The notes beneath the pieces were generated by a model. It had not been told where the DNA came from, searched no databases, and saw nothing but the letters and a program-made list of their open reading frames with translations. A stretch of DNA of 64,000 bases, taken from sequence record MZ475897.1. One strand, written 5' to 3'. How positions within the stretch are numbered: position 1 is the first letter of the stretch; every line of letters begins with the position of its first letter. A program made the translations under genes and the position numbers. Shown here in pieces: positions 1 through 64,000 of the stretch.

Positions 1-2037
1 ACCATTCGTTACTACGCGCCTGACAACGGTGAGCGCTTCTTCGATTATATGTCGATGCTGCGTCGTCGCCTGCCTGACAAGATCGTTGAGAAAGACGGTT
101 CAGCTTACTACCTCTTCGAGAACACCAAAGAGAACTCGAAGAAGCTGGCAGGCAAGTACGATAAGAAGTGGTTCAGTCGTAACAACCAGTTCAAAGTTCC
201 TGCGCCGGATGGCCACATGCAGGCTGCTGTTATCGTTGACTCATACCCGGCAATGCTGCCTGACCAGGTCGATGATGACGACGGTTCAAAAGCAATGGCT
301 CTGCAAGCGCGTATGTTCTCCGATGGCATCAAACGTTTCCGTGGCGGCATGCGCCGTAAGATGATGACTATCGTGGGCGTTAACCAGTTGCGCCAGAAGC
401 CTGCTGTAATGTTCGGTAGCCCTGAATATGAGCCAGGCGGGGACGCTCTCAAGTTCTATTGCTTCGCTGATGACACGCGCATTCGTACCGACCACGGTGT
501 GTTGACTGCGCCTCAGATTAAAGCGTTGCTGGACGAAGGCAAAGAAGTTTGTGTTGAATCGTTCGAAGGCTTCCAGAAGATTAACGGCGCGTGGAAAGTT
601 GAAGACGCTCCTTATCCGATCGAAGTCAATGCTGGTGGCCATGTGTACATCGGCAGTGCTGAGCATCGTCAGTTCACCTTCATGCATGACACAACCGCAG
701 AAGGTATGCGTGTACTTCGCCCTGAGTGGAACACGCTTAGCCAACTGGCTCAGTACCCTTCTGCGGAAGGTCAGTACGCTGCGATTCGTCTTGCGTCCGT
801 CGAAGAACTCAAGCAGAACACGCCTGATCAATTCGATGCCTCCAGCAAGAACATCGAGCTGGTGCTTTCTAACTGCGGTCCTGAGAAGCGTGATATTAAT
901 ATCCTCTCTCATGACGGCACAACGTACACAATGCCTGCTGTGCTGATCGACGCCGTTGGTCCTTACGATCACGTTGAAGACTTCGCGCATTACATTCAGG
1001 ACTTCCTGAACATCGGTATCTATGCGTATGCAGACAACTCCGGTATCTGGATTCCTGGTCTGGTTGAAGCTGACCTGCACAATGCTGTTGCACGCGATGC
1101 AGACTCTGGTTATCAGGGCGTTGACTTCTACGCTACCTCACGTCAGATCAGCTATCAGATGATGGCAGTTATCTCTGATGTGTTCCCAGAGCTGACCCGC
1201 TTCGTTCTGGACTTCAACGCTAATCACGCGGAAGAACAGGAAGAGCAAGTTTATCTGGCGCCTGGCTTTGACATTGCCGAAGCGATGGATGGCATTCTGC
1301 ACAAAGAGATCAGCGGCTACGACGACCAATACGATCTGCTGATGCAGCAACTGGCCTATGTTGAAGACTGGTTCAGTGTTGATGACCGTCTGCTGCCTGT
1401 ACCGTTTACGCTGCGTGCGCTTGACAAGCAAGTTGAGTTCTGGGATGTTAACGTCGATGAAACTTCCGTCGTTATCACCAACAACTTCGTTAGTCATAAC
1501 AGTGACGTTCGCGTTCGTCTGGCTTCTCGTGCTGTGCCTGAAGGCTGGCCGAAACTTAAAGACGCGCCTGGCGTTGTCGGTGAGAAGTCTGTTTCTGTTG
1601 AAGGCGGTACTGACCGCTATCGCTTCATTGCAGCCAAGACCATCAAGAACAAGATGGGCGGTATCCCTAACCAGCAGACGTGGTTACGCCTGTGGGAAGC
1701 TGACGGTAACGGTGAAGCGCGTGGCTTTGACCCAGTGTTCGATACATGGCACTACGTCAAAACTCTCGGCCTCGTCAACGGTACGCGCAAGTCATTCAAA
1801 CTGAAAGCGCCGTGCCCTGTAGCATCCGAAGTTAAGATGGATTGGGATGACTTCCGTACGCTGATCAACGGTAACAAAGAACAGATTGTTAGCGTATGCA
1901 AAAAGCTGAAAGTCAAACCTGTATCTCTGCGTCTGTGGGCGTTCAAGTTCGTGCAGTCCCAGAAAGGCAAAGATATGTTGAAAGCGTCGATCAGTAAGTC
2001 CGTTAAGAACGTTAACGACGACGAAGACGACGATTAA
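1..2037 (+). CDS. recA: RecA-like recombinase (5' truncated by window), intein-containing
   Basis: Frame is open from base 1. Walker B-like AVIVDSYPAM, then ALQARMFSDGIKRF and VGVNQLRQKPAVMFGSPEYEPGGDALKFY|SDVRVRL match the RecA core ([34 protein letters not shown]). Acidic tail DDEDDD. Confidence 0.92.
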   Translation, partial: TIRYYAPDNGERFFDYMSMLRRRLPDKIVEKDGSAYYLFENTKENSKKLAGKYDKKWFSRNNQFKVPAPDGHMQAAVIVDSYPAMLPDQVDDDDGSKAMALQARMFSDGIKRFRGGMRRKMMTIVGVNQLRQKPAVMFGSPEYEPGGDALKFYCFADDTRIRTDHGVLTAPQIKALLDEGKEVCVESFEGFQKINGAWKVEDAPYPIEVNAGGHVYIGSAEHRQFTFMHDTTAEGMRVLRPEWNTLSQLAQYPSAEGQYAAIRLASVEELKQNTPDQFDASSKNIELVLSNCGPEKRDINILSHDGTTYTMPAVLIDAVGPYDHVEDFAHYIQDFLNIGIYAYADNSGIWIPGLVEADLHNAVARDADSGYQGVDFYATSRQISYQMMAVISDVFPELTRFVLDFNANHAEEQEEQVYLAPGFDIAEAMDGILHKEISGYDDQYDLLMQQLAYVEDWFSVDDRLLPVPFTLRALDKQVEFWDVNVDETSVVITNNFVSHNSDVRVRLASRAVPEGWPKLKDAPGVVGEKSVSVEGGTDRYRFIAAKTIKNKMGGIPNQQTWLRLWEADGNGEARGFDPVFDTWHYVKTLGLVNGTRKSFKLKAPCPVASEVKMDWDDFRTLINGNKEQIVSVCKKLKVKPVSLRLWAFKFVQSQKGKDMLKASISKSVKNVNDDEDDD
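460..1500 (+). mobile_element. Intein (347 aa) in RecA after ALKFY
   Basis: Begins CFADDTRIRTDHG, has block-B-like SAEH, ends VVITNNFVSHN followed by Ser+1. Removing it restores ALKFY-SDVRVRL. No clear LAGLIDADG motif in the centre. Confidence 0.93.
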
Positions 2038-2044
2038 TTAACTC

Positions 2045-2062
2045 GCGGTCCTTCAGGGCCGC
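2045..2062 (+). terminator. GC-rich hairpin after recA
   Basis: GCGGTCC-TTCA-GGGCCGC; weak U tract. Confidence 0.55.
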
Positions 2063-2081
2063 CTTCTATCTGGAGAAAGAA

Positions 2082-2465
2082 ATGCGTACTTTGATTCATA
2101 CCGCAGACGTAACCAATCTGTCTGTGCTGGAACTGGAAGAAGGCTCGGTAGCAAAGCCTGTTACTCCAAGCCTAATTTCTGATCTCAAGGAGTTGCTGTC
2201 GCGCGAAGACCTGAGTCAGAACATTCGCCACGTTGTGTTCATCTCTGCTGATCAGGTCGGTGTGTTTACCGAAGCTGAGATGATCAACTACTTCGATCCA
2301 ATCGAGCAGGTGTCTGAAATCAACGCAGGCAATATCGGTACTGTGCTGGCGATGCAGGTTATTCGTGTCGATGACAAGACTAATCTGATCGCAGTGGCTG
2401 CTGTCACTGATGTGGAAGAAGGCGTTACTATCAACGAGTTCAACGCATCACCTGTAAATCTGTAA
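2082..2465 (+). CDS. hypothetical protein
   Basis: 127-aa ORF with GGAG SD; no family recognised. Confidence 0.8.
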   Translation: MRTLIHTADVTNLSVLELEEGSVAKPVTPSLISDLKELLSREDLSQNIRHVVFISADQVGVFTEAEMINYFDPIEQVSEINAGNIGTVLAMQVIRVDDKTNLIAVAAVTDVEEGVTINEFNASPVNL

Positions 2466-2472
2466 ATAAAAC

Positions 2473-2498
2473 AAGTGAGGGCAATCGTGTCCTCACTT
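2473..2498 (+). terminator. hairpin
   Basis: AAGTGAGGGCA-ATCG-TGTCCTCACTT. Confidence 0.55.
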
Positions 2499-2535
2499 AA
2501 CTCACTCTGATAGGGCATTGACCCAGGAGATAAAC

Positions 2536-3258
2536 ATGACAATCAAATTTGTCGAAGTACCGAACGTTAGTATGTTCGAGGGTCTGGTGCATGGCGCCAA
2601 CCGACACGCACAAAACACCAACATCGGTGGCAAGGCTCGTTACGCATTCTACGTGGATGTGACAGAAGCTGCGGCCGAAGCTGCACTGTATTCAATGTTG
2701 CGCAAGAAGGCACACGCAGATGTTAGAGCTGTGGGCTACTCTGTTTCTCATACTGTGCGCGGTATGACTCAACCCAAAGAGATTCCTGTTTTCTTGTCCG
2801 ACAACTTGTCGCACATATCATTGGATTCTTTGAAACAAAATTTAGGTGAGTTGCTTCGTGCGCTATGCCGTTCGGCAGCCAGCTCTGATAGCAACATCAT
2901 TCTGTATTACCAAAAGGACATGGCTTTCATCAAAAGCAAAATGTTCGATTGGGTTCTTGAAAGCAAGTTAAGCAGACCTTCAAAAGTAGACTGCGAACTG
3001 TATGTTCGTTCCTCAAACATTGATCTTAACGTCCTTCTTAATATCGTTAGAGATCACGATTATATCGGACACTTTGCATCTAGCATACCACAAGAGATTA
3101 CAATAGGCTCTGATGCGAGTGCCATAGATGCCGTCAAGTTATGTGACACAGCCGACGTACTGGCTGCTCAAGGCCGCAAAGTGCATCTGTGCAATGACAT
3201 TTACCGCAAAGCGTTGTCTATCTTCTTTGCCGACGGTATTCCGCGTAATCAACTGTAA
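2536..3258 (+). CDS. hypothetical protein
   Basis: ORF; ATG 2536 follows AGGAGA SD. Confidence 0.8.
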   Translation: MTIKFVEVPNVSMFEGLVHGANRHAQNTNIGGKARYAFYVDVTEAAAEAALYSMLRKKAHADVRAVGYSVSHTVRGMTQPKEIPVFLSDNLSHISLDSLKQNLGELLRALCRSAASSDSNIILYYQKDMAFIKSKMFDWVLESKLSRPSKVDCELYVRSSNIDLNVLLNIVRDHDYIGHFASSIPQEITIGSDASAIDAVKLCDTADVLAAQGRKVHLCNDIYRKALSIFFADGIPRNQL

Positions 3259-3346
3259 ACCAAACACATTGCTGTGTGTAGTCTTTGGCCAAACTTAGGC
3301 TCGGGAGTCCAGGACGGGCTCCCATTTTTATTTCGGAGACAGAACA

Positions 3347-4411
3347 GTGACTGACATTAGAAGCAAAACAGCCTACGAATATCTGCATGACACCTATCTT
3401 GAAAACAATTTCTTTGTTGGCGTTCCTCGATCTAAACTCACAGCAAAGTTTCAAGAGTACCTGAAAACAACAAACGGTAAGCTGCATCGTCATGGTCTTC
3501 CTCTCGCTGACTTTATGACGTGGGCCAACATGCGCCCTGAGATCAAAAAGGGTGAGCAGCAATTTGATGCCGTCATGAGACTGCACAAACTTTCTTTTGA
3601 TGCAGCCGCCGTGTACACACAATTCGTATGGTCGTTTACCAAAGGTGTGTTCAAGATCGATCAAGAGATATGGAAACATCTCGCAGAGGGTGAGCCACCC
3701 AAGATACTGCCTTCCGATACGCTCAAGCGTTTGCCTAACTGGTCACAGTGGTTAGATACATCGCTGAGAATGGTGCGCCACGATAGCGCCAGTGATACGC
3801 TGTTTGCTCTGACCACTGAAGGCTTTTGGTCAACTTATCTGTGCTATGATCATCAAAACAGAACGCACATGTTCCTCGTAGCGCCTACCGTTATGCAAAT
3901 AGGCAAAGAGAGTTTCATCGCAACCACTCTGGTTATGTTTGACATAACAAAAGACCATGAGATGGAAGACAACATGGATTGGCAAATCACCGCCACATCA
4001 ACTGACGGTCAAACTTCCGTACGCTTTACGAAAGAGCATGAAACATACGGCAAGATATTTGACGGTTTGGTTAGTGCTTGGATTGATTCTGCTGTCAATG
4101 CGTTGTTGTTCGTCGCTTCATCAGTTGATAACGTGTATAAAGGAGGTGTAAAGGGAATCATCCCACGCAAACAAGGTAAGACGTTCAAAGTTCTACCGAT
4201 ACGTGACGTGCGTGTATGGCATGTAGGTTCCGAATTGCTTAACGAGATACGCCAGTATGAATCTGATGTAGCCTCAGAGAGTTCTCAGAATCGCCGTGCT
4301 CACATTCGTCGTGGTCATTATCATAACTACTGGTATGGCCCACGTGATGGTGAACGTGTACTAAAGGCCAAATGGCTTCCACCGTGTGTCGTTCGAGGCA
4401 CCGCAGAGTAA
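3347..4411 (+). CDS. AcrVA2-like (FinQ/AcrVA2 family) protein
   Basis: Ordered motifs WSFTKGVFKIDQEI...LKRLPNWSQWLD...GFWSTY...WHVGSELLNEIRQYE...RAHIRRGHYHNYWYG...KWLPPCVV parallel the AcrVA2 motifs as recalled (GIYQLDEEI, LNLPDWCVYVD, GFWAIY, IGERLGSEVRRY, HIRRGHWHGYW, RWQPAVFV). Confidence 0.75.
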   Translation: MTDIRSKTAYEYLHDTYLENNFFVGVPRSKLTAKFQEYLKTTNGKLHRHGLPLADFMTWANMRPEIKKGEQQFDAVMRLHKLSFDAAAVYTQFVWSFTKGVFKIDQEIWKHLAEGEPPKILPSDTLKRLPNWSQWLDTSLRMVRHDSASDTLFALTTEGFWSTYLCYDHQNRTHMFLVAPTVMQIGKESFIATTLVMFDITKDHEMEDNMDWQITATSTDGQTSVRFTKEHETYGKIFDGLVSAWIDSAVNALLFVASSVDNVYKGGVKGIIPRKQGKTFKVLPIRDVRVWHVGSELLNEIRQYESDVASESSQNRRAHIRRGHYHNYWYGPRDGERVLKAKWLPPCVVRGTAE

Positions 4412-4460
4412 TCACAATCAATCGTATCTTCCACAAAGGCGTTTAGCCTAGGAGAATCTT

Positions 4461-5219
4461 ATGTCAAGAGTACAAACGTTGTTCATCCCTGAAGTTGAAC
4501 GTTTTGAAGCGTATGTTAAGTCGTTGCTGCACATGGCACGCACGCTAGATAACAGCGGTCGTCAATATGATCGCACGAAACATGTTGTCGTCGTTGGCTC
4601 AACAACTCGCACAGTCGAAGCCTACGTCAAAACAACAATCGGCTCTAACACAGTTCCAGATGGCGTTTTCTGCCTCGGACTGAACCAAGCACCTGACCTC
4701 TATAAGAAGTATGACTTCGGCTCTGCTCATGTTGTACTAATGTTCGATCTGATGTATACGTCGGAGAGCGCAATCCAATCACTGGCCCACAGACTGTTTG
4801 ATATTATCCTGACGCTCAAGCAGCGACCAGAAGACAGAGAACTGAAAAACCTTCCGATACATATCGTCGGCCAGAACTGGAAGGTGTGGGATGCTATGAT
4901 GGAGTCAGGTGCAGCAAACGTAGCAAACTACGAATGCTATTCTACGGGATTGCAGTTTGCCCCCAATCAAACTTTCGAAACAGCCTCATGCATTACGTTT
5001 GATCAGCTACTCACGCAGGACCCGAACACTTACGCCAAGCACGACATTTCGATTGGCCGAGAGTTCACCGTGATTGATCATGCTACGCTGATTCAAAAAC
5101 TCCATAACATCAAATGGGTGTTGCAGTCAGGCCAGACACAACACAAACTCATCCTCGACCACGCGTTTCAGCGCATTTTGTTCGAGCAATATCTCTGCTA
5201 TGAGTTTCAGGGTCTTTAA
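4461..5219 (+). CDS. hypothetical protein
   Basis: 252-aa ORF, AGGAG SD. Confidence 0.8.
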   Translation: MSRVQTLFIPEVERFEAYVKSLLHMARTLDNSGRQYDRTKHVVVVGSTTRTVEAYVKTTIGSNTVPDGVFCLGLNQAPDLYKKYDFGSAHVVLMFDLMYTSESAIQSLAHRLFDIILTLKQRPEDRELKNLPIHIVGQNWKVWDAMMESGAANVANYECYSTGLQFAPNQTFETASCITFDQLLTQDPNTYAKHDISIGREFTVIDHATLIQKLHNIKWVLQSGQTQHKLILDHAFQRILFEQYLCYEFQGL

Positions 5220-5293
5220 GAATAATCTTAGTCCGCTAACTAATTTAAAAACGTTGGCAAGTAGTGCTGACGTCTAGTTATCGGAGACATAAC

Positions 5294-5557
5294 GTGTACG
5301 AACGTAGCCTCGTGCGATTGAAGTACCACGCCAGAGCACACCTCTGGTATAATAATACAGAACACGCTTGCAGTGAGCGGAAGGCTACTAATGTGCAATG
5401 TGAACAATTCTTGGAAGCAACCAAGAACTGTCGCTCTGTGCAGGAGTCGCCTAGTGTTGTTTCTTTCTACTCAGGAGCCGAGCTTGTTGGTCAAGCAATA
5501 TGGCAGCATGATGCAGACAGTGACAGCACACTTCAATTCCGGCTTCTACTTGCGTAA
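5294..5557 (+). CDS. hypothetical protein
   Basis: GTG after GGAG; the stop is followed by the hairpin at 5564-5595, favouring this frame over the 5' half of track ORF 5373..5888. Confidence 0.5.
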   Translation: MYERSLVRLKYHARAHLWYNNTEHACSERKATNVQCEQFLEATKNCRSVQESPSVVSFYSGAELVGQAIWQHDADSDSTLQFRLLLA

Positions 5558-5563
5558 CATCCT

Positions 5564-5595
5564 AAAGGGCTTTCAGATACCTCTGGCGGCCCTTT
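5564..5595 (+). terminator. hairpin
   Basis: AAAGGGC...GCCCTTT inverted repeat. Confidence 0.45.
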
Positions 5596-5621
5596 ATCAT
5601 TTCAATACACGGAGAAAGCCA

Positions 5622-5888
5622 ATGTCTGTTCAGATTCAACTGTCCGAGAAAAACCTCGACGATATTATGCAGCACTCCACCAGCCGCATCAGCCTGTCAG
5701 AGTTGAATGCTCGTCTGGCACAAGATGAAATCATCATGCAGAACGTGCTGGTGGAACGCCCTGTAGGCGCTGGTGTGCCTATCACTGTCGTGCGTGATAT
5801 TGTTGATCGCTATCTGGAGCTGATTCGCAATCCAGGTCCGATTGACGGTCAATGGCAGCCGCAAGAATACGCTATCGTGCAATACTGA
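5622..5888 (+). CDS. hypothetical protein
   Basis: ATG after GGAG SD; 3' part of track ORF 5373..5888. Confidence 0.7.
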   Translation: MSVQIQLSEKNLDDIMQHSTSRISLSELNARLAQDEIIMQNVLVERPVGAGVPITVVRDIVDRYLELIRNPGPIDGQWQPQEYAIVQY

Positions 5889-5892
5889 TCTC

Positions 5893-5914
5893 ATGGGTGC
5901 CTTAGGGCGCCCAT
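5893..5914 (+). terminator. hairpin
   Basis: ATGGGTGCC-TTAG-GGCGCCCAT. Confidence 0.6.
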
Positions 5915-5962
5915 ATTCGTTTATATGCTAATTTCTACCTACATTCAACTAGGAGAGACAGC

Positions 5963-6622
5963 ATGAAAATATTCGTTTCGCTGTCGGCCCCACAAAAACA
6001 AAAAGAACCGCCGATTGTAACTGAATCTGATCAAAAGAATCCTCGCGTAAACGATAACAGCAAACTCGGTCAAGTGTTTGATGTGTTCGTGCTCCAGCAA
6101 ATGTCCTATCTCGATATGAAAGAGATTCGTGGCTCTGCTGGTCCAAAGTACGCGCAGGTTATTGCCGACTGGCTTAACAGCCAACGCAGTATCGACAATA
6201 AGTTCCGTGTGTCTAAGCGCAGTAAGATCTCTATTGCTGTCAAGAACACTCAACAGCTTGCCGCTCGCTATACGGACATTTACCTGTTGAGTCCTGAGAG
6301 CAATAAAGAGCGTTCGTGGTTGCTTAAAGGCGAAGGCCCACAAGGCAACAACAAGACGATTGAGATTGGTCGTAATCTCTTATTAGACGTCCTATATGCT
6401 TCTGCTCTGACGTTGCTTGGTGCACACCTCGTAACAGAAGAATGGCCAGGCAACAGCACGTATGATCAAGTGTTGTTTGAAATGGACAAGCGAAGCAAAC
6501 GTGGTAAAAGGATTGGTAAGCGCTACCCACGCATTGCCAAAGAAAATGAAAACACACTAATCACGATGATGCAGGACGGGTTGTCTATTGCAGAAATCAC
6601 CGATTGGGTTCTGAAACAGTAA
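5963..6622 (+). CDS. hypothetical protein
   Basis: 219-aa ORF, AGGAG SD; N-terminal VSLSAP. Confidence 0.8.
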   Translation: MKIFVSLSAPQKQKEPPIVTESDQKNPRVNDNSKLGQVFDVFVLQQMSYLDMKEIRGSAGPKYAQVIADWLNSQRSIDNKFRVSKRSKISIAVKNTQQLAARYTDIYLLSPESNKERSWLLKGEGPQGNNKTIEIGRNLLLDVLYASALTLLGAHLVTEEWPGNSTYDQVLFEMDKRSKRGKRIGKRYPRIAKENENTLITMMQDGLSIAEITDWVLKQ

Positions 6623-6631
6623 GAGGAATCT

Positions 6632-7444
6632 ATGTCACTCGTAAAACTTCAAGGCGTCCCGTCCTTGTCCGCGCCTACCAAGGCCCAGAAAGATGCAGCT
6701 ATCTATATGTTTGGCTCTAAAGGTCATTCTATCGTTGCTGTGTTGGATAAATTCAGTCGTGCCAAAGAAGTGCGTGCACCGCATCTCGATGGTCTGTTGA
6801 AGCTGATGAAGGAAGGCGAAGATGATGAGATCATCAAATTCGTTTCATCTGCTGCTGGTAAGAAAGCTCTGGCTAACGCGAAAGCATTCGCCGTTGCAAA
6901 GACACTGACAGCAAGCATCAAAGCGCTTAAACTGATTCGCGTTCCGATGAAGTGGATCGACGGTCACTCGGATGTTGCTGCTGCCCGCAACGAAGAAACC
7001 AAAGAGATTCGCGCACGCAAGACTGCGGGCAATCGTCCTGAGAAACCTATAAAGCTCGATAACCCGCAAGCACCTGCGCCTGTTACTCCTAAGGCCAAGC
7101 CTGTTCACATCCCTTCTGGTAAGTCTGCTGACACGCTGGTGGATGAGATGGGGGAAATCGCTGCTCGTAAGATCTCAGGCAAGAGCCTGCAACAGCGTGA
7201 AGAGTATATGAATGCTCTCGGCTTTGTTATCCAGCGTAATATTCCACGTGCAAAAGTCAACGTCTCGGCTGATAGTGTTATGGTAACTAAAGGCTCCAAG
7301 ATTTATACCATTGCACTGACGCCACAAGCGTGGACGCTGCAAGAAGGTGTGACTAAGAAACCTAAGCGCATCGGCACAACGTTCGACATTGTTGACCTGC
7401 TGTCTGCGATTGATTCTTCGTTCGCTCCTGTACTGATGAAGTAA
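6632..7444 (+). CDS. hypothetical basic protein
   Basis: 270-aa K/A-rich ORF, GAGG SD; N-terminal PSLSAP. Confidence 0.85.
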   Translation: MSLVKLQGVPSLSAPTKAQKDAAIYMFGSKGHSIVAVLDKFSRAKEVRAPHLDGLLKLMKEGEDDEIIKFVSSAAGKKALANAKAFAVAKTLTASIKALKLIRVPMKWIDGHSDVAAARNEETKEIRARKTAGNRPEKPIKLDNPQAPAPVTPKAKPVHIPSGKSADTLVDEMGEIAARKISGKSLQQREEYMNALGFVIQRNIPRAKVNVSADSVMVTKGSKIYTIALTPQAWTLQEGVTKKPKRIGTTFDIVDLLSAIDSSFAPVLMK

Positions 7445-7450
7445 CAACAA

Positions 7451-7477
7451 AAGGGTGGCCTAAGGGTCGCCCTTTTT
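7451..7477 (+). terminator. intrinsic terminator
   Basis: AAGGGTGGCC-TAAG-GGTCGCCCTT followed by a T run. Confidence 0.75.
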
Positions 7478-7699
7478 CGATCTATTTGCGTGCCAATCGT
7501 AAATAACCTTTCCTCTGCGTTGCCTCTCCTACTCCTGCCTCGTCGCCCACACGCTGCATACTCATCCCATTTGTCTCTACTAACTCTGGCTCTAACTCAA
7601 AACCTACCTCAGTTTCCTATCAACCTGATCGCTAATTCCTATCTGCAAGCCAAGTTCTTGCATACGCAAATTTGCTATTAGGTTAAGAGGAATATTCCC

Positions 7700-9538
7700 A
7701 TGATTGAAGTAAACTGTTTCGCAGATTTACGCACTACCGCTCCAGCAAAGGCTGGCGACATGGCGTTACTGAAACGTTACTATGACAAAGACAGTTCGTT
7801 TCGTGGGGGCGGCTACTTCATCGGCTTTCCGCAGACAAAAGATCTGCCCGCAGATGATGGTGGTATCACGGCAGTAGATGCAAACAAAAGTTTCTTCTGG
7901 AAGCGTGTTGTGAATGACCCAGAAGAGATTAACCTGTTCCACTTCGGTGGTCGCTGCGACGGCAAGACAGATGACAGTGACGCGTTCCTGCGTAACTTCA
8001 TGTGGACGTGCAAGTCTTCTGAGGGCAACGACACTATTGGTGTGCGCTTCCCGACAGGCACAACGTTGATCAACCCTATCGATCTTACTCACTTGGGTGA
8101 GATACCTGTGTTCGCTATCTATGGTGACACACGTTCTGATAAGGGCTGGCGTCCTCGTGTCAAGCTGATCAGTAACCAAGGCGAAGCTACTGTATTCAAG
8201 TTCAACGCTCGCCGCACTATTGTTCGTGGCCTGAACTGGAACGGTCAGTGCTATCCTGTGAAGGACGGCAAGAAGGTAGACGTGTCCACGATCGTGGGTG
8301 CTGTCATGCCTGAGCAGCGTTCAAACAATCAGATCTTCCTTGAGAACATCTGTACTATGGGTCAGTACATTGGCGTACAGTGCTTCCGTGCTGAGAGCAA
8401 CGGCGGATCTGCATTGAAGTTCCAAGACACCATCGATACTTCTATCACAGAGATCTATGGCAGTAAGAGCTACGGTGCTGTGATTGAGGCCAAGTGGTCG
8501 AACACAGTGCAGGCAGGTTGGAACCATTCGACTGCTGTGCGCTTAGAGAACGGTAACTTCCAGTACGGCTACGGCCCTGCTGTGTTAGACATGCCGCGTA
8601 TGACTCAGGCGTTCATGAAGAACGTCTGGATTGAGCACACGCGATTCCCAGGTAATATGAATGATGGTCAATGGGTGCTTGAAGGTAACTCGATTGAGAG
8701 TTCTGACAACCCACTCAATCTGGCCAACACTCGCTGCGTGATCAACGGCTACTACTTCCAAGGCGTTGGTACAATGAACTTGGAACGTGCGTCAAGCCCT
8801 GACAACTGGCTGAGTGGCTACGAGCGCGGCAACATTCGCACTGAGACGTACGGTATCATCATGACCGATGCTTGCTTCCGCGCAGGCTACTACACGGGCT
8901 ATAAGATTACCAACAATACAGATCAGGACAAATGGTTCTATCTGGGCAGCTACTCATTCCCGAAAGTGAATCAAGTGTGGCAGATTGAGCTGCTGGGTAC
9001 TGCACCAAACGTTGTACCGAACACGAAGCTGCAACAGCCTACGCAGATGGACGGCATGGGTCGTCGTGTTATCACAATGCAACGCTGCATCTCACCGCAG
9101 AAGAAAGTGTATGCCGATATGCACATGGAAGGAACGGACGCAATCGCCGATGTTGTGTACCAGCGCCTGTGGGAAGACTACGGCAAGGTGTGGGTTAAGC
9201 TAAAAGCCAACAGTGGCGATACTATCTTCAACCTGACCACCACCGGTCCAACTCGTTTCGAAGCAGGTGTTTGTACATTATTCAGCGACGGTCCAATTGA
9301 ATGCGTGGATCCCGTTCTGACCGAGATGACCACCAGTGTCGAAAAGAATCAGAAGGACTATGCGCGACCTCAGGCTCGTTTCAGTTTGCACAATGGCCTT
9401 GCAGGTGTAGGCGCAAACGAGCAGGGTCTCATCACTATTCAAACCAAAGACGCTACAGCACCGAAAGATACCACTAAGCCTGCTGGCTATGTGAGTGTCA
9501 ATATCAACGGTGTTGATCGTCTCTTGCCTTACTACTAA
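7700..9538 (+). CDS. AmsF/WceF-like EPS-acting protein (tailspike/beta-helix fold; putative depolymerase or tail appendage)
   Basis: N-terminal VNCFADLRTTAP...GGGYFIG...DDGG...FWKR...FHFGGRCDGKTDDSDAF head typical of tailspike/pectate-lyase-like proteins; G/N-rich beta-helix-like centre; C-terminal ARFSLHNGLAGVGANEQG...GVDRLLPYY resembles the AmsF family as recalled; no signal peptide. Confidence 0.6.
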   Translation: MIEVNCFADLRTTAPAKAGDMALLKRYYDKDSSFRGGGYFIGFPQTKDLPADDGGITAVDANKSFFWKRVVNDPEEINLFHFGGRCDGKTDDSDAFLRNFMWTCKSSEGNDTIGVRFPTGTTLINPIDLTHLGEIPVFAIYGDTRSDKGWRPRVKLISNQGEATVFKFNARRTIVRGLNWNGQCYPVKDGKKVDVSTIVGAVMPEQRSNNQIFLENICTMGQYIGVQCFRAESNGGSALKFQDTIDTSITEIYGSKSYGAVIEAKWSNTVQAGWNHSTAVRLENGNFQYGYGPAVLDMPRMTQAFMKNVWIEHTRFPGNMNDGQWVLEGNSIESSDNPLNLANTRCVINGYYFQGVGTMNLERASSPDNWLSGYERGNIRTETYGIIMTDACFRAGYYTGYKITNNTDQDKWFYLGSYSFPKVNQVWQIELLGTAPNVVPNTKLQQPTQMDGMGRRVITMQRCISPQKKVYADMHMEGTDAIADVVYQRLWEDYGKVWVKLKANSGDTIFNLTTTGPTRFEAGVCTLFSDGPIECVDPVLTEMTTSVEKNQKDYARPQARFSLHNGLAGVGANEQGLITIQTKDATAPKDTTKPAGYVSVNINGVDRLLPYY

Positions 9539-9543
9539 CAGAC

Positions 9544-9562
9544 GAGGGGCGCAATGCCCCTC
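9544..9562 (+). terminator. hairpin
   Basis: GAGGGGCG-CAA-TGCCCCTC. Confidence 0.6.
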
Positions 9563-9632
9563 AACTAAGTCAAATCTCTGTACTCTCCCTAACTCAAATA
9601 AGATACGCCGCACAGCGTACTATGCACTAATA

Positions 9633-9677
9633 AGGTCAAAATGACCATTCTCTGCTATATGCTGCCTATGCTATAAT
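9633..9677 (+). promoter_or_regulatory. TGGAC-class promoter (variant AGGTCAAAAT)
   Basis: AGGTCAAAAT 39 nt upstream of TATAAT with extended -10 TG. Confidence 0.7.
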
Positions 9678-9723
9678 AGTTGCGAGCGCATTGCTCAATA
9701 CAATCATGCTGAGGAGCATAACA

Positions 9724-10065
9724 ATGAACGCATCTACTTTCGATTTTTCTATCATCTGCACCGAGAGCTTCAACATTAACGAGCTGAACAAAATCGCCGT
9801 TGAGCTGAACAAGCTGATCACCAACTCGCAGATCAAAATTGAAGCCGTAGAGATTGATGATGAAGGCGCCGAGTGTATTCTTCTGGCTGTCGGTCTTGAT
9901 GAAGACGGCGAAGAGACTGGCGACAACGGCTACTCCCTGCATCTGGACAACGGCGACTATCAGATCGTATATCTCGGTGTGCCGCATCCTGACTTCGATA
10001 AGCACGAACTTGCGACCAGTGACTTCGAGTTGTTCATCAAATCAGTCAACGGCCTTGAGTTCTAA
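9724..10065 (+). CDS. small acidic protein
   Basis: ATG after GAGGAG; 24 D/E vs 5 K/R in 113 aa. Confidence 0.85.
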   Translation: MNASTFDFSIICTESFNINELNKIAVELNKLITNSQIKIEAVEIDDEGAECILLAVGLDEDGEETGDNGYSLHLDNGDYQIVYLGVPHPDFDKHELATSDFELFIKSVNGLEF

Positions 10066-10074
10066 GCATTAATC

Positions 10075-10118
10075 TGGCAGAAATCGCCGTTGTGTTTAGA
10101 CGCGCAACGGCATACTAT
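10075..10118 (+). promoter_or_regulatory. TGGAC-class promoter (variant TGGCAGAAAT)
   Basis: Motif 38 nt upstream of TACTAT; GCCGTTG/CAACGGC inverted repeat in between. Confidence 0.65.
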
Positions 10119-10167
10119 TATGTCTCTAGCGCAATGACGCGCTACAACAACGAAAGAGAGAAACAAC

Positions 10168-10422
10168 ATGAGCGAAGACGTTAAAGTAACAATCGATTTA
10201 GTAGCTGACTTTGTATCACGCACCGAAGTTGTGTTTGAAGATGGTCAATCATCTAATGACTGGCTCGCGCCGTATGATCTGCGCCTGAACGTAACTGAGC
10301 CTCAAGGGCCGAACGGCTACCCCGAAGTTGAAATCGTCGGCCAGCGCGATAACGTCTTGCGCTTCTTTGATGAGCAGATGCCTGACAGCGACATTACAGA
10401 AGACTCGCTTGAATCTGCATAA
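10168..10422 (+). CDS. small acidic protein
   Basis: 20 D/E vs 5 K/R in 84 aa. Confidence 0.8.
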   Translation: MSEDVKVTIDLVADFVSRTEVVFEDGQSSNDWLAPYDLRLNVTEPQGPNGYPEVEIVGQRDNVLRFFDEQMPDSDITEDSLESA

Positions 10423-10437
10423 GCAACAAACAACACT

Positions 10438-10459
10438 GTGGCGTTACGGCGCCACTTTT
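10438..10459 (+). terminator. intrinsic terminator
   Basis: GTGGCGT-TACG-GCGCCAC-TTTT. Confidence 0.7.
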
Positions 10460-10481
10460 CTATTTCTGATCTGAGGTCAAT

Positions 10482-11021
10482 ATGAAACAAAAATTCTTAT
10501 TCTTGCGCATGAGCCGACACGAGCTGAATCAGCATTTGTTTTTACTTCGCGGCATGAGCCGTGAGCGTCTTGAATCATTCACTGGCATTATAGCCGTTGT
10601 CAAAGACGATACGACGATGGCGAACATCGATGATACTGACCTGTATTATTTCAGCGAAGTAACAGCCGAAGAGACAACATCAGAGACGCAACAAACCTGG
10701 TGGAACCTGATTCATTACTACGACAATCAGATTGCTATTGGCTCACTCCCACGTATAGAGCCGCTGCTGCCTGACGATTTAGTTGAGCGCATCAAAACAA
10801 CTCGCAGCAATCGCTTTTACTACGAGTTCGATACGCAAATGCCGGAAGTGTTGGCCACTGTTGATCTTGACCTACACTTCTTGCCGTCTGCCGCTCAGCC
10901 TCGTGTGAAGAAGCCTAAAGAAGAACAGCCAGAAGTTAATCCCCTGGCCGCATACACAGTCGAACAACTGTGTGCCGAACTGCGTACTCGCCTGAGTGCA
11001 AAAATCACTATCGAATTTTAA
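10482..11021 (+). CDS. hypothetical protein
   Basis: 179-aa ORF, GAGG SD. Confidence 0.8.
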   Translation: MKQKFLFLRMSRHELNQHLFLLRGMSRERLESFTGIIAVVKDDTTMANIDDTDLYYFSEVTAEETTSETQQTWWNLIHYYDNQIAIGSLPRIEPLLPDDLVERIKTTRSNRFYYEFDTQMPEVLATVDLDLHFLPSAAQPRVKKPKEEQPEVNPLAAYTVEQLCAELRTRLSAKITIEF

Positions 11022-11038
11022 TCAACTAGCACAGGGAC

Positions 11039-11668
11039 GTGCCTCTAACTGAGATCAAAACTATGTTCACCAAAGCATTCTTCTTCAAAACTAACTACTC
11101 TGTATTGGCCGAAGGTGAGTTCGCGCTGCCTGTTGACTCACTGACCTCTCTCGTCAACTCGCGTATTTTCATCTGCATCACAGAAGACAACCTGCGCTTC
11201 GCACTGACCAACATCACTGTGCAGCCGATTCGCAATGGCTTCTTGCGCGTTGGCTTCGAGCCGAAGACTGACGTGAATGCAATCACTACTCCAATCATCA
11301 CGCCTAAAACGATGTGGAGCGAATATGATTTTGATGCGTGCAGTGTTGAAAACATCCCGTCATTCAATATCAGTACGCATGAAGACAAGAACAACGAACA
11401 ACTGATTGCACTGTCATATGACCTTCGTATGGCTCTCATGCATTATCGTGAAGGCATGTACTGCGTGACCGACATCGTTTTGCGCCTGCACGAGCATGGC
11501 ATCTTTGTCGTAGACATTGATCAGAATCTCAAGGTTGCTCTCTCGCCTATCGCCGTGCTTAGTGAACGACCTACACATGCGATTAGTCTGAGCAAAGACA
11601 ACGGCGTGCTGTCCCGCATTGATGACTTCGAGCTGCCTGATCTCGCTAAACTGATCGTCCTACTGTAA
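11039..11668 (+). CDS. hypothetical protein
   Basis: 209-aa ORF; start uncertain (GTG 11039 or a later ATG). Confidence 0.75.
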   Translation: MPLTEIKTMFTKAFFFKTNYSVLAEGEFALPVDSLTSLVNSRIFICITEDNLRFALTNITVQPIRNGFLRVGFEPKTDVNAITTPIITPKTMWSEYDFDACSVENIPSFNISTHEDKNNEQLIALSYDLRMALMHYREGMYCVTDIVLRLHEHGIFVVDIDQNLKVALSPIAVLSERPTHAISLSKDNGVLSRIDDFELPDLAKLIVLL

Positions 11669-11681
11669 ACAAACAACTCTT

Positions 11682-11704
11682 AGCCTCGCATCGTGCGGGG
11701 CTTT
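11682..11704 (+). terminator. hairpin
   Basis: AGCCTCGC-ATCGT-GCGGGGCT-TT. Confidence 0.55.
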
Positions 11705-11721
11705 CTGCTTTGGAGAACACC

Positions 11722-11982
11722 ATGTATCAATATGACCGCGATGAATTGAATGATCTGCCGCTTGACGTGCTGCATAGCGAAGCTGAAAAGCGTGGCTTGC
11801 TCGCTGACCTGGACGACGATGATGATTGTCCTGACCGTGCAGTGCTGGTGGGCATGATCATTGATGATCAGAACGAGCGCAACGCCGAAGACGAAGAGGA
11901 AGAGCAGCGCCGTCAGATGCAAGATGACGCTGACGATCACCGTCGCATGTTAGACGAACGCGACGGCTCAGACGACTGCTAA
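11722..11982 (+). CDS. small acidic protein with HeH-like module
   Basis: ATG after GGAG; LNDLPLDVLHSEAEKRGL...DRAVLVGMI. Confidence 0.75.
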   Translation: MYQYDRDELNDLPLDVLHSEAEKRGLLADLDDDDDCPDRAVLVGMIIDDQNERNAEDEEEEQRRQMQDDADDHRRMLDERDGSDDC

Positions 11983-11983
11983 T

Positions 11984-12322
11984 ATGCTATACTCTGGGCA
12001 GCAATACGATACACTCAGTCCTGACCAGTTGAATGAGTGTTTCAATCTGATTGAAAGTTGCATGGTGGCCTCTGGCTGTCGTGGCTTTCAAATAGTGTTA
12101 TCACCATCTGGTCATGGCGATTGTCGTAGCGTCGTCCACATTCAGCACCCACAGTATGCAGGTCACATTGAGTTCCCCTCAGTTGACCGTGATACTTTTC
12201 GTGTGACTCTCGTCGCAACACGCGGTTGCTATGACAGCCGCACAGTGTTCGTACCAAATTCAGATACAGCCTATTCAGTGATAGGTCTGTATCTCTCAAA
12301 CTTTATAGGGGCTACAAAATGA
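11984..12322 (+). CDS. hypothetical protein
   Basis: ORF abutting both neighbours. Confidence 0.7.
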   Translation: MLYSGQQYDTLSPDQLNECFNLIESCMVASGCRGFQIVLSPSGHGDCRSVVHIQHPQYAGHIEFPSVDRDTFRVTLVATRGCYDSRTVFVPNSDTAYSVIGLYLSNFIGATK

Positions 12323-12663
12323 AACGCCGCGTTATTCGTATCGATCAGTCAGAGTTCAACGGTGAAGCGCTTGTCTTCCCACCATCATTCAACATCACCG
12401 GCATTGACGTTGTGGTGCTTGTGACCGTGAAGCACGAAGATTTCGGTGGCTTGAAGTTTCAAGATACCTATCGTGTGAACGAACTACGTGTAAGCGAACA
12501 TACAAATCCCCTGCGTCAGGAGATTGAGATCGTAGAGTACAGCAAACTGCCGAACGATGAAGCAATCTTCACACGACTACTCGACGTTGATTACTTCGAC
12601 GACGACATTGCAGAGCGTGACCTGCGTCTGTACGATGCACCGACCACAATCGTCACTGCGTAA
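12319..12663 (+). CDS. hypothetical protein
   Basis: ATGA overlap with the previous stop. Confidence 0.75.
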   Translation: MKRRVIRIDQSEFNGEALVFPPSFNITGIDVVVLVTVKHEDFGGLKFQDTYRVNELRVSEHTNPLRQEIEIVEYSKLPNDEAIFTRLLDVDYFDDDIAERDLRLYDAPTTIVTA

Positions 12664-12671
12664 TAATCTTT

Positions 12672-12698
12672 AGGGCTGCCATCTTGGTGGCCCTTTTT
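12672..12698 (+). terminator. intrinsic terminator
   Basis: AGGGCTGCC-ATCTT-GGTGGCCCT-TTTT. Confidence 0.7.
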
Positions 12699-12746
12699 GT
12701 TTTCTGTAAACTACACGCACAATCCCAACAATGCGAGAACGCACAG

Positions 12747-13121
12747 ATGCCAAAGCGCCGCTTTTATTTGATGTTCTTTATCAGTCAGGCAGAACTCGAC
12801 GCCAAGACTTTCTATCAACACAACATGCGCATCCTGACAACGATACGCCGCACACGCTGCATCTTCCTTGTGGTAAGAGAGACTGGTGACGTCTATGTGC
12901 CAGGCAGCGCCGTGTATCAGTCTGCAATCGAAGAAGATCTAACGCAGATGGTCTTTGACGATCTGCACAAGGCCACCGAGTCTGTGAATGCGGTTGAGTC
13001 CTTTGCTCAAGCCATCGCAGTAAACAAAAACGATAAGACAGTTCGCTACTGTGGCCGCAATCCAGAAGTGAGTGTCGTCTTCTTTGATCGCATGTTCACG
13101 AAAGTGGAGGTTCATCTATGA
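12747..13121 (+). CDS. hypothetical protein
   Basis: ORF; start uncertain. Confidence 0.65.
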   Translation: MPKRRFYLMFFISQAELDAKTFYQHNMRILTTIRRTRCIFLVVRETGDVYVPGSAVYQSAIEEDLTQMVFDDLHKATESVNAVESFAQAIAVNKNDKTVRYCGRNPEVSVVFFDRMFTKVEVHL

Positions 13122-13393
13122 GTTACGATCCACCAAAGCCAACTACGTCTCTTGGCGCTTCTCTTGCTTCGCGTTGTGCTCACTCCACCAGAGAGAAAGC
13201 GAACAAGACGCGCAAGAAATACCCCGCGACAAAGACTGTGGTTGCTACACTGACCGCACCTATGCACGCTGCTGTGCAACGTCTCGCTAACAGTCGAGGC
13301 CTGTCTATTCAGAAGTGTCTGGTGCGTATGCTTGAAGCCGAGTTGGCGAAAGAGGGTATCACTTACGCTAAAGAACAGGACGAAGACGAATGA
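13118..13393 (+). CDS. putative ribbon-helix-helix DNA-binding protein
   Basis: TVVATLTAPMHAAVQRLANSRGLSIQKCLVRMLEAEL fits the CopG/Arc RHH pattern. Confidence 0.55.
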   Translation: MSYDPPKPTTSLGASLASRCAHSTREKANKTRKKYPATKTVVATLTAPMHAAVQRLANSRGLSIQKCLVRMLEAELAKEGITYAKEQDEDE

Positions 13394-14025
13394 AACGTTT
13401 AGGTACAGTCATGGCGTTAAGTCTAAAAGACAAAGCGCCAAAGAACACTGACCTCGACATTACGCCCGTTTCGAAAGATGCAGAATGGGGCTCTTTGAGT
13501 CCCTTTCACTTGGGGCCGTGTCGAAGCGCAGATGGTATTATGTTCCACAACTTCGAAAACCTCTGGCAGTATAGCAAGGTCTACGAAGACCATCTGGAGA
13601 ACACAAACCTCATCCTCGCTGGAGAGATAAACGCTGATTGGTATCAGTGGCATCTTAAAGGTGCAAGATCAAAACAGGCGCATCGCTATCCTATGGGAAA
13701 AGGCCAGAAGGCTTTATTCTCCAAATGGGGCGACTTGCGCCTTTCGTACATTCCCGCACGTAAACAGATCTATGTTCCAGGCTATGCCGAGCTACTTCTG
13801 CCTCAAAAGAAATTCAAACAACTCCTCAAGCAATACAAGGCCGGTGCCAACATAATCGTCAGGGACTACGACACCTACGATCTGCTGAAAGCCTATCCCA
13901 ATTCTAATCGCATGTGGCTTGATGCTCTCAACAACCCAAACGCCAAGTTCGGTCACAGTTTCGTGATCGCCCTTGCTCTCATACTGCACGACAGACCTCT
14001 ATGGTACAATCAATGGGTGATATAA
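13390..14025 (+). CDS. DUF6939-like / NADAR-like protein
   Basis: LSPF...FENLWQYSKVY...LSYIPARKQIYVPGY...DYD...GHSFVIAL; the first motifs echo NADAR LSNF...EHYFQAQK. Confidence 0.45.
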   Translation: MKRLGTVMALSLKDKAPKNTDLDITPVSKDAEWGSLSPFHLGPCRSADGIMFHNFENLWQYSKVYEDHLENTNLILAGEINADWYQWHLKGARSKQAHRYPMGKGQKALFSKWGDLRLSYIPARKQIYVPGYAELLLPQKKFKQLLKQYKAGANIIVRDYDTYDLLKAYPNSNRMWLDALNNPNAKFGHSFVIALALILHDRPLWYNQWVI

Positions 14026-14324
14026 TCTACGAATGGGTCCACGACCTTGAAGGTAACGAAAGTCAGAATCTGCCTATCTTGCCTCCAGACATTTATGCGT
14101 ATGTGCGCGATGCCGTCACTGGCGCACGTACCCCAATCAACTTTGAAGGCCGCACCGAGTTACAGCGTCAAGACAAGAAAGTCATAGGCGTTGTCTATTG
14201 GTCTAATCGAGCTAATCTGATTTCATGGACGGGCGTCGAGCGCTTTCGTTTTACGCTGTATGTAGTACGCGCCGCACGTAAGTCAAATGCGCAACACGAG
14301 GAAGCTCAAGTCTGCACTAATTAG
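14013..14324 (+). CDS. hypothetical protein
   Basis: ORF overlapping the previous stop. Confidence 0.55.
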   Translation: MGDIIYEWVHDLEGNESQNLPILPPDIYAYVRDAVTGARTPINFEGRTELQRQDKKVIGVVYWSNRANLISWTGVERFRFTLYVVRAARKSNAQHEEAQVCTN

Positions 14325-14366
14325 GCTGAAATAGCTATCGCGCATAATACGCTCCTGTGCTATACT
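14323..14366 (+). promoter_or_regulatory. TGGAC-class promoter (variant AGGCTGAAAT)
   Basis: Motif 38 nt upstream of TATACT with extended -10 TG. Confidence 0.6.
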
Positions 14367-14411
14367 CATAGACGAAGCAACACATAATCTATTCACGCTA
14401 AGGAGCGTACT

Positions 14412-14843
14412 ATGACTATCAACAAGTTTGACTTTCAAACACTGACTACCCCAGAACAATGGTCTTCCGCTGCTTGGGGTTTCTATCGTGACTTCGCAGA
14501 TCGTTTACGCGATGTTATCGGCCGCGATGATCTTTTCTTCGACATTGAAGTTGATGGTGGCAGCGATAGCGACCAAGTTGCCGAAGAGATGGTCGATGAT
14601 GGTGTGATTCATTTACTCATCTCGTACAAAAACGAAGATGAAGATTTCATTAACGCCAAAGGCGTCTGGCTGTTCCAAGTCACTTACCCAACAGAAAGTG
14701 ATATTGACGGTGAGTGGTCTAACCGCTTCGTGGTCGATGTGCAGACCGTTGATATGGAAATCTTAGAGCTGGTGGATTTTGATAACGGCCACCCACGTTT
14801 GCTTGAAGATATTGCAGCGCGGGTTAATCACTGGTTAGTGTAA
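14412..14843 (+). CDS. acidic protein
   Basis: AAGGAG SD; 32 D/E vs 10 K/R in 143 aa. Confidence 0.85.
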   Translation: MTINKFDFQTLTTPEQWSSAAWGFYRDFADRLRDVIGRDDLFFDIEVDGGSDSDQVAEEMVDDGVIHLLISYKNEDEDFINAKGVWLFQVTYPTESDIDGEWSNRFVVDVQTVDMEILELVDFDNGHPRLLEDIAARVNHWLV

Positions 14844-14849
14844 TTGCTT

Positions 14850-14873
14850 GCGGGTCTTTTACGAAGGGCCCGT
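14850..14873 (+). terminator. hairpin
   Basis: GCGGGTCTTT-TACG-AAGGGCCCGT. Confidence 0.5.
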
Positions 14874-14908
14874 CGTCAACAACACAAACCCGTTCTATGG
14901 AGAACAAC

Positions 14909-15226
14909 ATGTCATCATTAGTTAAACTGCAATTCATCTTTCCAGAACTGACCTCAGTTACTGTAACTGTTTCTGATTCTGACATTCCTCGCTATCTCAA
15001 TATTGCAGCGGGCGCCGAAGTAACATACGAAGGCGAGACGGCGCTGGAGCGTATTACTGACGTAAACCTGATGCGCAATCTTCTCGTGATTGATCGTAAA
15101 ATCCTAGAGATGTTGCTTGAGCGCCACAACAGCGCAAACGTTTCTAGTGAAATCGCTCACGCTGTAGACCAGATTAAGTTTGTGCCTAATCGTGGCCTAA
15201 AGTTAATCGTCAATCGTTACCGCTGA
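14909..15226 (+). CDS. hypothetical protein, paralogue of 15291..15608
   Basis: Shares FIFPE.T...VTV...P.Y..I.A..E....GETA...L..RH. Confidence 0.85.
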   Translation: MSSLVKLQFIFPELTSVTVTVSDSDIPRYLNIAAGAEVTYEGETALERITDVNLMRNLLVIDRKILEMLLERHNSANVSSEIAHAVDQIKFVPNRGLKLIVNRYR

Positions 15227-15284
15227 GATTTGTGAAGGGCATTTGCGAGTGCTCTTTGAAAATCCTAAACCCTAAGCTGAGGAG
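15219..15284 (+). repeat. intergenic direct repeat copy 1 with long imperfect hairpin
   Basis: ACCGCTRAGATTTGTGAAGGGCATT...AGTGCTCTTTGAAAATC...CTGAGGAG, repeated at 15601-15667. Confidence 0.9.
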
Positions 15285-15290
15285 CTTAAC

Positions 15291-15608
15291 ATGTCATCAT
15301 CTACTGAATTTCATTTCATCTTTCCAGAGTCAACCACTCTTATCGTTACTGTGGGTAACGGCATCGTCCCTGAGTATATGGGCATCCCTGCTAATCAAGA
15401 AACCCACCTGACGGGTGAGACTGCATTCAATTTTATGCAGAACTCTAACATCGTGGGCGTTATGAATCGTTTTGATCAGTCGCTTCTCAATTTGCTTATT
15501 GATCGCCATGAGCAGAACGAAGAAGAGGAGAGTGCGTTGCGTCAAGCACACATGCAGAAGCACACAAAGAACTTCGGTGTGTATCTGCTGATCAAACATC
15601 ACCGCTAA
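15291..15608 (+). CDS. hypothetical protein, paralogue of 14909..15226
   Basis: See paralogue. Confidence 0.85.
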   Translation: MSSSTEFHFIFPESTTLIVTVGNGIVPEYMGIPANQETHLTGETAFNFMQNSNIVGVMNRFDQSLLNLLIDRHEQNEEEESALRQAHMQKHTKNFGVYLLIKHHR

Positions 15609-15667
15609 GATTTGTGAAGGGCATTCGTTGCTGAGTGCTCTTTGAAAATCAACCCTGTTCTGAGGAG
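15601..15667 (+). repeat. intergenic direct repeat copy 2
   Basis: See copy 1. Confidence 0.9.
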
Positions 15668-15673
15668 AACAAT

Positions 15674-16084
15674 ATGAAACATCCACAACCTGGCTCTGTA
15701 TACACCCTGCGTGAAATGCTGACTGAACTGAGTCTGCGTGATACGCCGAATCTTGGCTTCACTCCTGTTTCTGTGCGCTATCCAGAAACGAAGGAGATTC
15801 GCCAGCAGACGGTTCAGGATTCGCATCTGACCGAAGAAGAAATGCTCGCTCTTCCTGGCTGGGCAGAAACGAAGTGGCGCTACATCCGTGAAACCCATGA
15901 GTGGATCCCTGTGTTCGTCGCTGTTGACAATGCAGAGATTGAAGCGCTGTGTGTTATCGAACCCTACACGGACCGCTACTTCCGTAATGAGGGTATCATG
16001 CACGTTTACCCACGCGGCGTTGAGCGCGAGCAGCATAAAGCGTATGACCCAGAAACGCACGGCACACTGGTTAAAGTGGCCTAA
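15674..16084 (+). CDS. hypothetical protein
   Basis: ATG after GAGGAG. Confidence 0.8.
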   Translation: MKHPQPGSVYTLREMLTELSLRDTPNLGFTPVSVRYPETKEIRQQTVQDSHLTEEEMLALPGWAETKWRYIRETHEWIPVFVAVDNAEIEALCVIEPYTDRYFRNEGIMHVYPRGVEREQHKAYDPETHGTLVKVA

Positions 16085-16098
16085 GCACAAACTACCTC

Positions 16099-16120
16099 AA
16101 GCGGCTTACGGGCCGCTTTT
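16099..16120 (+). terminator. intrinsic terminator
   Basis: AAGCGGCT-TACG-GGCCGCTT-TT. Confidence 0.7.
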
Positions 16121-16141
16121 CTTAAACATCAGGAGTCTATC

Positions 16142-16663
16142 ATGAAAACCACCGACGTAGTTCATATCGCTCATCACCTCATGACCCATCTCGCATCAGC
16201 TCGTCTCATCAGTGCATTGACTTTCATCGGTCAGGACGCTGTGCGTTTCAAAGTTGGTTCACAAACGTTTGACGTTCGTGGGCGTCATCCGAGCTTCATC
16301 GTCCATCAAGTTGAAGGTGGCTGCCTGTGTGCAGACGCAGACTCTGCGGAAATTGAAGCGCAGTTGAACGGTGACCCTATCTCAAGTATGCGTGATCAAC
16401 TGCCGCATCCTGAGAACGTGCAATCTGCCATCATCGATCACGTCAACTCCATGCCAGACAAAGACGTGCAGAACTTTAGTGAACATCAGGGCGGCCCAGA
16501 CATGGACACGATGTTTGAGCAGCGTCTGTGGTTGAAGAACTGGTTGATTAGTCGTTCAATCGTACTCGCCGATATGCTCGACATTGTTGCGTTTCTTGAA
16601 GGCACTGAGCGCCGTAACTCACTGGCTATGGCAATTGAACTCAACAAAGGGAAACGCGCATGA
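16142..16663 (+). CDS. hypothetical protein
   Basis: AGGAG SD, 173 aa. Confidence 0.8.
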   Translation: MKTTDVVHIAHHLMTHLASARLISALTFIGQDAVRFKVGSQTFDVRGRHPSFIVHQVEGGCLCADADSAEIEAQLNGDPISSMRDQLPHPENVQSAIIDHVNSMPDKDVQNFSEHQGGPDMDTMFEQRLWLKNWLISRSIVLADMLDIVAFLEGTERRNSLAMAIELNKGKRA

Positions 16664-17160
16664 ACTTTGTACGCAGACTTAAAGCAATCGACCAGTTGCC
16701 GTTAATCACTGGTCAGTATTACAATGCGCAAGCCATGGCAGAACAATCAGCATTTGGTTCGTGTGCGTTTCATATAACTGATCGTGTGGAGCTTGACGGC
16801 ATCTCGATGTACATTCGCTTCCGCACTAATCAGCAACGTCTGTGGATGCATCCTGTTTTGATACTCGCATCAATCGACATTGAACATCAGGGCTGCGGTA
16901 TCTTCACTGAACTTCTCGCAGAAGCCCAACGCGTATGTCGTGAGAACAAGTGGGTGCTGCAAATTGAGAACGTGCTTGAGCAACGCTTCCGCCGTTTCCT
17001 GTTTGATCGTTCGTTCGAAACTATCGGCGTCGATAAAGATTGTGCGCACGGTAGCATGTTCTGGTTCTTTGATGAGAAGATCAAAGAGAACGCAACGCAG
17101 TTCCAAGCGATGGAAGAAAACATCCGAGAACGCGCCGCTGCACAGAAGGCAACAACATGA
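16660..17160 (+). CDS. putative GNAT-family acetyltransferase
   Basis: LASIDIEHQGCGIFTELL (motif A) followed by IENVLEQRFRRFLFDRSF. Confidence 0.6.
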   Translation: MNFVRRLKAIDQLPLITGQYYNAQAMAEQSAFGSCAFHITDRVELDGISMYIRFRTNQQRLWMHPVLILASIDIEHQGCGIFTELLAEAQRVCRENKWVLQIENVLEQRFRRFLFDRSFETIGVDKDCAHGSMFWFFDEKIKENATQFQAMEENIRERAAAQKATT

Positions 17161-17624
17161 ACATTCCATGGTACATGATGTTTGTTATCGGCTGTGTGCC
17201 TCTTTTCTTCTGCTACGTGACTATGCCGTGGTTTCGTGCTGCTGTCAAAAGACGGTTGCTGTTTAAACCTCGTGACTACGATTCGGTGCAGGAGATCTTA
17301 GACACAGGCATCCCACCTGAGATCTCTATCGAATGCTTGCAGGCCAGCTATCGCAGCAACATGCCTGCCAAGTATGCACAACACATCGACTTCTATCCGC
17401 ACAAGGAAGGCATCGTGTGTTGTCGCATGAAGTACGACGAGCAATTCCCAATCGCTCGTATATTTAATGGTGTTCTCGTCGCAAACATCGGACTGCTTGC
17501 TCTTCCTAGCAAAAAGATGCCGCGCATCACCATTAACTATTCCACTTATCAAGTCACGGACTTTGATAGTGATAATGAGTACCTGCACATTTATCTTCAA
17601 CATAAGGAAGGCAAGCATGAATAA
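17157..17624 (+). CDS. hypothetical protein with N-terminal membrane anchor
   Basis: Hydrophobic residues 5-26. Confidence 0.75.
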   Translation: MNIPWYMMFVIGCVPLFFCYVTMPWFRAAVKRRLLFKPRDYDSVQEILDTGIPPEISIECLQASYRSNMPAKYAQHIDFYPHKEGIVCCRMKYDEQFPIARIFNGVLVANIGLLALPSKKMPRITINYSTYQVTDFDSDNEYLHIYLQHKEGKHE

Positions 17625-18669
17625 CGAATCTGCAATGATCGACGAAGACGTTCTCGAATGGCTCGAAGACCTGACCCGTCATAAGTTGCTGGACGTGATT
17701 GGCTTAATCAACAATCTGATTTTCGTCCATCGTCCTGTTCTCGATCTGCCGACACTCGGTACGGACGAAGATGTAGCAGCACTGTCGCACGCTGACCTGA
17801 CAACGTTGTTCCGTCTGGTTGCGCCTGAATGCTCTGTTGATACAAACACGCTGAGCAATCTACAACTGCTTGGGCTCATGCTCAATCAGAAAGGCGTTGT
17901 TGTGTTCTCTCTGCCAAACAACAACAGCCCTATTCTAACAGCCCGTACATTCAACGTACCTAATAAGCCGCAACGTTTGAGCCCAGCTTCATCTAAGGGT
18001 GAGATTGCTACTGCTGTTAGCGCGTGGCTATTCGGTTTGTTCCCGCTTGAATTACGCTCTGACCAAAACGACATGCCGCGTGAGAACGGCCTGTACCTTG
18101 CCAAAGACGAGCACGAACAAATTCGTTTCGGGCGTTTGTTCCGTAACGGCGCAGAAGGTGATGGCTGGACTTTCTGCGAAAGCTATTCTGATGCTACAGC
18201 TACTTACTGGCATCACAGCGATTCTCCTGTGGACGACGAACTGCCTATGAGTTTGCTGCATAGCTGGCTGCAAGTCTCTGCAACCACTTCACCAAACGAA
18301 GTGCATAACGAAAACGTCAGTGTGCTGGTAACTGACTCGCAGCGCATCTTTGCTTTCCTGCGCAGTCTGAGCCAACACGTTAAAGCTGAGCTGGTGGCCA
18401 ACTTTGATGGCGTGCTTAACTCGACACATACCAGTGTCGAATCTATCGGGCGTCTGACGCGTGCTGACTGGACAGCCGCTGCCGTAGCAGTAGCAGATGA
18501 TAAAGACATGAAGGACGGACTTGACTCATGGGAAGAGCACAGCGCGTGGGATTGTTTCGTGGCTACGTTGCAAAGTCTACGCTTCAATTTTGATACACGG
18601 GAATTCGACCCGATGTATGACTATGGGAAACACGACAATGAGACCGATATTGATCGAGGAGACGAATAA
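17617..18669 (+). CDS. hypothetical protein
   Basis: ATG after AAGGAAGG; ~350 aa. Confidence 0.8.
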   Translation: MNNESAMIDEDVLEWLEDLTRHKLLDVIGLINNLIFVHRPVLDLPTLGTDEDVAALSHADLTTLFRLVAPECSVDTNTLSNLQLLGLMLNQKGVVVFSLPNNNSPILTARTFNVPNKPQRLSPASSKGEIATAVSAWLFGLFPLELRSDQNDMPRENGLYLAKDEHEQIRFGRLFRNGAEGDGWTFCESYSDATATYWHHSDSPVDDELPMSLLHSWLQVSATTSPNEVHNENVSVLVTDSQRIFAFLRSLSQHVKAELVANFDGVLNSTHTSVESIGRLTRADWTAAAVAVADDKDMKDGLDSWEEHSAWDCFVATLQSLRFNFDTREFDPMYDYGKHDNETDIDRGDE

Positions 18670-18676
18670 ACTAAGG

Positions 18677-18856
18677 ATGGCCTACGCACTGACTGCAATA
18701 TTTCTATCTTGGCTTGAGCTAAGCATTGCAGTTCGGTATCTCGACTATACACAGATTTTTGATGCGCTGATCATTCTGGTTAGCGGTGTGAATCTGGTGA
18801 TTGCTTTTATCTCGTCACTTGATGAGGTAGACCATATCTTTTCGTGGGAAGATTAA
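18677..18856 (+). CDS. small membrane protein
   Basis: Two hydrophobic segments. Confidence 0.6.
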   Translation: MAYALTAIFLSWLELSIAVRYLDYTQIFDALIILVSGVNLVIAFISSLDEVDHIFSWED

Positions 18857-18857
18857 A

Positions 18858-19064
18858 ATGAAAGACATTGTGCTACACACAGCCCTTTTATTGACCATGA
18901 TCGTTGTTAGTTTTTTGACTCTCCACTACATTCGCTTCCTGAGTCTGGGCTACTATATGCTGATCACTATGACAGCATTCGTACTGGCAGTCTATGCGTG
19001 CAAACGTCTCGCATCTGCCGTATCTAAAAATCGTTTTAACAAAGTGAGAATCAATCGTGGCTAA
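18858..19064 (+). CDS. small membrane protein
   Basis: Two hydrophobic segments, basic tail. Confidence 0.65.
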   Translation: MKDIVLHTALLLTMIVVSFLTLHYIRFLSLGYYMLITMTAFVLAVYACKRLASAVSKNRFNKVRINRG

Positions 19065-19602
19065 ATCTTTCGGTGTGTACCTGACGTTCATTCTGCGCCA
19101 TCGCCCGCAAGACATTGGCCTTGCAATGGACACTCAGGGTTGGGTATCAGTTCCTGACTTGCTCGAACGTGCGCAATACAAGAAGCAGCCAATCACGTTA
19201 GAGATGTTGCGTGAAGAAGTTGCTACTGACGGTAAAGGCCGCTTCCAGTTCAACGCTGCCCACTCTCGCATTCGTTGTGTGCAGGGACATTCAGTTGAGC
19301 ATGTGATTCTTAACCTAAAGCCGTACACGAATCACAATGACCCGCTGTATCACGGAACGGCCAGCAAGAACGTTGCGTCTATTCTTGCGCAGGGAATCCT
19401 TCGCGGTAAACGTAAACACGTCCACATCGCAACCAACACCGCTACTGCTAAGCAAGTTGGTCAGCGTCACGGTGAACCTGTTGTGTTTGAGATTGACACG
19501 TATGCCATGATCGTTGCTGGATATAAGTTCGAACAAGCCGAGAACGGTGTGATTCTTACCGAGCACGTCCCATCCCGATATCTAAGGTTGGTAGAGTTAT
19601 GA
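19057..19602 (+). CDS. kptA: RNA 2'-phosphotransferase KptA/Tpt1
   Basis: LRHRP, GW, IRCVQGHS, LYHGT, RKHVH, GQRHG, NGVILTEHVPSRYL. Confidence 0.93.
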   Translation: MAKSFGVYLTFILRHRPQDIGLAMDTQGWVSVPDLLERAQYKKQPITLEMLREEVATDGKGRFQFNAAHSRIRCVQGHSVEHVILNLKPYTNHNDPLYHGTASKNVASILAQGILRGKRKHVHIATNTATAKQVGQRHGEPVVFEIDTYAMIVAGYKFEQAENGVILTEHVPSRYLRLVEL

Positions 19603-20006
19603 CTGAACAACGAATGAGTTATTGCGGTTCACGTTACATCCGTACATCTTCCGGCAAGTGGTATTTGCTTTTCGAACGAGCCGCCTGCTTGTGCATCAAT
19701 CGTCATGGTACCCAATACTGGCGAGCTGGTACTCAGGTGTGGAAAGATGTGTCTCTCTCAACTCGTACCACTTTGGAGAACGAGTTTATCAGTCGTACCC
19801 GCAAAGATTTCAAGGAGTCGAAATCTGCGTACAACAGATGGGGCAAGGTGATTCGCACACTCATTCTAGGTGCAGGCACTAACGAGCATATCCACGATTT
19901 AGCGTCGATTCTTGAGTCACTGAGACAGACGCATATAGGGCGCAAGCAACAGCAACTGCGCACTACATTGGATGAAATAGCTATTCAGTCAAGAACTACC
20001 CTGTGA
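19599..20006 (+). CDS. hypothetical protein
   Basis: ATGA overlap with kptA. Confidence 0.65.
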   Translation: MTEQRMSYCGSRYIRTSSGKWYLLFERAACLCINRHGTQYWRAGTQVWKDVSLSTRTTLENEFISRTRKDFKESKSAYNRWGKVIRTLILGAGTNEHIHDLASILESLRQTHIGRKQQQLRTTLDEIAIQSRTTL

Positions 20007-20012
20007 TATAAT
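19969..20012 (+). promoter_or_regulatory. TGGAC-class promoter (variant TGGATGAAAT)
   Basis: Motif 38 nt upstream of TATAAT with extended -10 TG. Confidence 0.7.
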
Positions 20013-20063
20013 AGCAGCGAACGCTAAACAGTCTCGTTTAGCTACTTACATGAGGATATGTAT

Positions 20064-20165
20064 ATGATTAACAACTACTGCCCGTTTCGCGCTGTGATGT
20101 TCCACGCTTCAATCATCCTTCTCGCCCTTTGTTCAGGCGTTGTTTTAGCTCACGCTCATTTCTGA
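20064..20165 (+). CDS. 33-aa hydrophobic peptide (not in ORF track)
   Basis: GAGGA SD 7 nt before ATG; MINNYCPFRAVMFHASIILLALCSGVVLAHAHF; its stop overlaps the SD of the radical SAM gene. Confidence 0.55.
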   Translation: MINNYCPFRAVMFHASIILLALCSGVVLAHAHF

Positions 20166-20176
20166 GGAAGAAAATC

Positions 20177-21316
20177 ATGATGCGTAACTTCACGGCAATC
20201 CTGCCAGTAACCTGTAATGCCGATTGTTCATTCTGCCCTGAGAAAGAAATGGAGCAGAAAGCTACGAACCGCCAGTGGCTGACTAACCTCATCTCGCAGA
20301 TTAATGACCATGCTGGTGAGTTCGACCACGTTTCAATTTCTGGTGGTGAGCCTACGCTCAAGCCAAAGTTCCTGTTTGAAGTGATCGATGCAATTCGCAC
20401 TCAAACGGATATCGATAAAGTTGGACTCACGTCTAACGGTCGCTTCTTGAATAAGCAAGACAGCATCTTCCAGTTCCTTGATCTGAACACAGACGACATG
20501 CTGGAAAGCAAGCTGTCCCATCTGAATATCAGCCGTCACTCATTCGACGATGCCAAGAACAACGAGATCATGAAAGTGCGTTACACGTACACGCTTGATG
20601 ATCTTGTCAAGTTCCGCCGTCAACTCGGCACGAAGCTGAGCTTCCACATTAACTTCGTTATCAATGAGCACAACATCGATAACATTGAGTGGGAGTTTGC
20701 ACAGGCTAATCGATTCATGATGGAGAACCCGTGGATCGATGTAGTGTTCCGCGTTGACTATGCGAACGAAAAGCTGAATCGTCGTCTGCGTCGTTACGGC
20801 CTGTCTGTGCAAGCGTGGCGTGATGCAACTCGCGGTTCTATTCGTGATGAACGCATAGCGCGTGAGAAGCTGAAAAAGAAACCCAAACTTGTTCAGTTGT
20901 TTGATGGCGTGTTCAGCGGCACAACACAGGACAATGACGGTACATTTACCGATGCATGTCCAAGCTGTTTCGTACATCGCAGCCAGAAGATTCATAACAA
21001 CCACGCGTGGCTCAAAGCATCCTCGTACGAACCGAACGTAGATGAAGAGGAATACACTGAGTATGTGTTCCACATGGACGGTGAACTCTACTACGACTGG
21101 TCGCGTGCTGAACCTGTGCCTGCTGTAGAGAAGAAGCCACGCAAACAAAAAGCCATTCGTCGTGTTCAGAAAGAAGTGGATGAAGATGATATGGATGAAG
21201 ACATGCCTGCATCTTCTCGTATGGGTTGTCAGTATAGAACTGTCGGATGTTCTTACGGTGAATCAGAATCTGCTGGCGGCTGCTCATTTAGAACTACTGG
21301 CAGCTGTAGCTTTTAA
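20177..21316 (+). CDS. radical SAM protein with Cys-rich C-terminal tail
   Basis: CNADCSFC (CxxxCxxC), SISGGEPT, TSNG, NISRH. Confidence 0.9.
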   Translation: MMRNFTAILPVTCNADCSFCPEKEMEQKATNRQWLTNLISQINDHAGEFDHVSISGGEPTLKPKFLFEVIDAIRTQTDIDKVGLTSNGRFLNKQDSIFQFLDLNTDDMLESKLSHLNISRHSFDDAKNNEIMKVRYTYTLDDLVKFRRQLGTKLSFHINFVINEHNIDNIEWEFAQANRFMMENPWIDVVFRVDYANEKLNRRLRRYGLSVQAWRDATRGSIRDERIAREKLKKKPKLVQLFDGVFSGTTQDNDGTFTDACPSCFVHRSQKIHNNHAWLKASSYEPNVDEEEYTEYVFHMDGELYYDWSRAEPVPAVEKKPRKQKAIRRVQKEVDEDDMDEDMPASSRMGCQYRTVGCSYGESESAGGCSFRTTGSCSF

Positions 21317-21329
21317 TTAAGGAAAGATT

Positions 21330-21566
21330 ATGTCAGACCCAAAACCAAAACCAGAAGTAACAAAAGATGATCTCCAACATCTGCTGCACGTAGCAGGTGC
21401 GTATGAAGGCAACGACCGCCATCGCTGGTACGCAATGTTCATCGTGCTCAAACTGAAACGTCAGATGGACGGTCAGAACCTGCCGCGCTCTTGTGCCAAC
21501 ATTACGCATGAGAGCCAAGACTACGAGATCGAAGAGGCTTGCTACAAGCTGGGGTATTTGTCATGA
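21330..21566 (+). CDS. hypothetical protein
   Basis: AAGGA SD. Confidence 0.75.
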   Translation: MSDPKPKPEVTKDDLQHLLHVAGAYEGNDRHRWYAMFIVLKLKRQMDGQNLPRSCANITHESQDYEIEEACYKLGYLS

Positions 21567-21928
21567 AAGAACGCCGTAACTATTACTGGGATAGCCCGTT
21601 CTATTACGGACTGATACTCTGGCGTAAGCGTATGCGCAATGTCGTGCTGTTTCTGATTGCTATCTTAATCTATCATGGCACGCACGCACCTGTCGTTGAG
21701 AACATGTGGATGTGGACAGGCACTATCTTCGGCATTCTCTTTCTCGTCTGCTATATCAAGATGTGGGAATACGAGCGCATGATTCTCGAAGCTATGGGGC
21801 CGCTGAATAATAACTGCGTTATCGGTGCTCTTAACTTTGAGAGTCTTGAGCGCCGCCATGCTGTTTGGTATCGGAAGAAATTTAAATCCGAACCACCTAA
21901 GACTAACACGTATTCGAGGGAAAACTAA
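21563..21928 (+). CDS. membrane protein
   Basis: ATGA overlap; two hydrophobic segments. Confidence 0.7.
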   Translation: MKERRNYYWDSPFYYGLILWRKRMRNVVLFLIAILIYHGTHAPVVENMWMWTGTIFGILFLVCYIKMWEYERMILEAMGPLNNNCVIGALNFESLERRHAVWYRKKFKSEPPKTNTYSREN

Positions 21929-22290
21929 TGCCACGTATGTTCACACAGACTCATCGCAACAAACATAAATTGACCGAAGCTGATGCAGACTATCACGGTG
22001 ATGCCTGCGAAGCTGTCTACCTTGAAGGTATGGAGCTGCTCAAAGAGCTTCACTATCTGAAAGGGCTTCTGCGTGATCGTCACATTGCAGAAAAGCCGAT
22101 GCCCATTCCGCCTGAGTCTAAGCGTTGGTCAAAGTGGATGGCTTGCACGAAAATGTCCCAGCTTGATGTGCGCTCCACTGAACGTCTGCGCAAGCGCTAT
22201 CGTCGTGTCATGGAAGAACTCAAGATCGCCCGCGTGTCTTATACGCTGCTGCATACAGCGCGACATGCACCGGCGGTTGAGGTTAAGTAA
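21928..22290 (+). CDS. hypothetical protein
   Basis: TAATG coupling. Confidence 0.75.
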   Translation: MPRMFTQTHRNKHKLTEADADYHGDACEAVYLEGMELLKELHYLKGLLRDRHIAEKPMPIPPESKRWSKWMACTKMSQLDVRSTERLRKRYRRVMEELKIARVSYTLLHTARHAPAVEVK

Positions 22291-22571
22291 TGCAGTTTAC
22301 TTCTAAAGAAGAAATAGACGAAACGTATGCAATGGTTGTTCATGCCATGCTGGCCGCTCTTGTGCCTGATGATACTCGCACAAAAGACCAACGCGTTCTC
22401 GACTACGTGGCGAAGCACTTAGCGCCCAATAACATTTTTGACAGGGATCTGTTTAGCATTTCATTTGAACATCGGTTCAAGTTTCAAACAACACACAGGA
22501 TGATGCGCAACGCTAAAGTGAGCGGCGCACCTTTTCTATATCTAAAGCAGGCTCATAGCCTAAAGAATTGA
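22290..22571 (+). CDS. hypothetical protein
   Basis: TAATG coupling. Confidence 0.7.
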   Translation: MQFTSKEEIDETYAMVVHAMLAALVPDDTRTKDQRVLDYVAKHLAPNNIFDRDLFSISFEHRFKFQTTHRMMRNAKVSGAPFLYLKQAHSLKN

Positions 22572-22581
22572 GGTTAGTATC

Positions 22582-22845
22582 ATGGCAGTAGGTTTCGCCA
22601 AAGATGATGACGTGTCCAACACCGTCGAAACAAACGTGCTGAATGAAATCGACCGCGCTCGTTCTGAGTTGCGTGGCGCTGGTAGTTCGCACTGTATCAA
22701 CCCTGATTGTGGTGCAGAGATTCCACTCATGCGCCGCGTAGCAATGCCGAACGCTCGCTACTGCGTTAGCTGTCAAGCACACCATGATGGTACGCCTGCT
22801 GTTGGCTACAATCGTCGTGGCTCTAAAGATTCACAACTGAGGTAG
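22582..22845 (+). CDS. DksA/TraR family C4 zinc-finger protein
   Basis: HCINPDCGAEIPLMRRVAMPNARYCVSCQ; N-terminal FAKDDDV; YbiI/P2-Orf82-like length. Confidence 0.88.
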   Translation: MAVGFAKDDDVSNTVETNVLNEIDRARSELRGAGSSHCINPDCGAEIPLMRRVAMPNARYCVSCQAHHDGTPAVGYNRRGSKDSQLR

Positions 22846-22850
22846 AAACT

Positions 22851-23159
22851 ATGCTAAGTAAACTTTGGGCTGCCTTAGGCATAACTTATCCGTCAGTCGA
22901 TAGCGCTCTACTCAAAGACGCAAAGTGTGTGCGTATCGGTCAGGACGGCTACTGCATTCGTTCTGCCTCCGGTTTTGCAGAAGCACTTACCCATCATATG
23001 TCCAGAGACTATGTTACTTTGGCCTCTGATACTGAGGCGCGAAAGAAGATTGTCGACCGAGCACAGTCTTTGACCTACCCATGCGTTGTTTGGTTCACTG
23101 GTCATGATTTTAATACTATGTCGGTGGACGATCCAAACATGGCCTACCCGGTACAATAG
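22851..23159 (+). CDS. hypothetical protein
   Basis: GAGG SD. Confidence 0.7.
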   Translation: MLSKLWAALGITYPSVDSALLKDAKCVRIGQDGYCIRSASGFAEALTHHMSRDYVTLASDTEARKKIVDRAQSLTYPCVVWFTGHDFNTMSVDDPNMAYPVQ

Positions 23160-23178
23160 AAAGCACGTGGAGAATAAA

Positions 23179-23319
23179 ATGTCCGAACCAGACAGAGAGA
23201 ATGAAACACCTTGTGTGCGATGCACCAAGCCCACACCTGTTGTTGACTTGGGCGGTCCGTACGGTGATTTGTGTGATGACTGCGTAACGCTGATGCGTGA
23301 AGAACAGGAGGAAGAATGA
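23179..23319 (+). CDS. small CxxC...CxxC protein
   Basis: CVRC...CDDC; GGAG SD. Confidence 0.6.
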   Translation: MSEPDRENETPCVRCTKPTPVVDLGGPYGDLCDDCVTLMREEQEEE

Positions 23320-23498
23320 AACTGTCCGAATCTGAGTTAGAGTCTTTGCGTTTCCGTATGCGTCTGCGTGAGCAACCCAAGCCAATGCCTGACACACACA
23401 AAATGCCAGACAAGAAGTTTGACAGTCATACGCTGGACAAGTCCACTGATATGACGCTCGGCGATGTTCGCCACCACTTCCCTCCAAAAGGAAATTGA
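23316..23498 (+). CDS. hypothetical protein
   Basis: ATGA overlap. Confidence 0.6.
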   Translation: MKLSESELESLRFRMRLREQPKPMPDTHKMPDKKFDSHTLDKSTDMTLGDVRHHFPPKGN

Positions 23499-23499
23499 A

Positions 23500-23832
23500 A
23501 TGGAAGAGATTCTTGATGTTGACAGCAAGATGTACGCTGTTTATGACGGTCACGTTGTTACCAACTATCATCATGAAGGTAGCGGCGTGATGTACATCGA
23601 AGACAGCTTCTGGTTGAGTTTGAATCTGCGCGACGATCTTTTCCCTGCGCCAGCAACTCGTTTGGCGCACTACAAAAACGTACACACGCGTTCCATTGAT
23701 CGCGTTCACGTTAGCACCATTCAAGATATACGCGAATCCTTGTATAAGGTTCGTCACTATATTCGTTGGTTCGAGTATATCTCCGAAGATAAGCTGCAAG
23801 GTTTGCAGCACCTGTTCCGCGAACCTGATTAA
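23500..23832 (+). CDS. hypothetical protein
   Basis: AAGGA SD. Confidence 0.7.
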   Translation: MEEILDVDSKMYAVYDGHVVTNYHHEGSGVMYIEDSFWLSLNLRDDLFPAPATRLAHYKNVHTRSIDRVHVSTIQDIRESLYKVRHYIRWFEYISEDKLQGLQHLFREPD

Positions 23833-23929
23833 AGGTAACGCTCATGTGTTTGCTAGTCAATTTCCTCAAGGACGAGGGTACGATGCGTATCTGTAAACGT
23901 ATACAACAACCCAACTAAAGGTAGCGATC

Positions 23930-24295
23930 ATGATTTCTCGAATCAGTAATCTCCTCTTTGCCGAATCAATGTCCGTTGAGCAGTTAGCGCAGGCATTGCG
24001 TATTCAAAACTTCAACGCGACTGTTCGTGGTGAGTTCAAGTTGGTTGCTGGCACTAACTCCAGTGGCTATATCACTTCTGCACTGTCAAGTCCTGTCGAA
24101 GTGCTGCGCGACCTGAAAGGCGTTCAGACTTTGAAAGATGCAGGCTTCTCTGACCCTGACATTGCACTCGCTCTCGGCATCGACCGTTTGCGTCTCAAGA
24201 AAGTTTATAACGAGGCACGCAAGAGCAAAAAGAAGCCTGTTGAGCCGGCTCCAGTGCAGCGTACCTCTAAAGCAATTTCACTCGACGATCTGTAA
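23930..24295 (+). CDS. hypothetical protein with possible HTH
   Basis: LKDAGFSDPDIALALGIDRLRLKKVY resembles a helix-turn-helix. Confidence 0.6.
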   Translation: MISRISNLLFAESMSVEQLAQALRIQNFNATVRGEFKLVAGTNSSGYITSALSSPVEVLRDLKGVQTLKDAGFSDPDIALALGIDRLRLKKVYNEARKSKKKPVEPAPVQRTSKAISLDDL

Positions 24296-24305
24296 GGAAA
24301 CAATC

Positions 24306-25010
24306 ATGACAAGTAAATTTGAAAAGTCGGATGCATCTACTCGACGCGCCGAACTGCTGGTACTGATGTGTGAGATCTACACGTCATTGCGTGACCAGTC
24401 ATTGTCTGAGTCAGAGACAAAAGCCTTTGCGCTGTTCAAAGACATTATGGATTTGGCTGACGTGCGTACAGTCGATGCCGTGTTCTCTGAAATCGAACAC
24501 GAACTGGACCCTAAAGTTGAAGGTCTGCTGAATTATGTCCACAGAACGTTTATGCTGCATGACACTCTGTGCAAAGCTGAGGCAGAAGCCGCAGCAAAAC
24601 TCAAAGCCGAGGAGGCGCGTGAGCATGTACGCAAACACACGTACAAACCTCCTGTGGAAAAGCTCATTAGTAAAGAGCAGATTACCGAACTGTGTGCAGG
24701 CTTGACTGCATACGTTGAGCGCGAAGACGTTCGACCTAAAGTCAACGTCGATCTTATCGATGATATCCTCGAATCATTGGATAAGAACTACACGTTCATC
24801 GACACGCTCGATCTGTCCAATCACCTTGAAGGTGAAGATCTGAAAACTGCCGTCAAGCTGATTGAAGATGCAGTGACCGAGAGCCACCAACCACTGAAAG
24901 AAGTCATGGACACTATCTGGTGCCACATGGCTAAACGCGATTTGCCTGCTGTTGACTTCTTTGACCAATACGGCAATGCCGAAGATGAGAACTATGCACT
25001 TGCACCTTAA
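24306..25010 (+). CDS. hypothetical protein
   Basis: AAGGA SD. Confidence 0.8.
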   Translation: MTSKFEKSDASTRRAELLVLMCEIYTSLRDQSLSESETKAFALFKDIMDLADVRTVDAVFSEIEHELDPKVEGLLNYVHRTFMLHDTLCKAEAEAAAKLKAEEAREHVRKHTYKPPVEKLISKEQITELCAGLTAYVEREDVRPKVNVDLIDDILESLDKNYTFIDTLDLSNHLEGEDLKTAVKLIEDAVTESHQPLKEVMDTIWCHMAKRDLPAVDFFDQYGNAEDENYALAP

Positions 25011-25191
25011 ACGTTACTGGCGGGCACTCATTGTGTTGCTCGTCGTTTTCATCATTAGTTGTTTGCTGCCCATTCTTGAAGTGCGCAACCCAACACTGAC
25101 TCTTATAGTGGTCGTGATTGTTGCCTGCTACTTCATTGCAGTCTGGGCATACAAACCTGTTAAAGCAATTAAGGAAGAGTTGGATGACTAG
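24994..25191 (+). CDS. small membrane protein
   Basis: Two hydrophobic helices. Confidence 0.65.
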   Translation: MHLHLKRYWRALIVLLVVFIISCLLPILEVRNPTLTLIVVVIVACYFIAVWAYKPVKAIKEELDD

Positions 25192-25741
25192 TCGTAAGAA
25201 CGAAGTCAAGTTGACTGATGCTGAGATAGCAGCAGGTGCACGGCAGATACTTGAGATGCTGGTTAGTATGCGTCTTAGTGCGCATCATCAGGATGTCGGC
25301 TATGAAACGCTGTACACCGATTCTTTGGGTGAGACGCAAGGCGGTTGGTATGTTGCATTCGATAGCTTGAGCCGTACTCGACTCAAAGAATCCAAAGCTG
25401 TGTCGTGGCGCAACGTCGGCATGGTCTCCGGCGATTCGCTTGAAGACGTTCTCACAACGCTACGAACGCTCCGCCGTGATATGTCCAATCGCGTACATGC
25501 GCCCACACCAGAAGAGCGTGAGCGTGTACTCAACTTGCGTGATAGCAACATACGCAACGCACTGACTAAGTTCCACAAGGGTGAGTCGCTGTCTGACGGT
25601 GAACTCAACCTGAGCATTAAGCATTTTCAGTCATTAGAGAATGCGCTTCGCGTAGATGAGTTGTTGCAACTTGCAGCACCCTACATTACTCAGAATCTTA
25701 ACGTGCTCTTAGGATATAAAGAAGCACGCCGTCGCAAATAA
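25184..25741 (+). CDS. hypothetical protein
   Basis: ATG overlapping the previous gene end. Confidence 0.75.
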   Translation: MTSRKNEVKLTDAEIAAGARQILEMLVSMRLSAHHQDVGYETLYTDSLGETQGGWYVAFDSLSRTRLKESKAVSWRNVGMVSGDSLEDVLTTLRTLRRDMSNRVHAPTPEERERVLNLRDSNIRNALTKFHKGESLSDGELNLSIKHFQSLENALRVDELLQLAAPYITQNLNVLLGYKEARRRK

Positions 25742-25746
25742 CAATC

Positions 25747-25777
25747 GGGAGATCCCTAACAAGGGGTTTCCCTTTTT
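25747..25777 (+). terminator. intrinsic terminator
   Basis: GGGAGATCCC-TAACAA-GGGGTTTCCC-TTTTT. Confidence 0.7.
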
Positions 25778-25797
25778 GCATTTCTGGAGCAAATTTT

Positions 25798-26778
25798 ATG
25801 CGTTTTGGTTTCGCCTGTAAACTGCTGGATGACAACGGTAAGCAACCGTACACGAACAAGAGCCTGAGCTATGCTCACTTCTCCAAGCTGTCTCAGACAG
25901 AGCAGCAAGAAAAGCTGGTGCTTGTCGTCACACACAATCTGACCTCGTTGCTTGAGATGATCAGACACGTTGGTCGTCTGCGTACAGACTTGCGCATGTT
26001 TCGAATCACAAGCGAGCTACTTCCGCTGTTCACGCACCCGATGGTCACACGCATGTATCTCCAAACACACATGACCAAACTGACAGACACGATGTTGGCA
26101 ACATGTGGTGCAGCGGCTAGACGTCTTGGTGTTCGACTGTCATTCCACCCGGGTCAGTTTACCGTGCTTGCGTCTGACCGACCCGACGTTATGCTCAACT
26201 CGATTAACGAAATGGAGTATCACGCCTACTGTGCGCAGGCTATGGGCTACGGTCGTAAGTTCCAAGATTTCAAAATCAACATTCATTTGAGTGGTCGTCG
26301 TGGTGCCGCAGGTTTCAGAGACGCCTACTCTCGTCTAAGCGATCATTGCCGCAAGATGATCACGGTAGAGAATGACGAGTACACTTCCTCGATCGAGGAT
26401 TGTCTTGAGCTTGCCGACATTTGTCCTGTTGTTCTCGACATTCACCATCACTGGGTAATGACTAACGAATACATTCAGCCGACCGATGATCGTGTTCAAC
26501 GTGTCATTGACTCGTGGCGAGGCGTTCGCCCTGTTGCGCATTACTCTGTGTCACGCCCAGAGTTCATACCGTCTACGGGTCTGCCTGATCAGAACAAGCT
26601 AGAAGCAAAGTCTGCCTCGCTGCGTGCTCATTCTGACTACTACCACAACGACAGCGTAAACGAGTGGGCCCTCAGCTTCGAGCAATTCGACCTGATGTGC
26701 GAGTCTAAAGCGAAGAATCTAGCACGCACGAAACTAGCCCTTTTTAAGGGCAACTCTGCACAAATATGGTCAAAATAA
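25798..26778 (+). CDS. uvsE: UV DNA damage endonuclease UvsE/UVDE
   Basis: RFGFACK, MFRITS, RLSFHPGQFTVLAS, VENDE, DIHHHW, AHYS, AHSDY, MCESKAKNLA. Confidence 0.93.
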   Translation: MRFGFACKLLDDNGKQPYTNKSLSYAHFSKLSQTEQQEKLVLVVTHNLTSLLEMIRHVGRLRTDLRMFRITSELLPLFTHPMVTRMYLQTHMTKLTDTMLATCGAAARRLGVRLSFHPGQFTVLASDRPDVMLNSINEMEYHAYCAQAMGYGRKFQDFKINIHLSGRRGAAGFRDAYSRLSDHCRKMITVENDEYTSSIEDCLELADICPVVLDIHHHWVMTNEYIQPTDDRVQRVIDSWRGVRPVAHYSVSRPEFIPSTGLPDQNKLEAKSASLRAHSDYYHNDSVNEWALSFEQFDLMCESKAKNLARTKLALFKGNSAQIWSK

Positions 26779-26811
26779 GGCTTGTTTTAGAAGGTGCCCC
26801 TATGATACACT
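26767..26811 (+). promoter_or_regulatory. TGGAC-class promoter (variant TGGTCAAAAT)
   Basis: Motif 39 nt upstream of TACACT with extended -10 TG. Confidence 0.7.
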
Positions 26812-26862
26812 GATTACGAGCACTGTATGCTCGTTTCTACTGATTCAAGAGGATAAGACAAT

Positions 26863-27159
26863 ATGTTCATTACAACTCTAAACGCAAACACTGCGAAACC
26901 TGCGCCGAAGTCTATTAACCACATGAACCTCGACCTTGCACCTTCTGGTCGCATTTCTTGTGTCTGGCCTGGCGCACTCGATGTTCCTGCGAACATCAAA
27001 CGTTTCTGCCGTGCTTGTGAAATCATTACCGACCTTGATCCATGTATGCGTCTTCGTTTCAAAGGTCGTCGCTCTGACGTTCTGGCACTCATTACCAAGA
27101 TCGCTCCTGACAACCCTGACCTCGCAGCGCGAATTGCGGGCACTATCACTGAGGCTTAA
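26863..27159 (+). CDS. hypothetical protein
   Basis: GAGGA SD; first gene after promoter. Confidence 0.8.
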   Translation: MFITTLNANTAKPAPKSINHMNLDLAPSGRISCVWPGALDVPANIKRFCRACEIITDLDPCMRLRFKGRRSDVLALITKIAPDNPDLAARIAGTITEA

Positions 27160-27160
27160 A

Positions 27161-27424
27161 ATGAAAATCCCCTGTCTGAATGCTGTGTATGGTATTACGA
27201 ACACCAATACTCCACTCGTGGATAAACGCGGCTTTCGTTGTGTTGAATCGAAATATGTTGACGGAACGGAGGTTAGATTACAACGACAAGCCCATGACAT
27301 TCATGAACGTGTGGTAGTGGCCTATGACCAGTATGGTCGTGCAGTGTATGGAACACTGACTCCGCCCGCATCGTTCGAAGTGCGTGACAGCAAGGAAAGC
27401 GACCAATATAACAAGGCGCCCTAG
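27161..27424 (+). CDS. hypothetical protein
   Basis: ATG just after previous stop. Confidence 0.65.
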   Translation: MKIPCLNAVYGITNTNTPLVDKRGFRCVESKYVDGTEVRLQRQAHDIHERVVVAYDQYGRAVYGTLTPPASFEVRDSKESDQYNKAP

Positions 27425-27502
27425 CAAGCTCACAACGAAGCCATAGAATGAATACTAAGAAGTCTAACAATTCATGCGCTGACCTACTCGTGGGGTGTCA
27501 AA

Positions 27503-27880
27503 ATGATCGTAGTATGTAACTCTTCAAAGGAATTTTCTGTTGAACGTTTGAAACACGGGGACGCATTTGTATTCGGCAAGACGCGAATGCTTCTGCGAGC
27601 GGACTATCTGATACTAACAGATAAGCACAATGCTTTTTACGTGGTTCGCAAATCTGATGTTGTTTGGGCTCCCGAATTAACTGGCGCTACGCACATGATT
27701 AAGATCAGGGCGTATGCCCAGATTAAGCCGTTCGAACTCCATGCAGCATGTCCACAGTTCAATGGTCGTGTTTACGGAACAATCGCTTTCCGTAACCCAC
27801 ACTTTGAACATAGAATGAATACACTTCGTTATAGTGAGACAATCTTTGGAGGTCAACATGGCACGGTATCATGTGTTTAG
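27503..27880 (+). CDS. hypothetical protein
   Basis: 125-aa ORF. Confidence 0.65.
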   Translation: MIVVCNSSKEFSVERLKHGDAFVFGKTRMLLRADYLILTDKHNAFYVVRKSDVVWAPELTGATHMIKIRAYAQIKPFELHAACPQFNGRVYGTIAFRNPHFEHRMNTLRYSETIFGGQHGTVSCV

Positions 27881-28106
27881 TGCAGAAAGCAAATACTACG
27901 GCGAAGCATATGAGGGAACGCACTTAAAAGCGATTGACCTCGGGTACCCAGTTACCCACGCCGAGTTTAAAAATTTCGAGAGTGCTAAGGAATGCGCAGA
28001 TAAGTTACATGAGGTTTGCGATATGGGCTGGATTGTATACAACGCTTTTTCAGAAGTATCTGTATACGACAGCCGCACTATTGAAGGTGAGTCTGTAAAT
28101 AACTAA
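27858..28106 (+). CDS. hypothetical protein
   Basis: GGAGG SD. Confidence 0.7.
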   Translation: MARYHVFSAESKYYGEAYEGTHLKAIDLGYPVTHAEFKNFESAKECADKLHEVCDMGWIVYNAFSEVSVYDSRTIEGESVNN

Positions 28107-28177
28107 CAGACGACCTTGCATCTTCCGTGTGATGCTTACGGGCGTCACGCACATTCACTGTGATAATGAGGTTCAAA

Positions 28178-28693
28178 ATGAAATACGCTTCAATCGTTCT
28201 TGCTACTCTGCTTGCCACTTCTTTCGCTGCGTCTGCCGCTAACTATAAAGCACCAGCGCCTGTTAAGGGTATGCAGTCTAGCGGTATGCACATCGATGAT
28301 CAACTGGACGATAGCTGCCAGACCAAACTGTCTCAAGCCATCGACTTGCGCGACTCTGTTGTTGACTTCACTGTTAGTCGCAATCAGATTGATACTGTGG
28401 CCGCTTGGCCGCTTGTGTGTTCCCCAACAGTCGAAGCAAAGACTGTTAGTGTTGAGCGTATGGGTTCTGACCTGACGATCACTTACGTTAACAACGACGA
28501 CACCCTGCACCCGCTGACTCTGACATTGCAGCGTGTTGAATCTGAATCCGAAGATGACGCACCCGCGTATCAGATCGTCCAAGTAGGTGACATGAGCGCA
28601 ATGGGTTATCAAGAGCAGGCCGACGTTAAAGACTGGCTGCTGGACTGTTACGCTGCTACGTTGCAGACTGGCATTCCACTGAGCATGAACTAA
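28178..28693 (+). CDS. putative secreted/periplasmic protein
   Basis: Signal peptide MKYASIVLATLLATSFAASA with AxA cleavage site. Confidence 0.7.
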   Translation: MKYASIVLATLLATSFAASAANYKAPAPVKGMQSSGMHIDDQLDDSCQTKLSQAIDLRDSVVDFTVSRNQIDTVAAWPLVCSPTVEAKTVSVERMGSDLTITYVNNDDTLHPLTLTLQRVESESEDDAPAYQIVQVGDMSAMGYQEQADVKDWLLDCYAATLQTGIPLSMN

Positions 28694-28971
28694 TGCAGCA
28701 CCGTCGTAAAGTAAAGGCCGAGTCAAAGCAACGTTCAATACCCGAAGACTGGCCTGTATTCAAAGACATGTTGCTGACGTTGCGCATCGCTGTACTCACG
28801 GACGAGAAACCTCACGCTAAACTGCGTGCGCTTGCTCTCCAATGGTATACAGATGGGAAGTATCGTAACCCTGTCTGTGATTCTGTTTTGCTTAGGTTAA
28901 CCGCTGAGAAACGACCTAAGCAAACTCTTGATCAATTGATCACTCTCTATAACTTTCTTGAGGAAGAATAA
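28693..28971 (+). CDS. hypothetical protein
   Basis: TAATG coupling. Confidence 0.65.
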   Translation: MQHRRKVKAESKQRSIPEDWPVFKDMLLTLRIAVLTDEKPHAKLRALALQWYTDGKYRNPVCDSVLLRLTAEKRPKQTLDQLITLYNFLEEE

Positions 28972-28973
28972 AA

Positions 28974-30194
28974 ATGGCTATCATTTCCGCAGAAGAACAA
29001 GCGCGTCTGGATTCACTTGCTGCTATCGTAGCTAAGATGTGGGATCAAGGCGGCCCTGCTGTGCGTGATGCTCTGCGCTACGTTGCTAACCAAATGCTGA
29101 GCGACGAGCACTCATTCCTGTACGAAGAAGTGCCTGGTGTAACGCCTGACATTGAATCTGTCTACCACCATCTGAGCGATTTGCCCCTGACGGGTATGAC
29201 CCGCATCGTGCGCAATCCTGACTTGATCAGCTCGCTTGAAGATCTGATGAACAAAAACGAGCGTGAGATCTTCGGCTCTGCCGTGCGTAACAGCGCATAC
29301 ACTATGTTCAAACTTTTACCGCAGAATGAAACCTCGGTGTTCTGCCATCCAGGTAAAGGTGCTACCTCTCGCACCCAGCCTCGTCAAGTCGCTGAAAGAC
29401 TGCATCGTGGTTTAAGCTACATGTTGTCCGTGCGCGGTCTGGACGCGTATATCAAAAAGGCTGACAATCAAATTCGCTCTTACGGGCATACTCGCCTGGC
29501 CTCTCTGGTAATCGCAGTCGCAGTCAAAGGCGAACGCAGTGTTGCTACTCGCATCGTACCTCTGTGGTGCATGGACAATCACACCACAGAGGTAGGCACG
29601 ATTGAACTTGATCAGGATATCCCGAACGATAAGCCTTCAACCTCAGTTGAGGTAGAAACTGATATCCAAGTTTGGCCGAAGTTTGAAGCAAAACAACTTA
29701 GAGATATCCTGCTCAAGCATGGGAATTATATCGAGTCTAAGCTGCGCGGCATGGACCGCGAAGAATTAGATGATACCTATGAAGCCTTCGTTGATGCATA
29801 CCTTAACAATACTCACGACGAGGGTGATGAAGACGAAGATGATGAGTGGGACGAAGAAGAGGATGAAGACGAAGAAGATGCCTTCTGTCCTGAAATCCCT
29901 TCGCGCCTTGCCTTACCTATCGAACTGCCTATTGTTAATCTCGAACGTCCGAAGTTAGACATTCGCCCAGGCATGCGTTTGAAGACCAAAAAGCCTAGAC
30001 AGTCTCATATTCAGAATATTCTGATTGATCCAGTTTGGCACGCAGTTGACCCACAAGACGAGAACAATATTCATTATTTCAGTGTGTCTATTGTTGCCCG
30101 TGATACTGTCGGTCATAAGGCTATTTCAGCTTCGCCGCTTGAAGCACTGACTATCTCCAACGTGCTGATGCAGATCGCTGAAACTAACACTTAA
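28974..30194 (+). CDS. hypothetical protein with acidic tract
   Basis: 406 aa; DEGDEDEDDEWDEEEDEDEED. Confidence 0.85.
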   Translation: MAIISAEEQARLDSLAAIVAKMWDQGGPAVRDALRYVANQMLSDEHSFLYEEVPGVTPDIESVYHHLSDLPLTGMTRIVRNPDLISSLEDLMNKNEREIFGSAVRNSAYTMFKLLPQNETSVFCHPGKGATSRTQPRQVAERLHRGLSYMLSVRGLDAYIKKADNQIRSYGHTRLASLVIAVAVKGERSVATRIVPLWCMDNHTTEVGTIELDQDIPNDKPSTSVEVETDIQVWPKFEAKQLRDILLKHGNYIESKLRGMDREELDDTYEAFVDAYLNNTHDEGDEDEDDEWDEEEDEDEEDAFCPEIPSRLALPIELPIVNLERPKLDIRPGMRLKTKKPRQSHIQNILIDPVWHAVDPQDENNIHYFSVSIVARDTVGHKAISASPLEALTISNVLMQIAETNT

Positions 30195-30195
30195 C

Positions 30196-30239
30196 TGGAC
30201 AAAACAGCGCTTCTTAACGAGGCGCTTTTCTGCTATAAT
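30196..30239 (+). promoter_or_regulatory. TGGAC-class promoter
   Basis: TGGACAAAAC 38 nt upstream of TATAAT; AGCGCTTC/GAGGCGCT hairpin in between. Confidence 0.8.
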
Positions 30240-30305
30240 AGCAGCTAGAGCATAAGCTCTCACGTTTGCATCTACTATACGTTAAATACGGGAACCTCAC
30301 ATATT

Positions 30306-30608
30306 ATGGCACGTAACATTTCACGCAAGAAAGCGCTCGACCTGATGGCAAAAACTTACAACGAAAAACATCCAGAGTATTTGCCGCGCCTCATGAAAGA
30401 GGACATGAATGCGAAAGACCTGTTCGAATTCCGTGAAGATGTTGTAGCTCAAATTCAGGCAGGTTTGAATCCTGCGAAAGTTGTTGATGATATGATCGAC
30501 AACGCAATACGCGTCACCACGATGCGCCGCCGTATGAGCAATGATTATAATCCGAAACTCTCCGACGTTCTTACCGATGAACTGCGTGAGGAACTTCGTA
30601 AACTCTAA
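30306..30608 (+). CDS. hypothetical protein
   Basis: First gene after promoter. Confidence 0.8.
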   Translation: MARNISRKKALDLMAKTYNEKHPEYLPRLMKEDMNAKDLFEFREDVVAQIQAGLNPAKVVDDMIDNAIRVTTMRRRMSNDYNPKLSDVLTDELREELRKL

Positions 30609-30617
30609 GGAATAAAA

Positions 30618-31178
30618 ATGAAAAACTACGGTTACTTCTTTATCCTGAATCACATCGCACTCGCCGTAGATAGCGCCAGCAAGGAAGCTGGCTTTAAAGA
30701 TTTGGTTGAGCTGGACATGTTCAACCGCGCTTCTGTTTTAGTTGTAGCTGACGCCGAGCCAAGGGGACGTCAGATTGCAAACGATTTGACCGCTGCACTT
30801 TATCCACGAGCGGCTGATTGTGTGCCAACAGTTGAGCAACGCATGATGTTAGTGCAAGCTCTGCATGATGCCGAAATCGAAAAGATTCTTGGCAACATCC
30901 GCTTCTTCGTACCGCACGCTCACACGCGAGAAGATTTGATTTCGCGTTTCGGCTTTTACGTGGAGAACGATCAGCCTGCGCTGTTTATGCCGTACTATAT
31001 GCGAAAGCATATTCTTAGTGACACCGCTGTATTCTGCGAGGGACGTCTGACTTCATTCAGAGACGCTTGCTCTAACGGAACTGTTACTGAGAACATCCGC
31101 GACTACGGCCTATTGACTGCGCAAGCGTACGGAAAAGACAACGTGCCTGAAATGTATCAGGACCTGCCTTTGTTTTAA
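30618..31178 (+). CDS. hypothetical protein
   Basis: AAGGA SD. Confidence 0.8.
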   Translation: MKNYGYFFILNHIALAVDSASKEAGFKDLVELDMFNRASVLVVADAEPRGRQIANDLTAALYPRAADCVPTVEQRMMLVQALHDAEIEKILGNIRFFVPHAHTREDLISRFGFYVENDQPALFMPYYMRKHILSDTAVFCEGRLTSFRDACSNGTVTENIRDYGLLTAQAYGKDNVPEMYQDLPLF

Positions 31179-31189
31179 GGAGACACCTC

Positions 31190-31657
31190 ATGGGTGTAGT
31201 TAACGGTATCAGTTCAACTAAGTTCCCGCGTCGAGGGCGGGACGAAGGTCTGACAGTCATTCTTCGTCGTCGCTGGGGATTGTACCCAGCGGTTATTGTT
31301 CGTCAAGATCATGGCGAACCCAACAACACGATTCATCGCATCGAGGCTAAAGCGCTACCCAAGCGCTTCTTTGATGGCAGTCATGAACTCTATGTTGCTG
31401 AGTATTATCAAACGAACTTCCCTAAAGACACTCCCATCTGCGCTGCTGGTGAAGTTGAAGGTCTGTTCGTTGAGATTGTATTCGACCATGACGTGCATAA
31501 CAAATGCGAAGGCATCTGTGTGACCGATCGCGGTATGCAGAAAATCTTTTTGATCACGACAGGTCAACACGAAGGTCGTTACGTCACTGAGGCCGAGTGT
31601 GATTACAAAGTCAAACCTAAACTTGTAAAGGATAATAGAGATGACAGTAACATCTGA
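31190..31657 (+). CDS. hypothetical protein, probable tandem small beta-barrel domains
   Basis: AGGAG SD; two FP[RK]...EGL.V halves. Confidence 0.75.
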   Translation: MGVVNGISSTKFPRRGRDEGLTVILRRRWGLYPAVIVRQDHGEPNNTIHRIEAKALPKRFFDGSHELYVAEYYQTNFPKDTPICAAGEVEGLFVEIVFDHDVHNKCEGICVTDRGMQKIFLITTGQHEGRYVTEAECDYKVKPKLVKDNRDDSNI

Positions 31658-31946
31658 ACACTCAACAACATCTAGCTGCAAGCGTGCGACTACAGGCCTG
31701 GGTCGTTTGACTAGCGGTGATCAGTTCTTCCTGTCGCTGGCCATCACTGGTTCTAAGACAGGCGAAGATGCGGGCTTCATTGATTCCGTTCGTGATCTGC
31801 ACAAGCACATCGCTGCGTTTGCAGCAAAGCATGAGGTTACGCAAGTGACCGCGTTTCTTGGACATAACGTTATGTCCGACGCCGAGTACACGTTAGAGTT
31901 CAACGTGTCTCAAGTATTCACACTCAAAAAAGAAAGGACGTATTAA
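31641..31946 (+). CDS. hypothetical protein
   Basis: Coupled to dut by TAATG. Confidence 0.7.
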   Translation: MTVTSEHSTTSSCKRATTGLGRLTSGDQFFLSLAITGSKTGEDAGFIDSVRDLHKHIAAFAAKHEVTQVTAFLGHNVMSDAEYTLEFNVSQVFTLKKERTY

Positions 31947-32491
31947 TGGAATTTCAAATTAAGCCAGACTTGCAGACCTACCCAAATTTCATTCTGCCTA
32001 AGCGCGGCTCTGCTCAGGCGGCGGGCCTCGATCTGTTCGCGCAGGAAGATATGATCTTCACTGAAACCACTGAGCTGTTTAATCTTGGCTTCCGCGCCGC
32101 TGTGCCTGAAGGCTACGTTGCCTTAATCGTACCGCGCTCTGGCTTGGGTGCTAAGTTCAACATGCAACTGTCAAACACGATGGGCGTTATCGATAGTGAC
32201 TATCGTGGTGATTGGATGGCAGCATTCCATCTGGGCGGCAAAGGCACTAAAGTTGATACGCTGCCTCCATACGGTCAGTACCAGAAAGGGTTCTATCATC
32301 AAGGCAGTGAGCTGTGGGAAAAAGCGAATCAAAACGAAGCGCCGATGCTCCTCGTTCCTAAAGGTGATGCGTTTGCGCAGGTGCTGTTCTTTGAAGTACC
32401 GTTGATGCAAGTGACTCTGGTCGACGAGCTGCCTGAAACAGAGCGTGGTGAAGGTGGCTTCGGTTCTACCACGAAGTCGCAAAGTGCCTGA
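31946..32491 (+). CDS. dut: trimeric dUTPase with insertion
   Basis: AAGLDL, PRSGLG, GVIDSDYRG, AQVLF, RGEGGFGST (motifs I-V). Confidence 0.95.
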   Translation: MEFQIKPDLQTYPNFILPKRGSAQAAGLDLFAQEDMIFTETTELFNLGFRAAVPEGYVALIVPRSGLGAKFNMQLSNTMGVIDSDYRGDWMAAFHLGGKGTKVDTLPPYGQYQKGFYHQGSELWEKANQNEAPMLLVPKGDAFAQVLFFEVPLMQVTLVDELPETERGEGGFGSTTKSQSA

Positions 32492-32699
32492 TTACCTTAT
32501 CTTCATCTTGATCGCCTACTACATTGTAGGCTTCATGCAGTTTATGCGTGAAGTGTTCAGTTCTAAACTGAGTGAGAGCGAACGCTTGGCTGTCATTAAA
32601 GAAGATGAGGACACTCCAACGTCCGTAGTTTGGGCGCAGGCATTTAAGCTGATGTTATACGTTCTGTTCATTCACATACCGATGTGGATATTCAGATAA
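32484..32699 (+). CDS. small membrane protein
   Basis: GTG start overlapping dut end; two hydrophobic segments. Confidence 0.55.
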   Translation: MPDYLIFILIAYYIVGFMQFMREVFSSKLSESERLAVIKEDEDTPTSVVWAQAFKLMLYVLFIHIPMWIFR

Positions 32700-32709
32700 C
32701 GTCAATCGT

Positions 32710-32733
32710 TAGGTCCTTGCGGGGACCTATTTT
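32710..32733 (+). terminator. intrinsic terminator
   Basis: TAGGTCCT-TGCG-GGGACCTA-TTTT. Confidence 0.7.
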
Positions 32734-32750
32734 ATCGTAATATAAACACT

Positions 32751-33071
32751 ATGAGCAAAAAGAAACCGCAGTACATTCTGCCTCGTGAGCGTCCTACGCG
32801 CTTGCCAAATCTGCGTGCTTATCTGATGCATCTGGCACGCAACCCAAACAAACATCGTGCCGTCCTTGAGATGCATTGCAATGCAGCGCTGGCCCAGCTG
32901 CGTAAAGATCGTTTATTTCTTGGCAGACTGTTTGCTCATAAGGTGTATACGAAGTCGAGCAAGGTCGCATACACAATAGTATGGATTGACCCGTACAACT
33001 ACGATTGCCTTGTTCTAAATCATATAAAAAGGAGAGTAGAGTTTAAAAACCTTTACGGCCTGATTCTTTGA
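32751..33071 (+). CDS. hypothetical basic protein
   Basis: 106-aa ORF. Confidence 0.65.
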   Translation: MSKKKPQYILPRERPTRLPNLRAYLMHLARNPNKHRAVLEMHCNAALAQLRKDRLFLGRLFAHKVYTKSSKVAYTIVWIDPYNYDCLVLNHIKRRVEFKNLYGLIL

Positions 33072-33104
33072 TTAGGTCCTAGCGCCTTCACACTAGGAGA
33101 CAGA

Positions 33105-33785
33105 ATGACTATTCTTATTTCTAACCGCACCGACGAGGTGATTCGCCAACTCAACGTAGCTATCTGGTCAAGCGTTCTATTCGGACTCATTGTACTTGCA
33201 TCAATTCTGGTGCAGCCGAATGCAACAGCCAGCGTCTCTACGGGCCCTGATAACGTTATCGATATGTCTTCAACAACTTCACTCGATCCCTCCAATCGTG
33301 TGGCAAGAGAATACAAGGAGATTGCAAAGACGCTAGTTGTGCAAGACGAGCGAAGGCCCTCGCGTTCTGTTACGAGAGAGCGCCTCCGACAATTGTACTC
33401 GCATCTACCGCACCCCAATGATTTAGGCAGGCAGATTGATTTGGCCGCTGCAAAGTATGCAGTGGACGCAAAGCTGATTCTTTCCATTTGCGTTTCCGAG
33501 TCGCATCTTCGTGCTAAAGTCAGAAACAAGTCTGGTGCCACAGGCATCTGCCAAGTAATGGCTAAGATGCATGGGCATTCAGCAAAAGACCTCCTCGATT
33601 ATCGTATCAACATTGATGCGGCAACGAAGATAATTGCAGATCTTAATAAACAGTGTCGTGGTCGTACTGCTTGTGTTATTCAAGCGTACAACACAGGCTG
33701 GGGAGCATATTCGAAGGGTGCCCGTGCACCGCAATACTTGGCTAAAGTTAGATCAGAGATGCGCAAGCACCCATCATCATCCTAA
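33105..33785 (+). CDS. SLT-family lytic transglycosylase with N-terminal membrane segment
   Basis: LILSICVSES (catalytic Glu), SGATGICQVM, NIDAA, AYNTG, YLAKV. Confidence 0.85.
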   Translation: MTILISNRTDEVIRQLNVAIWSSVLFGLIVLASILVQPNATASVSTGPDNVIDMSSTTSLDPSNRVAREYKEIAKTLVVQDERRPSRSVTRERLRQLYSHLPHPNDLGRQIDLAAAKYAVDAKLILSICVSESHLRAKVRNKSGATGICQVMAKMHGHSAKDLLDYRINIDAATKIIADLNKQCRGRTACVIQAYNTGWGAYSKGARAPQYLAKVRSEMRKHPSSS

Positions 33786-33798
33786 AGAGGACATAATA

Positions 33799-34452
33799 AT
33801 GAGCACCGCCAACATCGCAGACTTGTACAAAATGCAGTTCCAGATTCTCAAACCACTTTCGCCTCGCCAAGAGTACGCACTGATTGTGCTACATGCTTCC
33901 GCGACCGAAGATGATGTTCGTGGTCTGGCCGAAGTTGTTGTTCGTGATTACCCGCACGTTGCGCGTCTGTATGATGCGTTTGCTGCTGCGACTGAGTACG
34001 GTGATAACTCTGTACCGTTCATCATTCCAGTATCAAACAGTGAGCACGTCACCGAAGAGATTTACGCTATCGTTGATCACTCACTCGTCGTTGCGCCAAG
34101 TCTGCGCCAACTTTTGGAGCAAGCCCTTGAGCGTGTTCAATACATGCCAGAGACTGCTGACGAAAGACGTTTCGTAATTGAACGCGAACCCCTGACTATG
34201 GGCTGGTTCATTGATTGTGTCCTTGACGCGTACAACTGTGGTCAACTGCCTATGGCTGTTCGTCCATCGAAAGCGCAACAACAAATGCGTAACGAAAACC
34301 TGCTGTCGTTCAATCAGCTCCGTGATGCTGATATGTTCAGCGGCGAGATCGACTACACGCAAGCCTTACAGCCGAGTATGCAAGCGCGTCACATTGCAGC
34401 TAAGCTGATCGCACGTCTGCAAAACAGCAAGCGTGCCGTAACTGTTAACTAA
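33799..34452 (+). CDS. hypothetical protein
   Basis: GAGGA SD. Confidence 0.8.
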   Translation: MSTANIADLYKMQFQILKPLSPRQEYALIVLHASATEDDVRGLAEVVVRDYPHVARLYDAFAAATEYGDNSVPFIIPVSNSEHVTEEIYAIVDHSLVVAPSLRQLLEQALERVQYMPETADERRFVIEREPLTMGWFIDCVLDAYNCGQLPMAVRPSKAQQQMRNENLLSFNQLRDADMFSGEIDYTQALQPSMQARHIAAKLIARLQNSKRAVTVN

Positions 34453-34457
34453 CAACT

Positions 34458-34485
34458 CGGGAGACCTTAACTGGTTTCCCGTTTT
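34458..34485 (+). terminator. intrinsic terminator
   Basis: CGGGAGACC...GGTTTCCCG-TTTT. Confidence 0.7.
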
Positions 34486-34516
34486 ACTTTCTCGCTGAAT
34501 TTTTAAGGAAATTCCA

Positions 34517-35662
34517 ATGACTAATTCATCTCTGCCTTTCGTTTCTTGGTTCGAACGTGACAACTACTTTGATGACATGCTTGAGCGCCTCGATCTCAAA
34601 CGTCTCTGGGGTTATGTTGAAAAGAACAACGTGGTCAACAAGACTAAATACAATCTGCCTAACCTCACTGCCTACCACACCACCGAGCACATGAAAGAAG
34701 TTGCGTGCATTGCGTCCTCTCTACTGCACCGCGAGTCGAACCACGACTGGCAGATTCGTCTGATGGAATATCCGTTAGTCGTCGCGTGCCTTTTCCACGA
34801 TATGAATCACAGTCTGGGTAAATATACTGATGACGTGAACATCAACTATGCGCTCGTTGCGTTTAATGACTATCTTAATAGCAAAGATGAGAATCAGGGC
34901 AACGACAAGCTGCTGTTTGAATATCGCGATCAGATCTGTGCGCTGATTCGATGCACTCAATTCCCGTTCCATGACTCACGCAAGCCAACTAACCTGATGG
35001 AACGCTGCATTCGTGATGCGGACATTTTATACGGCCTGCAGGATGACGCAATGCCTGCTGTTGTGATTGGTCTACTGGATGAAGTGAACGTTCGTTTGGC
35101 TCCAGACAGCAAATACTCCACCGCACAGTGGGTGGCAGGTCGCATTGAGTTCCTGTTGTCGTGTGAGATGTTCACCGAAACTGCTAACAAAATCTTCTGC
35201 GATGCGCTCAGCACCAACAGTCCAAACTATCACGGTAATGTGCTGCAATCTTTCCTTGAGATGAAAGTGCGGCTGATCGATGTTCGTGCAGGTAAGCTGC
35301 GTGGTGGTGATGTTATCTGGACAGATACAGAGAACGACTCAACCTATCGTCCACGCCAGATCAGAAACATCGGCAATGAAGCACTACCAGACGTTAACGT
35401 GTATTTCACTGACGGTCAGGCTTGTGGTTATCGTAGCGGTGAGACCGTTCAGTTGCTGCCTAACACTGAGATGGTGAAGCTCGAAGACATTGTAGTTGGC
35501 GACATTATTCTTGAGCCTGCACAGGGTGAAGTGAAGCGCGATCTGCATCGCATCGTAAACATCGCTAACGGTGGCCTGCATGAAAGCGTGCTCTATCTCG
35601 AAAATGGCGGTGTGTTTACGTCAGCGCCCAAAGGCCGTGTCTGTCGTGTAGTCAGCAAATAA
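34517..35662 (+). CDS. HD-domain phosphohydrolase with C-terminal tandem repeats
   Basis: YHTTEH, CLFHDMNHS, IRCTQFP, IRDADIL. Confidence 0.8.
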   Translation: MTNSSLPFVSWFERDNYFDDMLERLDLKRLWGYVEKNNVVNKTKYNLPNLTAYHTTEHMKEVACIASSLLHRESNHDWQIRLMEYPLVVACLFHDMNHSLGKYTDDVNINYALVAFNDYLNSKDENQGNDKLLFEYRDQICALIRCTQFPFHDSRKPTNLMERCIRDADILYGLQDDAMPAVVIGLLDEVNVRLAPDSKYSTAQWVAGRIEFLLSCEMFTETANKIFCDALSTNSPNYHGNVLQSFLEMKVRLIDVRAGKLRGGDVIWTDTENDSTYRPRQIRNIGNEALPDVNVYFTDGQACGYRSGETVQLLPNTEMVKLEDIVVGDIILEPAQGEVKRDLHRIVNIANGGLHESVLYLENGGVFTSAPKGRVCRVVSK

Positions 35663-35663
35663 C

Positions 35664-35707
35664 TGGACGAAATAAGGCTACTCTGCTTAGGCTGCTTATG
35701 CTATAAT
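35664..35707 (+). promoter_or_regulatory. TGGAC-class promoter
   Basis: TGGACGAAAT 38 nt upstream of TATAAT with extended -10 TG. Confidence 0.8.
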
Positions 35708-35749
35708 ATGCGTGAGCAGTCATTTATCCTATTCTCAAGGGAGAAACGT

Positions 35750-36424
35750 ATGTACAGATCATTCAATCCAGATATGACAGGCAAGTTTTTCGTAATCGAA
35801 CACAGCTTTAAAATTCAAAACATCTTTTGGATGGGCTTCAAAACGATTGATGGCAGAGAAATCATTTTGCCTATTCCTGCACGTGACGCACAGAGTGGTT
35901 ATCGTGTTGGCCGAGAAGCGGCCTTCCCTGTAATTCGCTCCAACATTAATACGAACGCTGACCCAGATTCAGACGTCTTGTTCGAACATACGGTAGGCAT
36001 CTTGCATATGCGAGCACGCCGTTTCGAAACTCAGATCATGACGCGCACTGCCGTCTCTTATACTGGCTTGCTGCCTGACGTCCGTATGGCAAAAGAGGGC
36101 GAGCGCTATGTTACGCCTCTTAATTCGTTTGAAGGTCCTCTTATTCCTGCACTGAGTCGTCGTCTTACTCATTTCTGCGAAGAAACGCCGATGCTGCACA
36201 GTTCTTTCCTTGAGACGTTCTCTGACGAAGAGTGGTCGAAACTGAAAGCCGCACCTGTATCAATCAATGATTGGCATAGTGTTTCTAACTCTATTCGTGA
36301 GGGTAAGCTAAAGCCTACAGTTAATATCCCAGACTTCTATCTGTCTACCAGTAAAGAAGATACGACAATACCGTCAGACGTTATCGAATATTACGCCGAA
36401 GCTAACGCACGAGGTGACATATAG
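35750..36424 (+). CDS. hypothetical protein
   Basis: GGGAG SD. Confidence 0.8.
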   Translation: MYRSFNPDMTGKFFVIEHSFKIQNIFWMGFKTIDGREIILPIPARDAQSGYRVGREAAFPVIRSNINTNADPDSDVLFEHTVGILHMRARRFETQIMTRTAVSYTGLLPDVRMAKEGERYVTPLNSFEGPLIPALSRRLTHFCEETPMLHSSFLETFSDEEWSKLKAAPVSINDWHSVSNSIREGKLKPTVNIPDFYLSTSKEDTTIPSDVIEYYAEANARGDI

Positions 36425-36657
36425 TGAGCAACGTCATTCATCAAACATCCGAGACTGTGTTCTACGTTCTCGGTGCTGTAACCCTTCTTGCTCACCTTGT
36501 GGGCTTCGTTAAGAACTGGCTCAAGATTCATGAGATGCGCCAGAAGCGCCGCGACAAACTCGCAAAAGCTAAAACTCCGCACGAAAAGATGCAACGCCGT
36601 CTGGGTAAAGCTCGACGTGATGCTCTGCTTTATAAACCTCGCAAAGTAAGGAATTGA
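36424..36657 (+). CDS. small protein with N-terminal membrane helix
   Basis: GTG start; hydrophobic segment then basic tail. Confidence 0.65.
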   Translation: MSNVIHQTSETVFYVLGAVTLLAHLVGFVKNWLKIHEMRQKRRDKLAKAKTPHEKMQRRLGKARRDALLYKPRKVRN

Positions 36658-36962
36658 TTATGTCTTCTGATTTACGCCGCAAGCTCATGGCCGTGCTCGA
36701 CAAGATGTTTGAGCACAAGTCTGAAAACAATCTCGCAGACGACACGGCCTACTCCGTACCTCGTTCTGAGTTCTCTATGATTGCACCTGAGAGTGCTGCT
36801 GAGAAATGCGCGGTCATTGCCGAGATTCTGCGTGACGGCCACATCATCAATCTGTACGGTCCGTATGCTGTTACTGTCAGTCGTGATAGTGAAGGCCAAC
36901 AGGTGTTTGTGTTCGTCCGCGTTCCGGACTATCAAGACATTGTTGCTGTGGAGAAACTGTGA
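36654..36962 (+). CDS. hypothetical protein
   Basis: Overlap-coupled ORF. Confidence 0.7.
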   Translation: MIMSSDLRRKLMAVLDKMFEHKSENNLADDTAYSVPRSEFSMIAPESAAEKCAVIAEILRDGHIINLYGPYAVTVSRDSEGQQVFVFVRVPDYQDIVAVEKL

Positions 36963-37510
36963 TGGAACAGATCGACATGTTCTACCAAGATCAGCCTCAG
37001 CAAACAACAACGCGTGCTGAATACTATAACCCGCACATCTCGGAAGAAGATCGTCTTCGCCAGTGGCGTTATGTGCAAGCTGCATTCGGTGGCGGTCCTG
37101 CAGGTAGTCCTATTCGCATCGAGAAGATGCCGAAAGACATTACCAACATTCATGAGTTCATCATTGTGCCTAACGAGAAACAGCGTAAGGAAATGAATGA
37201 ACTCATGGGAGATCCCCAAGACCCGTCCGACCAGAAGTATCTGACGATGCTGTACACGTACACGACAAAAGTCGGTATGATGGTACGCTCGTTCCAAGAG
37301 CTGGCTGAACGTGGTGGCCCTATGGGTTGTCTCAACGTGTTCACTACAACGAACATCTATGAGTCTCGCCTGCTTGTGTTCTGGAATAAGAACCCTCTCG
37401 AAGATCAAGAGGAGTACACACAGTGGCTTGACCACATTCGCGGTAACTTCAACAAGAAGTCCCGACGCTTCTATGAGATTTCCTCAGAGCGTGAACTTTA
37501 CTCAGCATAA
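36959..37510 (+). CDS. hypothetical protein
   Basis: Overlap-coupled ORF. Confidence 0.8.
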   Translation: MMEQIDMFYQDQPQQTTTRAEYYNPHISEEDRLRQWRYVQAAFGGGPAGSPIRIEKMPKDITNIHEFIIVPNEKQRKEMNELMGDPQDPSDQKYLTMLYTYTTKVGMMVRSFQELAERGGPMGCLNVFTTTNIYESRLLVFWNKNPLEDQEEYTQWLDHIRGNFNKKSRRFYEISSERELYSA

Positions 37511-37516
37511 TTCATT

Positions 37517-37534
37517 TTGGCCTTGCGGGGCCAA
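37517..37534 (+). terminator. hairpin
   Basis: TTGGCCT-TGCG-GGGCCAA. Confidence 0.55.
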
Positions 37535-37547
37535 TTAGGAGAACATC

Positions 37548-38939
37548 ATGATTTTCGATCTGCGCAAAAGTTTGGCCATGGTTCGTACCGTAATCGATGA
37601 CCAAGTAATCTATAACTTCTACAACATGATTGGCCGCGATATGCAACTGCCCGGTACTACTCTCAAAGAGATTATCGACGTGCAGCGTAAGGGCGAACTG
37701 TGCACCAACATCATGTGGGGTACTCAGAAGATGGAGTATCGCACACTCAGATTCGATGAGCGTGGTGATCTTCTCTTAGACGTGACCGTTGGTCCGCATT
37801 GCTACGCACGGCTCTCTTACGATCAGATTGAACACTATGGGCGCAAAGAGTTTAAGGCTATTAACTGCATCGAGATCGATAGCTACCTAGCCCGTGACAT
37901 TAGAGCGCATCTTCGCGCAGTGGGCCAAACTGAGCCTAAGCTCGAATGGTATGACAACGTGTCGGATGATGAACTGAAGGACGCTCTACTTTCAGTTGGT
38001 CACATGGGACCTCTGGCTTATGAAGGTAAATCTCGTAACCAGTTAGAGAACATGTTTGAGAAATTCCAGCGTAAGCACGATGCAGAATACAAGTACACGC
38101 ACGCGCATATTGGCATAGACCCAGACGAAAAGCTGCCTGCTGATTTGTATGAAGATGAGGCACGCGCAATCTCTCGTCGCTCCTTTGCTCCTCAGAAGAC
38201 TGTCGATATGATGATCACTGAGATCTCAAACGTGATGCGCATGTTCGATATCTGGGACTCAGCGCCAACCTCTGAGACGCATGAGTGGTCAATGCAGGAA
38301 GCATACATGGCCTTCTATAACAGCTTAGTGATTGACAGCGATGGCAGCCGTCTGCGTGAACTGAAAGATAATCCACAGTTCGCTATCAACTTCATCTACG
38401 GCATGGCGGCTGACCTGAATTGGATTCACATCAACGAAATGACCGAAGACTATCGTGGCTCGGTTGTGAATCGCATCCTGCAGGAGATTGCTGTTGAGAT
38501 CAGCACCTCTGATGATTACTGCACGACGGAGCACGGCATCGCTCTTATTAAGAAAGAAGAAGAAGAGACAGAAGAAGAGGAGGATGCTTCTGAGCCAGTC
38601 TCCATCGAAAAGAAAAAGAAGAAAGGCTTTCCGGATATTCGTTCAGTAGAAGAGGTGAACTATGACGCACTGCATATCATCGAGATTACATACAAACTGC
38701 CCAAGCAGCCTAAGCTGCGCACTAAGCTAGACGTACTGCAATCTCGTGAGTGCTATCTTGAGCACTTCTTCGGTTGTTTGAAAGAAAATGATTGGCATAG
38801 ATTAGGCAATATCACTAATCTTGATCTGCGCCGTATTGTTGGTGCTGTTACTAAATCTAATGGTGGTAGATTCAGCCACAACGCCCTGTTAAACATAATT
38901 AAACGTGCAGCTAAGAAACTGGCTGCCACTGAGTTCTAA
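37548..38939 (+). CDS. hypothetical protein with HeH-like module and E-rich tract
   Basis: 463 aa; YDNVSDDELKDALLSVG...SRNQLENMF. Confidence 0.85.
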   Translation: MIFDLRKSLAMVRTVIDDQVIYNFYNMIGRDMQLPGTTLKEIIDVQRKGELCTNIMWGTQKMEYRTLRFDERGDLLLDVTVGPHCYARLSYDQIEHYGRKEFKAINCIEIDSYLARDIRAHLRAVGQTEPKLEWYDNVSDDELKDALLSVGHMGPLAYEGKSRNQLENMFEKFQRKHDAEYKYTHAHIGIDPDEKLPADLYEDEARAISRRSFAPQKTVDMMITEISNVMRMFDIWDSAPTSETHEWSMQEAYMAFYNSLVIDSDGSRLRELKDNPQFAINFIYGMAADLNWIHINEMTEDYRGSVVNRILQEIAVEISTSDDYCTTEHGIALIKKEEEETEEEEDASEPVSIEKKKKKGFPDIRSVEEVNYDALHIIEITYKLPKQPKLRTKLDVLQSRECYLEHFFGCLKENDWHRLGNITNLDLRRIVGAVTKSNGGRFSHNALLNIIKRAAKKLAATEF

Positions 38940-38973
38940 TCCACTATTATACCTAACATTGTAGGGAACCAAA

Positions 38974-39396
38974 ATGAATTTCAATCCAAACATCATTGTT
39001 GTTGATCGTGTTGTCGTCATTGCCACCAAAGAGACCACAGACAAGTGGGCTGTTGCTGCAAAGCAAGATCGTGACAACGCGCAGTTCGGTATGGCTTTAT
39101 TGCACGCGGAGCTTCAACGTAAAATCAGTAGCACGCTGCGTAACGCCAACCCTGAATCGATGTTCCGTCCAGAGATATTCTGGGCAGACTACGGCCCGCT
39201 CACCGTTAGCGGCTTCATGTATATTGAGAGCAGTGCGGACGAAGAAGTGTTGAATCAGGCAGATGACCGCGATTACCTGTGTCATCTCGAAGCGATCAAA
39301 AACATCGCCGCATCTATGGGGCACACCGTTGTTATTCAGCGTGTGAAAGCCCAGTTCCCTATTGTTGATACTCGCGTACCTGTTGCTTATGCCTAA
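38974..39396 (+). CDS. hypothetical protein
   Basis: 140-aa ORF. Confidence 0.75.
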   Translation: MNFNPNIIVVDRVVVIATKETTDKWAVAAKQDRDNAQFGMALLHAELQRKISSTLRNANPESMFRPEIFWADYGPLTVSGFMYIESSADEEVLNQADDRDYLCHLEAIKNIAASMGHTVVIQRVKAQFPIVDTRVPVAYA

Positions 39397-39406
39397 GAGG
39401 TGACCT

Positions 39407-39703
39407 ATGTCTGAACAAACTCAATTGCCTGGCCAAGTCGTTATCGTTTGTGTTATGCAGGAATCTGATTCTTTCATGGGCCAGAAGTTTGATGGCTATG
39501 TGTACTTGCTCAATCCAGAACACAAAGAGATGTTTGAACGTCACCTGCAGGCGCACAAAAGCCGTGAGAACTACTCACGCATTATCAGCCACGCTAATCA
39601 CTATATAACTAGCACGGGCTTCGATGCGCTTCATGCTGCTATACGCAAAGATGCAAACAGACCCTGGCTGTGGTCAGATACTGATTACACGATAACTGCA
39701 TAA
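39407..39703 (+). CDS. hypothetical protein
   Basis: GAGGTG SD. Confidence 0.75.
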   Translation: MSEQTQLPGQVVIVCVMQESDSFMGQKFDGYVYLLNPEHKEMFERHLQAHKSRENYSRIISHANHYITSTGFDALHAAIRKDANRPWLWSDTDYTITA

Positions 39704-39706
39704 ATC

Positions 39707-39750
39707 TGGACAAAATAGAGGTAGCTAGAAAAAGCTGCCTCTGATATACT
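39707..39750 (+). promoter_or_regulatory. TGGAC-class promoter
   Basis: TGGACAAAAT-AGAGGTAGCT-AGAAAA-AGCTGCCTCT-GATATACT; 38 nt spacing. Confidence 0.82.
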
Positions 39751-39803
39751 AAAAGCGTAGCTTGTGCTGCGCTTTTTTACTTTCTGTCTGAGGAGACAAC
39801 AAA

Positions 39804-40259
39804 ATGAAACCAATCAAAGCAACTGAGGCTGACAAAGCGCTTCAAAACGAATGTATGGATGCTGTTGCTCAGTGCATTATCCTGAACACGCCCGACTGGC
39901 GCGATGTGGCGATTGCAGGTTTGCGCCTGTATCTGGTTGCATCGAGTATGAGCGGTGCGGAACTTCCGTGTATGCAATTCGAACATAACGGCAAGCCGTG
40001 TCGTTTATCGTTTAAGATGAACCTTGTTGATGAAGGCGAAGAGTTCACTCCAAACGAAGTCAACCAAGCTCACCAACAAGAAATGGTCGAATGCATCCTT
40101 GCTAAGACCGAAGCGCTCGGTGGTTACAGTTACTTTGATTTGTTCATTTGCGCGGGCCGCCTGTTTATGATTGGCTTCGACGGTATGGCCGACACCGTTC
40201 CTGCTCTGATGTTCCGCTCAGACAAAAAGAATTACCGCGTCAACTTGATCAACGGATAA
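39804..40259 (+). CDS. hypothetical protein with internal duplication
   Basis: GAGGAG SD; two ~60-aa similar halves. Confidence 0.8.
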   Translation: MKPIKATEADKALQNECMDAVAQCIILNTPDWRDVAIAGLRLYLVASSMSGAELPCMQFEHNGKPCRLSFKMNLVDEGEEFTPNEVNQAHQQEMVECILAKTEALGGYSYFDLFICAGRLFMIGFDGMADTVPALMFRSDKKNYRVNLING

Positions 40260-40262
40260 GCT

Positions 40263-40445
40263 GTGAAGACCACCAACGACCTGATTAAAGAATTAAAGCA
40301 ACATCGTGTTATCATCATTGAAGAACACGACAAGCATATTCTGCCTGACCTGACATTCGCCCTGAGTTGCTTGTGCATCGATCATACTAAACGTGTGGTC
40401 GAAACAAAGCGTAGTGCTCAGGCAACCAAAATCAAACTCGCATGA
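40263..40445 (+). CDS. hypothetical protein
   Basis: GTG start; fills the gap between two genes. Confidence 0.55.
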   Translation: MKTTNDLIKELKQHRVIIIEEHDKHILPDLTFALSCLCIDHTKRVVETKRSAQATKIKLA

Positions 40446-40455
40446 GGAAATGATT

Positions 40456-40902
40456 ATGACCTTCAATGAAGTCCCAACGAAAGCTCAACTCAGTCTTCTG
40501 GCTATGGCTGTTATGGCGTGCGCCGAGATTATGTGTCGCGGCCAAGAGACTGCCGCACAAAAACAAGCTGTCGACCTGCTGTGTGCTCGATTCGGTTTGA
40601 CTCTGGAAGATCTCACCCAGTTGACTAAGCTGCCTCCTGAAATCGATCAGTATGTGCAGAAAGTTATGGACGAAGGCGCTAAGCGACCTGTATCTGACTT
40701 TGAGGCCAAAGCAGAGCCTGTGCCTGAATACAGTCAAGACGACCTTGATCTAATTCGCGTAGAATACGAGCCAATCGATACGTCTGTCCTGCGCCAGGGC
40801 GCTGTGAATGATGGTGTTATCACAGTGCAGCAAGCAGCCGCTTATGATCGTACTCAGATACTGACTGCTATTCTTGAGCACCGTCTGCGCTCAGAAGCAT
40901 AA
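40456..40902 (+). CDS. hypothetical protein
   Basis: GAGGA SD. Confidence 0.8.
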   Translation: MTFNEVPTKAQLSLLAMAVMACAEIMCRGQETAAQKQAVDLLCARFGLTLEDLTQLTKLPPEIDQYVQKVMDEGAKRPVSDFEAKAEPVPEYSQDDLDLIRVEYEPIDTSVLRQGAVNDGVITVQQAAAYDRTQILTAILEHRLRSEA

Positions 40903-40905
40903 ATC

Positions 40906-40949
40906 TGGACAAAATCGTGGTTGTAGCAAAAACCGTCCTATGTTATAAT
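40906..40949 (+). promoter_or_regulatory. TGGAC-class promoter
   Basis: TGGACAAAAT; TTGTAG 17 nt before TATAAT; extended -10 TG. Confidence 0.85.
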
Positions 40950-40992
40950 AGAGATGTAGCGTAGACGTGAGGTATGCGCTATAAATTGAATG

Positions 40993-41084
40993 ACGCGTTT
41001 TTGCTTGACTGTAAGGTAGCGGTATCTTACAGTCCTTTTTCAAGTGGCTTCGAAGTTTGAGGCTTCTTGCGAAAGGTCAAACGT
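40993..41084 (+). ncRNA. candidate structured RNA element, copy 1 (5' leader)
   Basis: GACTGTAAG/CTTACAGTC stem, then CTTTTTCAAG/CTTGCGAAAG stem, closed by CGTTT/AAACG; paralogue at 42050-42135. Confidence 0.55.
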
Positions 41085-41158
41085 ACCTTTGAGCGTTTTC
41101 GGATTTACGCGGTTTTCACCGACTGCGCTCTCACTTTAAACCGCAAAGGAAATACATC

Positions 41159-41980
41159 ATGCCAGAAGCACGCAAACCTCGCCCAGCTGATCGTTTCGCT
41201 AAAGCCCGTGCAGAGAAAAACTCACCGGAGCGTCAAGATGCGGCAGCCCAGCGCACGTATAAAGACACTCCGCCTAAATCTGTTCAGGTGAAACTTGATG
41301 CTGTGGCAGCTTCTAAGAAGAAAGTTTCTCGCGGCCCCAAGGCCTCTCGTCCACGTCAGTCGCCTGCTGTTGACGCAGCACCAAAGCCTCGCATTCGTGA
41401 TGAGGAACGTGTGTTCAATCTTGTACACATGATTCTCTCTGCGTGGAAAGCCGATGCAGAAAATGAGGCCACAAGTGTGGGAATAATCAAAGTGTCTCGT
41501 CGTAAGATTGAGGGCGCGTTACGCGATCTCAAGAATACGCGCTTCACTAAAATCCCAGGCTTAATCAATGACGTGCTTGTCTACAATGAACTGGTAGCTG
41601 AGTTCGGTCAGTGGGTGTACGTCGAGCACGACAGTCCTGATTGGATTTTTGTGCGCCTGCCTGAAAACAGCACGCCTGTGATTCGCGCTGACATTAGCTA
41701 CGCCAAGACGGGTGAAACTTCCACGTCTGTTTCGACTTCTAGTGAAGTTCTGCTGGAAGATCTCAACGAAGACGAAGAAGATGAGATCCCCGAGAATGTC
41801 GAGTACGACGATGCGGACGAGACGGACGAAGACGAAGAGGAGCCGTACGATTACAGCGCTTGGTCTCTGCGTGACCTGCAAGATTATGCAAAGCGCTATG
41901 ACTTCCTGCAGCCCGACACTGAGGGGTTCGATGATCGCGAGAAGTTGATAGCAGCCATCGAGCTTGGGGAACAGCACTAA
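41159..41980 (+). CDS. hypothetical protein: basic N-terminus, acidic tract, C-terminal HeH-like module
   Basis: AAGGA SD; YSAWSLRDLQDYAKRYDF...DDREKLIAAI. Confidence 0.85.
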   Translation: MPEARKPRPADRFAKARAEKNSPERQDAAAQRTYKDTPPKSVQVKLDAVAASKKKVSRGPKASRPRQSPAVDAAPKPRIRDEERVFNLVHMILSAWKADAENEATSVGIIKVSRRKIEGALRDLKNTRFTKIPGLINDVLVYNELVAEFGQWVYVEHDSPDWIFVRLPENSTPVIRADISYAKTGETSTSVSTSSEVLLEDLNEDEEDEIPENVEYDDADETDEDEEEPYDYSAWSLRDLQDYAKRYDFLQPDTEGFDDREKLIAAIELGEQH

Positions 41981-41989
41981 GCACAAATA

Positions 41990-42034
41990 TGGACAAAATA
42001 GTGGTAGCATCTAAAGCATGACCTGTGCTACACT
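41990..42034 (+). promoter_or_regulatory. TGGAC-class promoter
   Basis: TGGACAAAAT 39 nt upstream of TACACT with extended -10 TG. Confidence 0.78.
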
Positions 42035-42049
42035 ATAGATCGAATGCCT

Positions 42050-42135
42050 TGTAGTTTTTTGACTGTGAGTTACTTTCCGGCTCACAGTCCTTTTTAAAGT
42101 GCTCTCCCAAGAACGCTTTAAAAAGCACAGACTGC
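42050..42135 (+). ncRNA. candidate small ncRNA, copy 2
   Basis: GACTGTGAG/CTCACAGTC and CTTTTTAAAGTG/CGCTTTAAAAAG stems, closed by GTAGTT/GACTGC; lies between two promoters with no long ORF. Confidence 0.6.
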
Positions 42136-42162
42136 CTGCGCTTTTGATAGACAGCATAAATC

Positions 42163-42206
42163 TGGACAAAATCATGGTTGTATCAGAATGCTGCCTGTCA
42201 TACACT
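42163..42206 (+). promoter_or_regulatory. TGGAC-class promoter
   Basis: TGGACAAAAT 38 nt upstream of TACACT; TTGTAT at -35. Confidence 0.78.
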
Positions 42207-42267
42207 TTAATGAGTCGAGCAATAGTGCTCGCAACAAACTAAATCCCAATACTGAGGAGTATTACAC

Positions 42268-43860
42268 ATGGCACGTTTCGAAACTAACACTAACCTGGTT
42301 GGCAAAACTATCGTCCTGCTGAACGGCACCAAAGCGAAGATTGAAGACGCTATCGTTTCTGGCTACAAAGTGAAAGGCCAGACCAAGCGCATCGCAACCC
42401 GTGACGTTATCAAAGAGGGTGCGCACTTTAAAGAAATCGAGCGCACGCCGCTGAGCCAGCTGGAAGATACTGGCGAAGGTTATGTGAAGTTGAAAGAAGC
42501 CAAAGCCGCTTCTAAGAAAGCGCCTGCGAAAGACGCGAAAGCTACTGGCAAAAAAGCTGCGGCAAAAGACAAGCCTGCTAAGACCAGCAAAAAAGCTGCG
42601 GCCAAAGATAAGCCAGCGAAAGAGACTGAGCCGAAAGTTCGCCGTAAGTCTGCGAAAGAGCAGGGCAACGATTATCAGGAACTCGCGCAGGCTATCATCA
42701 AAGGCGGTCGCCGTGCAGCGCCAGTTGAAATTGACAGCGTAGACGAAGCGCTGACCGATGCTATCGCTAAGCGTCTGACCGCTGTTGTCGAATCGTCTGA
42801 GATTGCGAAACTCGCCGCTGATAACAAAACGCCTATCGCTAACGCACTGACCGTAACTTACGGCGCTGAGTTTGCGACTGATGCAAACGTTGTGCAGATT
42901 ACGCTGAACCTGCAATACGCTAAGCCGACTGTCGTTGAGTCTGCCGCTCCTACTCTGGAGAATGCAGAAGCAATCGCAATGCGTGCTGCTAAAATGGCCG
43001 CGCCTAAAGTGAGCGCTAAACTCAAGAAGGCAGTGCGTGAAGCGTTCGACATTGAAACAGACCTCGAGCTGGGCACTGTGATTATGTCTGGCGATGATCA
43101 ATTCGCTTACTACGGCGAAAGCGCGAAGCACGCTGGCAAAGCGCTGCTGTATGTTGTCGAAACTGACAAGTTCAAATCTGTCCTGGCCTCTACTCTGACC
43201 GACTACGAACTGCCTGCTGATGAAGAAGCTGAGGCAGAAGAGGAGGAAGAAGAAGAAGAAGAGGAAGAAGAAGAAGCCGCTGATGACTTCGACGACGAAG
43301 AGGAAGAAGATGCGGATGCCCCAGATGACCTTGACGACACCGATGGCGACGACGACGAATTCCAGTACGTTGCTGTAGGCGATGAGCACTTTGCTCTGGT
43401 CAACAAAAAGGTCACAGCCAAGTATCACGATGCGCTGGCTGAGCAATTCGGCGTTAGCACCGAAGCGCTGGTCCCAGGCTTAGTGTTGACCAACGGCGAG
43501 ATCACTTTCGCTTATCTGGGCAACGATAGCAAAGGCGGCCTGCTCGTTATCGACCTCGACGACGATGCGGACGAAGACGACAACGTTCTGGTCTACCCGA
43601 AAGCCGACGTTAAATCTCTGACCGACTTCTCTCCTGTGCTGGGTGATGCAGATGAAGAAGACGCAGACGATGCAGAAGAGACCGACGAAGAAGACGAAGA
43701 TCAGGACGACGACTTCGAATTTGACGATGCGCCGACTGCCGACCTCGAAGATCTGTCCGACGATGAGCTGCGTGACCGCGCTGTTGAGATGGGCCTGACC
43801 ACTGTACGCAAAGCTGACAAAATGAACGCCAAGCAACTGCGTGCGCTGCTGTCTGAATAA
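42268..43860 (+). CDS. multidomain K/A-rich + D/E-rich protein with C-terminal HeH-like module
   Basis: GAGGAG SD; KKAAAKDKPAK x2; poly-E/D linkers; LEDLSDDELRDRAVEMGLTTVRKADKMNAKQLRALL. Confidence 0.9.
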   Translation: MARFETNTNLVGKTIVLLNGTKAKIEDAIVSGYKVKGQTKRIATRDVIKEGAHFKEIERTPLSQLEDTGEGYVKLKEAKAASKKAPAKDAKATGKKAAAKDKPAKTSKKAAAKDKPAKETEPKVRRKSAKEQGNDYQELAQAIIKGGRRAAPVEIDSVDEALTDAIAKRLTAVVESSEIAKLAADNKTPIANALTVTYGAEFATDANVVQITLNLQYAKPTVVESAAPTLENAEAIAMRAAKMAAPKVSAKLKKAVREAFDIETDLELGTVIMSGDDQFAYYGESAKHAGKALLYVVETDKFKSVLASTLTDYELPADEEAEAEEEEEEEEEEEEEAADDFDDEEEEDADAPDDLDDTDGDDDEFQYVAVGDEHFALVNKKVTAKYHDALAEQFGVSTEALVPGLVLTNGEITFAYLGNDSKGGLLVIDLDDDADEDDNVLVYPKADVKSLTDFSPVLGDADEEDADDAEETDEEDEDQDDDFEFDDAPTADLEDLSDDELRDRAVEMGLTTVRKADKMNAKQLRALLSE

Positions 43861-43881
43861 GTAACCTGTAGTTCTGAATAC

Positions 43882-43903
43882 ATGCGGCTCGAAAGGGCCG
43901 CAT
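43882..43903 (+). terminator. hairpin
   Basis: ATGCGGCTC-GAAA-GGGCCGCAT. Confidence 0.6.
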
Positions 43904-43935
43904 ACTGACAACAAAGTTGATTGAGGAATCACATT

Positions 43936-45198
43936 ATGTCAAACGCAAATAAAACTCTGCTTAACGCTCGTGTACGTCTGTCCACTGGCACAACTACTTT
44001 CATCAACAAGATTAACGCTAACGGCTACGGCATCGATGCTAAGGGCCCACAGATTTCTGTGAAGCGTCTTGTTATCGCAGGCAAAATGCTCAAAGAGCTG
44101 GCTGAGCCGCTGCCGCAAGGTGAATACGTTGTGCTGAACGGCGTCACTGTGAAACTGAACAAGCGCCAGCAACGTGAGCTTGCAGAGAAAACGCTCGACA
44201 CTAAAGCATTGCTGCCTGATTTAAGCAAGCTGACCTACGTTGACCCGCAGACAGGCAAAGTCACTGATGCAAAAGTGAAGCAGCCGAAAGCTGGCGCGAA
44301 AGCAAGTCTGAAAGCAACGCGTGAGCACAACAAAGAGCCGAAGCGTAGTCGCAAACAGCACAAAGCTGAAACGAACGATCTCAAAGACAGTCTGGACATT
44401 ATCGACGAACGCAAATCACCGAAAGCGTCTCTGATTGAACGTCTGGATGCAGCAATCGCCGAAGCGAAAACGAAAGCACGCCGTAAGCTGTTAGCCGAAA
44501 CGTTCGACATGGACTGGGCTGATATTAAAAAGCATGGCGGTGCAGGTATCGTTAAGCAGCATGGCCGCAAGAACGCCCAGAAGTTTATTGATCGTCAGAC
44601 AGTGCAGGTCGATAGCACAACGTTCATCAAACAAATGCCAGCGCCGCTCAAGCGTCTTATTCAGGACACTGAGTTGCGTCTCAATCAAAAGCAGATTGAG
44701 CAAGTGCTTGGTGCGCTGGGACTTGATACGCAATTCTACGCAGTCGCCGTACAAGAGCTGCTGGGCAAACTCAAACTGTCCATCGGCGGTCGCGTGATCG
44801 AAGGCGAAGTTGTTCGAAAGGAGAACACGCCGAAGCCAAAAAGGTTCGTACACGCTGAGGCGCGATACGCAGACAAGAAAGAAGCGAAACGCCGCGTAAG
44901 CAAAATGAAATACGCGCTGCTGATTCCGCCTACGAAAGGTCTGCCTGCGTTACGCATTCATCAGGCAGAGGCAAAGCAGTCACTCGCCGTTCTGCTGCAC
45001 CTGAAGCCTGGGAACATCAAGCGTGGTCTGCTCGCGTATGACAACAAAGGCCGTGAGTATATGTATGTCGCTTGCGATATGACGGGCCCTGTGTTCATCG
45101 ATAAAGATAGCAACGAACTGGCGTTCACGTATGCCAATCTGATCGATAACTTCAAACTCAAAGCGCAGCCTGTGTCTGAACTGGACGTGGCCGTATGA
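43936..45198 (+). CDS. basic protein, partial paralogue of 42268..43860
   Basis: GAGGA SD; shares an N-terminal domain and a G-x6-9-Y-x2-D-x2-G beta domain. Confidence 0.85.
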   Translation: MSNANKTLLNARVRLSTGTTTFINKINANGYGIDAKGPQISVKRLVIAGKMLKELAEPLPQGEYVVLNGVTVKLNKRQQRELAEKTLDTKALLPDLSKLTYVDPQTGKVTDAKVKQPKAGAKASLKATREHNKEPKRSRKQHKAETNDLKDSLDIIDERKSPKASLIERLDAAIAEAKTKARRKLLAETFDMDWADIKKHGGAGIVKQHGRKNAQKFIDRQTVQVDSTTFIKQMPAPLKRLIQDTELRLNQKQIEQVLGALGLDTQFYAVAVQELLGKLKLSIGGRVIEGEVVRKENTPKPKRFVHAEARYADKKEAKRRVSKMKYALLIPPTKGLPALRIHQAEAKQSLAVLLHLKPGNIKRGLLAYDNKGREYMYVACDMTGPVFIDKDSNELAFTYANLIDNFKLKAQPVSELDVAV

Positions 45199-45581
45199 GA
45201 ACTGAAATCATCGTAGCGGGAGTTCTCTCTCAACTTTACACGCGGCTGATTACGGCCGCTATAATGAAAGCGCATGTGTATTACTCAGACCTTGCGCCAG
45301 TGGTGTTCGGTGTGCAGCTTACCAAAGTCGGTAAGTCGCAGTATCAAGCGCTGTGGGATTTAGTAGCGCTGACGATGCAGATGGATCACGCACACGGCCG
45401 ACCGCCTGTTGCTGCTCTGTATGTGTCTCGCGCTAATGCATCAAAACGACCGCCGCAAGCATTCTTCGCTGAATACGAGCGGCTAACTGGTAAGCGACTC
45501 AATGACGACGACTGGGAAGAGTTAGTCGATGAAGTATGGGCAGCTTACTCTCCACCAGAACTGTGTCAGGAGCCGACATGA
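45195..45581 (+). CDS. hypothetical protein, possible winged-helix
   Basis: VYYSDLA...GRPPVAALYVS pattern seen in small wHTH-like phage proteins. Confidence 0.65.
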   Translation: MRTEIIVAGVLSQLYTRLITAAIMKAHVYYSDLAPVVFGVQLTKVGKSQYQALWDLVALTMQMDHAHGRPPVAALYVSRANASKRPPQAFFAEYERLTGKRLNDDDWEELVDEVWAAYSPPELCQEPT

Positions 45582-46036
45582 AGAAGTTGAAAGCCGTAAA
45601 GGTTAAAATTAGCCGCGGTGGTTATAAGCCTTCTTCTAAGGAAGAGGCAAAGAAGCTGGTGGCAGAGTTTCTGCTCGGCACCATCGGTATCAGCCCAACG
45701 CAAGTCAGTCAACAACTGCTGTTGAATATCACGAACTACAACTATTTGACCTCTGTTGCGTATTCTGGACGTTCTACAGATTACAGCCAAGCGGCAGCGC
45801 ACAAAACTGTAAAAGAACTAAATGAATTTTGTCGAAAGCATAAAATTCAACTGGGCTTGCTAATTATGCCCCACACGTCGGCGTCTGAATATGATGGTGA
45901 CGTAATTGTTGCAATCCCGTGGGAGCATGTTAAGAACAATCCGCAAATCCAGTCTGCCGTTAATTCTCTGTTTGAATCGGTTGAAGCAGACGGCTACCCA
46001 CAGTATGTGACTGATGCTAAAACAGTAGAGGGATAA
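45578..46036 (+). CDS. hypothetical protein
   Basis: AGGAG SD, ATGA overlap. Confidence 0.8.
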   Translation: MKKLKAVKVKISRGGYKPSSKEEAKKLVAEFLLGTIGISPTQVSQQLLLNITNYNYLTSVAYSGRSTDYSQAAAHKTVKELNEFCRKHKIQLGLLIMPHTSASEYDGDVIVAIPWEHVKNNPQIQSAVNSLFESVEADGYPQYVTDAKTVEG

Positions 46037-46037
46037 G

Positions 46038-47318
46038 ATGTTCTACGACTATGTATTCAACTTCGACGAGCGCCAGACGCTACTGTCGTTAGCGGAATCC
46101 AAGTATCTTCTTAAACGGGACATTCCCGAGTATCTTAAAAAGTCCAAACACGCAATTGAGATTCGTCACACTGTGACCAATCGTGGACGCGAGCGCCGCT
46201 CAGGAACAATAACAACTCCTATCGTGCCGCGTATTCACACTCGTGATGTTATGCGCTTGCTTGATGATATTCGTGACAACGCGACTTACAGCTCCTGTCA
46301 AAGTCTCGCTGAACTGTTTGAATTGGGCTTGGGCGTTCCGCGCCAGAAAGATATTGCTACTTACCTTCATGCTTATTCGCGTGAGCACGATAAGAAAGGT
46401 ATCGGTATCAAGTATATCCGCAAGCTGGTGGTTGATTATCATCGTAAGCACCGTCGTAGTATGGCGGGCAGTCGCTGGTTAATGCCTGCTGCTTACACGG
46501 CCAATCTGCTGAACATGCAGAACTTCATTCATCTGAAAGAAGACGGCTACAAGGGTAAAGTCAAAACGCCAGACGGCATCCCTGTAGTCTTGATTTACCA
46601 GAGCACTGAATACGCGACTGGCGAGTTTACTTTGTGTGACGCATTCATGATTAGTCCGATGGGATATCCAATGCCGTTCGCACAGATTGCGCTGCGTCCC
46701 GAGTTCAAGGCTGTGCCTAAAACGTTTTGCTCCCAAGCTCTGCGCGGCAAAGGCATGTACTCAATGGTTCTCGGTATGATTTACTGGGAGAAAGGTGATT
46801 CAGTCGAATTGACCCGCGAAGTCATGGAGATTGATGATAACCAGTATCTCACGTTGCTTGATGATGAACGTTACGCTGACCGTCGCTCTGATGAATATTC
46901 AGCGATGCTGGTCAAGCGTGAAGAGTTCCGTCGTAATCGTGACAAGTGGCAGTCAGTGATTGATAAGTACGGCCAAACAGTTCGAACTCTCAAGCCTGAG
47001 ATTAGCGCTCGTCTTGATCGTGCTCGTCAGTTCTTCTACGACCGTGCCGAGTTCCTGAAAGAGTTCGAGTCTCAGGAGAAGCGTGAGAACACCCGCGCAT
47101 CAAAACGTTTTGCTGTAGCGTCTGCGATGTTTGCAGCGGTTGACTGTGGGACAATTGCTGATCGTCAGACCTACCTTGCAGTAAGCACAAAGATTGATAA
47201 AGTGCATGACATTCTCGGTAAGTGGGGATTCAACACTGTAAAATCTGTTAATGCTAGTTTGAAGAAGTCTCTTTTAACCTATGACGAATCAGGCGTATCT
47301 CGCGTCTGGTCACTATAA
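46038..47318 (+). CDS. hypothetical protein with one Sel1-like repeat
   Basis: SLAELFELGLGVPRQKDIATYLHAYS. Confidence 0.8.
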   Translation: MFYDYVFNFDERQTLLSLAESKYLLKRDIPEYLKKSKHAIEIRHTVTNRGRERRSGTITTPIVPRIHTRDVMRLLDDIRDNATYSSCQSLAELFELGLGVPRQKDIATYLHAYSREHDKKGIGIKYIRKLVVDYHRKHRRSMAGSRWLMPAAYTANLLNMQNFIHLKEDGYKGKVKTPDGIPVVLIYQSTEYATGEFTLCDAFMISPMGYPMPFAQIALRPEFKAVPKTFCSQALRGKGMYSMVLGMIYWEKGDSVELTREVMEIDDNQYLTLLDDERYADRRSDEYSAMLVKREEFRRNRDKWQSVIDKYGQTVRTLKPEISARLDRARQFFYDRAEFLKEFESQEKRENTRASKRFAVASAMFAAVDCGTIADRQTYLAVSTKIDKVHDILGKWGFNTVKSVNASLKKSLLTYDESGVSRVWSL

Positions 47319-47339
47319 CCCTTATCTGAGGAGATAAAC

Positions 47340-50300
47340 ATGTCCGAGAACAATCAAAGCGGAGCTACTCGCTTCGGCACAGAAGTGCAGGCCGGCATCG
47401 CAGAAGCGCAACGCCGTGCTAACTCTGCTGAGAGTGGCAAGCTGAACAAATGCACGATCATCGTGCTGACTTCGATTGACGCCAACCAGCGTTACTCTTA
47501 TCTGTCCGCAGACGAACAACTGCGCGAAGAACTGGTGCGTGGTAAAGTAATCAATCGTCTTCCTGATCTGTTAGAGCGTGCTGGTGGTAATACCGCTGCT
47601 GACAATAACAGCGCGTTCCACATCCTGCACCCGAACAACGGTGTGCCTACCTCGATCGATGCTCGCATCAAAGTGGGCGAAGGCAATGCGGTCATTCTGT
47701 CATATACTGTAAACAAAGCAGTGACAGAGATGCACGGTAGCTTATCGCTTGCTCTGTTTGCATCTGGCGCCGAAGACTTAAATGATCTGGCCGCTGATTT
47801 CGGTATTCACGCAATTGCGATTGTTGAAGAATCGAAAGCCGCTGAGTTCATCAAAGGACTTGAAGCTCAGGTGGAAGCGTTGAATATTGTAAATCTCACT
47901 AGCATTGATGATTCTAACGATTCGTTAGACCTGCCAGTGATTGACTTCGCTGCATTAGCGGGCAATCCTACAACAGTGCTTACGGGCGCTGTGCGTACCT
48001 TCATCATGCAATCAATCAGCGGCGAAGTCTTCGCTGCAATCCCTAATAACGGAGAACTGAACGTGAAAAACGATAACGTGGCTCAGCCTGCTGACCTGGA
48101 AGAAGACTTCGACAACAATGATGAGATTGTTGATCAGAACGGCGGTGAAGGCGAAGTTACTGGCGAAGAGCTGCTGGGCTACAAAGCAGAAAATCTTTCG
48201 CTCGACCAAATGCGTAGTGCGCTTGAAGCGATCAACTACGACCTGTCTGAAATGACGGAAGAAGCAATCCGTGAAGCGTTCGAAACTGAACAGAACCTTT
48301 ACCTGGGTGGCGGCGATGACGAATCTTCCGAAGAAGAGGAAGATGAAGACGCCGCTGATGTTGACAGCGACGAAGAAGAAGAGGAAGAAGACGAGGAGTT
48401 CGATGCTCCTGCGTATCTGGCTCAAGCGCTCGCTGCTGAAAACTTTAGCCGTAGCGATCTGAAACTGCTGGTCAAGTCTCAAGACCTGAAAGTGATGAAG
48501 AACGACACTCCTGAAACTCTGGTGCAGAAGCTGCTGGACCTGGTGCAGGACGCATCGTCCGATGAAGTGTTCGAACTGATCACTGTGTTCGTTGAACTGC
48601 TGGACGAGCACGGCGTTGAATGTGACGCGCTGCGTGCTACCATCGCTGAGGACGAAAGCGATGAAGACGAAGAAGAGGACGGCGAAGACGAAGACGCCGA
48701 TGAAGATGGCGACGACGAAGAAGAGGAAGATGAAGAGGAGTCTGATGAAGACGAATCTGAAACCGAATCTGATGACGAAACCGAAACGCTGTCTGTGGCT
48801 GACGTTACCGATCCTCTCGATTACTTCCGCTTCAACGGTGGTGACCTGACTGCCGAGCAGCGTATTGCTGCTGTCGAATCGATGGGTACAAGCACTGTTG
48901 GTCTGAACATTGTTCAGGTCATGAAAGCGTTCAACGAAATCCGCTCACAGTCTAACCTGATCGATATTGCCGCTGATGAAGCCGACTCTGCGCTGTACGA
49001 TATGCTGACTGCTCTGCCGTACGCAACGCTGCTGAGCTTCGCTCAAGAGATTGAGCTGGAAGTTGATGGCGAAGAGTCTGCCGAAGATCTCGTCACTCTG
49101 CTGATGGACGAATCTACTGCCGACAGCGATACGCTGAAAGCGCTGGCGTATGTGTTCGAAACCTACGGTGGCCTGGGTGTTGAAGCAGATGATATCCTGC
49201 TGATGGACTGGCATGAAGCGCTGGCGCTGGTTATTCCTGTGTATGCATCGTCAGACGAAGTTGAGTCCGATGCAGAAGACGAAGACGAAGACGTTATCGC
49301 CGATGAAGATTCGTCTAACGCTAACCTGAAGTTCCTGAAATCTGTTGACGTCAACAACCCTGTCGGCCCGATGCTCGAAGTTGATATGGATCGCACTCTG
49401 GTTATCAACTACACCTTCACTGACGGTAACACTTACCGCGATGTGCAAGATGAGCTGGCTGATATCGGTGGCGTTAACTACCGCTTCCCGTTCAATCTGG
49501 GCAAAGCAGGTAAAGCAAACAAGAGCAGTGCGCCTGGTAGCCTGATTGCTCCTGCTGAACATCTGATCGCAATGTTAGACCGCGCCGGTACTACTCGCTT
49601 CTTAGCTGACCCGAACACCTTCGATGTTGGTGTGTGGGCAGAATCTCTGGAGCGTATGCTGAACGCAGAAATCGCTAACAACCTGTATGCTGGTCGCATT
49701 GAAGACGGCGCTGACCCGCAGCAAGCTGGCATCGTAGTCGGTGACTTCATCGATGAAGACGAGCAAGCAGAAGTTGCTGACCTCGGTCTGCTGGATGAAG
49801 ATGAGCTGGAAGCGTACACTGGTGACCATCTGCCGATTGCAAGCCTGTACAATGCGCAAGCCCGCGTTCGTCCAGTCAACGTCGATAGCTCTTACGTTGC
49901 ACTGAGCACTGTAGTGCTGAACGTTGCAGTCCCTGGCTTCTGGTGTGACTCTGATGTTGGCCGTCTGGTACAAGCGTGTGTTAATCGCGTAATCAGCCTG
50001 GCAGAAAGCGTTGAAGGTATAAAAGTGTATGCAGGCTTCACTCTGGAATCTGCTGCGCTGCTGAACAACGGTCGCCTGTACGAAGTTGTTGGTGCGCTGC
50101 GTGAGATGGACGGTGTGCAGTCTTACTCCGCCGCTGACGCCGCTAACTTCTCAGAAGCGGAAGACATTATCGAAGTGGCGTCTTCTATCGATGATCGTGA
50201 CCTGCCGTTCACTGTACTGGCAAGCGGTCTGTCTGGCGCAACGTTTGAAAACGGCGGTGACCTGACCGTGCTGGTTCCGTGCTCTGTCTTCGACGAAGAG

Positions 50301-50345
50301 GAAGATGAGTCCGAAGAGGACGAGTCAGAAGAAGACGAAGAGTAA
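47340..50345 (+). CDS. 1001-aa highly acidic protein with several HeH-like modules
   Basis: GAGGAG SD; multiple poly-D/E tracts; ENLSLDQMRSAL, ENFSRSDLKLLVKSQDL...TPETLVQKLL, ALPYATLLSFAQEIEL...SAEDLVTLL. Confidence 0.9.
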   Translation: MSENNQSGATRFGTEVQAGIAEAQRRANSAESGKLNKCTIIVLTSIDANQRYSYLSADEQLREELVRGKVINRLPDLLERAGGNTAADNNSAFHILHPNNGVPTSIDARIKVGEGNAVILSYTVNKAVTEMHGSLSLALFASGAEDLNDLAADFGIHAIAIVEESKAAEFIKGLEAQVEALNIVNLTSIDDSNDSLDLPVIDFAALAGNPTTVLTGAVRTFIMQSISGEVFAAIPNNGELNVKNDNVAQPADLEEDFDNNDEIVDQNGGEGEVTGEELLGYKAENLSLDQMRSALEAINYDLSEMTEEAIREAFETEQNLYLGGGDDESSEEEEDEDAADVDSDEEEEEEDEEFDAPAYLAQALAAENFSRSDLKLLVKSQDLKVMKNDTPETLVQKLLDLVQDASSDEVFELITVFVELLDEHGVECDALRATIAEDESDEDEEEDGEDEDADEDGDDEEEEDEEESDEDESETESDDETETLSVADVTDPLDYFRFNGGDLTAEQRIAAVESMGTSTVGLNIVQVMKAFNEIRSQSNLIDIAADEADSALYDMLTALPYATLLSFAQEIELEVDGEESAEDLVTLLMDESTADSDTLKALAYVFETYGGLGVEADDILLMDWHEALALVIPVYASSDEVESDAEDEDEDVIADEDSSNANLKFLKSVDVNNPVGPMLEVDMDRTLVINYTFTDGNTYRDVQDELADIGGVNYRFPFNLGKAGKANKSSAPGSLIAPAEHLIAMLDRAGTTRFLADPNTFDVGVWAESLERMLNAEIANNLYAGRIEDGADPQQAGIVVGDFIDEDEQAEVADLGLLDEDELEAYTGDHLPIASLYNAQARVRPVNVDSSYVALSTVVLNVAVPGFWCDSDVGRLVQACVNRVISLAESVEGIKVYAGFTLESAALLNNGRLYEVVGALREMDGVQSYSAADAANFSEAEDIIEVASSIDDRDLPFTVLASGLSGATFENGGDLTVLVPCSVFDEEEDESEEDESEEDEE

Positions 50346-50351
50346 TTGACA

Positions 50352-50371
50352 TGCGGTCCTTCGGGGCCGCA
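50352..50371 (+). terminator. hairpin
   Basis: TGCGGTCC-TTCG-GGGCCGCA. Confidence 0.65.
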
Positions 50372-50396
50372 ATCTTTCTCAACAGGAACTGTCTAA

Positions 50397-51218
50397 ATGT
50401 CAGAACAAGTTGACCACGCAACTAACATCATTAAGATGGTTAGTGACCGTGATGCAAAGATTAGCGAGCTGTCCGTTACGGCAAACGAGCTGCAAGGTCA
50501 GGTGAATGACTATGCTGCCGAACTCGCCGCATCTGCTGTGCGTGAAACTGCATTGCGTTTGAAGCTACGTTCTCAAGAGCGCCAGACGAATACTGATTTA
50601 GTTCGTCTGGAAACTCGCACGAAAGAGCTGGTGGATATTTCAAACACTCAGATGGCCGAAAGCAACGAGCTTAAAGCACGCGTTGAAGAAATGAACGCTA
50701 AGCTGGCGCAAGTTGACCCGATGCCGTTCGTGTTGCATCTGGTTGCTGTGCAAGCTGCATCTGTGTTCTCGTACATGGTGCAGTCGTTTGCTCATGCTCA
50801 TGTTAACCAGCGTACCAACGATACCACACGCACACTCAGTGCTCTGATGGTAGGCGAAACAGCGCGGCGTTATCAGTCTTTCGAAAAGACCATCGCTCGT
50901 TACTGCAACTCGATTGGCGCTGAACGTCCGAAAGCAAATGATGTGCGTAACGCTTTCCCTGACTTCATGCGTAATGAAGCTGATTTATTCTGTAAAGACC
51001 CGAAGTACAGTCACGATTGCATGGCATTAGCTGCTATGCTTAATCTGCCTCGTACATCGTGGATGTATCGAAAGTCTCTGGACGCCGTAAACCACTTCGC
51101 GTGGATTGCAGCTTTCGAAGGCAGTCCTCAAGAGTTTGAGTCAGAATCAGATTACAACGAATTATACGTTAACTCGCTTATCGATATTGCAAGCGCGTTA
51201 ATCGGGCAAAACTTTTAA
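50397..51218 (+). CDS. coiled-coil hypothetical protein
   Basis: Heptad-rich N-terminal ~100 aa. Confidence 0.85.
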   Translation: MSEQVDHATNIIKMVSDRDAKISELSVTANELQGQVNDYAAELAASAVRETALRLKLRSQERQTNTDLVRLETRTKELVDISNTQMAESNELKARVEEMNAKLAQVDPMPFVLHLVAVQAASVFSYMVQSFAHAHVNQRTNDTTRTLSALMVGETARRYQSFEKTIARYCNSIGAERPKANDVRNAFPDFMRNEADLFCKDPKYSHDCMALAAMLNLPRTSWMYRKSLDAVNHFAWIAAFEGSPQEFESESDYNELYVNSLIDIASALIGQNF

Positions 51219-51243
51219 TCTGTAAAACTTCCCTGTGATTTAT

Positions 51244-51263
51244 TCTGTAAACACTAATTGAAG
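51244..51263 (+). promoter_or_regulatory. TCTGTAAACAYTAATTGAAG element, copy 1
   Basis: 19/20 identical to 51958-51977; both precede highly codon-biased genes. Confidence 0.6.
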
Positions 51264-51313
51264 TTCGCAACGGGCAAAAGCCCAAATCGAAAAATTAACG
51301 GAGTTCCACTACA

Positions 51314-51883
51314 ATGGCAAAAGCTACTAAGTCAACTAACCTGGTTCCTACCCTGGTTTCTCGCATCGCTAAAAAGTCTGGCTCTATCGGTACTTCGAAA
51401 GCAAAAGCAACTGACCTGCCGCATGACATTCTGATCGAATCTCAGCACGTTGTCGAAATCATCGGTTACATCACTGACCGTTCTGCGAACCACGTTACTC
51501 TGCGTCACAAAAAAGGCCACGGTTCTTCTTCTCAGATCGTTTCAACCTTCGGCCCAGGTCAACTGCTGACCGTTCTGGGTGAAGCCGGTTCACACGGTTC
51601 TGTGCGTGCGCTGATTACTGCTCCGGTCTGCGAACTGAAAGGCTTCACCATTAAGTATGACGGCGATACCATCATCGCTACTTCTATCGAAACTGGCGAA
51701 GTGATTCACGTTAACACCCAGCTGGCCGGTCACACCGTTCGCGCTACTGTGAACGAAACTGCTGCCGCTAAGAAATACGGCACGCCTGCTCCAGGCAAAG
51801 GCAAGAAAGATGCTAAGCCTGCTAAAGCAGACAAAGCAGCGAAAGGCGGTAAGAAAAAGAAAGGTAGCGACGAAGACTTTTAA
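51314..51883 (+). CDS. protein with K/A-rich C-terminal tail
   Basis: GGAG SD; ends KPAKADKAAKGGKKKKGSDEDF. Confidence 0.9.
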   Translation: MAKATKSTNLVPTLVSRIAKKSGSIGTSKAKATDLPHDILIESQHVVEIIGYITDRSANHVTLRHKKGHGSSSQIVSTFGPGQLLTVLGEAGSHGSVRALITAPVCELKGFTIKYDGDTIIATSIETGEVIHVNTQLAGHTVRATVNETAAAKKYGTPAPGKGKKDAKPAKADKAAKGGKKKKGSDEDF

Positions 51884-51916
51884 TCGCTGATCTGAAAATC
51901 TGTAAAAACTGATTAT

Positions 51917-51946
51917 GCAGAGCAACAAAAAATAAAGTTGCTCTGC
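51917..51946 (+). terminator. perfect 10-bp hairpin
   Basis: GCAGAGCAAC-AAAAAATAAA-GTTGCTCTGC. Confidence 0.6.
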
Positions 51947-51957
51947 CGTTAAACGAA

Positions 51958-51977
51958 TCTGTAAACATTAATTGAAG
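51958..51977 (+). promoter_or_regulatory. TCTGTAAACAYTAATTGAAG element, copy 2
   Basis: See copy 1. Confidence 0.6.
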
Positions 51978-52013
51978 CAAGTCGCTTCTCATCCCATACA
52001 GGAAATAAAAACC

Positions 52014-52820
52014 ATGGCTAAATCTGCTAAAGTAACCGTAACCGTCGCACAGAAAGTTCTGGCTCAGATGCTGGGTGTTGTTGTAGCGAACGCAAGCGAG
52101 AAAGAACTCGTTGCGATTCTGTCTGACCTGGGCCTGACTGTTGCTGCGAAAGGTAAAGGTGCTAAAGCTGAGAAAGCTGCGAAAGGCGGCAAGAAAGCTA
52201 AAGCCGCTACCGTTGCTCAGATCGTTAAGGCCGTTGAAGAAGAGGAAGCTATCTCCCTCGACGGCGTAAGTGAAGATGACCTGCGTGCTGCGGTCGTCAA
52301 AGCTAAGCTGGCTAAGGCCAACAAAGCTAAAGCGCTGGACGAAGAGGAGTTGACTGAACTCCTGACCGACGCAATGGGTGCCGAGTCTGATGAAGACGAG
52401 GAAGAGGACGAAGAGGACGAAGACGAGGACGAGGACGAGGACGAAGACGAAGACGACTCGGACGACGAAGACGAAGATGAAGACGACGAGGACTCAGATG
52501 ATGAAGATGAGGACGAAGACGACGAAGATTCGGACGACGAAGACGAGGACGAAGATGATGAGGAGGAAGACGAAGACGAGGACGAAGATGAGGACGAAGA
52601 TGAAGATCTCGACCTCGACGGCCTCGACGAAGACGAACTCCGCGCCCTCGTGATCGACAACAAGCTGGCCACTAAGGCCAAAGCTAAAAAGATGGACGAA
52701 GACGAACTTCGTGAACTGTGTGAATCCCACTTCGGCGGCGACGATGAAGACGAAGACGAAGATGAGGACGAAGACGATGAAGACTTCGACGACGAAGACG
52801 AAGACGAAGACGACGAATAA
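52014..52820 (+). CDS. poly-D/E protein with two HeH-like modules
   Basis: AGGA SD; 73-residue tract of 70 D/E + 3 S flanked by two ~40-aa repeats. Confidence 0.9.
   Translation: MAKSAKVTVTVAQKVLAQMLGVVVANASEKELVAILSDLGLTVAAKGKGAKAEKAAKGGKKAKAATVAQIVKAVEEEEAISLDGVSEDDLRAAVVKAKLAKANKAKALDEEELTELLTDAMGAESDEDEEEDEEDEDEDEDEDEDEDDSDDEDEDEDDEDSDDEDEDEDDEDSDDEDEDEDDEEEDEDEDEDEDEDEDLDLDGLDEDELRALVIDNKLATKAKAKKMDEDELRELCESHFGGDDEDEDEDEDEDDEDFDDEDEDEDDE
52389..52607 (+). repeat. poly-Asp/Glu coding tract with SDDEDEDEDDED tandem units
   Basis: Almost entirely GAN codons. Confidence 0.95.
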
Positions 52821-52835
52821 GTCCTGATCTGCCGC

Positions 52836-52870
52836 TGCCCTGCAAGACTAATGAGTGTCTGCGCAGGGCA
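52836..52870 (+). terminator. hairpin
   Basis: TGCCCTGC...GCAGGGCA with inner AGAC/GTCT. Confidence 0.55.
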
Positions 52871-53033
52871 AGAAATATTCGAAAAATAGTTCGAATTATT
52901 TCGCAAAAAGTTTGAAAAATTCCTGTCGTTGTTTATTGCACATAGTAATATTCGACTACAGGAATTAAACCTGAAAAATTTTACTTTTATCCAACGCGAC
53001 GAGTCGCACAAAATAAATTCACGGAGTTATGCC

Positions 53034-53546
53034 ATGACTAAGAAAATCATTTCCGGCCTGAACAAAAACCTGAAAGCTATCGCTAAATCAGAAGCTGCCC
53101 TGGCCAAAACTGTTGCTGCTACTAACAAAGAGATCGAAAACCTGGGTTCACAGCGTGCTGGTATCGAAGCGCAGATCGCTGAACTGTCTGGTGTTGCTGC
53201 TCCTGCCAAAGCTGATAAAAAAGCTAAAGGCGCGAAAGCAGAAAAAGCGGCCAAGCCTGCTAAAGCTGAAAAAGCAGCTAAAGCCGGTAAGAAAGAAAAA
53301 GCTGCTAAAGCTGAAAAGCCAGCCAAAGCTGATAAAAAAGCTAAAGTCGCCAAAGCTGAAAAAGCTGCTAAGCCTGCCAAAGCTGAAAAAGCTGGCAAGA
53401 AAGAAAAAGCTGCTACCAAGCCTGCTAAAGCTGATAAAAAAGCGAAAGGCGCCAAGGCCGACAAAGCTGCTAAAGGCGGTAAAGCTGACAAAGCCGGTAA
53501 GAAAAAGAAAGCGCAGTCTGATGACTTCGAATTCGAAATGGAATAA
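53034..53546 (+). CDS. histone H1/AlgP-like K/A/P-rich protein with N-terminal coiled coil
   Basis: GGAG SD; repeated KPAKAEK/PAKADKK units; ends KKKKAQSDDFEFEME. Confidence 0.85.
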   Translation: MTKKIISGLNKNLKAIAKSEAALAKTVAATNKEIENLGSQRAGIEAQIAELSGVAAPAKADKKAKGAKAEKAAKPAKAEKAAKAGKKEKAAKAEKPAKADKKAKVAKAEKAAKPAKAEKAGKKEKAATKPAKADKKAKGAKADKAAKGGKADKAGKKKKAQSDDFEFEME

Positions 53547-53579
53547 GCAAGCGGTCGCATAGCGCGATAACTTGATCGA

Positions 53580-53608
53580 GAGGGCAGCGCTGACGGGCGT
53601 TTGCCCTC
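53580..53608 (+). terminator. hairpin
   Basis: GAGGGCAGCGC...GCGTTTGCCCTC. Confidence 0.55.
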
Positions 53609-53644
53609 TTGTCGTATCTAACTCATTTTCGAGGCTCTTTAAAA

Positions 53645-54130
53645 ATGTCCAAACAAGAAGTATTCAACCGTCTTGATGACCTTCATGCAAAAGAGCGTGA
53701 GCGTATCAAACAAGCCAAGCAAGGCCCCTCCTATTTCGAACTGACGAACCTGCGTATTGAAGCAGCCGCTCGTCTCGCTCGTGCCCTACAAACTCTCAAA
53801 GCCGCAAACGTTGTTGGTAACGTTGAAGGTGTCTCTCTGCAGGAAGATGCGCTTGAAGTCGCTCAAGCCTACTGGTCTGCTATCTTAGAAGGCTTAACCC
53901 CTGTAGTAGTTGAAGGCTCGCCTATGCGCAAGCTGCTTGATGGCATGCCTGCATGTATCGAAGCGTTCCGTGTTATCGTAATGGAAAGCGCTATGCGTGA
54001 ACATCTAGTCGTTCAATGCAATGCGATTGCAGATGACATTAAGGGTTTCCCGCAACTGACTGGTCATGTTCTGCCTACTATTCAACACACCTGCGAAGAG
54101 GGATGCAACTGTGGCTCAATCACTAAGTGA
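53645..54130 (+). CDS. hypothetical protein
   Basis: GAGG SD. Confidence 0.8.
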   Translation: MSKQEVFNRLDDLHAKERERIKQAKQGPSYFELTNLRIEAAARLARALQTLKAANVVGNVEGVSLQEDALEVAQAYWSAILEGLTPVVVEGSPMRKLLDGMPACIEAFRVIVMESAMREHLVVQCNAIADDIKGFPQLTGHVLPTIQHTCEEGCNCGSITK

Positions 54131-54899
54131 GAAGATTAACCGTTACTTCAATCTGATGGAGGACATCCGTGCTGAGATGTTCCGCGTGATTGATGTATCT
54201 GACCGTTATTTCGGTATCGTTAGTTTCAACACTAACATGCAGGCACTGCAAACCACACTGGTGAGCAAATCCACCCTGATGGAAGTTAAGCTGCTTGAGG
54301 GTATCACTGGTGCGGAGATGATTGCGTTTGGCAATATGGTTCACACTGTAGAGCAATGGGTTGCTGGTGGCATGAAAGGCGCTTTCCCTATCGAGCAGAC
54401 CAAAGACGTGTATGCCAAATATCGCGCTGCTACCTCAGATGAACCACAGGCGCAAAATGAACCGGAGCCTGCTAATACCCCGCAGCCTGCTAATACCCCG
54501 CAGCCTGATGCTGATGAGTTAGACAGCCAGGAACTGGACAATATCAAAGTTCAACTTCTGTCCTTCGATGACTCTGAACTGATCGACCATGCCGCTCAGT
54601 TTAAACTTGGGACGCGTACACGCCTACGCAGAATGTGCCGAGATGATCTGTTGGACATGCTGTTTGACCATCATGGTATCTATGCAGAAAACGATCAGCG
54701 CCGTAATGAAAGTGTCGCAGACTGGTTAGAGCGTATCCCTCTCGATGATGCTCTCCGCGAAGTCGACCGCATAGATGATAGCAGTGTACTTGATCACGTT
54801 GCGGACGCTATGAGCGTTATGTCGGGTGTCAATGACGCTGTGACGCGAGCGCGTATAAAGCAGTCGCTGAAAGAGCTACACACTAAGCCCGCGCAGTAA
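54111..54899 (+). CDS. hypothetical protein with HeH-like module
   Basis: Probable GTG start; LLSFDDSELIDHAAQFKLGTRTRLRRMCRDDLLDMLF. Confidence 0.8.
   Translation: MAQSLSEKINRYFNLMEDIRAEMFRVIDVSDRYFGIVSFNTNMQALQTTLVSKSTLMEVKLLEGITGAEMIAFGNMVHTVEQWVAGGMKGAFPIEQTKDVYAKYRAATSDEPQAQNEPEPANTPQPANTPQPDADELDSQELDNIKVQLLSFDDSELIDHAAQFKLGTRTRLRRMCRDDLLDMLFDHHGIYAENDQRRNESVADWLERIPLDDALREVDRIDDSSVLDHVADAMSVMSGVNDAVTRARIKQSLKELHTKPAQ
54468..54503 (+). repeat. 18-bp perfect tandem repeat x2 (PANTPQ)
   Basis: CCTGCTAATACCCCGCAG twice. Confidence 0.95.
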
Positions 54900-54923
54900 G
54901 TCAAATTTGTCTCTACACTAAGC

Positions 54924-54968
54924 TGGACAGATCGTGGGTAGCGTCTGACGCTCTGCCTATGTTATAAT
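54924..54968 (+). promoter_or_regulatory. TGGAC-class promoter
   Basis: TGGACAGATC 39 nt upstream of TATAAT; inverted repeat in between. Confidence 0.8.
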
Positions 54969-55039
54969 ACATATAGGACAAGTAGTGTCTGAATATGCTA
55001 ATATCGAGTGGTCAACGCTACTCATTAGGAGAAACGAAA

Positions 55040-57067
55040 ATGGCGAAAACGCCTAAAGCCGCAAAAGTCAAAAAGGGTGACGGCTCCCAAGATGGCTTCA
55101 CTATCGCAGAAGGCCTCGACGGGATTCGACTAAACCCTGGCATGTACATGGGTCAACAGGGTGCGGACATGGCGTATCGCGCTGTGAAAGAACCTGTGGA
55201 CAATGACTACGATGAATACATCGCAGGTCGTAACAAGTTGATCGAAGTGGTCATTGATTACGATAGCGACCTGAACATCGTAGCTGACCAAGCAGGCGGC
55301 ATTCCTACCGACTTTAAGAAACTGAAAGACGGTACGAAAGAAACGATCATGACCGCAGCGTTTAGCCGTGTTCATGCGGGTGGTAAATTCAACGATCAGG
55401 CATATAAGACCTCTGCTGGTACACACGGTGTAGGTGTAGCTGCACTGAACGCAATCTCCAGTCAGTTGCGTGTGTGGTCAATGTACAAAGGCAGTTGCGC
55501 TTATCAGATGTGGCAGTGTGGCGAAGTCAAGTCGGGCAAAGACCCTAAGAAAGTCAAGACCATCGACAAAGACGTTATGAGCCTGCTGCGCGATAAGAAG
55601 CACAGCAAGTACGGTACTGTGGTAGCGTGGACGCTTGACCAGACTGTTGTGTCTGCTGACGCACAGCGTGGTAAGAAGCTGCCTAAGAACTACCGTCACG
55701 CTGCTCCAAACCCTGCACAGCTTGGCGAGTGGCTGCGTAACATGTCAATGCTCAACCCAGGCCTTGAGATTCGCCTGACGTTGATTAAGAAGGGCAAGCG
55801 CAAAGAGTTCACGTTCATCAACAAGAAAGACCTGAACTATGTTGTGAAGACTATGTGTGAAGAACGCGAGCTGGGAACTGTCGGCAAGCCGTTCATCTTC
55901 AAGTCTGACAATATCACTGCTGCGCTTGCTTGGACAGATCATGCAGACACTGACAACTTCCTCAGTTTCGTTAACACCAGCCCAACAGTTGATGGCGGGT
56001 GGCACGTTGTGGGTTTCCGTGATGCGCTGTTTGATGCCATCAAGCCTTTCATGAAAGAGCCGAAAGGTAAGGGCAAGAAGAAGAAGCAGGGTTTCAAGCA
56101 AGAAGACTTGTTGATCGGCCTGACCGGTATGTTCGACTGGCGTATGCACGGTGCTCAATACACCTCGCAGGTAAAAGATAAGCTGGCCAGCCGCGTCGAG
56201 AAAGACGTGTACGAAATGCTGAAAGATGCTTTCGTGAAATACTTCAAGGACAATAAGAAGGTCGCTACGACAATCATCAAACGTGCCGAAGCGATGAACA
56301 AGGGACGTGAAGAACTCAGCGCTGTCGTTAAGTCTATGGCTGACACGAAGAAGAAGCTGAAAGGTAACGCACTGCCTGCCGACCTCGTTGTCGCAAACAA
56401 GTGTAAGCCGCATGAGCGCGAGCTTGTCGTGGTGGAAGGGGATTCTGCTGGTGGTACTGCGAAAGATGCGCGTAACCCTGACTATCAGGAAGTTATGAAA
56501 GCTGGTGGTAAGCCGCTGAACGGTCTGAAAGCAAGTCTGGCTGACGTGCTCAAGCACAAAGAAGTGCAGGGTATGCTGGTGAGTATCGGTGCTGACCTGA
56601 AATCGCTTGACCCGAAAGCAGAAGCGCCAAAGTTGAGCACGAAGAATCTGCGTATCGGCAACATCCTGTTCCTTGCTGATGCTGACCCCGATGGCTTCCA
56701 CATCAACGTGCTGTTCCTCGGCGTTATCTATCGCTTGCTGCCTGACTTGATGAAAGAAGGCCGTGTGTGGATTGTTGACGCACCGCTGTACAACGTTATC
56801 CATCAGGGCAAACACTACGGTGGTATGACGTTTGAAGAATGCCGTGCTAAAGCGCCGTCTGCTGTAAAAGACAAAGACATTGTACGCGCTAAAGGTTGGG
56901 GTGAAGTTGAACCTGACGTGCTTGAAGCAATCGCGTTCAATCCGAAAACTCGTCGTCTCATTCGTGTTAACCCGTTTGAGAACGTTGAGCAGGAACGTTT
57001 CTTTAGAGGTGTAGTTGCAGAAGATGCAGTTCACCGTCGTCGCTTGCTCGGTCTGGAGGCAGCATGA
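55040..57067 (+). CDS. gyrB: type IIA topoisomerase subunit B (GyrB/ParE-like)
   Basis: EGLDGIRLNPGMYMG, EPVDN, HAGGKF, GTHGVGV, VEGDSAGG, DADPDG, KGWGE. Confidence 0.93.
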   Translation: MAKTPKAAKVKKGDGSQDGFTIAEGLDGIRLNPGMYMGQQGADMAYRAVKEPVDNDYDEYIAGRNKLIEVVIDYDSDLNIVADQAGGIPTDFKKLKDGTKETIMTAAFSRVHAGGKFNDQAYKTSAGTHGVGVAALNAISSQLRVWSMYKGSCAYQMWQCGEVKSGKDPKKVKTIDKDVMSLLRDKKHSKYGTVVAWTLDQTVVSADAQRGKKLPKNYRHAAPNPAQLGEWLRNMSMLNPGLEIRLTLIKKGKRKEFTFINKKDLNYVVKTMCEERELGTVGKPFIFKSDNITAALAWTDHADTDNFLSFVNTSPTVDGGWHVVGFRDALFDAIKPFMKEPKGKGKKKKQGFKQEDLLIGLTGMFDWRMHGAQYTSQVKDKLASRVEKDVYEMLKDAFVKYFKDNKKVATTIIKRAEAMNKGREELSAVVKSMADTKKKLKGNALPADLVVANKCKPHERELVVVEGDSAGGTAKDARNPDYQEVMKAGGKPLNGLKASLADVLKHKEVQGMLVSIGADLKSLDPKAEAPKLSTKNLRIGNILFLADADPDGFHINVLFLGVIYRLLPDLMKEGRVWIVDAPLYNVIHQGKHYGGMTFEECRAKAPSAVKDKDIVRAKGWGEVEPDVLEAIAFNPKTRRLIRVNPFENVEQERFFRGVVAEDAVHRRRLLGLEAA

Positions 57068-57321
57068 TGTTCAACAACGCAAAATGGTCTGACGGTACGA
57101 TGCTACGTTTTCTCGATATGCCTGACGTCCAGCACCCGCCAATGACCGAAGAGCAACGCAAGCAGTATGAAGCGTTAATGGCAAAAGGTCGTGAGTTGTC
57201 GAAAAACGTTACCGTATCTGCATTCAGTGTAGTTGACGGTAATCCCGCTGAGCGTGTGCAGGTGCAGATGAGTCGCACAACTCTCGATAAGATTAATGCG
57301 ATGCACTCAGGAGATCAGTGA
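57064..57321 (+). CDS. small protein, paralogous to 57318..57560
   Basis: FLDMPDVQHPPMTEEQRKQYEALMAK. Confidence 0.7.
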   Translation: MMFNNAKWSDGTMLRFLDMPDVQHPPMTEEQRKQYEALMAKGRELSKNVTVSAFSVVDGNPAERVQVQMSRTTLDKINAMHSGDQ

Positions 57322-57560
57322 TGCTCAAGGGTAAGAAAGTCAATCAAGCGCCGTCGCGTGCTGCACGAATCTTTCCTATAGTCGCTGGTACGGAGCACTG
57401 GCCTATCCCGTTATTCGATATGCCTGACATTCACATCAATATGAGCGATGACCAGAAAGCTCGTCTTGATTCTGCTATGGCTAACGTCAAGCAACACATT
57501 AAAGATAGCCCGTACAACGGGAAGCGATTCTTTACTATGCCTGGAGATGCTCATGAATAA
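57318..57560 (+). CDS. small protein, paralogous to 57064..57321
   Basis: LFDMPDIHINMSDDQKARLDSAMAN. Confidence 0.7.
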   Translation: MMLKGKKVNQAPSRAARIFPIVAGTEHWPIPLFDMPDIHINMSDDQKARLDSAMANVKQHIKDSPYNGKRFFTMPGDAHE

Positions 57561-57792
57561 GTTCCAGCGTCACATTAAATCTCTGCCTGAATCTGGTGCC
57601 AGCTTTCAGCAAGCAGCACCGCTAGGCCGTACTGTCGTAACACGTTCAGCGGGTATCACACGCGGTGTAACTCGCATGGCTTATCCTCAGTTGCAGCAAA
57701 TCCCGCGCAACTTATCGGGCCTGAATGATGTGAACGTTCGTCGCATCGATATTAACTTGGATGAGAATGTTTTCATCCAGACGCATTCGTAA
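57553..57792 (+). CDS. hypothetical protein
   Basis: GGAG SD, overlaps previous stop. Confidence 0.65.
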   Translation: MNKFQRHIKSLPESGASFQQAAPLGRTVVTRSAGITRGVTRMAYPQLQQIPRNLSGLNDVNVRRIDINLDENVFIQTHS

Positions 57793-57801
57793 GAGGCTGG
57801 C

Positions 57802-59463
57802 ATGCCAATCAAACCAAAGAAAGTCAAAGCGGCCAAAGCAGTTAAGCCTGCTAAAGCGACCGCTGTTGCAAAGCCACTTAAAGTCAAAGTGAAATCGAAA
57901 GCCGTTTCTGTCGATGACATTAAGACAAAGAAAAAGTCGAAAGAAGTCGCCACAGTGCAGACAGGCGCATCGCTCTATCCGATGATTGGTCAAGACGAAT
58001 CGAACATTCGTGATCAGGGCCTCGCAGACTACACACGCCACGCTCTGGGTGTGTACGGTTCTTACGTTGTTGAAGACCGTGCTATCGCTGACTATCGTGA
58101 TGGCCTCAAGCCTGTCCACCGTGCGCTGCTGTGGTCATTGTCTGATCTTAACTTGCGTCCTGGCGGTGCGTTCAAGAAATCTGCGCGTACTGTAGGTGAC
58201 ACGATTGGTAAGTATCACCCGCACGGCGATGCAGCCTGTTACGGCGCAATGGTAACGATTGCAAACACAGTGCCACCAGCTGTTGCTGGTTCTGGTAACT
58301 GGGGTAGCCCTGTTGACCCTGCTGCTGCGATGCGTTATACCGAAGCGAAGATGAGTAAGTTCACGGGCACGTTCTTGCTCGACTCTGATTACTTAGAAGT
58401 TGTGCCGCGTGTGCCTAACTTCTCAAACGATCTTGAGCTGCCGCTTTACTTGCCTGCGCTGCTGCCGTACATGTTGTTTAATGGCTCTGTGCCTGCACCT
58501 GCGTACGGCGTCAAGTGTGGTAACCCGTCATTCAGCTTCACTTCCGTATCTAAAGTCGTGTGTGAGATGCTGAGCGGCAAAGAGTACACAGCGAAGACGC
58601 TTGCGAAGACGCTTGAGATTCGCCATGAGTTCGGCTGTATCGACGTTAGCTCTGACGAAGATATGTACCAGCTTATCTCAACCGGCCGCGGTAAAGTCAC
58701 ATACGAACCGCTGATTAAGATCGATGAGAAGTCGAAGACCATCACGATTCAAACGTATGTGCCTGCTGGTATGTCAAACACTGCGGGTATCACGAAGAAG
58801 CTGGAGAAGATTTCTGAGTGGCCTGGCATTAGCTCCGCAGCAAACGCCAGCGGTAAGAAGAACAAGAACGCAGGTCCTTACGGAGCAGCGTTTGAGTTCC
58901 GCGTACGTGGTAGTGAAGACCAGTTGTACGAACTCGCCTCACGCATTCAGAAGGAAGTGACTGCGGGCGTCAACTACAATCTGGGAGTTACGATTCGTCG
59001 CGCTGATAAGCCGAACACCTTCAAGTATCTGAACTATCTGGATTACTTCAAGGCGTGGGTAGCGTATCGTATCAAACTCGAAACAGCCATGCTGAACAAC
59101 AAGCTGGCTAAAGCAGAGAAAGCCTTGCACTTGCAGCAAGTTTATCTGTGGGCAGTTGACAACATGAAGCAACTGCTGGCGGCCTTGCCTAAAGTGTTAG
59201 TCGCAGAAGACCCAGACAAAGCACTGGCCAAAGCGTGCAAGATTCCAGTTGAAGATGCGAAGATCATCCTCGACCGTCAAGTGCGTAAGCTCGCCAAGCT
59301 GGAACGTGGTGGTCTGATTGCCAAAATCAAAGACATTAAGGAAGAGATTGCTGGTTATAAGGCAGGCTTGAAAGCGCCAGGCAAACATGCAGCACAGAGC
59401 ACGGCTGCTAAAGTCAAAGCGTATATCAAATCACCTGATGACAAGCTGCCCGTAAGTCTTTGA
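57802..59463 (+). CDS. gyrA: type IIA topoisomerase subunit A (GyrA/ParC-like, no C-terminal pinwheel)
   Basis: RAIADYRDGLKPVHR, KSAR.VGD.IGKYHPHGD, AAMRYTEAK (catalytic Tyr), LLFNG-like; only 553 aa. Confidence 0.93.
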   Translation: MPIKPKKVKAAKAVKPAKATAVAKPLKVKVKSKAVSVDDIKTKKKSKEVATVQTGASLYPMIGQDESNIRDQGLADYTRHALGVYGSYVVEDRAIADYRDGLKPVHRALLWSLSDLNLRPGGAFKKSARTVGDTIGKYHPHGDAACYGAMVTIANTVPPAVAGSGNWGSPVDPAAAMRYTEAKMSKFTGTFLLDSDYLEVVPRVPNFSNDLELPLYLPALLPYMLFNGSVPAPAYGVKCGNPSFSFTSVSKVVCEMLSGKEYTAKTLAKTLEIRHEFGCIDVSSDEDMYQLISTGRGKVTYEPLIKIDEKSKTITIQTYVPAGMSNTAGITKKLEKISEWPGISSAANASGKKNKNAGPYGAAFEFRVRGSEDQLYELASRIQKEVTAGVNYNLGVTIRRADKPNTFKYLNYLDYFKAWVAYRIKLETAMLNNKLAKAEKALHLQQVYLWAVDNMKQLLAALPKVLVAEDPDKALAKACKIPVEDAKIILDRQVRKLAKLERGGLIAKIKDIKEEIAGYKAGLKAPGKHAAQSTAAKVKAYIKSPDDKLPVSL

Positions 59464-59501
59464 AAATCTGTAAATAGACTATGATAAACTCTGCACTAAG
59501 T

Positions 59502-59544
59502 TGGACAGAAGCCGCTTGAGATTATTCTTAGTCTATGATATACT
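59502..59544 (+). promoter_or_regulatory. TGGAC-class promoter
   Basis: TGGACAGAAG 37 nt upstream of TATACT; TTGAGA at -35; extended -10 TG. Confidence 0.72.
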
Positions 59545-59551
59545 GGTACTG

Positions 59552-59590
59552 TTGATTGCAGACATTCTGACGAGGGTTTTCTGCAATCAA
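59552..59590 (+). other. long hairpin in ~270-nt leader
   Basis: TTGATTGCAGA/TCTGCAATCAA perfect 11-bp stem. Confidence 0.7.
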
Positions 59591-59818
59591 GCCAGAAAGA
59601 GGAGGGTAGCGTATATAAGCAAAAGACGTAGCATAAAGTTGGGATGAAAATTCGAGCCGAAAAGGCCGGACGCTGTTTCAAGATTGACCTCTGAAACGGC
59701 AAATATTATAATCGACCTACAGAATACTAATATGTAGTTGCAGCACATTAGTTTCGACGTGTCGCTAGGGCCAAGAGTACGGTCCTCAACTCTTTTATGA
59801 GAAGTTTGGAATCCGCAA

Positions 59819-61093
59819 ATGAAAAATCAGGTACACAACCTCAAAGCTGGTTTGAACGTAGTTGTCACCTCACTGACGGAACTGCGTTCTGGAAAAAACA
59901 TGAAGCGCCAGCATGTTGTTGAAGTATTAGGTCAGCCGTCTTCCGTTTTGACTGACCTCACAAAGGCATTGAAAAGTAATACCTTCAAGTCATATCCTGA
60001 TGTACTCCAGTTGCGCGACTCAGTTCGTGCGACAAGCACTACCTGTCTTAACCTGTTAGAGCAAGTGGTATCACGCCGTATCAAGCCACGCGATCTGATG
60101 GAAAAACTTGGTGAAGTTGTGAAGTCGTTTGAAGCCGACGTTAAGCTGGCTGATTCGACCCTCGGGTATCTGCCTGAATCTCGTAAGACTCTCTCGCTCG
60201 ATGACGTTGAGCGCGATGCTGATGGTAAGCTGAATCTCAAATCCTTGAATGCGGTCAGTGAAAAGATCTATGAGCAAGAGACGAACGATAAGGCGATACG
60301 CAGAGAGCAACGCGAAGACGCAGCGACAGTAAAGACCAGTCGTGTGCTCCAGCGGCTCAAAGAGTCGTATGCTCACAAAGTCCCAAGAACGTTCAATAAA
60401 GCCATTCAAATAATCCAATTGCCTGTGATGGCACGATTCGGTACGCTCGCTATGAGTCCTGAGTCGCTGTCTAAGATGGGATTCAAAATTCAAACTGCTG
60501 GTCTGCACTCCACCCCGAGTTCTGACTTAGGTATTGTCTTTGAAAACCAGTTGCTGCTTTTCTTCCGTATGTCTGATGCTAAGGGCGTCGCAGAAGAAGC
60601 TGCAAAGAAACACAAGGACCTCGATGGAACTCTCGTAGAACGCAAACGCCTCCAGAAAGAAAGAAACGCAGAACGCCGCGACATTAAGAAGCTCAATCAG
60701 CTTTTGGCGGAAAACAAGTCACTCGTAGCCAAGCGCAAAATCCGTGAGCAAATTGCGGAAGCACAAGGCAACGTTGACGACATTACTGCGACTCTTGATG
60801 ACATGGACCAAAAGGTGCGCTCATCGAACTCCAAAGAGCGTGTGTATCGTCAGATGAAAACATCAAGCGATCACGCGATGCTGGATTACCTTAACCCTAT
60901 CGTCGATATGCTCAACGAGAAAAGCAGTTCAACTCTCGGTCTGTTTACTACCATGCCGTTACGCGGTGTCATGAAAGACGCTGACGTGCATTGCGCATGG
61001 CTCATGGAACAATCAGCTATTCGACTTCTGTTGCGCCATTGTGGCGGTGACGTGAAGTTGCAGAACTGGTTCTTGCCGTGGACTAATGGCTAA
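59819..61093 (+). CDS. hypothetical coiled-coil protein
   Basis: 424-aa ORF. Confidence 0.85.
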   Translation: MKNQVHNLKAGLNVVVTSLTELRSGKNMKRQHVVEVLGQPSSVLTDLTKALKSNTFKSYPDVLQLRDSVRATSTTCLNLLEQVVSRRIKPRDLMEKLGEVVKSFEADVKLADSTLGYLPESRKTLSLDDVERDADGKLNLKSLNAVSEKIYEQETNDKAIRREQREDAATVKTSRVLQRLKESYAHKVPRTFNKAIQIIQLPVMARFGTLAMSPESLSKMGFKIQTAGLHSTPSSDLGIVFENQLLLFFRMSDAKGVAEEAAKKHKDLDGTLVERKRLQKERNAERRDIKKLNQLLAENKSLVAKRKIREQIAEAQGNVDDITATLDDMDQKVRSSNSKERVYRQMKTSSDHAMLDYLNPIVDMLNEKSSSTLGLFTTMPLRGVMKDADVHCAWLMEQSAIRLLLRHCGGDVKLQNWFLPWTNG

Positions 61094-61625
61094 CGAAAAT
61101 CGTTTACCAGCGGAGACAAAAGGTGCGTTAACACGGTGTATCATCTGCGGTCAGTTCAGTCGCGCGATTCACTACCACCATACTGTTCCCCGCTCACTGG
61201 GAGGCGAGCACTCGCTCCAAATCCCAATAGACGGTAACTGCCACACAACGCTCCATGCGAAAGCAGAAGCTGTGGTAGCGCGTTTGGCCGGTAACCGTAA
61301 ACAACCAATTGGTCAGTTCTGGGACGACCCAGATGCTGAGCAACGAGCTGAAATGTGGCTAACGATTCTGGTAGATGCAATGCTTAATCCTCCAGTGCAG
61401 CCCGGACAGAAAGAAGTCCTGTTGCCGATGATTAAGGTTGATTTAGAAACCAGACATGCGTTAGAATTGTTGAAGCGTGACACACCAGGCATAACAAACA
61501 TGGGCCAAGTGTTGCGCTACTGTATTGAGACAACGTTAAAGGTTAAGGGGTTAAAAAATGGCAAATCAGAAAATCCGCACTCTGGACATCAAAGCACTCG
61601 TAAAAAGCGAGATGACCTGTGGTGA
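61086..61625 (+). CDS. HNH-family nuclease domain with C-terminal RHH-like segment
   Basis: CIICG...HYHHTVPRSLGG...DGNCHTTLH; MIKVDLETRHALELLK...MGQVLRYCI. Confidence 0.7.
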   Translation: MANENRLPAETKGALTRCIICGQFSRAIHYHHTVPRSLGGEHSLQIPIDGNCHTTLHAKAEAVVARLAGNRKQPIGQFWDDPDAEQRAEMWLTILVDAMLNPPVQPGQKEVLLPMIKVDLETRHALELLKRDTPGITNMGQVLRYCIETTLKVKGLKNGKSENPHSGHQSTRKKRDDLW

Positions 61626-62421
61626 TTGCAGAGGGTTGACGCGGGATGCGTTATTACCTACAGCGGAAAAACCATGTGCTACTCAAGGGCAGTTGCCGGA
61701 TGCTAAGATCTGCAAACACTATCGCCCTGACAGCGCATCACTGACTACCTTAATGTCTGAGAATGGCGATTCACTGATCGCTATGTTCAACACAGTCAAA
61801 GACTTTAGCACCAAAGACTTGCACGTTGTTGCTGGTCTGTTGTTACGTGAAGCGAAGACACGTAGCTACGGTGTGCGCATAGGTCAAGCTGTGTTCGTGC
61901 GCTATCAAGGCCGCGAGACGCGCAACTATCTCAACAACTTTATGGCAGCGCGTGTGCTTGACGTTGACGACGAAACGATTCGCCTTATTTCCGAGAAGGG
62001 TGACATTGTTCTGACTTACGCCAACACAGGGTTCTCTGGACCGTCTGTCTATTCTAAACAGCAATTCACCAAACTGCGCAAGGAGATGAAAGCCAGTGGT
62101 AAGTTGATCGATCCTGAACGTCAGATCAAGACTACGAAACGCATGTTACCTATGGAAGACAATGTTAGCTTCTCCGCACCAAGCTCGCTCGATGGCTTCT
62201 CAATCCCGATGATGGATGAAGTTGTCAAAGGCCGTGGTGCTAAGCGTAAGGGCAAGAAGACCAACACGCTGGTGGACATTGTGAGCATGATCGATAACGG
62301 TTATGACATGGGTGCAGAGCAAGACGAGTCTGGTGTTATGTCGCTGGGCAGTAACAGCTACAAGAACAAAGGCAAGCGCATTCAGAAGGGCGCTGTCGAA
62401 CTGTCTGACCTCGAAGGTTAA
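61558..62421 (+). CDS. hypothetical protein with N-terminal Cys cluster
   Basis: CGDC...PC...C; overlaps the previous ORF by 68 nt. Confidence 0.8.
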   Translation: MANQKIRTLDIKALVKSEMTCGDCRGLTRDALLPTAEKPCATQGQLPDAKICKHYRPDSASLTTLMSENGDSLIAMFNTVKDFSTKDLHVVAGLLLREAKTRSYGVRIGQAVFVRYQGRETRNYLNNFMAARVLDVDDETIRLISEKGDIVLTYANTGFSGPSVYSKQQFTKLRKEMKASGKLIDPERQIKTTKRMLPMEDNVSFSAPSSLDGFSIPMMDEVVKGRGAKRKGKKTNTLVDIVSMIDNGYDMGAEQDESGVMSLGSNSYKNKGKRIQKGAVELSDLEG

Positions 62422-62463
62422 TCTGAACAACTCTTACCATAATATACGATTAGGATCTCGGAA

Positions 62464-63603
62464 ATGATCACAGAAGAAATCACTCTTAATGCTTACCTCT
62501 CACAGCGTCTGAACCTCGAAGAAGATTCAGAGCAATTCCGCCGAGTATACGCAGCCACGATCAAATATATTGGCAGCGGTTATAAGTCTATCGCAGGTTA
62601 TCATCGTGACCTGCAATCCGAAGTAGATTTTAAGCAATTTGAGTTCACAGCGCCAGACTTGCGTATTGATATTTCTTCCGTATGTCGTTTTACTCTCAAG
62701 CTGCGTTTCTTCGTGCTGGCTGTATGCTTGCACAAGGACCCAAAAGAGATTGTTCAAAAGTATGCAGCGTATGGTCTCTCCAAGCGTGAGGCCGTGCTTG
62801 CATGGAATACATTGTTGAAAGAAGTCGCAGCCCGCACACAGATTCGTCGTATGGCCAAACAGAAGTCCAAGACTAAGGGCGGCCTTGATGTTACGATGGT
62901 TAGTAGTCGTGAGCTTCGTCTTCGCCTTGACCAGACAGCCAGCCTGTTTGCTGAATTGCATCGCAGTGCGAAGCGTCTGGTCAGAAAAAATCTCATGTGG
63001 GTGAGCAAGAGCGAGAACATCCCTCTGCCAGATCTGACCTGTGACATTATGTGCAAGGTGCTGTTGTCGTATTATCAGTCCCTGCCTAATCGTTTCTCAG
63101 AAGCCCACCAGCTCAACTACCTGCGTGCGTCTCTGAACAACCGCATCAACAACATGAACAACTACTACAGTGCAGACTGCCGCAAGCGTATGCACAAAGT
63201 GGGCGAAGACAAGTATGAGATTCTTGTTATGTCTGACAATCAGATGTGGCACAATCCAGAAGATGATTCGTCTGCCTCGTATGAGGACCTGTTGGCTTCT
63301 GATGCGCGTGTTCATACCGAAGAGATGGAAAACAATCTGACTATTAATCGCCTTCTTGAGGAAGCTGAAGGCACTAAGCGCCACAAGCTGTACAGTACGG
63401 TGTTGGGCCGAGACTGTGCCGAGTTCACTGAGTATCTCCGTGACAACGGTATGCTCAAACAGACAATGACGTGTGCGACTCAATGGTTCATGGCCAAGCC
63501 CTACAAGTTCATTCGTAAGCATCTTGCGCAATGGCTTGAAGTGGCAGTTGAGACGGTTAACGCCGGTCTGGTAACATTACGTGGTTCTTTGCAGGCAGCA
63601 TGA
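62464..63603 (+). CDS. possible divergent sigma-70/ECF-like transcription factor
   Basis: LPDLTCDIMCKVLLSYYQSLPNRFSEAHQLNYLRASLNNRINNMNNYY resembles sigma region 2; SASYEDLL resembles region 3 SLD; region-4 HTH not evident. Confidence 0.4.
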   Translation: MITEEITLNAYLSQRLNLEEDSEQFRRVYAATIKYIGSGYKSIAGYHRDLQSEVDFKQFEFTAPDLRIDISSVCRFTLKLRFFVLAVCLHKDPKEIVQKYAAYGLSKREAVLAWNTLLKEVAARTQIRRMAKQKSKTKGGLDVTMVSSRELRLRLDQTASLFAELHRSAKRLVRKNLMWVSKSENIPLPDLTCDIMCKVLLSYYQSLPNRFSEAHQLNYLRASLNNRINNMNNYYSADCRKRMHKVGEDKYEILVMSDNQMWHNPEDDSSASYEDLLASDARVHTEEMENNLTINRLLEEAEGTKRHKLYSTVLGRDCAEFTEYLRDNGMLKQTMTCATQWFMAKPYKFIRKHLAQWLEVAVETVNAGLVTLRGSLQAA

Positions 63604-63992
63604 GAGGTCACCAATTAGATATGCAGCAGTCAATCATCAACACTGATTTGGAGCGCTCAGCTTTCGCTCTGTTCAGCCGTTCTCAGTTAGCTGAGGACTA
63701 TAAGCGTACCGTATTGTATCTCGTGTATAAGACTGTAAATCGTAATGGCATGATGCAGGTTAATCGCCTCATCTATGAACTCGGTCAGAAGTATGAACTC
63801 AACCGCGAAGATGTTAAGTCAGCTATCGGTGCGCTCAAAGCTCCGTTCGCGTTTAACGCGCTGTCTGTGTTCGTGCCTCGTGCCGACGTTAAAACAAATC
63901 GAGTGTGTCGTACTAGCTCTAACCCTGCGATTGATAATTGGTTAGCAGAAGTAGAGCACAATTTCCCACACATCAGTCGTATGTTGCAGTAG
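63600..63992 (+). CDS. hypothetical protein, possible winged helix
   Basis: ATGA overlap; VNRLIYELGQKYELNREDVKSAIGAL. Confidence 0.7.
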   Translation: MRGHQLDMQQSIINTDLERSAFALFSRSQLAEDYKRTVLYLVYKTVNRNGMMQVNRLIYELGQKYELNREDVKSAIGALKAPFAFNALSVFVPRADVKTNRVCRTSSNPAIDNWLAEVEHNFPHISRMLQ

Positions 63993-64000
63993 GGGCGCAG

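Follow-up and report, generated by a model that had tools for sequence, protein, structure and literature searches.

The gene at positions 3347-4411 of the DNA analysed here almost certainly encodes a member of the AcrVA2/FinQ family, and it occupies a fixed site in a clade of jumbo phages of Erwinia and Dickeya, at which strongly divergent alleles have been exchanged as cassettes the size of one reading frame. The protein is probably, with a modest degree of confidence on our part, a functional though diverged family member that would silence a target other than Cas12a by a mechanism of the AcrVA2 type. The window under analysis is a stretch of 64,000 nucleotides, with its first position at about 201,102 of record MZ475897.1.

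The gene and its flanking signals

The reading frame is open throughout from a GTG codon to its stop on the plus strand (Table 1), and is identical to the deposited CDS pEaSNUABM21_00248, for which the GenBank product is given as 'hypothetical protein'. The source, with 100% identity over the window, is Erwinia phage pEa_SNUABM_21, with a genome of 265,102 bp, isolated on Erwinia amylovora. This is in agreement with the first-pass annotation, made from the DNA letters alone, which had attributed the DNA to a jumbo phage of an enterobacterial host. In the closest relative (L013), an ATG is found at the position of the GTG. The gene model is supported by this ATG, by the GGAGA motif located 7 nt upstream of the GTG, and by the terminator-like hairpin that closes the preceding gene.

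The intergenic junction in front of the gene was predicted to fold stably (−31 kcal/mol, z −3.45), and it is conserved 5′ of at least four different allele types. Within the window the element is unique, as judged by a recurrence search with the 23-nt pattern as read from the alignment rows for Alexandra and SNUABM_30, which is also the majority line. The sigma-70 promoter scan gave no enrichment over shuffled sequences, and no promoter was called from it; neither the tRNA scan nor the Rfam scan gave a hit in the window.

Table 1. Positions of the AcrVA2-like gene, of the parts of its product and of the surrounding features in the window.
Feature	Position	Strand	Basis or remark
UvsX/RecA-like recombinase gene, 3′ part, conserved left anchor	1-2037	+	PHROG 97, Pfam RecA
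Small upstream ORF, 127 aa, hypervariable block	2082-2465	+	
Small upstream ORF, 240 aa, hypervariable block	2536-3258	+	
Intergenic junction: small inverted repeat (3262-3284), then terminator-like hairpin (3303-3323) with T run	3262-3333	+	Terminator scan
Shine-Dalgarno-like GGAGA	3335-3339	+	Read from sequence; kept in the closest relative
AcrVA2-like gene (PF26125 / PHROG 6160), 354 aa, intact, GTG start	3347-4411	+	ORF and translation; equals annotated CDS
Residues 1-90: N-terminal region, helical; differs between alleles and cannot be aligned with the AcrVA2 sequence	3347-3616	+	
Residues 91-180: conserved core block with W95, D105, P122, P130, W132, G159	3617-3886	+	
Residues 181-265: middle segment, acidic; variability highest at 181-240	3887-4141	+	
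Residues 266-354: conserved, strongly basic C-terminal module	4142-4408	+	
HIRRGHYHNYW, residues 319-329: family HxRxxH motif (H319, R321, H324)	4301-4333	+	Alignment
Downstream ORF, 252 aa, fast-diverging	4461-5219	+	35-39% identity in related phages

Assignment to the AcrVA2/FinQ family

All family searches were made with the window's own protein as the query. phmmer matched the AcrVA2 chain 7ci1_A with an E value of 2.1e-13 (query residues 87-349 against chain residues 72-316), whereas the next match among PDB sequences had an E value of 0.67. A profile of 10 jumbo-phage alleles matched the same chain at 4.9e-15 over residues 62-316. The identity of the window protein to AcrVA2 is 17-20%, and its first ~85 residues cannot be aligned. 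In the HMMER alignment, about five to six conserved blocks are shared with AcrVA2 in the same order, namely W95-D105, P118-W135, G159-Y164, G294-E305, R316-G331, and W343-V349. The first-pass annotation had pointed to five ordered motifs, the last being HIRRGHYHNYW, as parallels to AcrVA2, and the alignment bears this likeness out.

Beyond AcrVA2 itself, the protein matched PHROG 6160, a group with no function assigned to it there, at an E value of 4.9e-64. The precomputed Pfam tag PF26125.1 ('AcrVA2-like') is attached to the window protein and to all of its close homologues. Local Pfam-A and NCBIfam scans of the window protein returned no family, and the Pfam assignment is that of the precomputed annotation; as the tag exists, we read the empty scans as reflecting copies of the two collections from which the PF26125 model is missing. 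A plasmid CDS annotated as 'protein finQ' (AP028508.1, an IncI1 plasmid) was matched by tblastn at 5e-9 and by BLASTP at 3e-16, with 23% identity over residues 68-349.

An AlphaFold2 model of the window protein, built on an alignment of 106 diverse homologues, had a pLDDT of 91.4 and a pTM of 0.89. When the model was searched with Foldseek, 7ci2 and 7ci1 were the sole significant neighbours in the PDB (E 6.5e-13 to 1e-10, probability 1.0, TM 0.51-0.61). The best match was 7ci2_A (E 6.5e-13, TM 0.54/0.60), and the next unrelated structure had an E value of 0.03. Since the nearest competing matches lie at 0.67 in sequence and at 0.03 in structure, the similarity to AcrVA2 is far above chance. 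Global superposition on AcrVA2 is loose (RMSD 9-12 Å, TM 0.5-0.6), which indicates that the domain orientations or the N-terminal domain differ from those of AcrVA2. The assignment that had first been made from the letters alone is thus upheld by profile, by structure, and by the match to finQ, and we conclude that the gene product belongs, almost beyond doubt, to the AcrVA2/FinQ family.

The family is found far outside these phages. A full scan of 1.84 billion representative proteins gave 1,555 clusters at E ≤ 0.001, in most of which the C-terminal ~100 residues were the best-matching part, and 556 of the 580 plasmid records with homologues are conjugative.

Functional residues and protein architecture

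Marino et al. reported that the substitutions W79A and D89A weaken AcrVA2, and that H286A, R288A, and H291A diminish its activity, with cas12a mRNA and protein being restored. The residues were matched after applying an offset, because numbering in the crystallised AcrVA2 chain equals the numbering of the paper plus one. AcrVA2 W79, D89, H286, R288, and H291 align with W95, D105, H319, R321, and H324 of the window protein, and thus all five are present. Four residues, H319, R321, H324, and P130, do not vary in an alignment of 106 diverse members of the family (106/106), and at least 90% of these members share W95, P122, G159, G294, H326, W329, G331, W343, and P346.

Conservation along the protein was estimated as mean pairwise identity in 30-residue blocks for nine alleles from Erwinia/Dickeya jumbo phages. 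The N-terminal blocks gave 15% (residues 1-30), 33% (31-60), and 15% (61-90), followed by 40% (91-120), 39% (121-150), and 32% (151-180) in the core block. Identity was 23% in residues 181-210, 15% in 211-240, and 34% in 241-270, and then rose to 42% (271-300), 53% (301-330), and 65% (331-354), making the C-terminal 89 residues the best-conserved part of the protein. The AlphaFold2 model places helices in the N-terminal region at residues 9-19, 28-41, 53-59, and 72-98. The middle segment (residues 181-265) has a net charge of −2 to −11 and a pI of 4.1-5.8 in all alleles. The C-terminal module (residues 266-354) has a net charge of +7 to +12 and a pI of 10.1-11.3 in nine of nine alleles, the value for the window protein being 10.2. 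A 2026 summary of the work of Marino et al. assigns the association of AcrVA2 with ribosomes and polysomes to its C-terminal part, and the cleavage of the mRNA to a cellular enzyme and not to AcrVA2 itself. The conservation map is the pattern that would be expected if a constant module for ribosome docking or effector function were combined with a variable recognition module.

A fixed locus among hypervariable neighbours

The locus of the AcrVA2-like gene has the UvsX-like gene on one side and an EPS depolymerase gene on the other. All eight related jumbo phages, belonging to Alexandravirus, Sasquatchvirus, Yoloswagvirus, and Rivsvirus, share the gene order of sigma-like factor, SSB, UvsX/RecA-like, one or two small ORFs, and AcrVA2-like gene, and the locus downstream of the UvsX-like gene is fixed in all nine of the Erwinia/Dickeya jumbo-phage loci compared. 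By tblastn, 60 records from Erwinia phages and 3 from Dickeya gave one copy per genome. In the listed members of the ~260-kb clade the gene is located at about 198-209 kb, with JA13 as the exception. More distant copies were detected by tblastn in phages of Klebsiella, Serratia, Salmonella, and Moraxella.

The two small ORFs upstream are 26-38% identical, or missing, in related phages whose UvsX is 71-75% identical. The neighbouring products of 127, 240, 252, 219, and 270 aa gave no match in Pfam or PADLOC, and those of 127, 240, and 252 aa gave none in the PDB. PHROG queries of the neighbours, for which longer ORF versions of 246 and 171 aa were used, matched only the UvsX-like and EPS depolymerase genes. 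PADLOC reported nothing for the AcrVA2-like protein or its neighbours. Searches against Pfam, PHROG, PADLOC, and the PDB revealed no HTH regulator, Aca-like or acrVA1-like neighbour among the flanking ORFs. Because the flanking ORFs are without family matches, the neighbourhood offers no clue by guilt of association.

Exchange of divergent alleles between similar backbones

At least eight allele types were counted in the Erwinia/Dickeya jumbo phages, the typing beyond the nine compared loci being based on identity to the window protein. The types are 25-56% identical to each other. Over all pairs, allele identity was correlated with UvsX identity at r = 0.20 only, and the alleles are thus decoupled from the backbone. 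SNUABM_33 and Dickeya phage AD1 have 98% identical UvsX proteins and 28% identical AcrVA2-like proteins, and the corresponding values for SNUABM_33 and SNUABM_40 are 94% and 31%. The reverse is seen with AD1, from a Dickeya host, and SNUABM_30, from an Erwinia host, in which UvsX is 83% and the AcrVA2-like protein 91% identical.

Comparison of the DNA of SNUABM_33 and AD1 gave 92-94% identity on both flanks and no detectable similarity over the body of the ORF. Similarity resumes ~40 nt before the stop codon, at the same point as in the comparison of SNUABM_33 with SNUABM_40. The intergenic spacers are 80-100% identical, and the bodies of the two upstream small ORFs fall to ~50%. These results show exchange of the alleles as cassettes the size of the ORF, between backgrounds that are 92-98% identical elsewhere.

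Within the allele lineage of the window gene, dN/dS was 0.07 against SNUABM_34 and 0.10 against a metagenomic relative, demonstrating purifying selection on this lineage. In the metagenomic relative the AcrVA2-like protein is 82% identical, and UvsX 86%. Rapid divergence in place was considered as the source of the low identity between alleles, and was rejected on the basis of these dN/dS values and of the similar identities of the two proteins in the relative. Each allele has its nearest relatives among other jumbo-phage alleles or metagenomic proteins, and in two of these metagenomic clusters the longest contig is ~265 kb; exchange therefore seems to take place within the jumbo-phage gene pool. 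The resulting picture is one of old, divergent, and individually constrained alleles that are shuffled as ORF-sized cassettes.

Possible mechanism and targets

The explanation toward which we lean, without strong conviction, is that the gene product is a functional though diverged protein of the AcrVA2/FinQ family, which acts by co-translational silencing, as AcrVA2 does, on a target other than Cas12a. By analogy with AcrVA2, the protein would consist of two parts. The basic C-terminal module with its invariant HxRxxH would bind to ribosomes in the course of translation and bring in an RNA-decay activity of the host. One specific target protein would be recognised, through its N-terminal peptide as this emerges, by the variable N-terminal and middle parts, and the mRNA of this target would be destroyed while it is in translation. 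A blocker of synthesis cannot remove proteins that exist already, and the best-fitting targets would therefore be proteins first made after phage entry. The target would most likely be newly made during the long infection by a jumbo phage, and may be either an inducible defence protein of the host or a product of a mobile element, resident or rival. The different alleles that occupy one site in different phages would then probably have different target specificities. The first-pass annotation had proposed that the homologue silences another host defence protein, which is plausible, and its statements on AcrVA2 and FinQ, on which the proposal was built, agree with Marino et al.

Several points speak against the preferred explanation. 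A synthesis blocker cannot clear away the defence proteins that a cell already contains at the entry of a lytic phage. The gene is present at one site in every phage of the clade, which is unusual for anti-defence genes, typically patchy in their distribution, and could mean a phage-intrinsic role. The distance to AcrVA2 is also large, in overall identity, in the unaligned N-terminal residues, and in the looseness of the superposition.

Cas12a itself is a most improbable target. For the protein to be a true anti-Cas12a anti-CRISPR, it would have to be kept because the natural hosts carry a type V-A system. Its homologue AcrVA2 is the only characterised member of the family with a known target, two of the three peptide-pocket residues of AcrVA2 have equivalents in the phmmer alignment (E116 and D150), and the phages came from stream water and soil, so that their natural hosts may extend beyond E. 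amylovora. [quoted passage not shown] Of the plasmids of this species, pEU30 is suspected of anti-CRISPR activity. The family typically occurs without Cas12a (Marino et al.), the flanking ORFs include no acrVA1-like or Aca-like gene, the identity to AcrVA2 is low with an unalignable N-terminal region, and the alleles are so different that one common target is unlikely. A conflict between mobile elements, as known for FinQ, is easier to accommodate, although we still consider it rather unlikely as the specific answer. Here the target would be a protein of a rival or resident element, such as a co-infecting jumbo phage, a prophage, a satellite, or a plasmid, and the allele diversity would result from competition between phage and element. 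FinQ inhibits transfer of the F plasmid and lowers tra mRNA (Marino et al.), nearly all homologue-bearing plasmid records are conjugative, and many allele types co-circulate in phages isolated in one sampling campaign on one genetically uniform host species. A blocker of biogenesis would moreover work best against genes first expressed after entry. The alleles of AD1 and SNUABM_30, so similar across host genera, weigh on the other side in that they fit a broadly conserved target equally well. This explanation and the preferred one have the inferred mechanism in common, and differ in the kind of target only.

Two further alternatives depart from anti-defence or from silencing altogether. The protein could be an intrinsic regulator of the phage or a factor in host takeover, tuning one of the phage's own genes or a housekeeping gene of the host. 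The gene is carried in a single copy by every syntenic Erwinia/Dickeya jumbo phage examined, across several genera, at the same position next to the genes for the sigma-like factor, SSB, and UvsX; this is consistent with such a role, as is purifying selection comparable to that on neighbouring genes. It is hard, however, to reconcile a co-adapted internal or housekeeping target with alleles of 28-31% identity that replace each other in backbones of 94-98% identity, and both of the known members, AcrVA2 and FinQ, have their role in genetic conflicts; we regard a phage-intrinsic or takeover role as unlikely. More doubtful still, and in our estimation very improbable, is that the C-terminal module has a different activity here, for instance as a metal-dependent enzyme or in nucleic-acid binding, without co-translational mRNA decay. 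The HxRxxH motif has no enzymatic or structural precedent (Marino et al.), AcrVA2 is the only significant neighbour in the PDB, and the AcrVA2 mechanism is established for one protein only, all of which leave room for such an activity. The motif and the basic C-terminal module are nevertheless invariant across the family, AcrVA2 included, for which a conserved biochemical role is the most economical account, and FinQ likewise lowers the mRNA of its target.

The preferred explanation, silencing of a target other than Cas12a, can be extended to the whole locus, though only tentatively. The site may be a swappable specificity cassette, in which at least eight alleles replace each other as units of one reading frame between conserved intergenic junctions, all with the same ribosome-coupled mRNA-silencing module and each directed at a target of its own; these targets could be proteins of rival phages or of resident elements and not host defences. 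If this doubtful extension were true, the cultured phages would constitute a natural allelic series for the choice of targets by the AcrVA2 family outside CRISPR.

Relation to published work and implications

Much of the background to these findings is already published, including the family, its spread without Cas12a, the membership of FinQ, and the hypothesis of other targets, which covers the megaphage members. Marino et al. described ~1,800 homologues, borne by plasmids and megaphages and as a rule not accompanied by Cas12a, and themselves put forward other targets; Al-Shayeb et al. (2020) reported AcrVA2-like proteins in huge phages. The question of what these ~1,800 homologues act on outside Cas12a hosts has been posed in the literature, and the window gene adds nothing categorically new to it. 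A survey of the jumbo-phage anti-CRISPR pan-genome required more than 30% identity to verified Acrs, and would therefore have missed the genes described here. Among the entries listed in the supplement of Marino et al., the search for Erwinia phages matched only an entry for Pantoea.

As far as the literature examined shows, what is new is the fixed-locus, cassette-swapped allele series in Erwinia/Dickeya jumbo phages, together with ~60 genes to be re-annotated. In these ~60 phage records, the label 'hypothetical protein' should be changed to 'AcrVA2-like protein'. AcrVA2 is the first bacterial case of gene silencing through recognition of a nascent peptide, and here a whole clade of cultured jumbo phages of a plant pathogen carries one member of its family at a fixed site, with very different alleles swapped and only the C-terminal module conserved. 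For the near-isogenic phage pairs with different alleles, existing expression data would allow a descriptive comparison.

Comparison with known systems

AcrVA2 comes from a prophage of Moraxella bovoculi (PDB 7ci1, 7ci2). The window protein resembles it in fold, family, length class, and origin from a mobile element, as well as in the HxRxxH motif, the equivalents of W79 and D89, and the basic, conserved C-terminal module. The genetic settings differ, in that AcrVA2 belongs to a prophage acr locus, whereas the window gene is a fixed-locus gene of a lytic jumbo phage without an acrVA1 or aca neighbour. AcrVA2 acts on Cas12a, while the host of the window phage is not reported to have it.

FinQ, of IncI-type plasmids, is homologous to the window protein over residues 68-349 and has the same C-terminal motif. 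By lowering F tra mRNA, it shows that the family can act on targets outside CRISPR. FinQ is, however, plasmid-borne, is directed against a rival plasmid, and has other N-terminal and middle regions, whereas the window protein is phage-encoded and only 23% identical to it; FinQ is no nearer to the window protein than is AcrVA2. Among cultured phages, an AcrVA2 homologue has also been described as ORF43 of Shewanella phage vB_SbaS_Y11. As in the present case, a type I-E system is reported, here for a strain of the host genus, and Cas12a is not mentioned. That phage is a 63-kb siphovirus, ORF43 was named an anti-CRISPR solely for its similarity, and its description includes no allele series.

A further comparison is with the jumbo-phage proteins of PF26125 / PHROG 6160, such as Yoloswag gp241 and those of Dickeya phage JA13 and of RisingSun, which are full-length homologues with the same predicted fold (BFVD TM 0.59-0.83). 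The RisingSun homologue is labelled 'putative mycothiosynthase', and nothing found here supports that label. The members from Yoloswag, Y3, Alexandra, the Rivsvirus-type phages, and AD1 stand at the locus syntenic to that of the window gene.

Small open reading frames around the AcrVA2-like gene

The small ORFs on both sides of the AcrVA2-like gene are hypervariable; they share only 26-39% identity, or are absent, in phages whose UvsX-like recombinases are 71-75% identical. Neither a family nor a PDB match was found for the 127-, 240- and 252-aa products. Comparison of SNUABM_33 with Dickeya phage AD1 revealed that the bodies of the two upstream small ORFs are divergent and that the intervening spacers are 90-100% identical. 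Therefore, the whole block around the AcrVA2-like gene behaves as a row of cassettes, each shuffled independently.

Features in the window
Feature	Position (nt)	Match or remark
Small flanking ORFs (127, 240, 252 aa)	2082-3258 and 4461-5219; 5680-6520 in L003, one compared sequence	hypervariable
Small inverted repeat	3262-3284	within the intergenic element upstream of the AcrVA2-like gene
Terminator-like hairpin	3303-3323	after the inverted repeat
EPS depolymerase or tail-spike-like gene	7700-9538	PHROG 4250, E 3.8e-195
395-aa ORF	20129-21316	weak radical-SAM domain match; PHROG 1802/13987/2076, E 3.7e-9 to 3e-6
Phosphohydrolase	34517-35662	PHROG 16069, E 2.5e-60
DNA topoisomerase II large subunit	54995-57067	PHROG 543, E 1.5e-149

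The conserved intergenic element

The intergenic element immediately upstream of the AcrVA2-like gene (3262-3346) occurs once in the window and is conserved ahead of at least four different allele types. Its minimum-free-energy fold (-31 kcal/mol, z -3.45) pairs the GGAGA ribosome-binding site with the stretch 3' of the first hairpin. Recombination junction and translational control structure are both possible roles of the element, and it may combine the two.

Other genes of the window

Yoloswag, SNUABM_5 and SNUABM_30 have versions of the EPS depolymerase or tail-spike-like gene with 77-80% identity; in SNUABM_52, SNUABM_33, SNUABM_40, Alexandra and AD1, the gene was not found in the region compared, which had 7 kb of flank on either side of the match. 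For the 395-aa ORF, a role in modification of the nucleotide or queuosine type is possible. Neither tRNA genes nor Rfam matches were present in the whole 64-kb window.

Related proteins and suspected anti-CRISPR activity in Erwinia

In E. amylovora, a search of plasmid pEU30 for known Acr homologues found none, and anti-CRISPR activity of this plasmid against type I-E is suspected (PMC9004355). Among Erwinia phages, RisingSun (MF459646.1 / NC_042018.1) carries a family member, at 128188-129126, labelled 'putative mycothiosynthase'. Since this gene was matched to the AcrVA2-like family both by tblastn (E 3e-8) and by its predicted fold in BFVD (E 6.2e-15), the label looks wrong.

Follow-up and report, generated by a model that had tools for sequence, protein, structure and literature searches.

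Sequence comparison and structure prediction indicate that a genuine, conserved domain of about 41 residues, the module, is repeated in proteins encoded near the end of the genome of Erwinia phage pEa_SNUABM_21. This Y3/Alexandra-type jumbo phage has the fire-blight bacterium as its host, and all its genes are annotated as 'hypothetical'. The window analysed here is the whole stretch formed by the last 64 kb of the genome. Our best reading, a tentative one, is that DNA-associated phage proteins bear the module on acidic tails, where it may serve as a weak, multivalent anchor or docking unit. The domain family has so far gone undescribed, and it is 'unknown' in Pfam, NCBIfam and PHROGs.

Copies of the module

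A preliminary description of this DNA had proposed a repeated module with four close copies and several looser ones, across many genes. Its five coordinate pairs are all in frame, with translations that show the pattern it gave, and leave-one-out and profile statistics, a shuffle control and conservation across genera bear out the module as a genuine domain. The four close copies are not of equal standing, however. By sequence, c1, c2 and c3 are certain homologues, while c4 is only a diverged, probable member (Table 1).

Leave-one-out HMMs were built from the module copies, and orthologue profiles were made separately with 18 or 28 sequences; these profiles score c1–c3 at 1e-17 to 1e-25. By the 28-sequence profile, A6, c1–c3 are members of the module family (phrog_30618/phrog_33433 C-terminus), the segments at 41852 and 11722 and the 1001-aa protein lying below a match. 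When the residues of all 88 predicted proteins were shuffled 100 times, nothing reached 11 bits; c1–c3 score 46–66 bits. The length of c1 (40–41 aa) is invariant over six genera, and the module as a whole keeps a fixed, gapless 41 aa across six genera while the acidic linkers that flank it vary in length. An HMM built from the four close copies recovered only its own seeds in a six-frame scan of the window.

Low-complexity composition (helices rich in D, E, K, L and A) might be thought to explain the likeness between copies without homology, and the copies at 41852, at 11722 and in the 1001-aa protein indeed fail every profile test. This explanation is nevertheless scarcely credible: it is refuted for c1–c3 and could apply to the looser copies alone, chance or low complexity is ruled out for c1–c4 by the shuffle control, the gapless register and the cross-genus conservation, and an exhaustive search gave a small, specific family, not thousands of matches.

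Table 1. Module copies, candidate copies, carriers and neighbouring genes in the window.
Feature	Position	Strand	Evidence
Possible further copy, 406-aa protein (28974-30194), just ahead of acidic tract	29685-29780	+	iE 0.005-0.6; hhalign
Degenerate module copy, 463-aa protein (37548-38939), behind acidic tract	38628-38771	+	orthologue alignment A7; hhalign
Possible further copy, C-terminus of 148-aa protein (40456-40902)	40765-40872	+	iE 0.003-0.06; hhalign
Helix-loop-helix segment, C-terminus of 273-aa protein (41159-41980), behind acidic tracts	41852-41959	+	orthologue alignment A5
530-aa carrier protein	42268-43860	+	annotated CDS; orthologue alignment A1, six genera; phrog_33433 (unknown function)
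Module copy c1 (certain), in 530-aa protein	43741-43857	+	leave-one-out iE 1.7e-3; profile iE 3e-17
1001-aa protein	47340-50345	+	AlphaFold2 with 19 orthologues, pLDDT 70.5
189-aa neighbour, lysine-rich tail	51314-51883	+	charge map
268-aa carrier protein	52014-52820	+	annotated CDS; phrog_30618
Module copy c2 (certain), in 268-aa protein	52257-52379	+	leave-one-out iE 4e-6; profile iE 8e-21
Poly-D/E linker between c2 and c3	52380-52619		GAAGAC-type repeat array (Tandem Repeats Finder)
Module copy c3 (certain), in 268-aa protein	52605-52739	+	leave-one-out iE 9e-12; profile iE 1.6e-25
170-aa lysine/alanine-rich 'H1-like' neighbour	53034-53546	+	charge map; K/A repeats
Module copy c4 (probable, diverged), in 262-aa protein (54111-54899)	54555-54677	+	iE 0.0009-0.009; hhalign P 5e-5
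Topoisomerase II large subunit and second subunit	55040-59463	+	Pfam DNA_gyraseB, Toprim, DNA_topoisoIV; phrog_551

The match of c4 to the module profile in hhalign is gapless over 41 columns (probability 67%), and its iE with A6, in a search of the 88 proteins, is about 1e-2 to 1e-3; the leave-one-out HMM missed it. At its C-terminus the 262-aa protein has a variable extension, missing from the Yoloswag and Yersinia-phage orthologues, and c4 lies within it.

The looser copies fared unevenly: those at 41852 and in the gene at 37548 stand through their orthologues only, and those in the gene at 47340 and at 11722 fail by profile. Orthologues of the 463-aa protein contain a strong module (iE 2e-15 to 3e-9) whose position maps to the putative degenerate copy; the hhalign probability of that segment, 97%, is partly so by construction. 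The segment at the end of the 273-aa protein has no direct match to the module profile (hhalign P 0.045 over 15 columns). The Alexandra-type orthologue of this protein has an HMM-significant module in the same C-terminal place (iE 1e-9 to 1e-14 after iteration), of which the segment is the positional counterpart. There is no profile match in the 1001-aa protein, and 11722 failed the profile test and lacks sequence support; both would be fold analogues at most. Two candidates missing from the preliminary list, in the 148-aa and 406-aa proteins, align in hhalign over 36 gapless columns (P 0.0016) and 32 columns (P 3e-4), respectively.

To speak of many genes was an overstatement: by sequence, the certain copies number three and the probable ones about three, in five or six genes, all between 37.5 and 54.7 kb of the window. 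A sequence scan of the remaining 198 kb gave no module copy. Spread of the module over the whole genome is ruled out, the copies being confined to a 17-kb stretch.

Predicted fold and relation to known domains

The sequence of c3 was modelled with AlphaFold2, using related loci taken from IMG/VR. In the model (pLDDT 88.5), with helices at residues 9–18, 24–29 and 32–43, the module is predicted to be an independently folding three-helix domain with a helix-extension-helix shape like that of Rho-N, SAP and HeH. Its hydrophobic core is fixed, each of the two long helices is preceded by an acidic cap, and a loop or short helix rich in lysine is conserved.

Outside the clade, the Foldseek neighbours of the module in BFVD are mostly 'Rho termination factor N-terminal domain' proteins (TMq 0.68–0.75, probability 0.84–0.97), with a single 'HeH/LEM domain' phage protein (TMq 0.68); because the domain is so short, the E-values of these neighbours, 0.7–4, are not individually significant. 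Rho_N (PF07498) and the viral 'Rho_N domain-containing' proteins resemble the module over some 40–45 residues and share its pattern of a short helix, a helix, a G/K-L turn with extension, and a long helix. By contrast, the module is acidic, its conserved K-rich loop is about two residues longer, and it stands in tandem on poly-D/E linkers where Rho_N precedes an OB fold. Compared by hhalign with 71 distinct gammaproteobacterial Rho N-termini, a low-diversity set, A6 aligns in register over 27 columns (P 0.0036), at a probability of 9%.

The SAP domain (PF02037) is a helix-extended loop-helix with the pattern L..L...EL...A...GL, found beside long acidic regions of chromatin-associated proteins; SAF-A/hnRNP U and DEK are eukaryotic chromatin proteins that bear it together with acidic regions. 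Neither sequence nor Foldseek comparison gave a significant match of the module to SAP, which is basic and whose loop is shorter and holds an invariant Gly. HeH/LEM-like domains (PF12949, PF03020) belong to the same fold class, with precedents for DNA binding (HeH) and protein binding (LEM-BAF), but they are unrelated in sequence and differ in loop length and charge.

No Pfam family is on record, faint matches included, for any called gene at 37.3–55 kb of the window, carriers among them, nor for nine relatives of the 268-aa protein. With the module profile as query, a search of the complete set of PDB sequences gave nothing relevant: at E<=10 there was not one SAP, LEM or Rho chain. Foldseek of the module against PDB gave nothing significant (best E 2.3); the highest query-normalised TM-score there, 0.70, belongs to 1zbh_A, a chain that presumably contains a SAP domain, and it is a lead only, since the aligned region is not reported. 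None of these tests, whether by Pfam, PDB sequence or profile, places the module inside the Rho_N, HeH/LEM or SAP families. The helix-extension-helix resemblance proposed earlier holds for the predicted fold, with Rho_N and HeH/LEM proteins among its BFVD neighbours, and not for membership by Pfam or PDB sequence. More widely, PDB sequences, Foldseek against PDB, Pfam records and NCBIfam gave no significant match to characterised proteins, and ten cluster proteins searched against NCBIfam returned noise only. The PHROG families of the cluster proteins are clade-specific and have no assigned function. In the literature on Y3-type phages, on helix-extension-helix domains in phages and on acidic or histone-like jumbo-phage proteins, we found no mention of these genes.

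Carriers, acidic tracts and neighbouring genes

From N to C, the 530-aa protein consists of a conserved small domain, a lysine-rich AKKA block (aa 83–130), two folded regions, acidic tracts (aa 318–351 and 462–484) and c1. The 268-aa protein (net charge about -100), which also matches the C-terminus of phrog_33433 (E 1.6e-7), begins with a helical segment, a short lysine-rich linker and c2; a 78-aa poly-D/E linker, c3 and an invariant acidic tail with one Phe follow. The linker between c2 and c3 varies from 58 to 78 aa across orthologues, and Tandem Repeats Finder detects repeats of period 6, 12 and 30 at 52392–52606. Such GAAGAC repeats encode the length-variable acidic linkers that flank the modules; a module is either inserted within such a linker or set at its end. 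In the 1001-aa protein (net charge -185), four disordered acidic tracts separate helical islands, and the disorder predicted in its model coincides with these tracts. The islands are modelled by AlphaFold2 as four helix-(9–10 aa loop)-helix units (aa 288–323, 371–401, 505–539 and 561–589); Foldseek of this model against PDB gave no fold match.

The claim that nearly all copies sit beside poly-acidic stretches is correct for c1–c3, the 463-aa copy, the segment at 41852 and the 1001-aa islands, but not for c4. In the charge map an acidic tract also accompanies the candidate of the 406-aa protein (aa 281–304), and none accompanies that of the 148-aa protein. Among metagenomic relatives, 35 of 67 modules have an acidic tract no more than 20 aa away; for windows placed at random in these proteins the share is 33%.

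The tracts reach 80 aa and give carriers net charges of -100 to -185. They could themselves be the functional part, as DNA mimics or decoys for host nucleoid proteins or DNA-targeting defences, with the modules as spacers or solubility tags, the more so as proteins with acidic tracts and no module exist elsewhere in the genome. We regard this as unlikely: the module, with its fixed length and conserved surface lysines, is under more constraint than the linkers, and it is kept in very different carriers.

The module genes form part of a + strand block of small genes adjoining the topoisomerase. Carriers lie upstream of both topoisomerase II subunits (large subunit 55040–57067, second subunit 57802–59463, with three small genes in between). 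The proximity of topoisomerase II and of H1-like basic proteins, noted earlier, is confirmed by Pfam, phrog_551 and the charge map. The 170-aa protein, of net charge +27, is encoded next to the 268-aa protein and ends in a conserved acidic-aromatic motif, which is also seen just upstream of c1. Its likeness to characterised H1-like and AlgP-like proteins is compositional only, with no PDB sequence match, and PDB searches with the 530-aa profile and the 189-aa and 170-aa proteins gave only compositional matches to acidic proteins. The 189-aa and 268-aa genes share an upstream motif.

Jumbo phages package many internal proteins, and the module genes are all clade-specific, with function unassigned. 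One might imagine that the carriers are packaged together with the DNA, as internal virion proteins or as proteins to be ejected, the module helping them to enter the capsid or to leave it. This is very unlikely, as the module genes belong to the small-gene block near the topoisomerase, away from the long - strand block that holds most of the largest genes of the genome.

Rarity, gain and loss

Among 1.84 billion representative proteins, the module profile retrieved 39 at E<=1e-3, about five of them repeat-protein false positives, which leaves about 34 clusters of carriers. By this sequence search the family is rare and phage-specific. At least two modules are present in 20 of 38 related proteins. 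Module number and presence differ between related phages: P0001 has three modules, P0006 has an extra one inside its acidic tract, the Y3 orthologue of the 463-aa protein is without its module, and two genera lack the extension that holds c4. These comparisons show that, as the family evolves, modules are gained and lost within acidic linkers that repeats encode.

In SSB-like proteins from metagenomes, the acidic C-terminal tail bears one to five modules. In the P0005 family, 5 of 11 members match phrog_1192, 'single strand DNA binding protein' (best E 1.2e-11), and the N-terminus of P0027 matches phrog_7778, an SSB (E 4e-4). A gp32-like identity of P0005 obtained no confirmation from PDB or Pfam, so that phrog_1192 is its sole support. 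The SSB link comes from PHROG names and metagenomic proteins and not from pEa_SNUABM_21 itself, whose carriers in the window have no recognisable SSB domain.

Possible role

The carriers are probably DNA-associated polyampholytes. This we infer from the lysine-rich blocks in several of them, from their H1-like and topoisomerase II neighbours, and from the module arrays on SSB-like tails elsewhere. In the anchoring or docking role that we favour, the lysine-rich face of the module would contact nucleic acid or a common protein partner. The acidic linkers would be flexible tails, repelling DNA and neutralising charge, and might bind either the lysine-rich proteins encoded nearby or the basic block of the carrier itself; such binding would tune the loading of lysine-rich proteins onto phage DNA during replication. 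Positions 18–27 of the module are 35–67% K/R (124 distinct copies), but the mean net charge, -3.6, makes the module acidic overall, and this speaks against its binding DNA directly. Such a charge is unusual for a DNA-binding domain of the SAP type.

The module might instead serve protein docking alone, as LEM does with BAF or as the tips of SSB tails do. Its partner would then be a single hub protein of phage or host, for instance topoisomerase II or part of the replisome, with no nucleic-acid contact. Its negative charge and its presence on SSB-like acidic tails fit this possibility. In T4 gp32, T7 gp2.5 and E. coli SSB, all of them DNA-binding proteins, the acidic tail serves to bind other proteins; it too is disordered and in some cases has an aromatic residue close to its tip, yet it is a short linear motif with no folded domain. 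The acidic-aromatic motif common to the H1-like protein and the region just upstream of c1 also hints at a common docking system. On the other hand, the named fold relatives, Rho-N, SAP and HeH, are mostly associated with nucleic acids, and we consider docking of this pure kind somewhat unlikely.

As the preliminary description proposed, modules, disordered linkers and H1-like proteins might also form a multivalent network that, by phase separation with the phage DNA, gives rise to a nucleoid or to a condensate for replication. Adjacent genes of opposite, extreme charge (-100 and -185 against +27), the frequent presence of two or more modules and the linker disorder of the 1001-aa model would agree with this. 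The evidence is compositional only, however, and the copies are confined to 17 kb; we think such a condensate quite unlikely. A wider reading, which we find quite improbable as well, is that of a chromatin-like set in a non-nucleus-forming jumbo phage: hyper-acidic proteins with the HeH-type anchor would pair with H1-like polylysine proteins, as prothymosin-alpha does with histone H1, in a charge-driven, multivalent assembly organising or shielding the replicating DNA, and the anchor would have been recruited onto SSB tails in other phages. In the literature on Y3-type jumbo phages, we found no description of the group as nucleus-forming.

A domain family that was unannotated now has a name and boundaries. 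If the module is indeed an anchor to DNA or to a hub, it would offer a tractable handle on DNA organisation in jumbo phages that have no protein nucleus, and on the way in which folded docking units come to be added to disordered tails of DNA-binding proteins. The adjacent -100 and +27 proteins, finally, make a compact natural pair for studies of polyelectrolyte complexes in bacteria.

The module and its carriers

Erwinia phage pEa_SNUABM_21 (accession MZ475897.1), whose final 64 kb are identical to the window (adding 201102 to a window position gives the record position), is a 265-kb jumbo phage of a group that includes vB_EamM_Alexandra, Y3, Yoloswag and the Dickeya phages AD1 and JA, with PaBG and Lu11 as more distant members. 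All genes of the record are annotated 'hypothetical protein'. Its cluster encodes, in order, proteins of 530, 420, 128, 152, 426, 1001, 273, 189, 268, 170, 161 and 262 residues, then topoisomerase II, an order kept in Alexandravirus, Sasquatchvirus, Yoloswagvirus, Salmondvirus and one Yersinia phage. Pfam on record matches both topoisomerase II subunits and none of the module-carrying cluster proteins. The latter share a folded, conserved and rare domain, set on disordered acidic tails of variable length.

Four close copies (c1 to c4) had been put forward in the preliminary description, and every coordinate given there is in frame. An HMM built from the four copies matches those four seeds only in a six-frame translation of the window. 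When each copy is sought with the other three, c1 (iE 1.7e-3), c2 (4e-6) and c3 (9e-12) come back and c4 is missed. Orthologue modules from six genera align without gaps, and their profile finds c1-c3 at 1e-17 to 1e-25. Run against 88 predicted proteins, the module profile gives c4 an iE of 0.0009-0.009, none of 100 composition-preserving shuffles scoring as high as 11 bits; the c4 segment alone aligns by hhalign over 41 gapless columns (P 5e-5). We treat c4, on its sequence, as a diverged member. As an independent check, the 268-aa protein matches, at E 1.6e-7, the C-terminal 80 positions of the PHROG derived from the 530-aa family.

The module is 41 residues long in all six genera (40 in one copy), while the neighbouring acidic linkers, encoded by GAAGAC-type repeat arrays, vary (58-78, 23-56 and 15-45 residues). 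An additional module lies within the first acidic tract of one distant 530-aa orthologue, three modules occur in one 268-aa relative, and the c4 extension, which two genera lack, is doubled in Y3: module and linker behave as one unit subject to gain, loss and duplication. Long Ser- or Phe/Leu-rich antisense ORFs opposite the acidic tracts were rejected as genes, being artefacts of the GAAGAC repeats.

Features of the module carriers and their surroundings (window coordinates unless marked)
Feature	Position	Strand	Remark
c1	43741-43857		530-aa protein
c2	52257-52379		268-aa protein
c3	52605-52739		268-aa protein
c4	54555-54677		262-aa protein
Degenerate module, 463-aa protein	38628-38771	+	orthologue alignment
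Possible member	40765-40872	+	P 0.0016
Possible member, just ahead of another acidic tract	29685-29780	+	P 3e-4
GCATAAATCTGGACAAAAT (19 nt)	39698-39716, 40897-40915, 42154-42172	+	~100 nt ahead of genes 39804, 41159, 42268
AATCTGTAAAA and TCTGTAAACA[CT]TAATTGAAG	51217-51227, 51897-51907, also 51244, 51958	+	both upstream of 189-aa and 268-aa genes
ATCTGTAAA	2458, 23889, 59466	+	further occurrences
Terminator-like hairpins, GACTGTnAG...CTnACAGTC then CTTTTT	41007-41034, 42061-42089	+	near-identical pair, ahead of 273-aa and 530-aa genes
GC-rich hairpin	50352-50371	+	after 1001-aa gene
[DE][DE]F[DE]F[DE]	53520-53543		C-terminus of 170-aa H1-like protein
DDDF[DE]FDD	43690-43715		directly before c1
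EDFDDEDEDEDDE	52770-52817		268-aa tail
Similar N-termini (~60 residues)	42268-42440, 43936-44110		530-aa and 420-aa proteins
Antisense ORFs (rejected)	52217-53011, 42262-43446	-	
712-aa and 653-aa proteins	record 108942-111077, 118344-120302	-	very long acidic tracts, no module

Looser copies

Further copies had been proposed, with uneven outcomes. In the 463-aa protein the module is strong in several orthologues, directly after an acidic tract (iE 2e-15 in one relative locus, L012, and 3e-9 in Alexandra); the window's own version is degenerate, and Y3 has lost it. The C-terminal segment of Alexandra-type 273-aa orthologues is drawn into the family once the search is iterated (iE 1e-9 to 1e-14), although the window segment at the same place (41852-41959) does not match the module profile. 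The AlphaFold2 model of the 1001-aa protein (pLDDT 70.5, from 19 orthologues) has four units of helix, 9-10-residue loop and helix, within helical islands separated by four disordered acidic tracts; the helix-loop-helix units noted in the preliminary description do appear in this prediction, yet, with no profile relation to the module, common family membership is not demonstrable. The copy at 11722 finds no support in the profile test. Two possible members absent from the earlier list are tabulated. The genome outside the window holds no further copy of the module; it does encode acidic-tract proteins lacking it, two of them (712 and 653 aa) within the genome's long minus-strand block.

A known fold class, an apparently undescribed family

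Modelled by AlphaFold2 from 28 aligned copies (pLDDT 88.5), the module has helices at 9-18, 24-29 and 32-43. The resemblance to SAP, LEM and Rho-N domains first suggested holds for this predicted helix-extension-helix fold and for its viral neighbours, not for membership of those families. Among predicted viral structures the clade's own proteins come first, then named neighbours, most of them 'Rho termination factor N-terminal domain' proteins (TMq 0.68-0.75, probability 0.84-0.97) encoded by phages and giant viruses, with one 'HeH/LEM domain' protein. The PDB fold search returned nothing significant (best E 2.3); its highest query-normalised TM-score, 0.70, belongs to 1zbh_A, a chain that contains a SAP domain; this is a lead only, as the output does not say which region was aligned. 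Searching all PDB sequences with the module profile gave no SAP, LEM or Rho chain, and Pfam on record has no match for the carriers or their relatives. Against a profile made from the N-termini of 71 distinct Rho proteins of gammaproteobacteria the module aligns over 27 columns in the expected register (P 0.0036, probability 9%). The modelled fold is thus of the Rho-N/SAP/HeH class, known and common in viruses, whereas the phage family, which on sequence cannot be filed under any of these, has no counterpart in Pfam or NCBIfam, belongs to no PHROG with a name and left no trace in the literature searched. Not only the family itself but also its acidity, the tandem arrangement on poly-D/E linkers and the presence on SSB-like tails appear to be undescribed.

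Distribution

Searched exhaustively with HMMER, 1.84 billion representative proteins gave 39 matches at E<=1e-3, all unnamed metagenomic or phage proteins, about five being unrelated repeat proteins. At least two modules occur in 20 of 38 related proteins, and four or five in one (P0004); most follow one layout, in which a basic stretch leads into a module and an acidic linker joins this to a further module. The metagenomic P0005 bears three strong copies in its acidic C-terminal region, where its family consensus has a module-like element, and 5 of the 11 family members match phrog_1192, 'single strand DNA binding protein' (best E 1.2e-11). P0027, with two modules, matches another SSB PHROG at its N-terminus (E 4e-4). 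Because neither PDB nor Pfam confirms SSB identity for these relatives, the link is supporting, not decisive. The metagenomic P0020 (285 aa) has three module-like repeats, each after CGPKKGENRWTK, and no acidic linkers; by its sequence it is a different architecture.

Signals around the carrier genes

Some 20 nt past GCATAAATCTGGACAAAAT lies a sigma-70-like TTGTAG/TTGTAT, a 17-nt spacer and TATAAT/TACACT; the motif may be a common promoter or regulator site for a gene set including two module carriers. The pattern AATCTGKAMAA occurs five times, against 0.14 expected. The hairpins suggest separate transcription units. The acidic-aromatic C-terminus of the 170-aa protein is present in six of six genera, and the 268-aa tail is near-invariant among six; with the similar motif before c1, these are candidates for a common short docking motif, recalling SSB tail tips. 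The 530-aa and 420-aa proteins may share a second small domain, their N-termini (BLASTP 26% identity, E 0.002) being followed by lysine-rich stretches.

Possible role

Across 124 distinct copies the hydrophobic core is fixed, positions 1-9 and 29-32, preceding the two long helices, are acidic, positions 18-27 are lysine-rich, and mean net charge is -3.6. This negative charge, with the precedent of SSB tails as an analogy, speaks for a pure protein-docking role, which we consider rather unlikely even so. Composition is compatible with a DNA mimic or decoy and with the condensate first proposed; we hold both improbable, to about the same degree, and neither has specific support. That the carriers act inside the virion seems the least probable of these readings. 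Carrier genes adjoin topoisomerase II and strongly basic proteins (net +27), and many carriers have lysine-rich blocks of their own. Our tentative preference, with docking as its closest rival, is that the module may be a weak multivalent anchor on the acidic tails of DNA-associated proteins: its lysine-rich face would contact nucleic acid or a common partner, and the tails would take up and buffer the basic proteins encoded nearby, or else the basic blocks within the carriers themselves.
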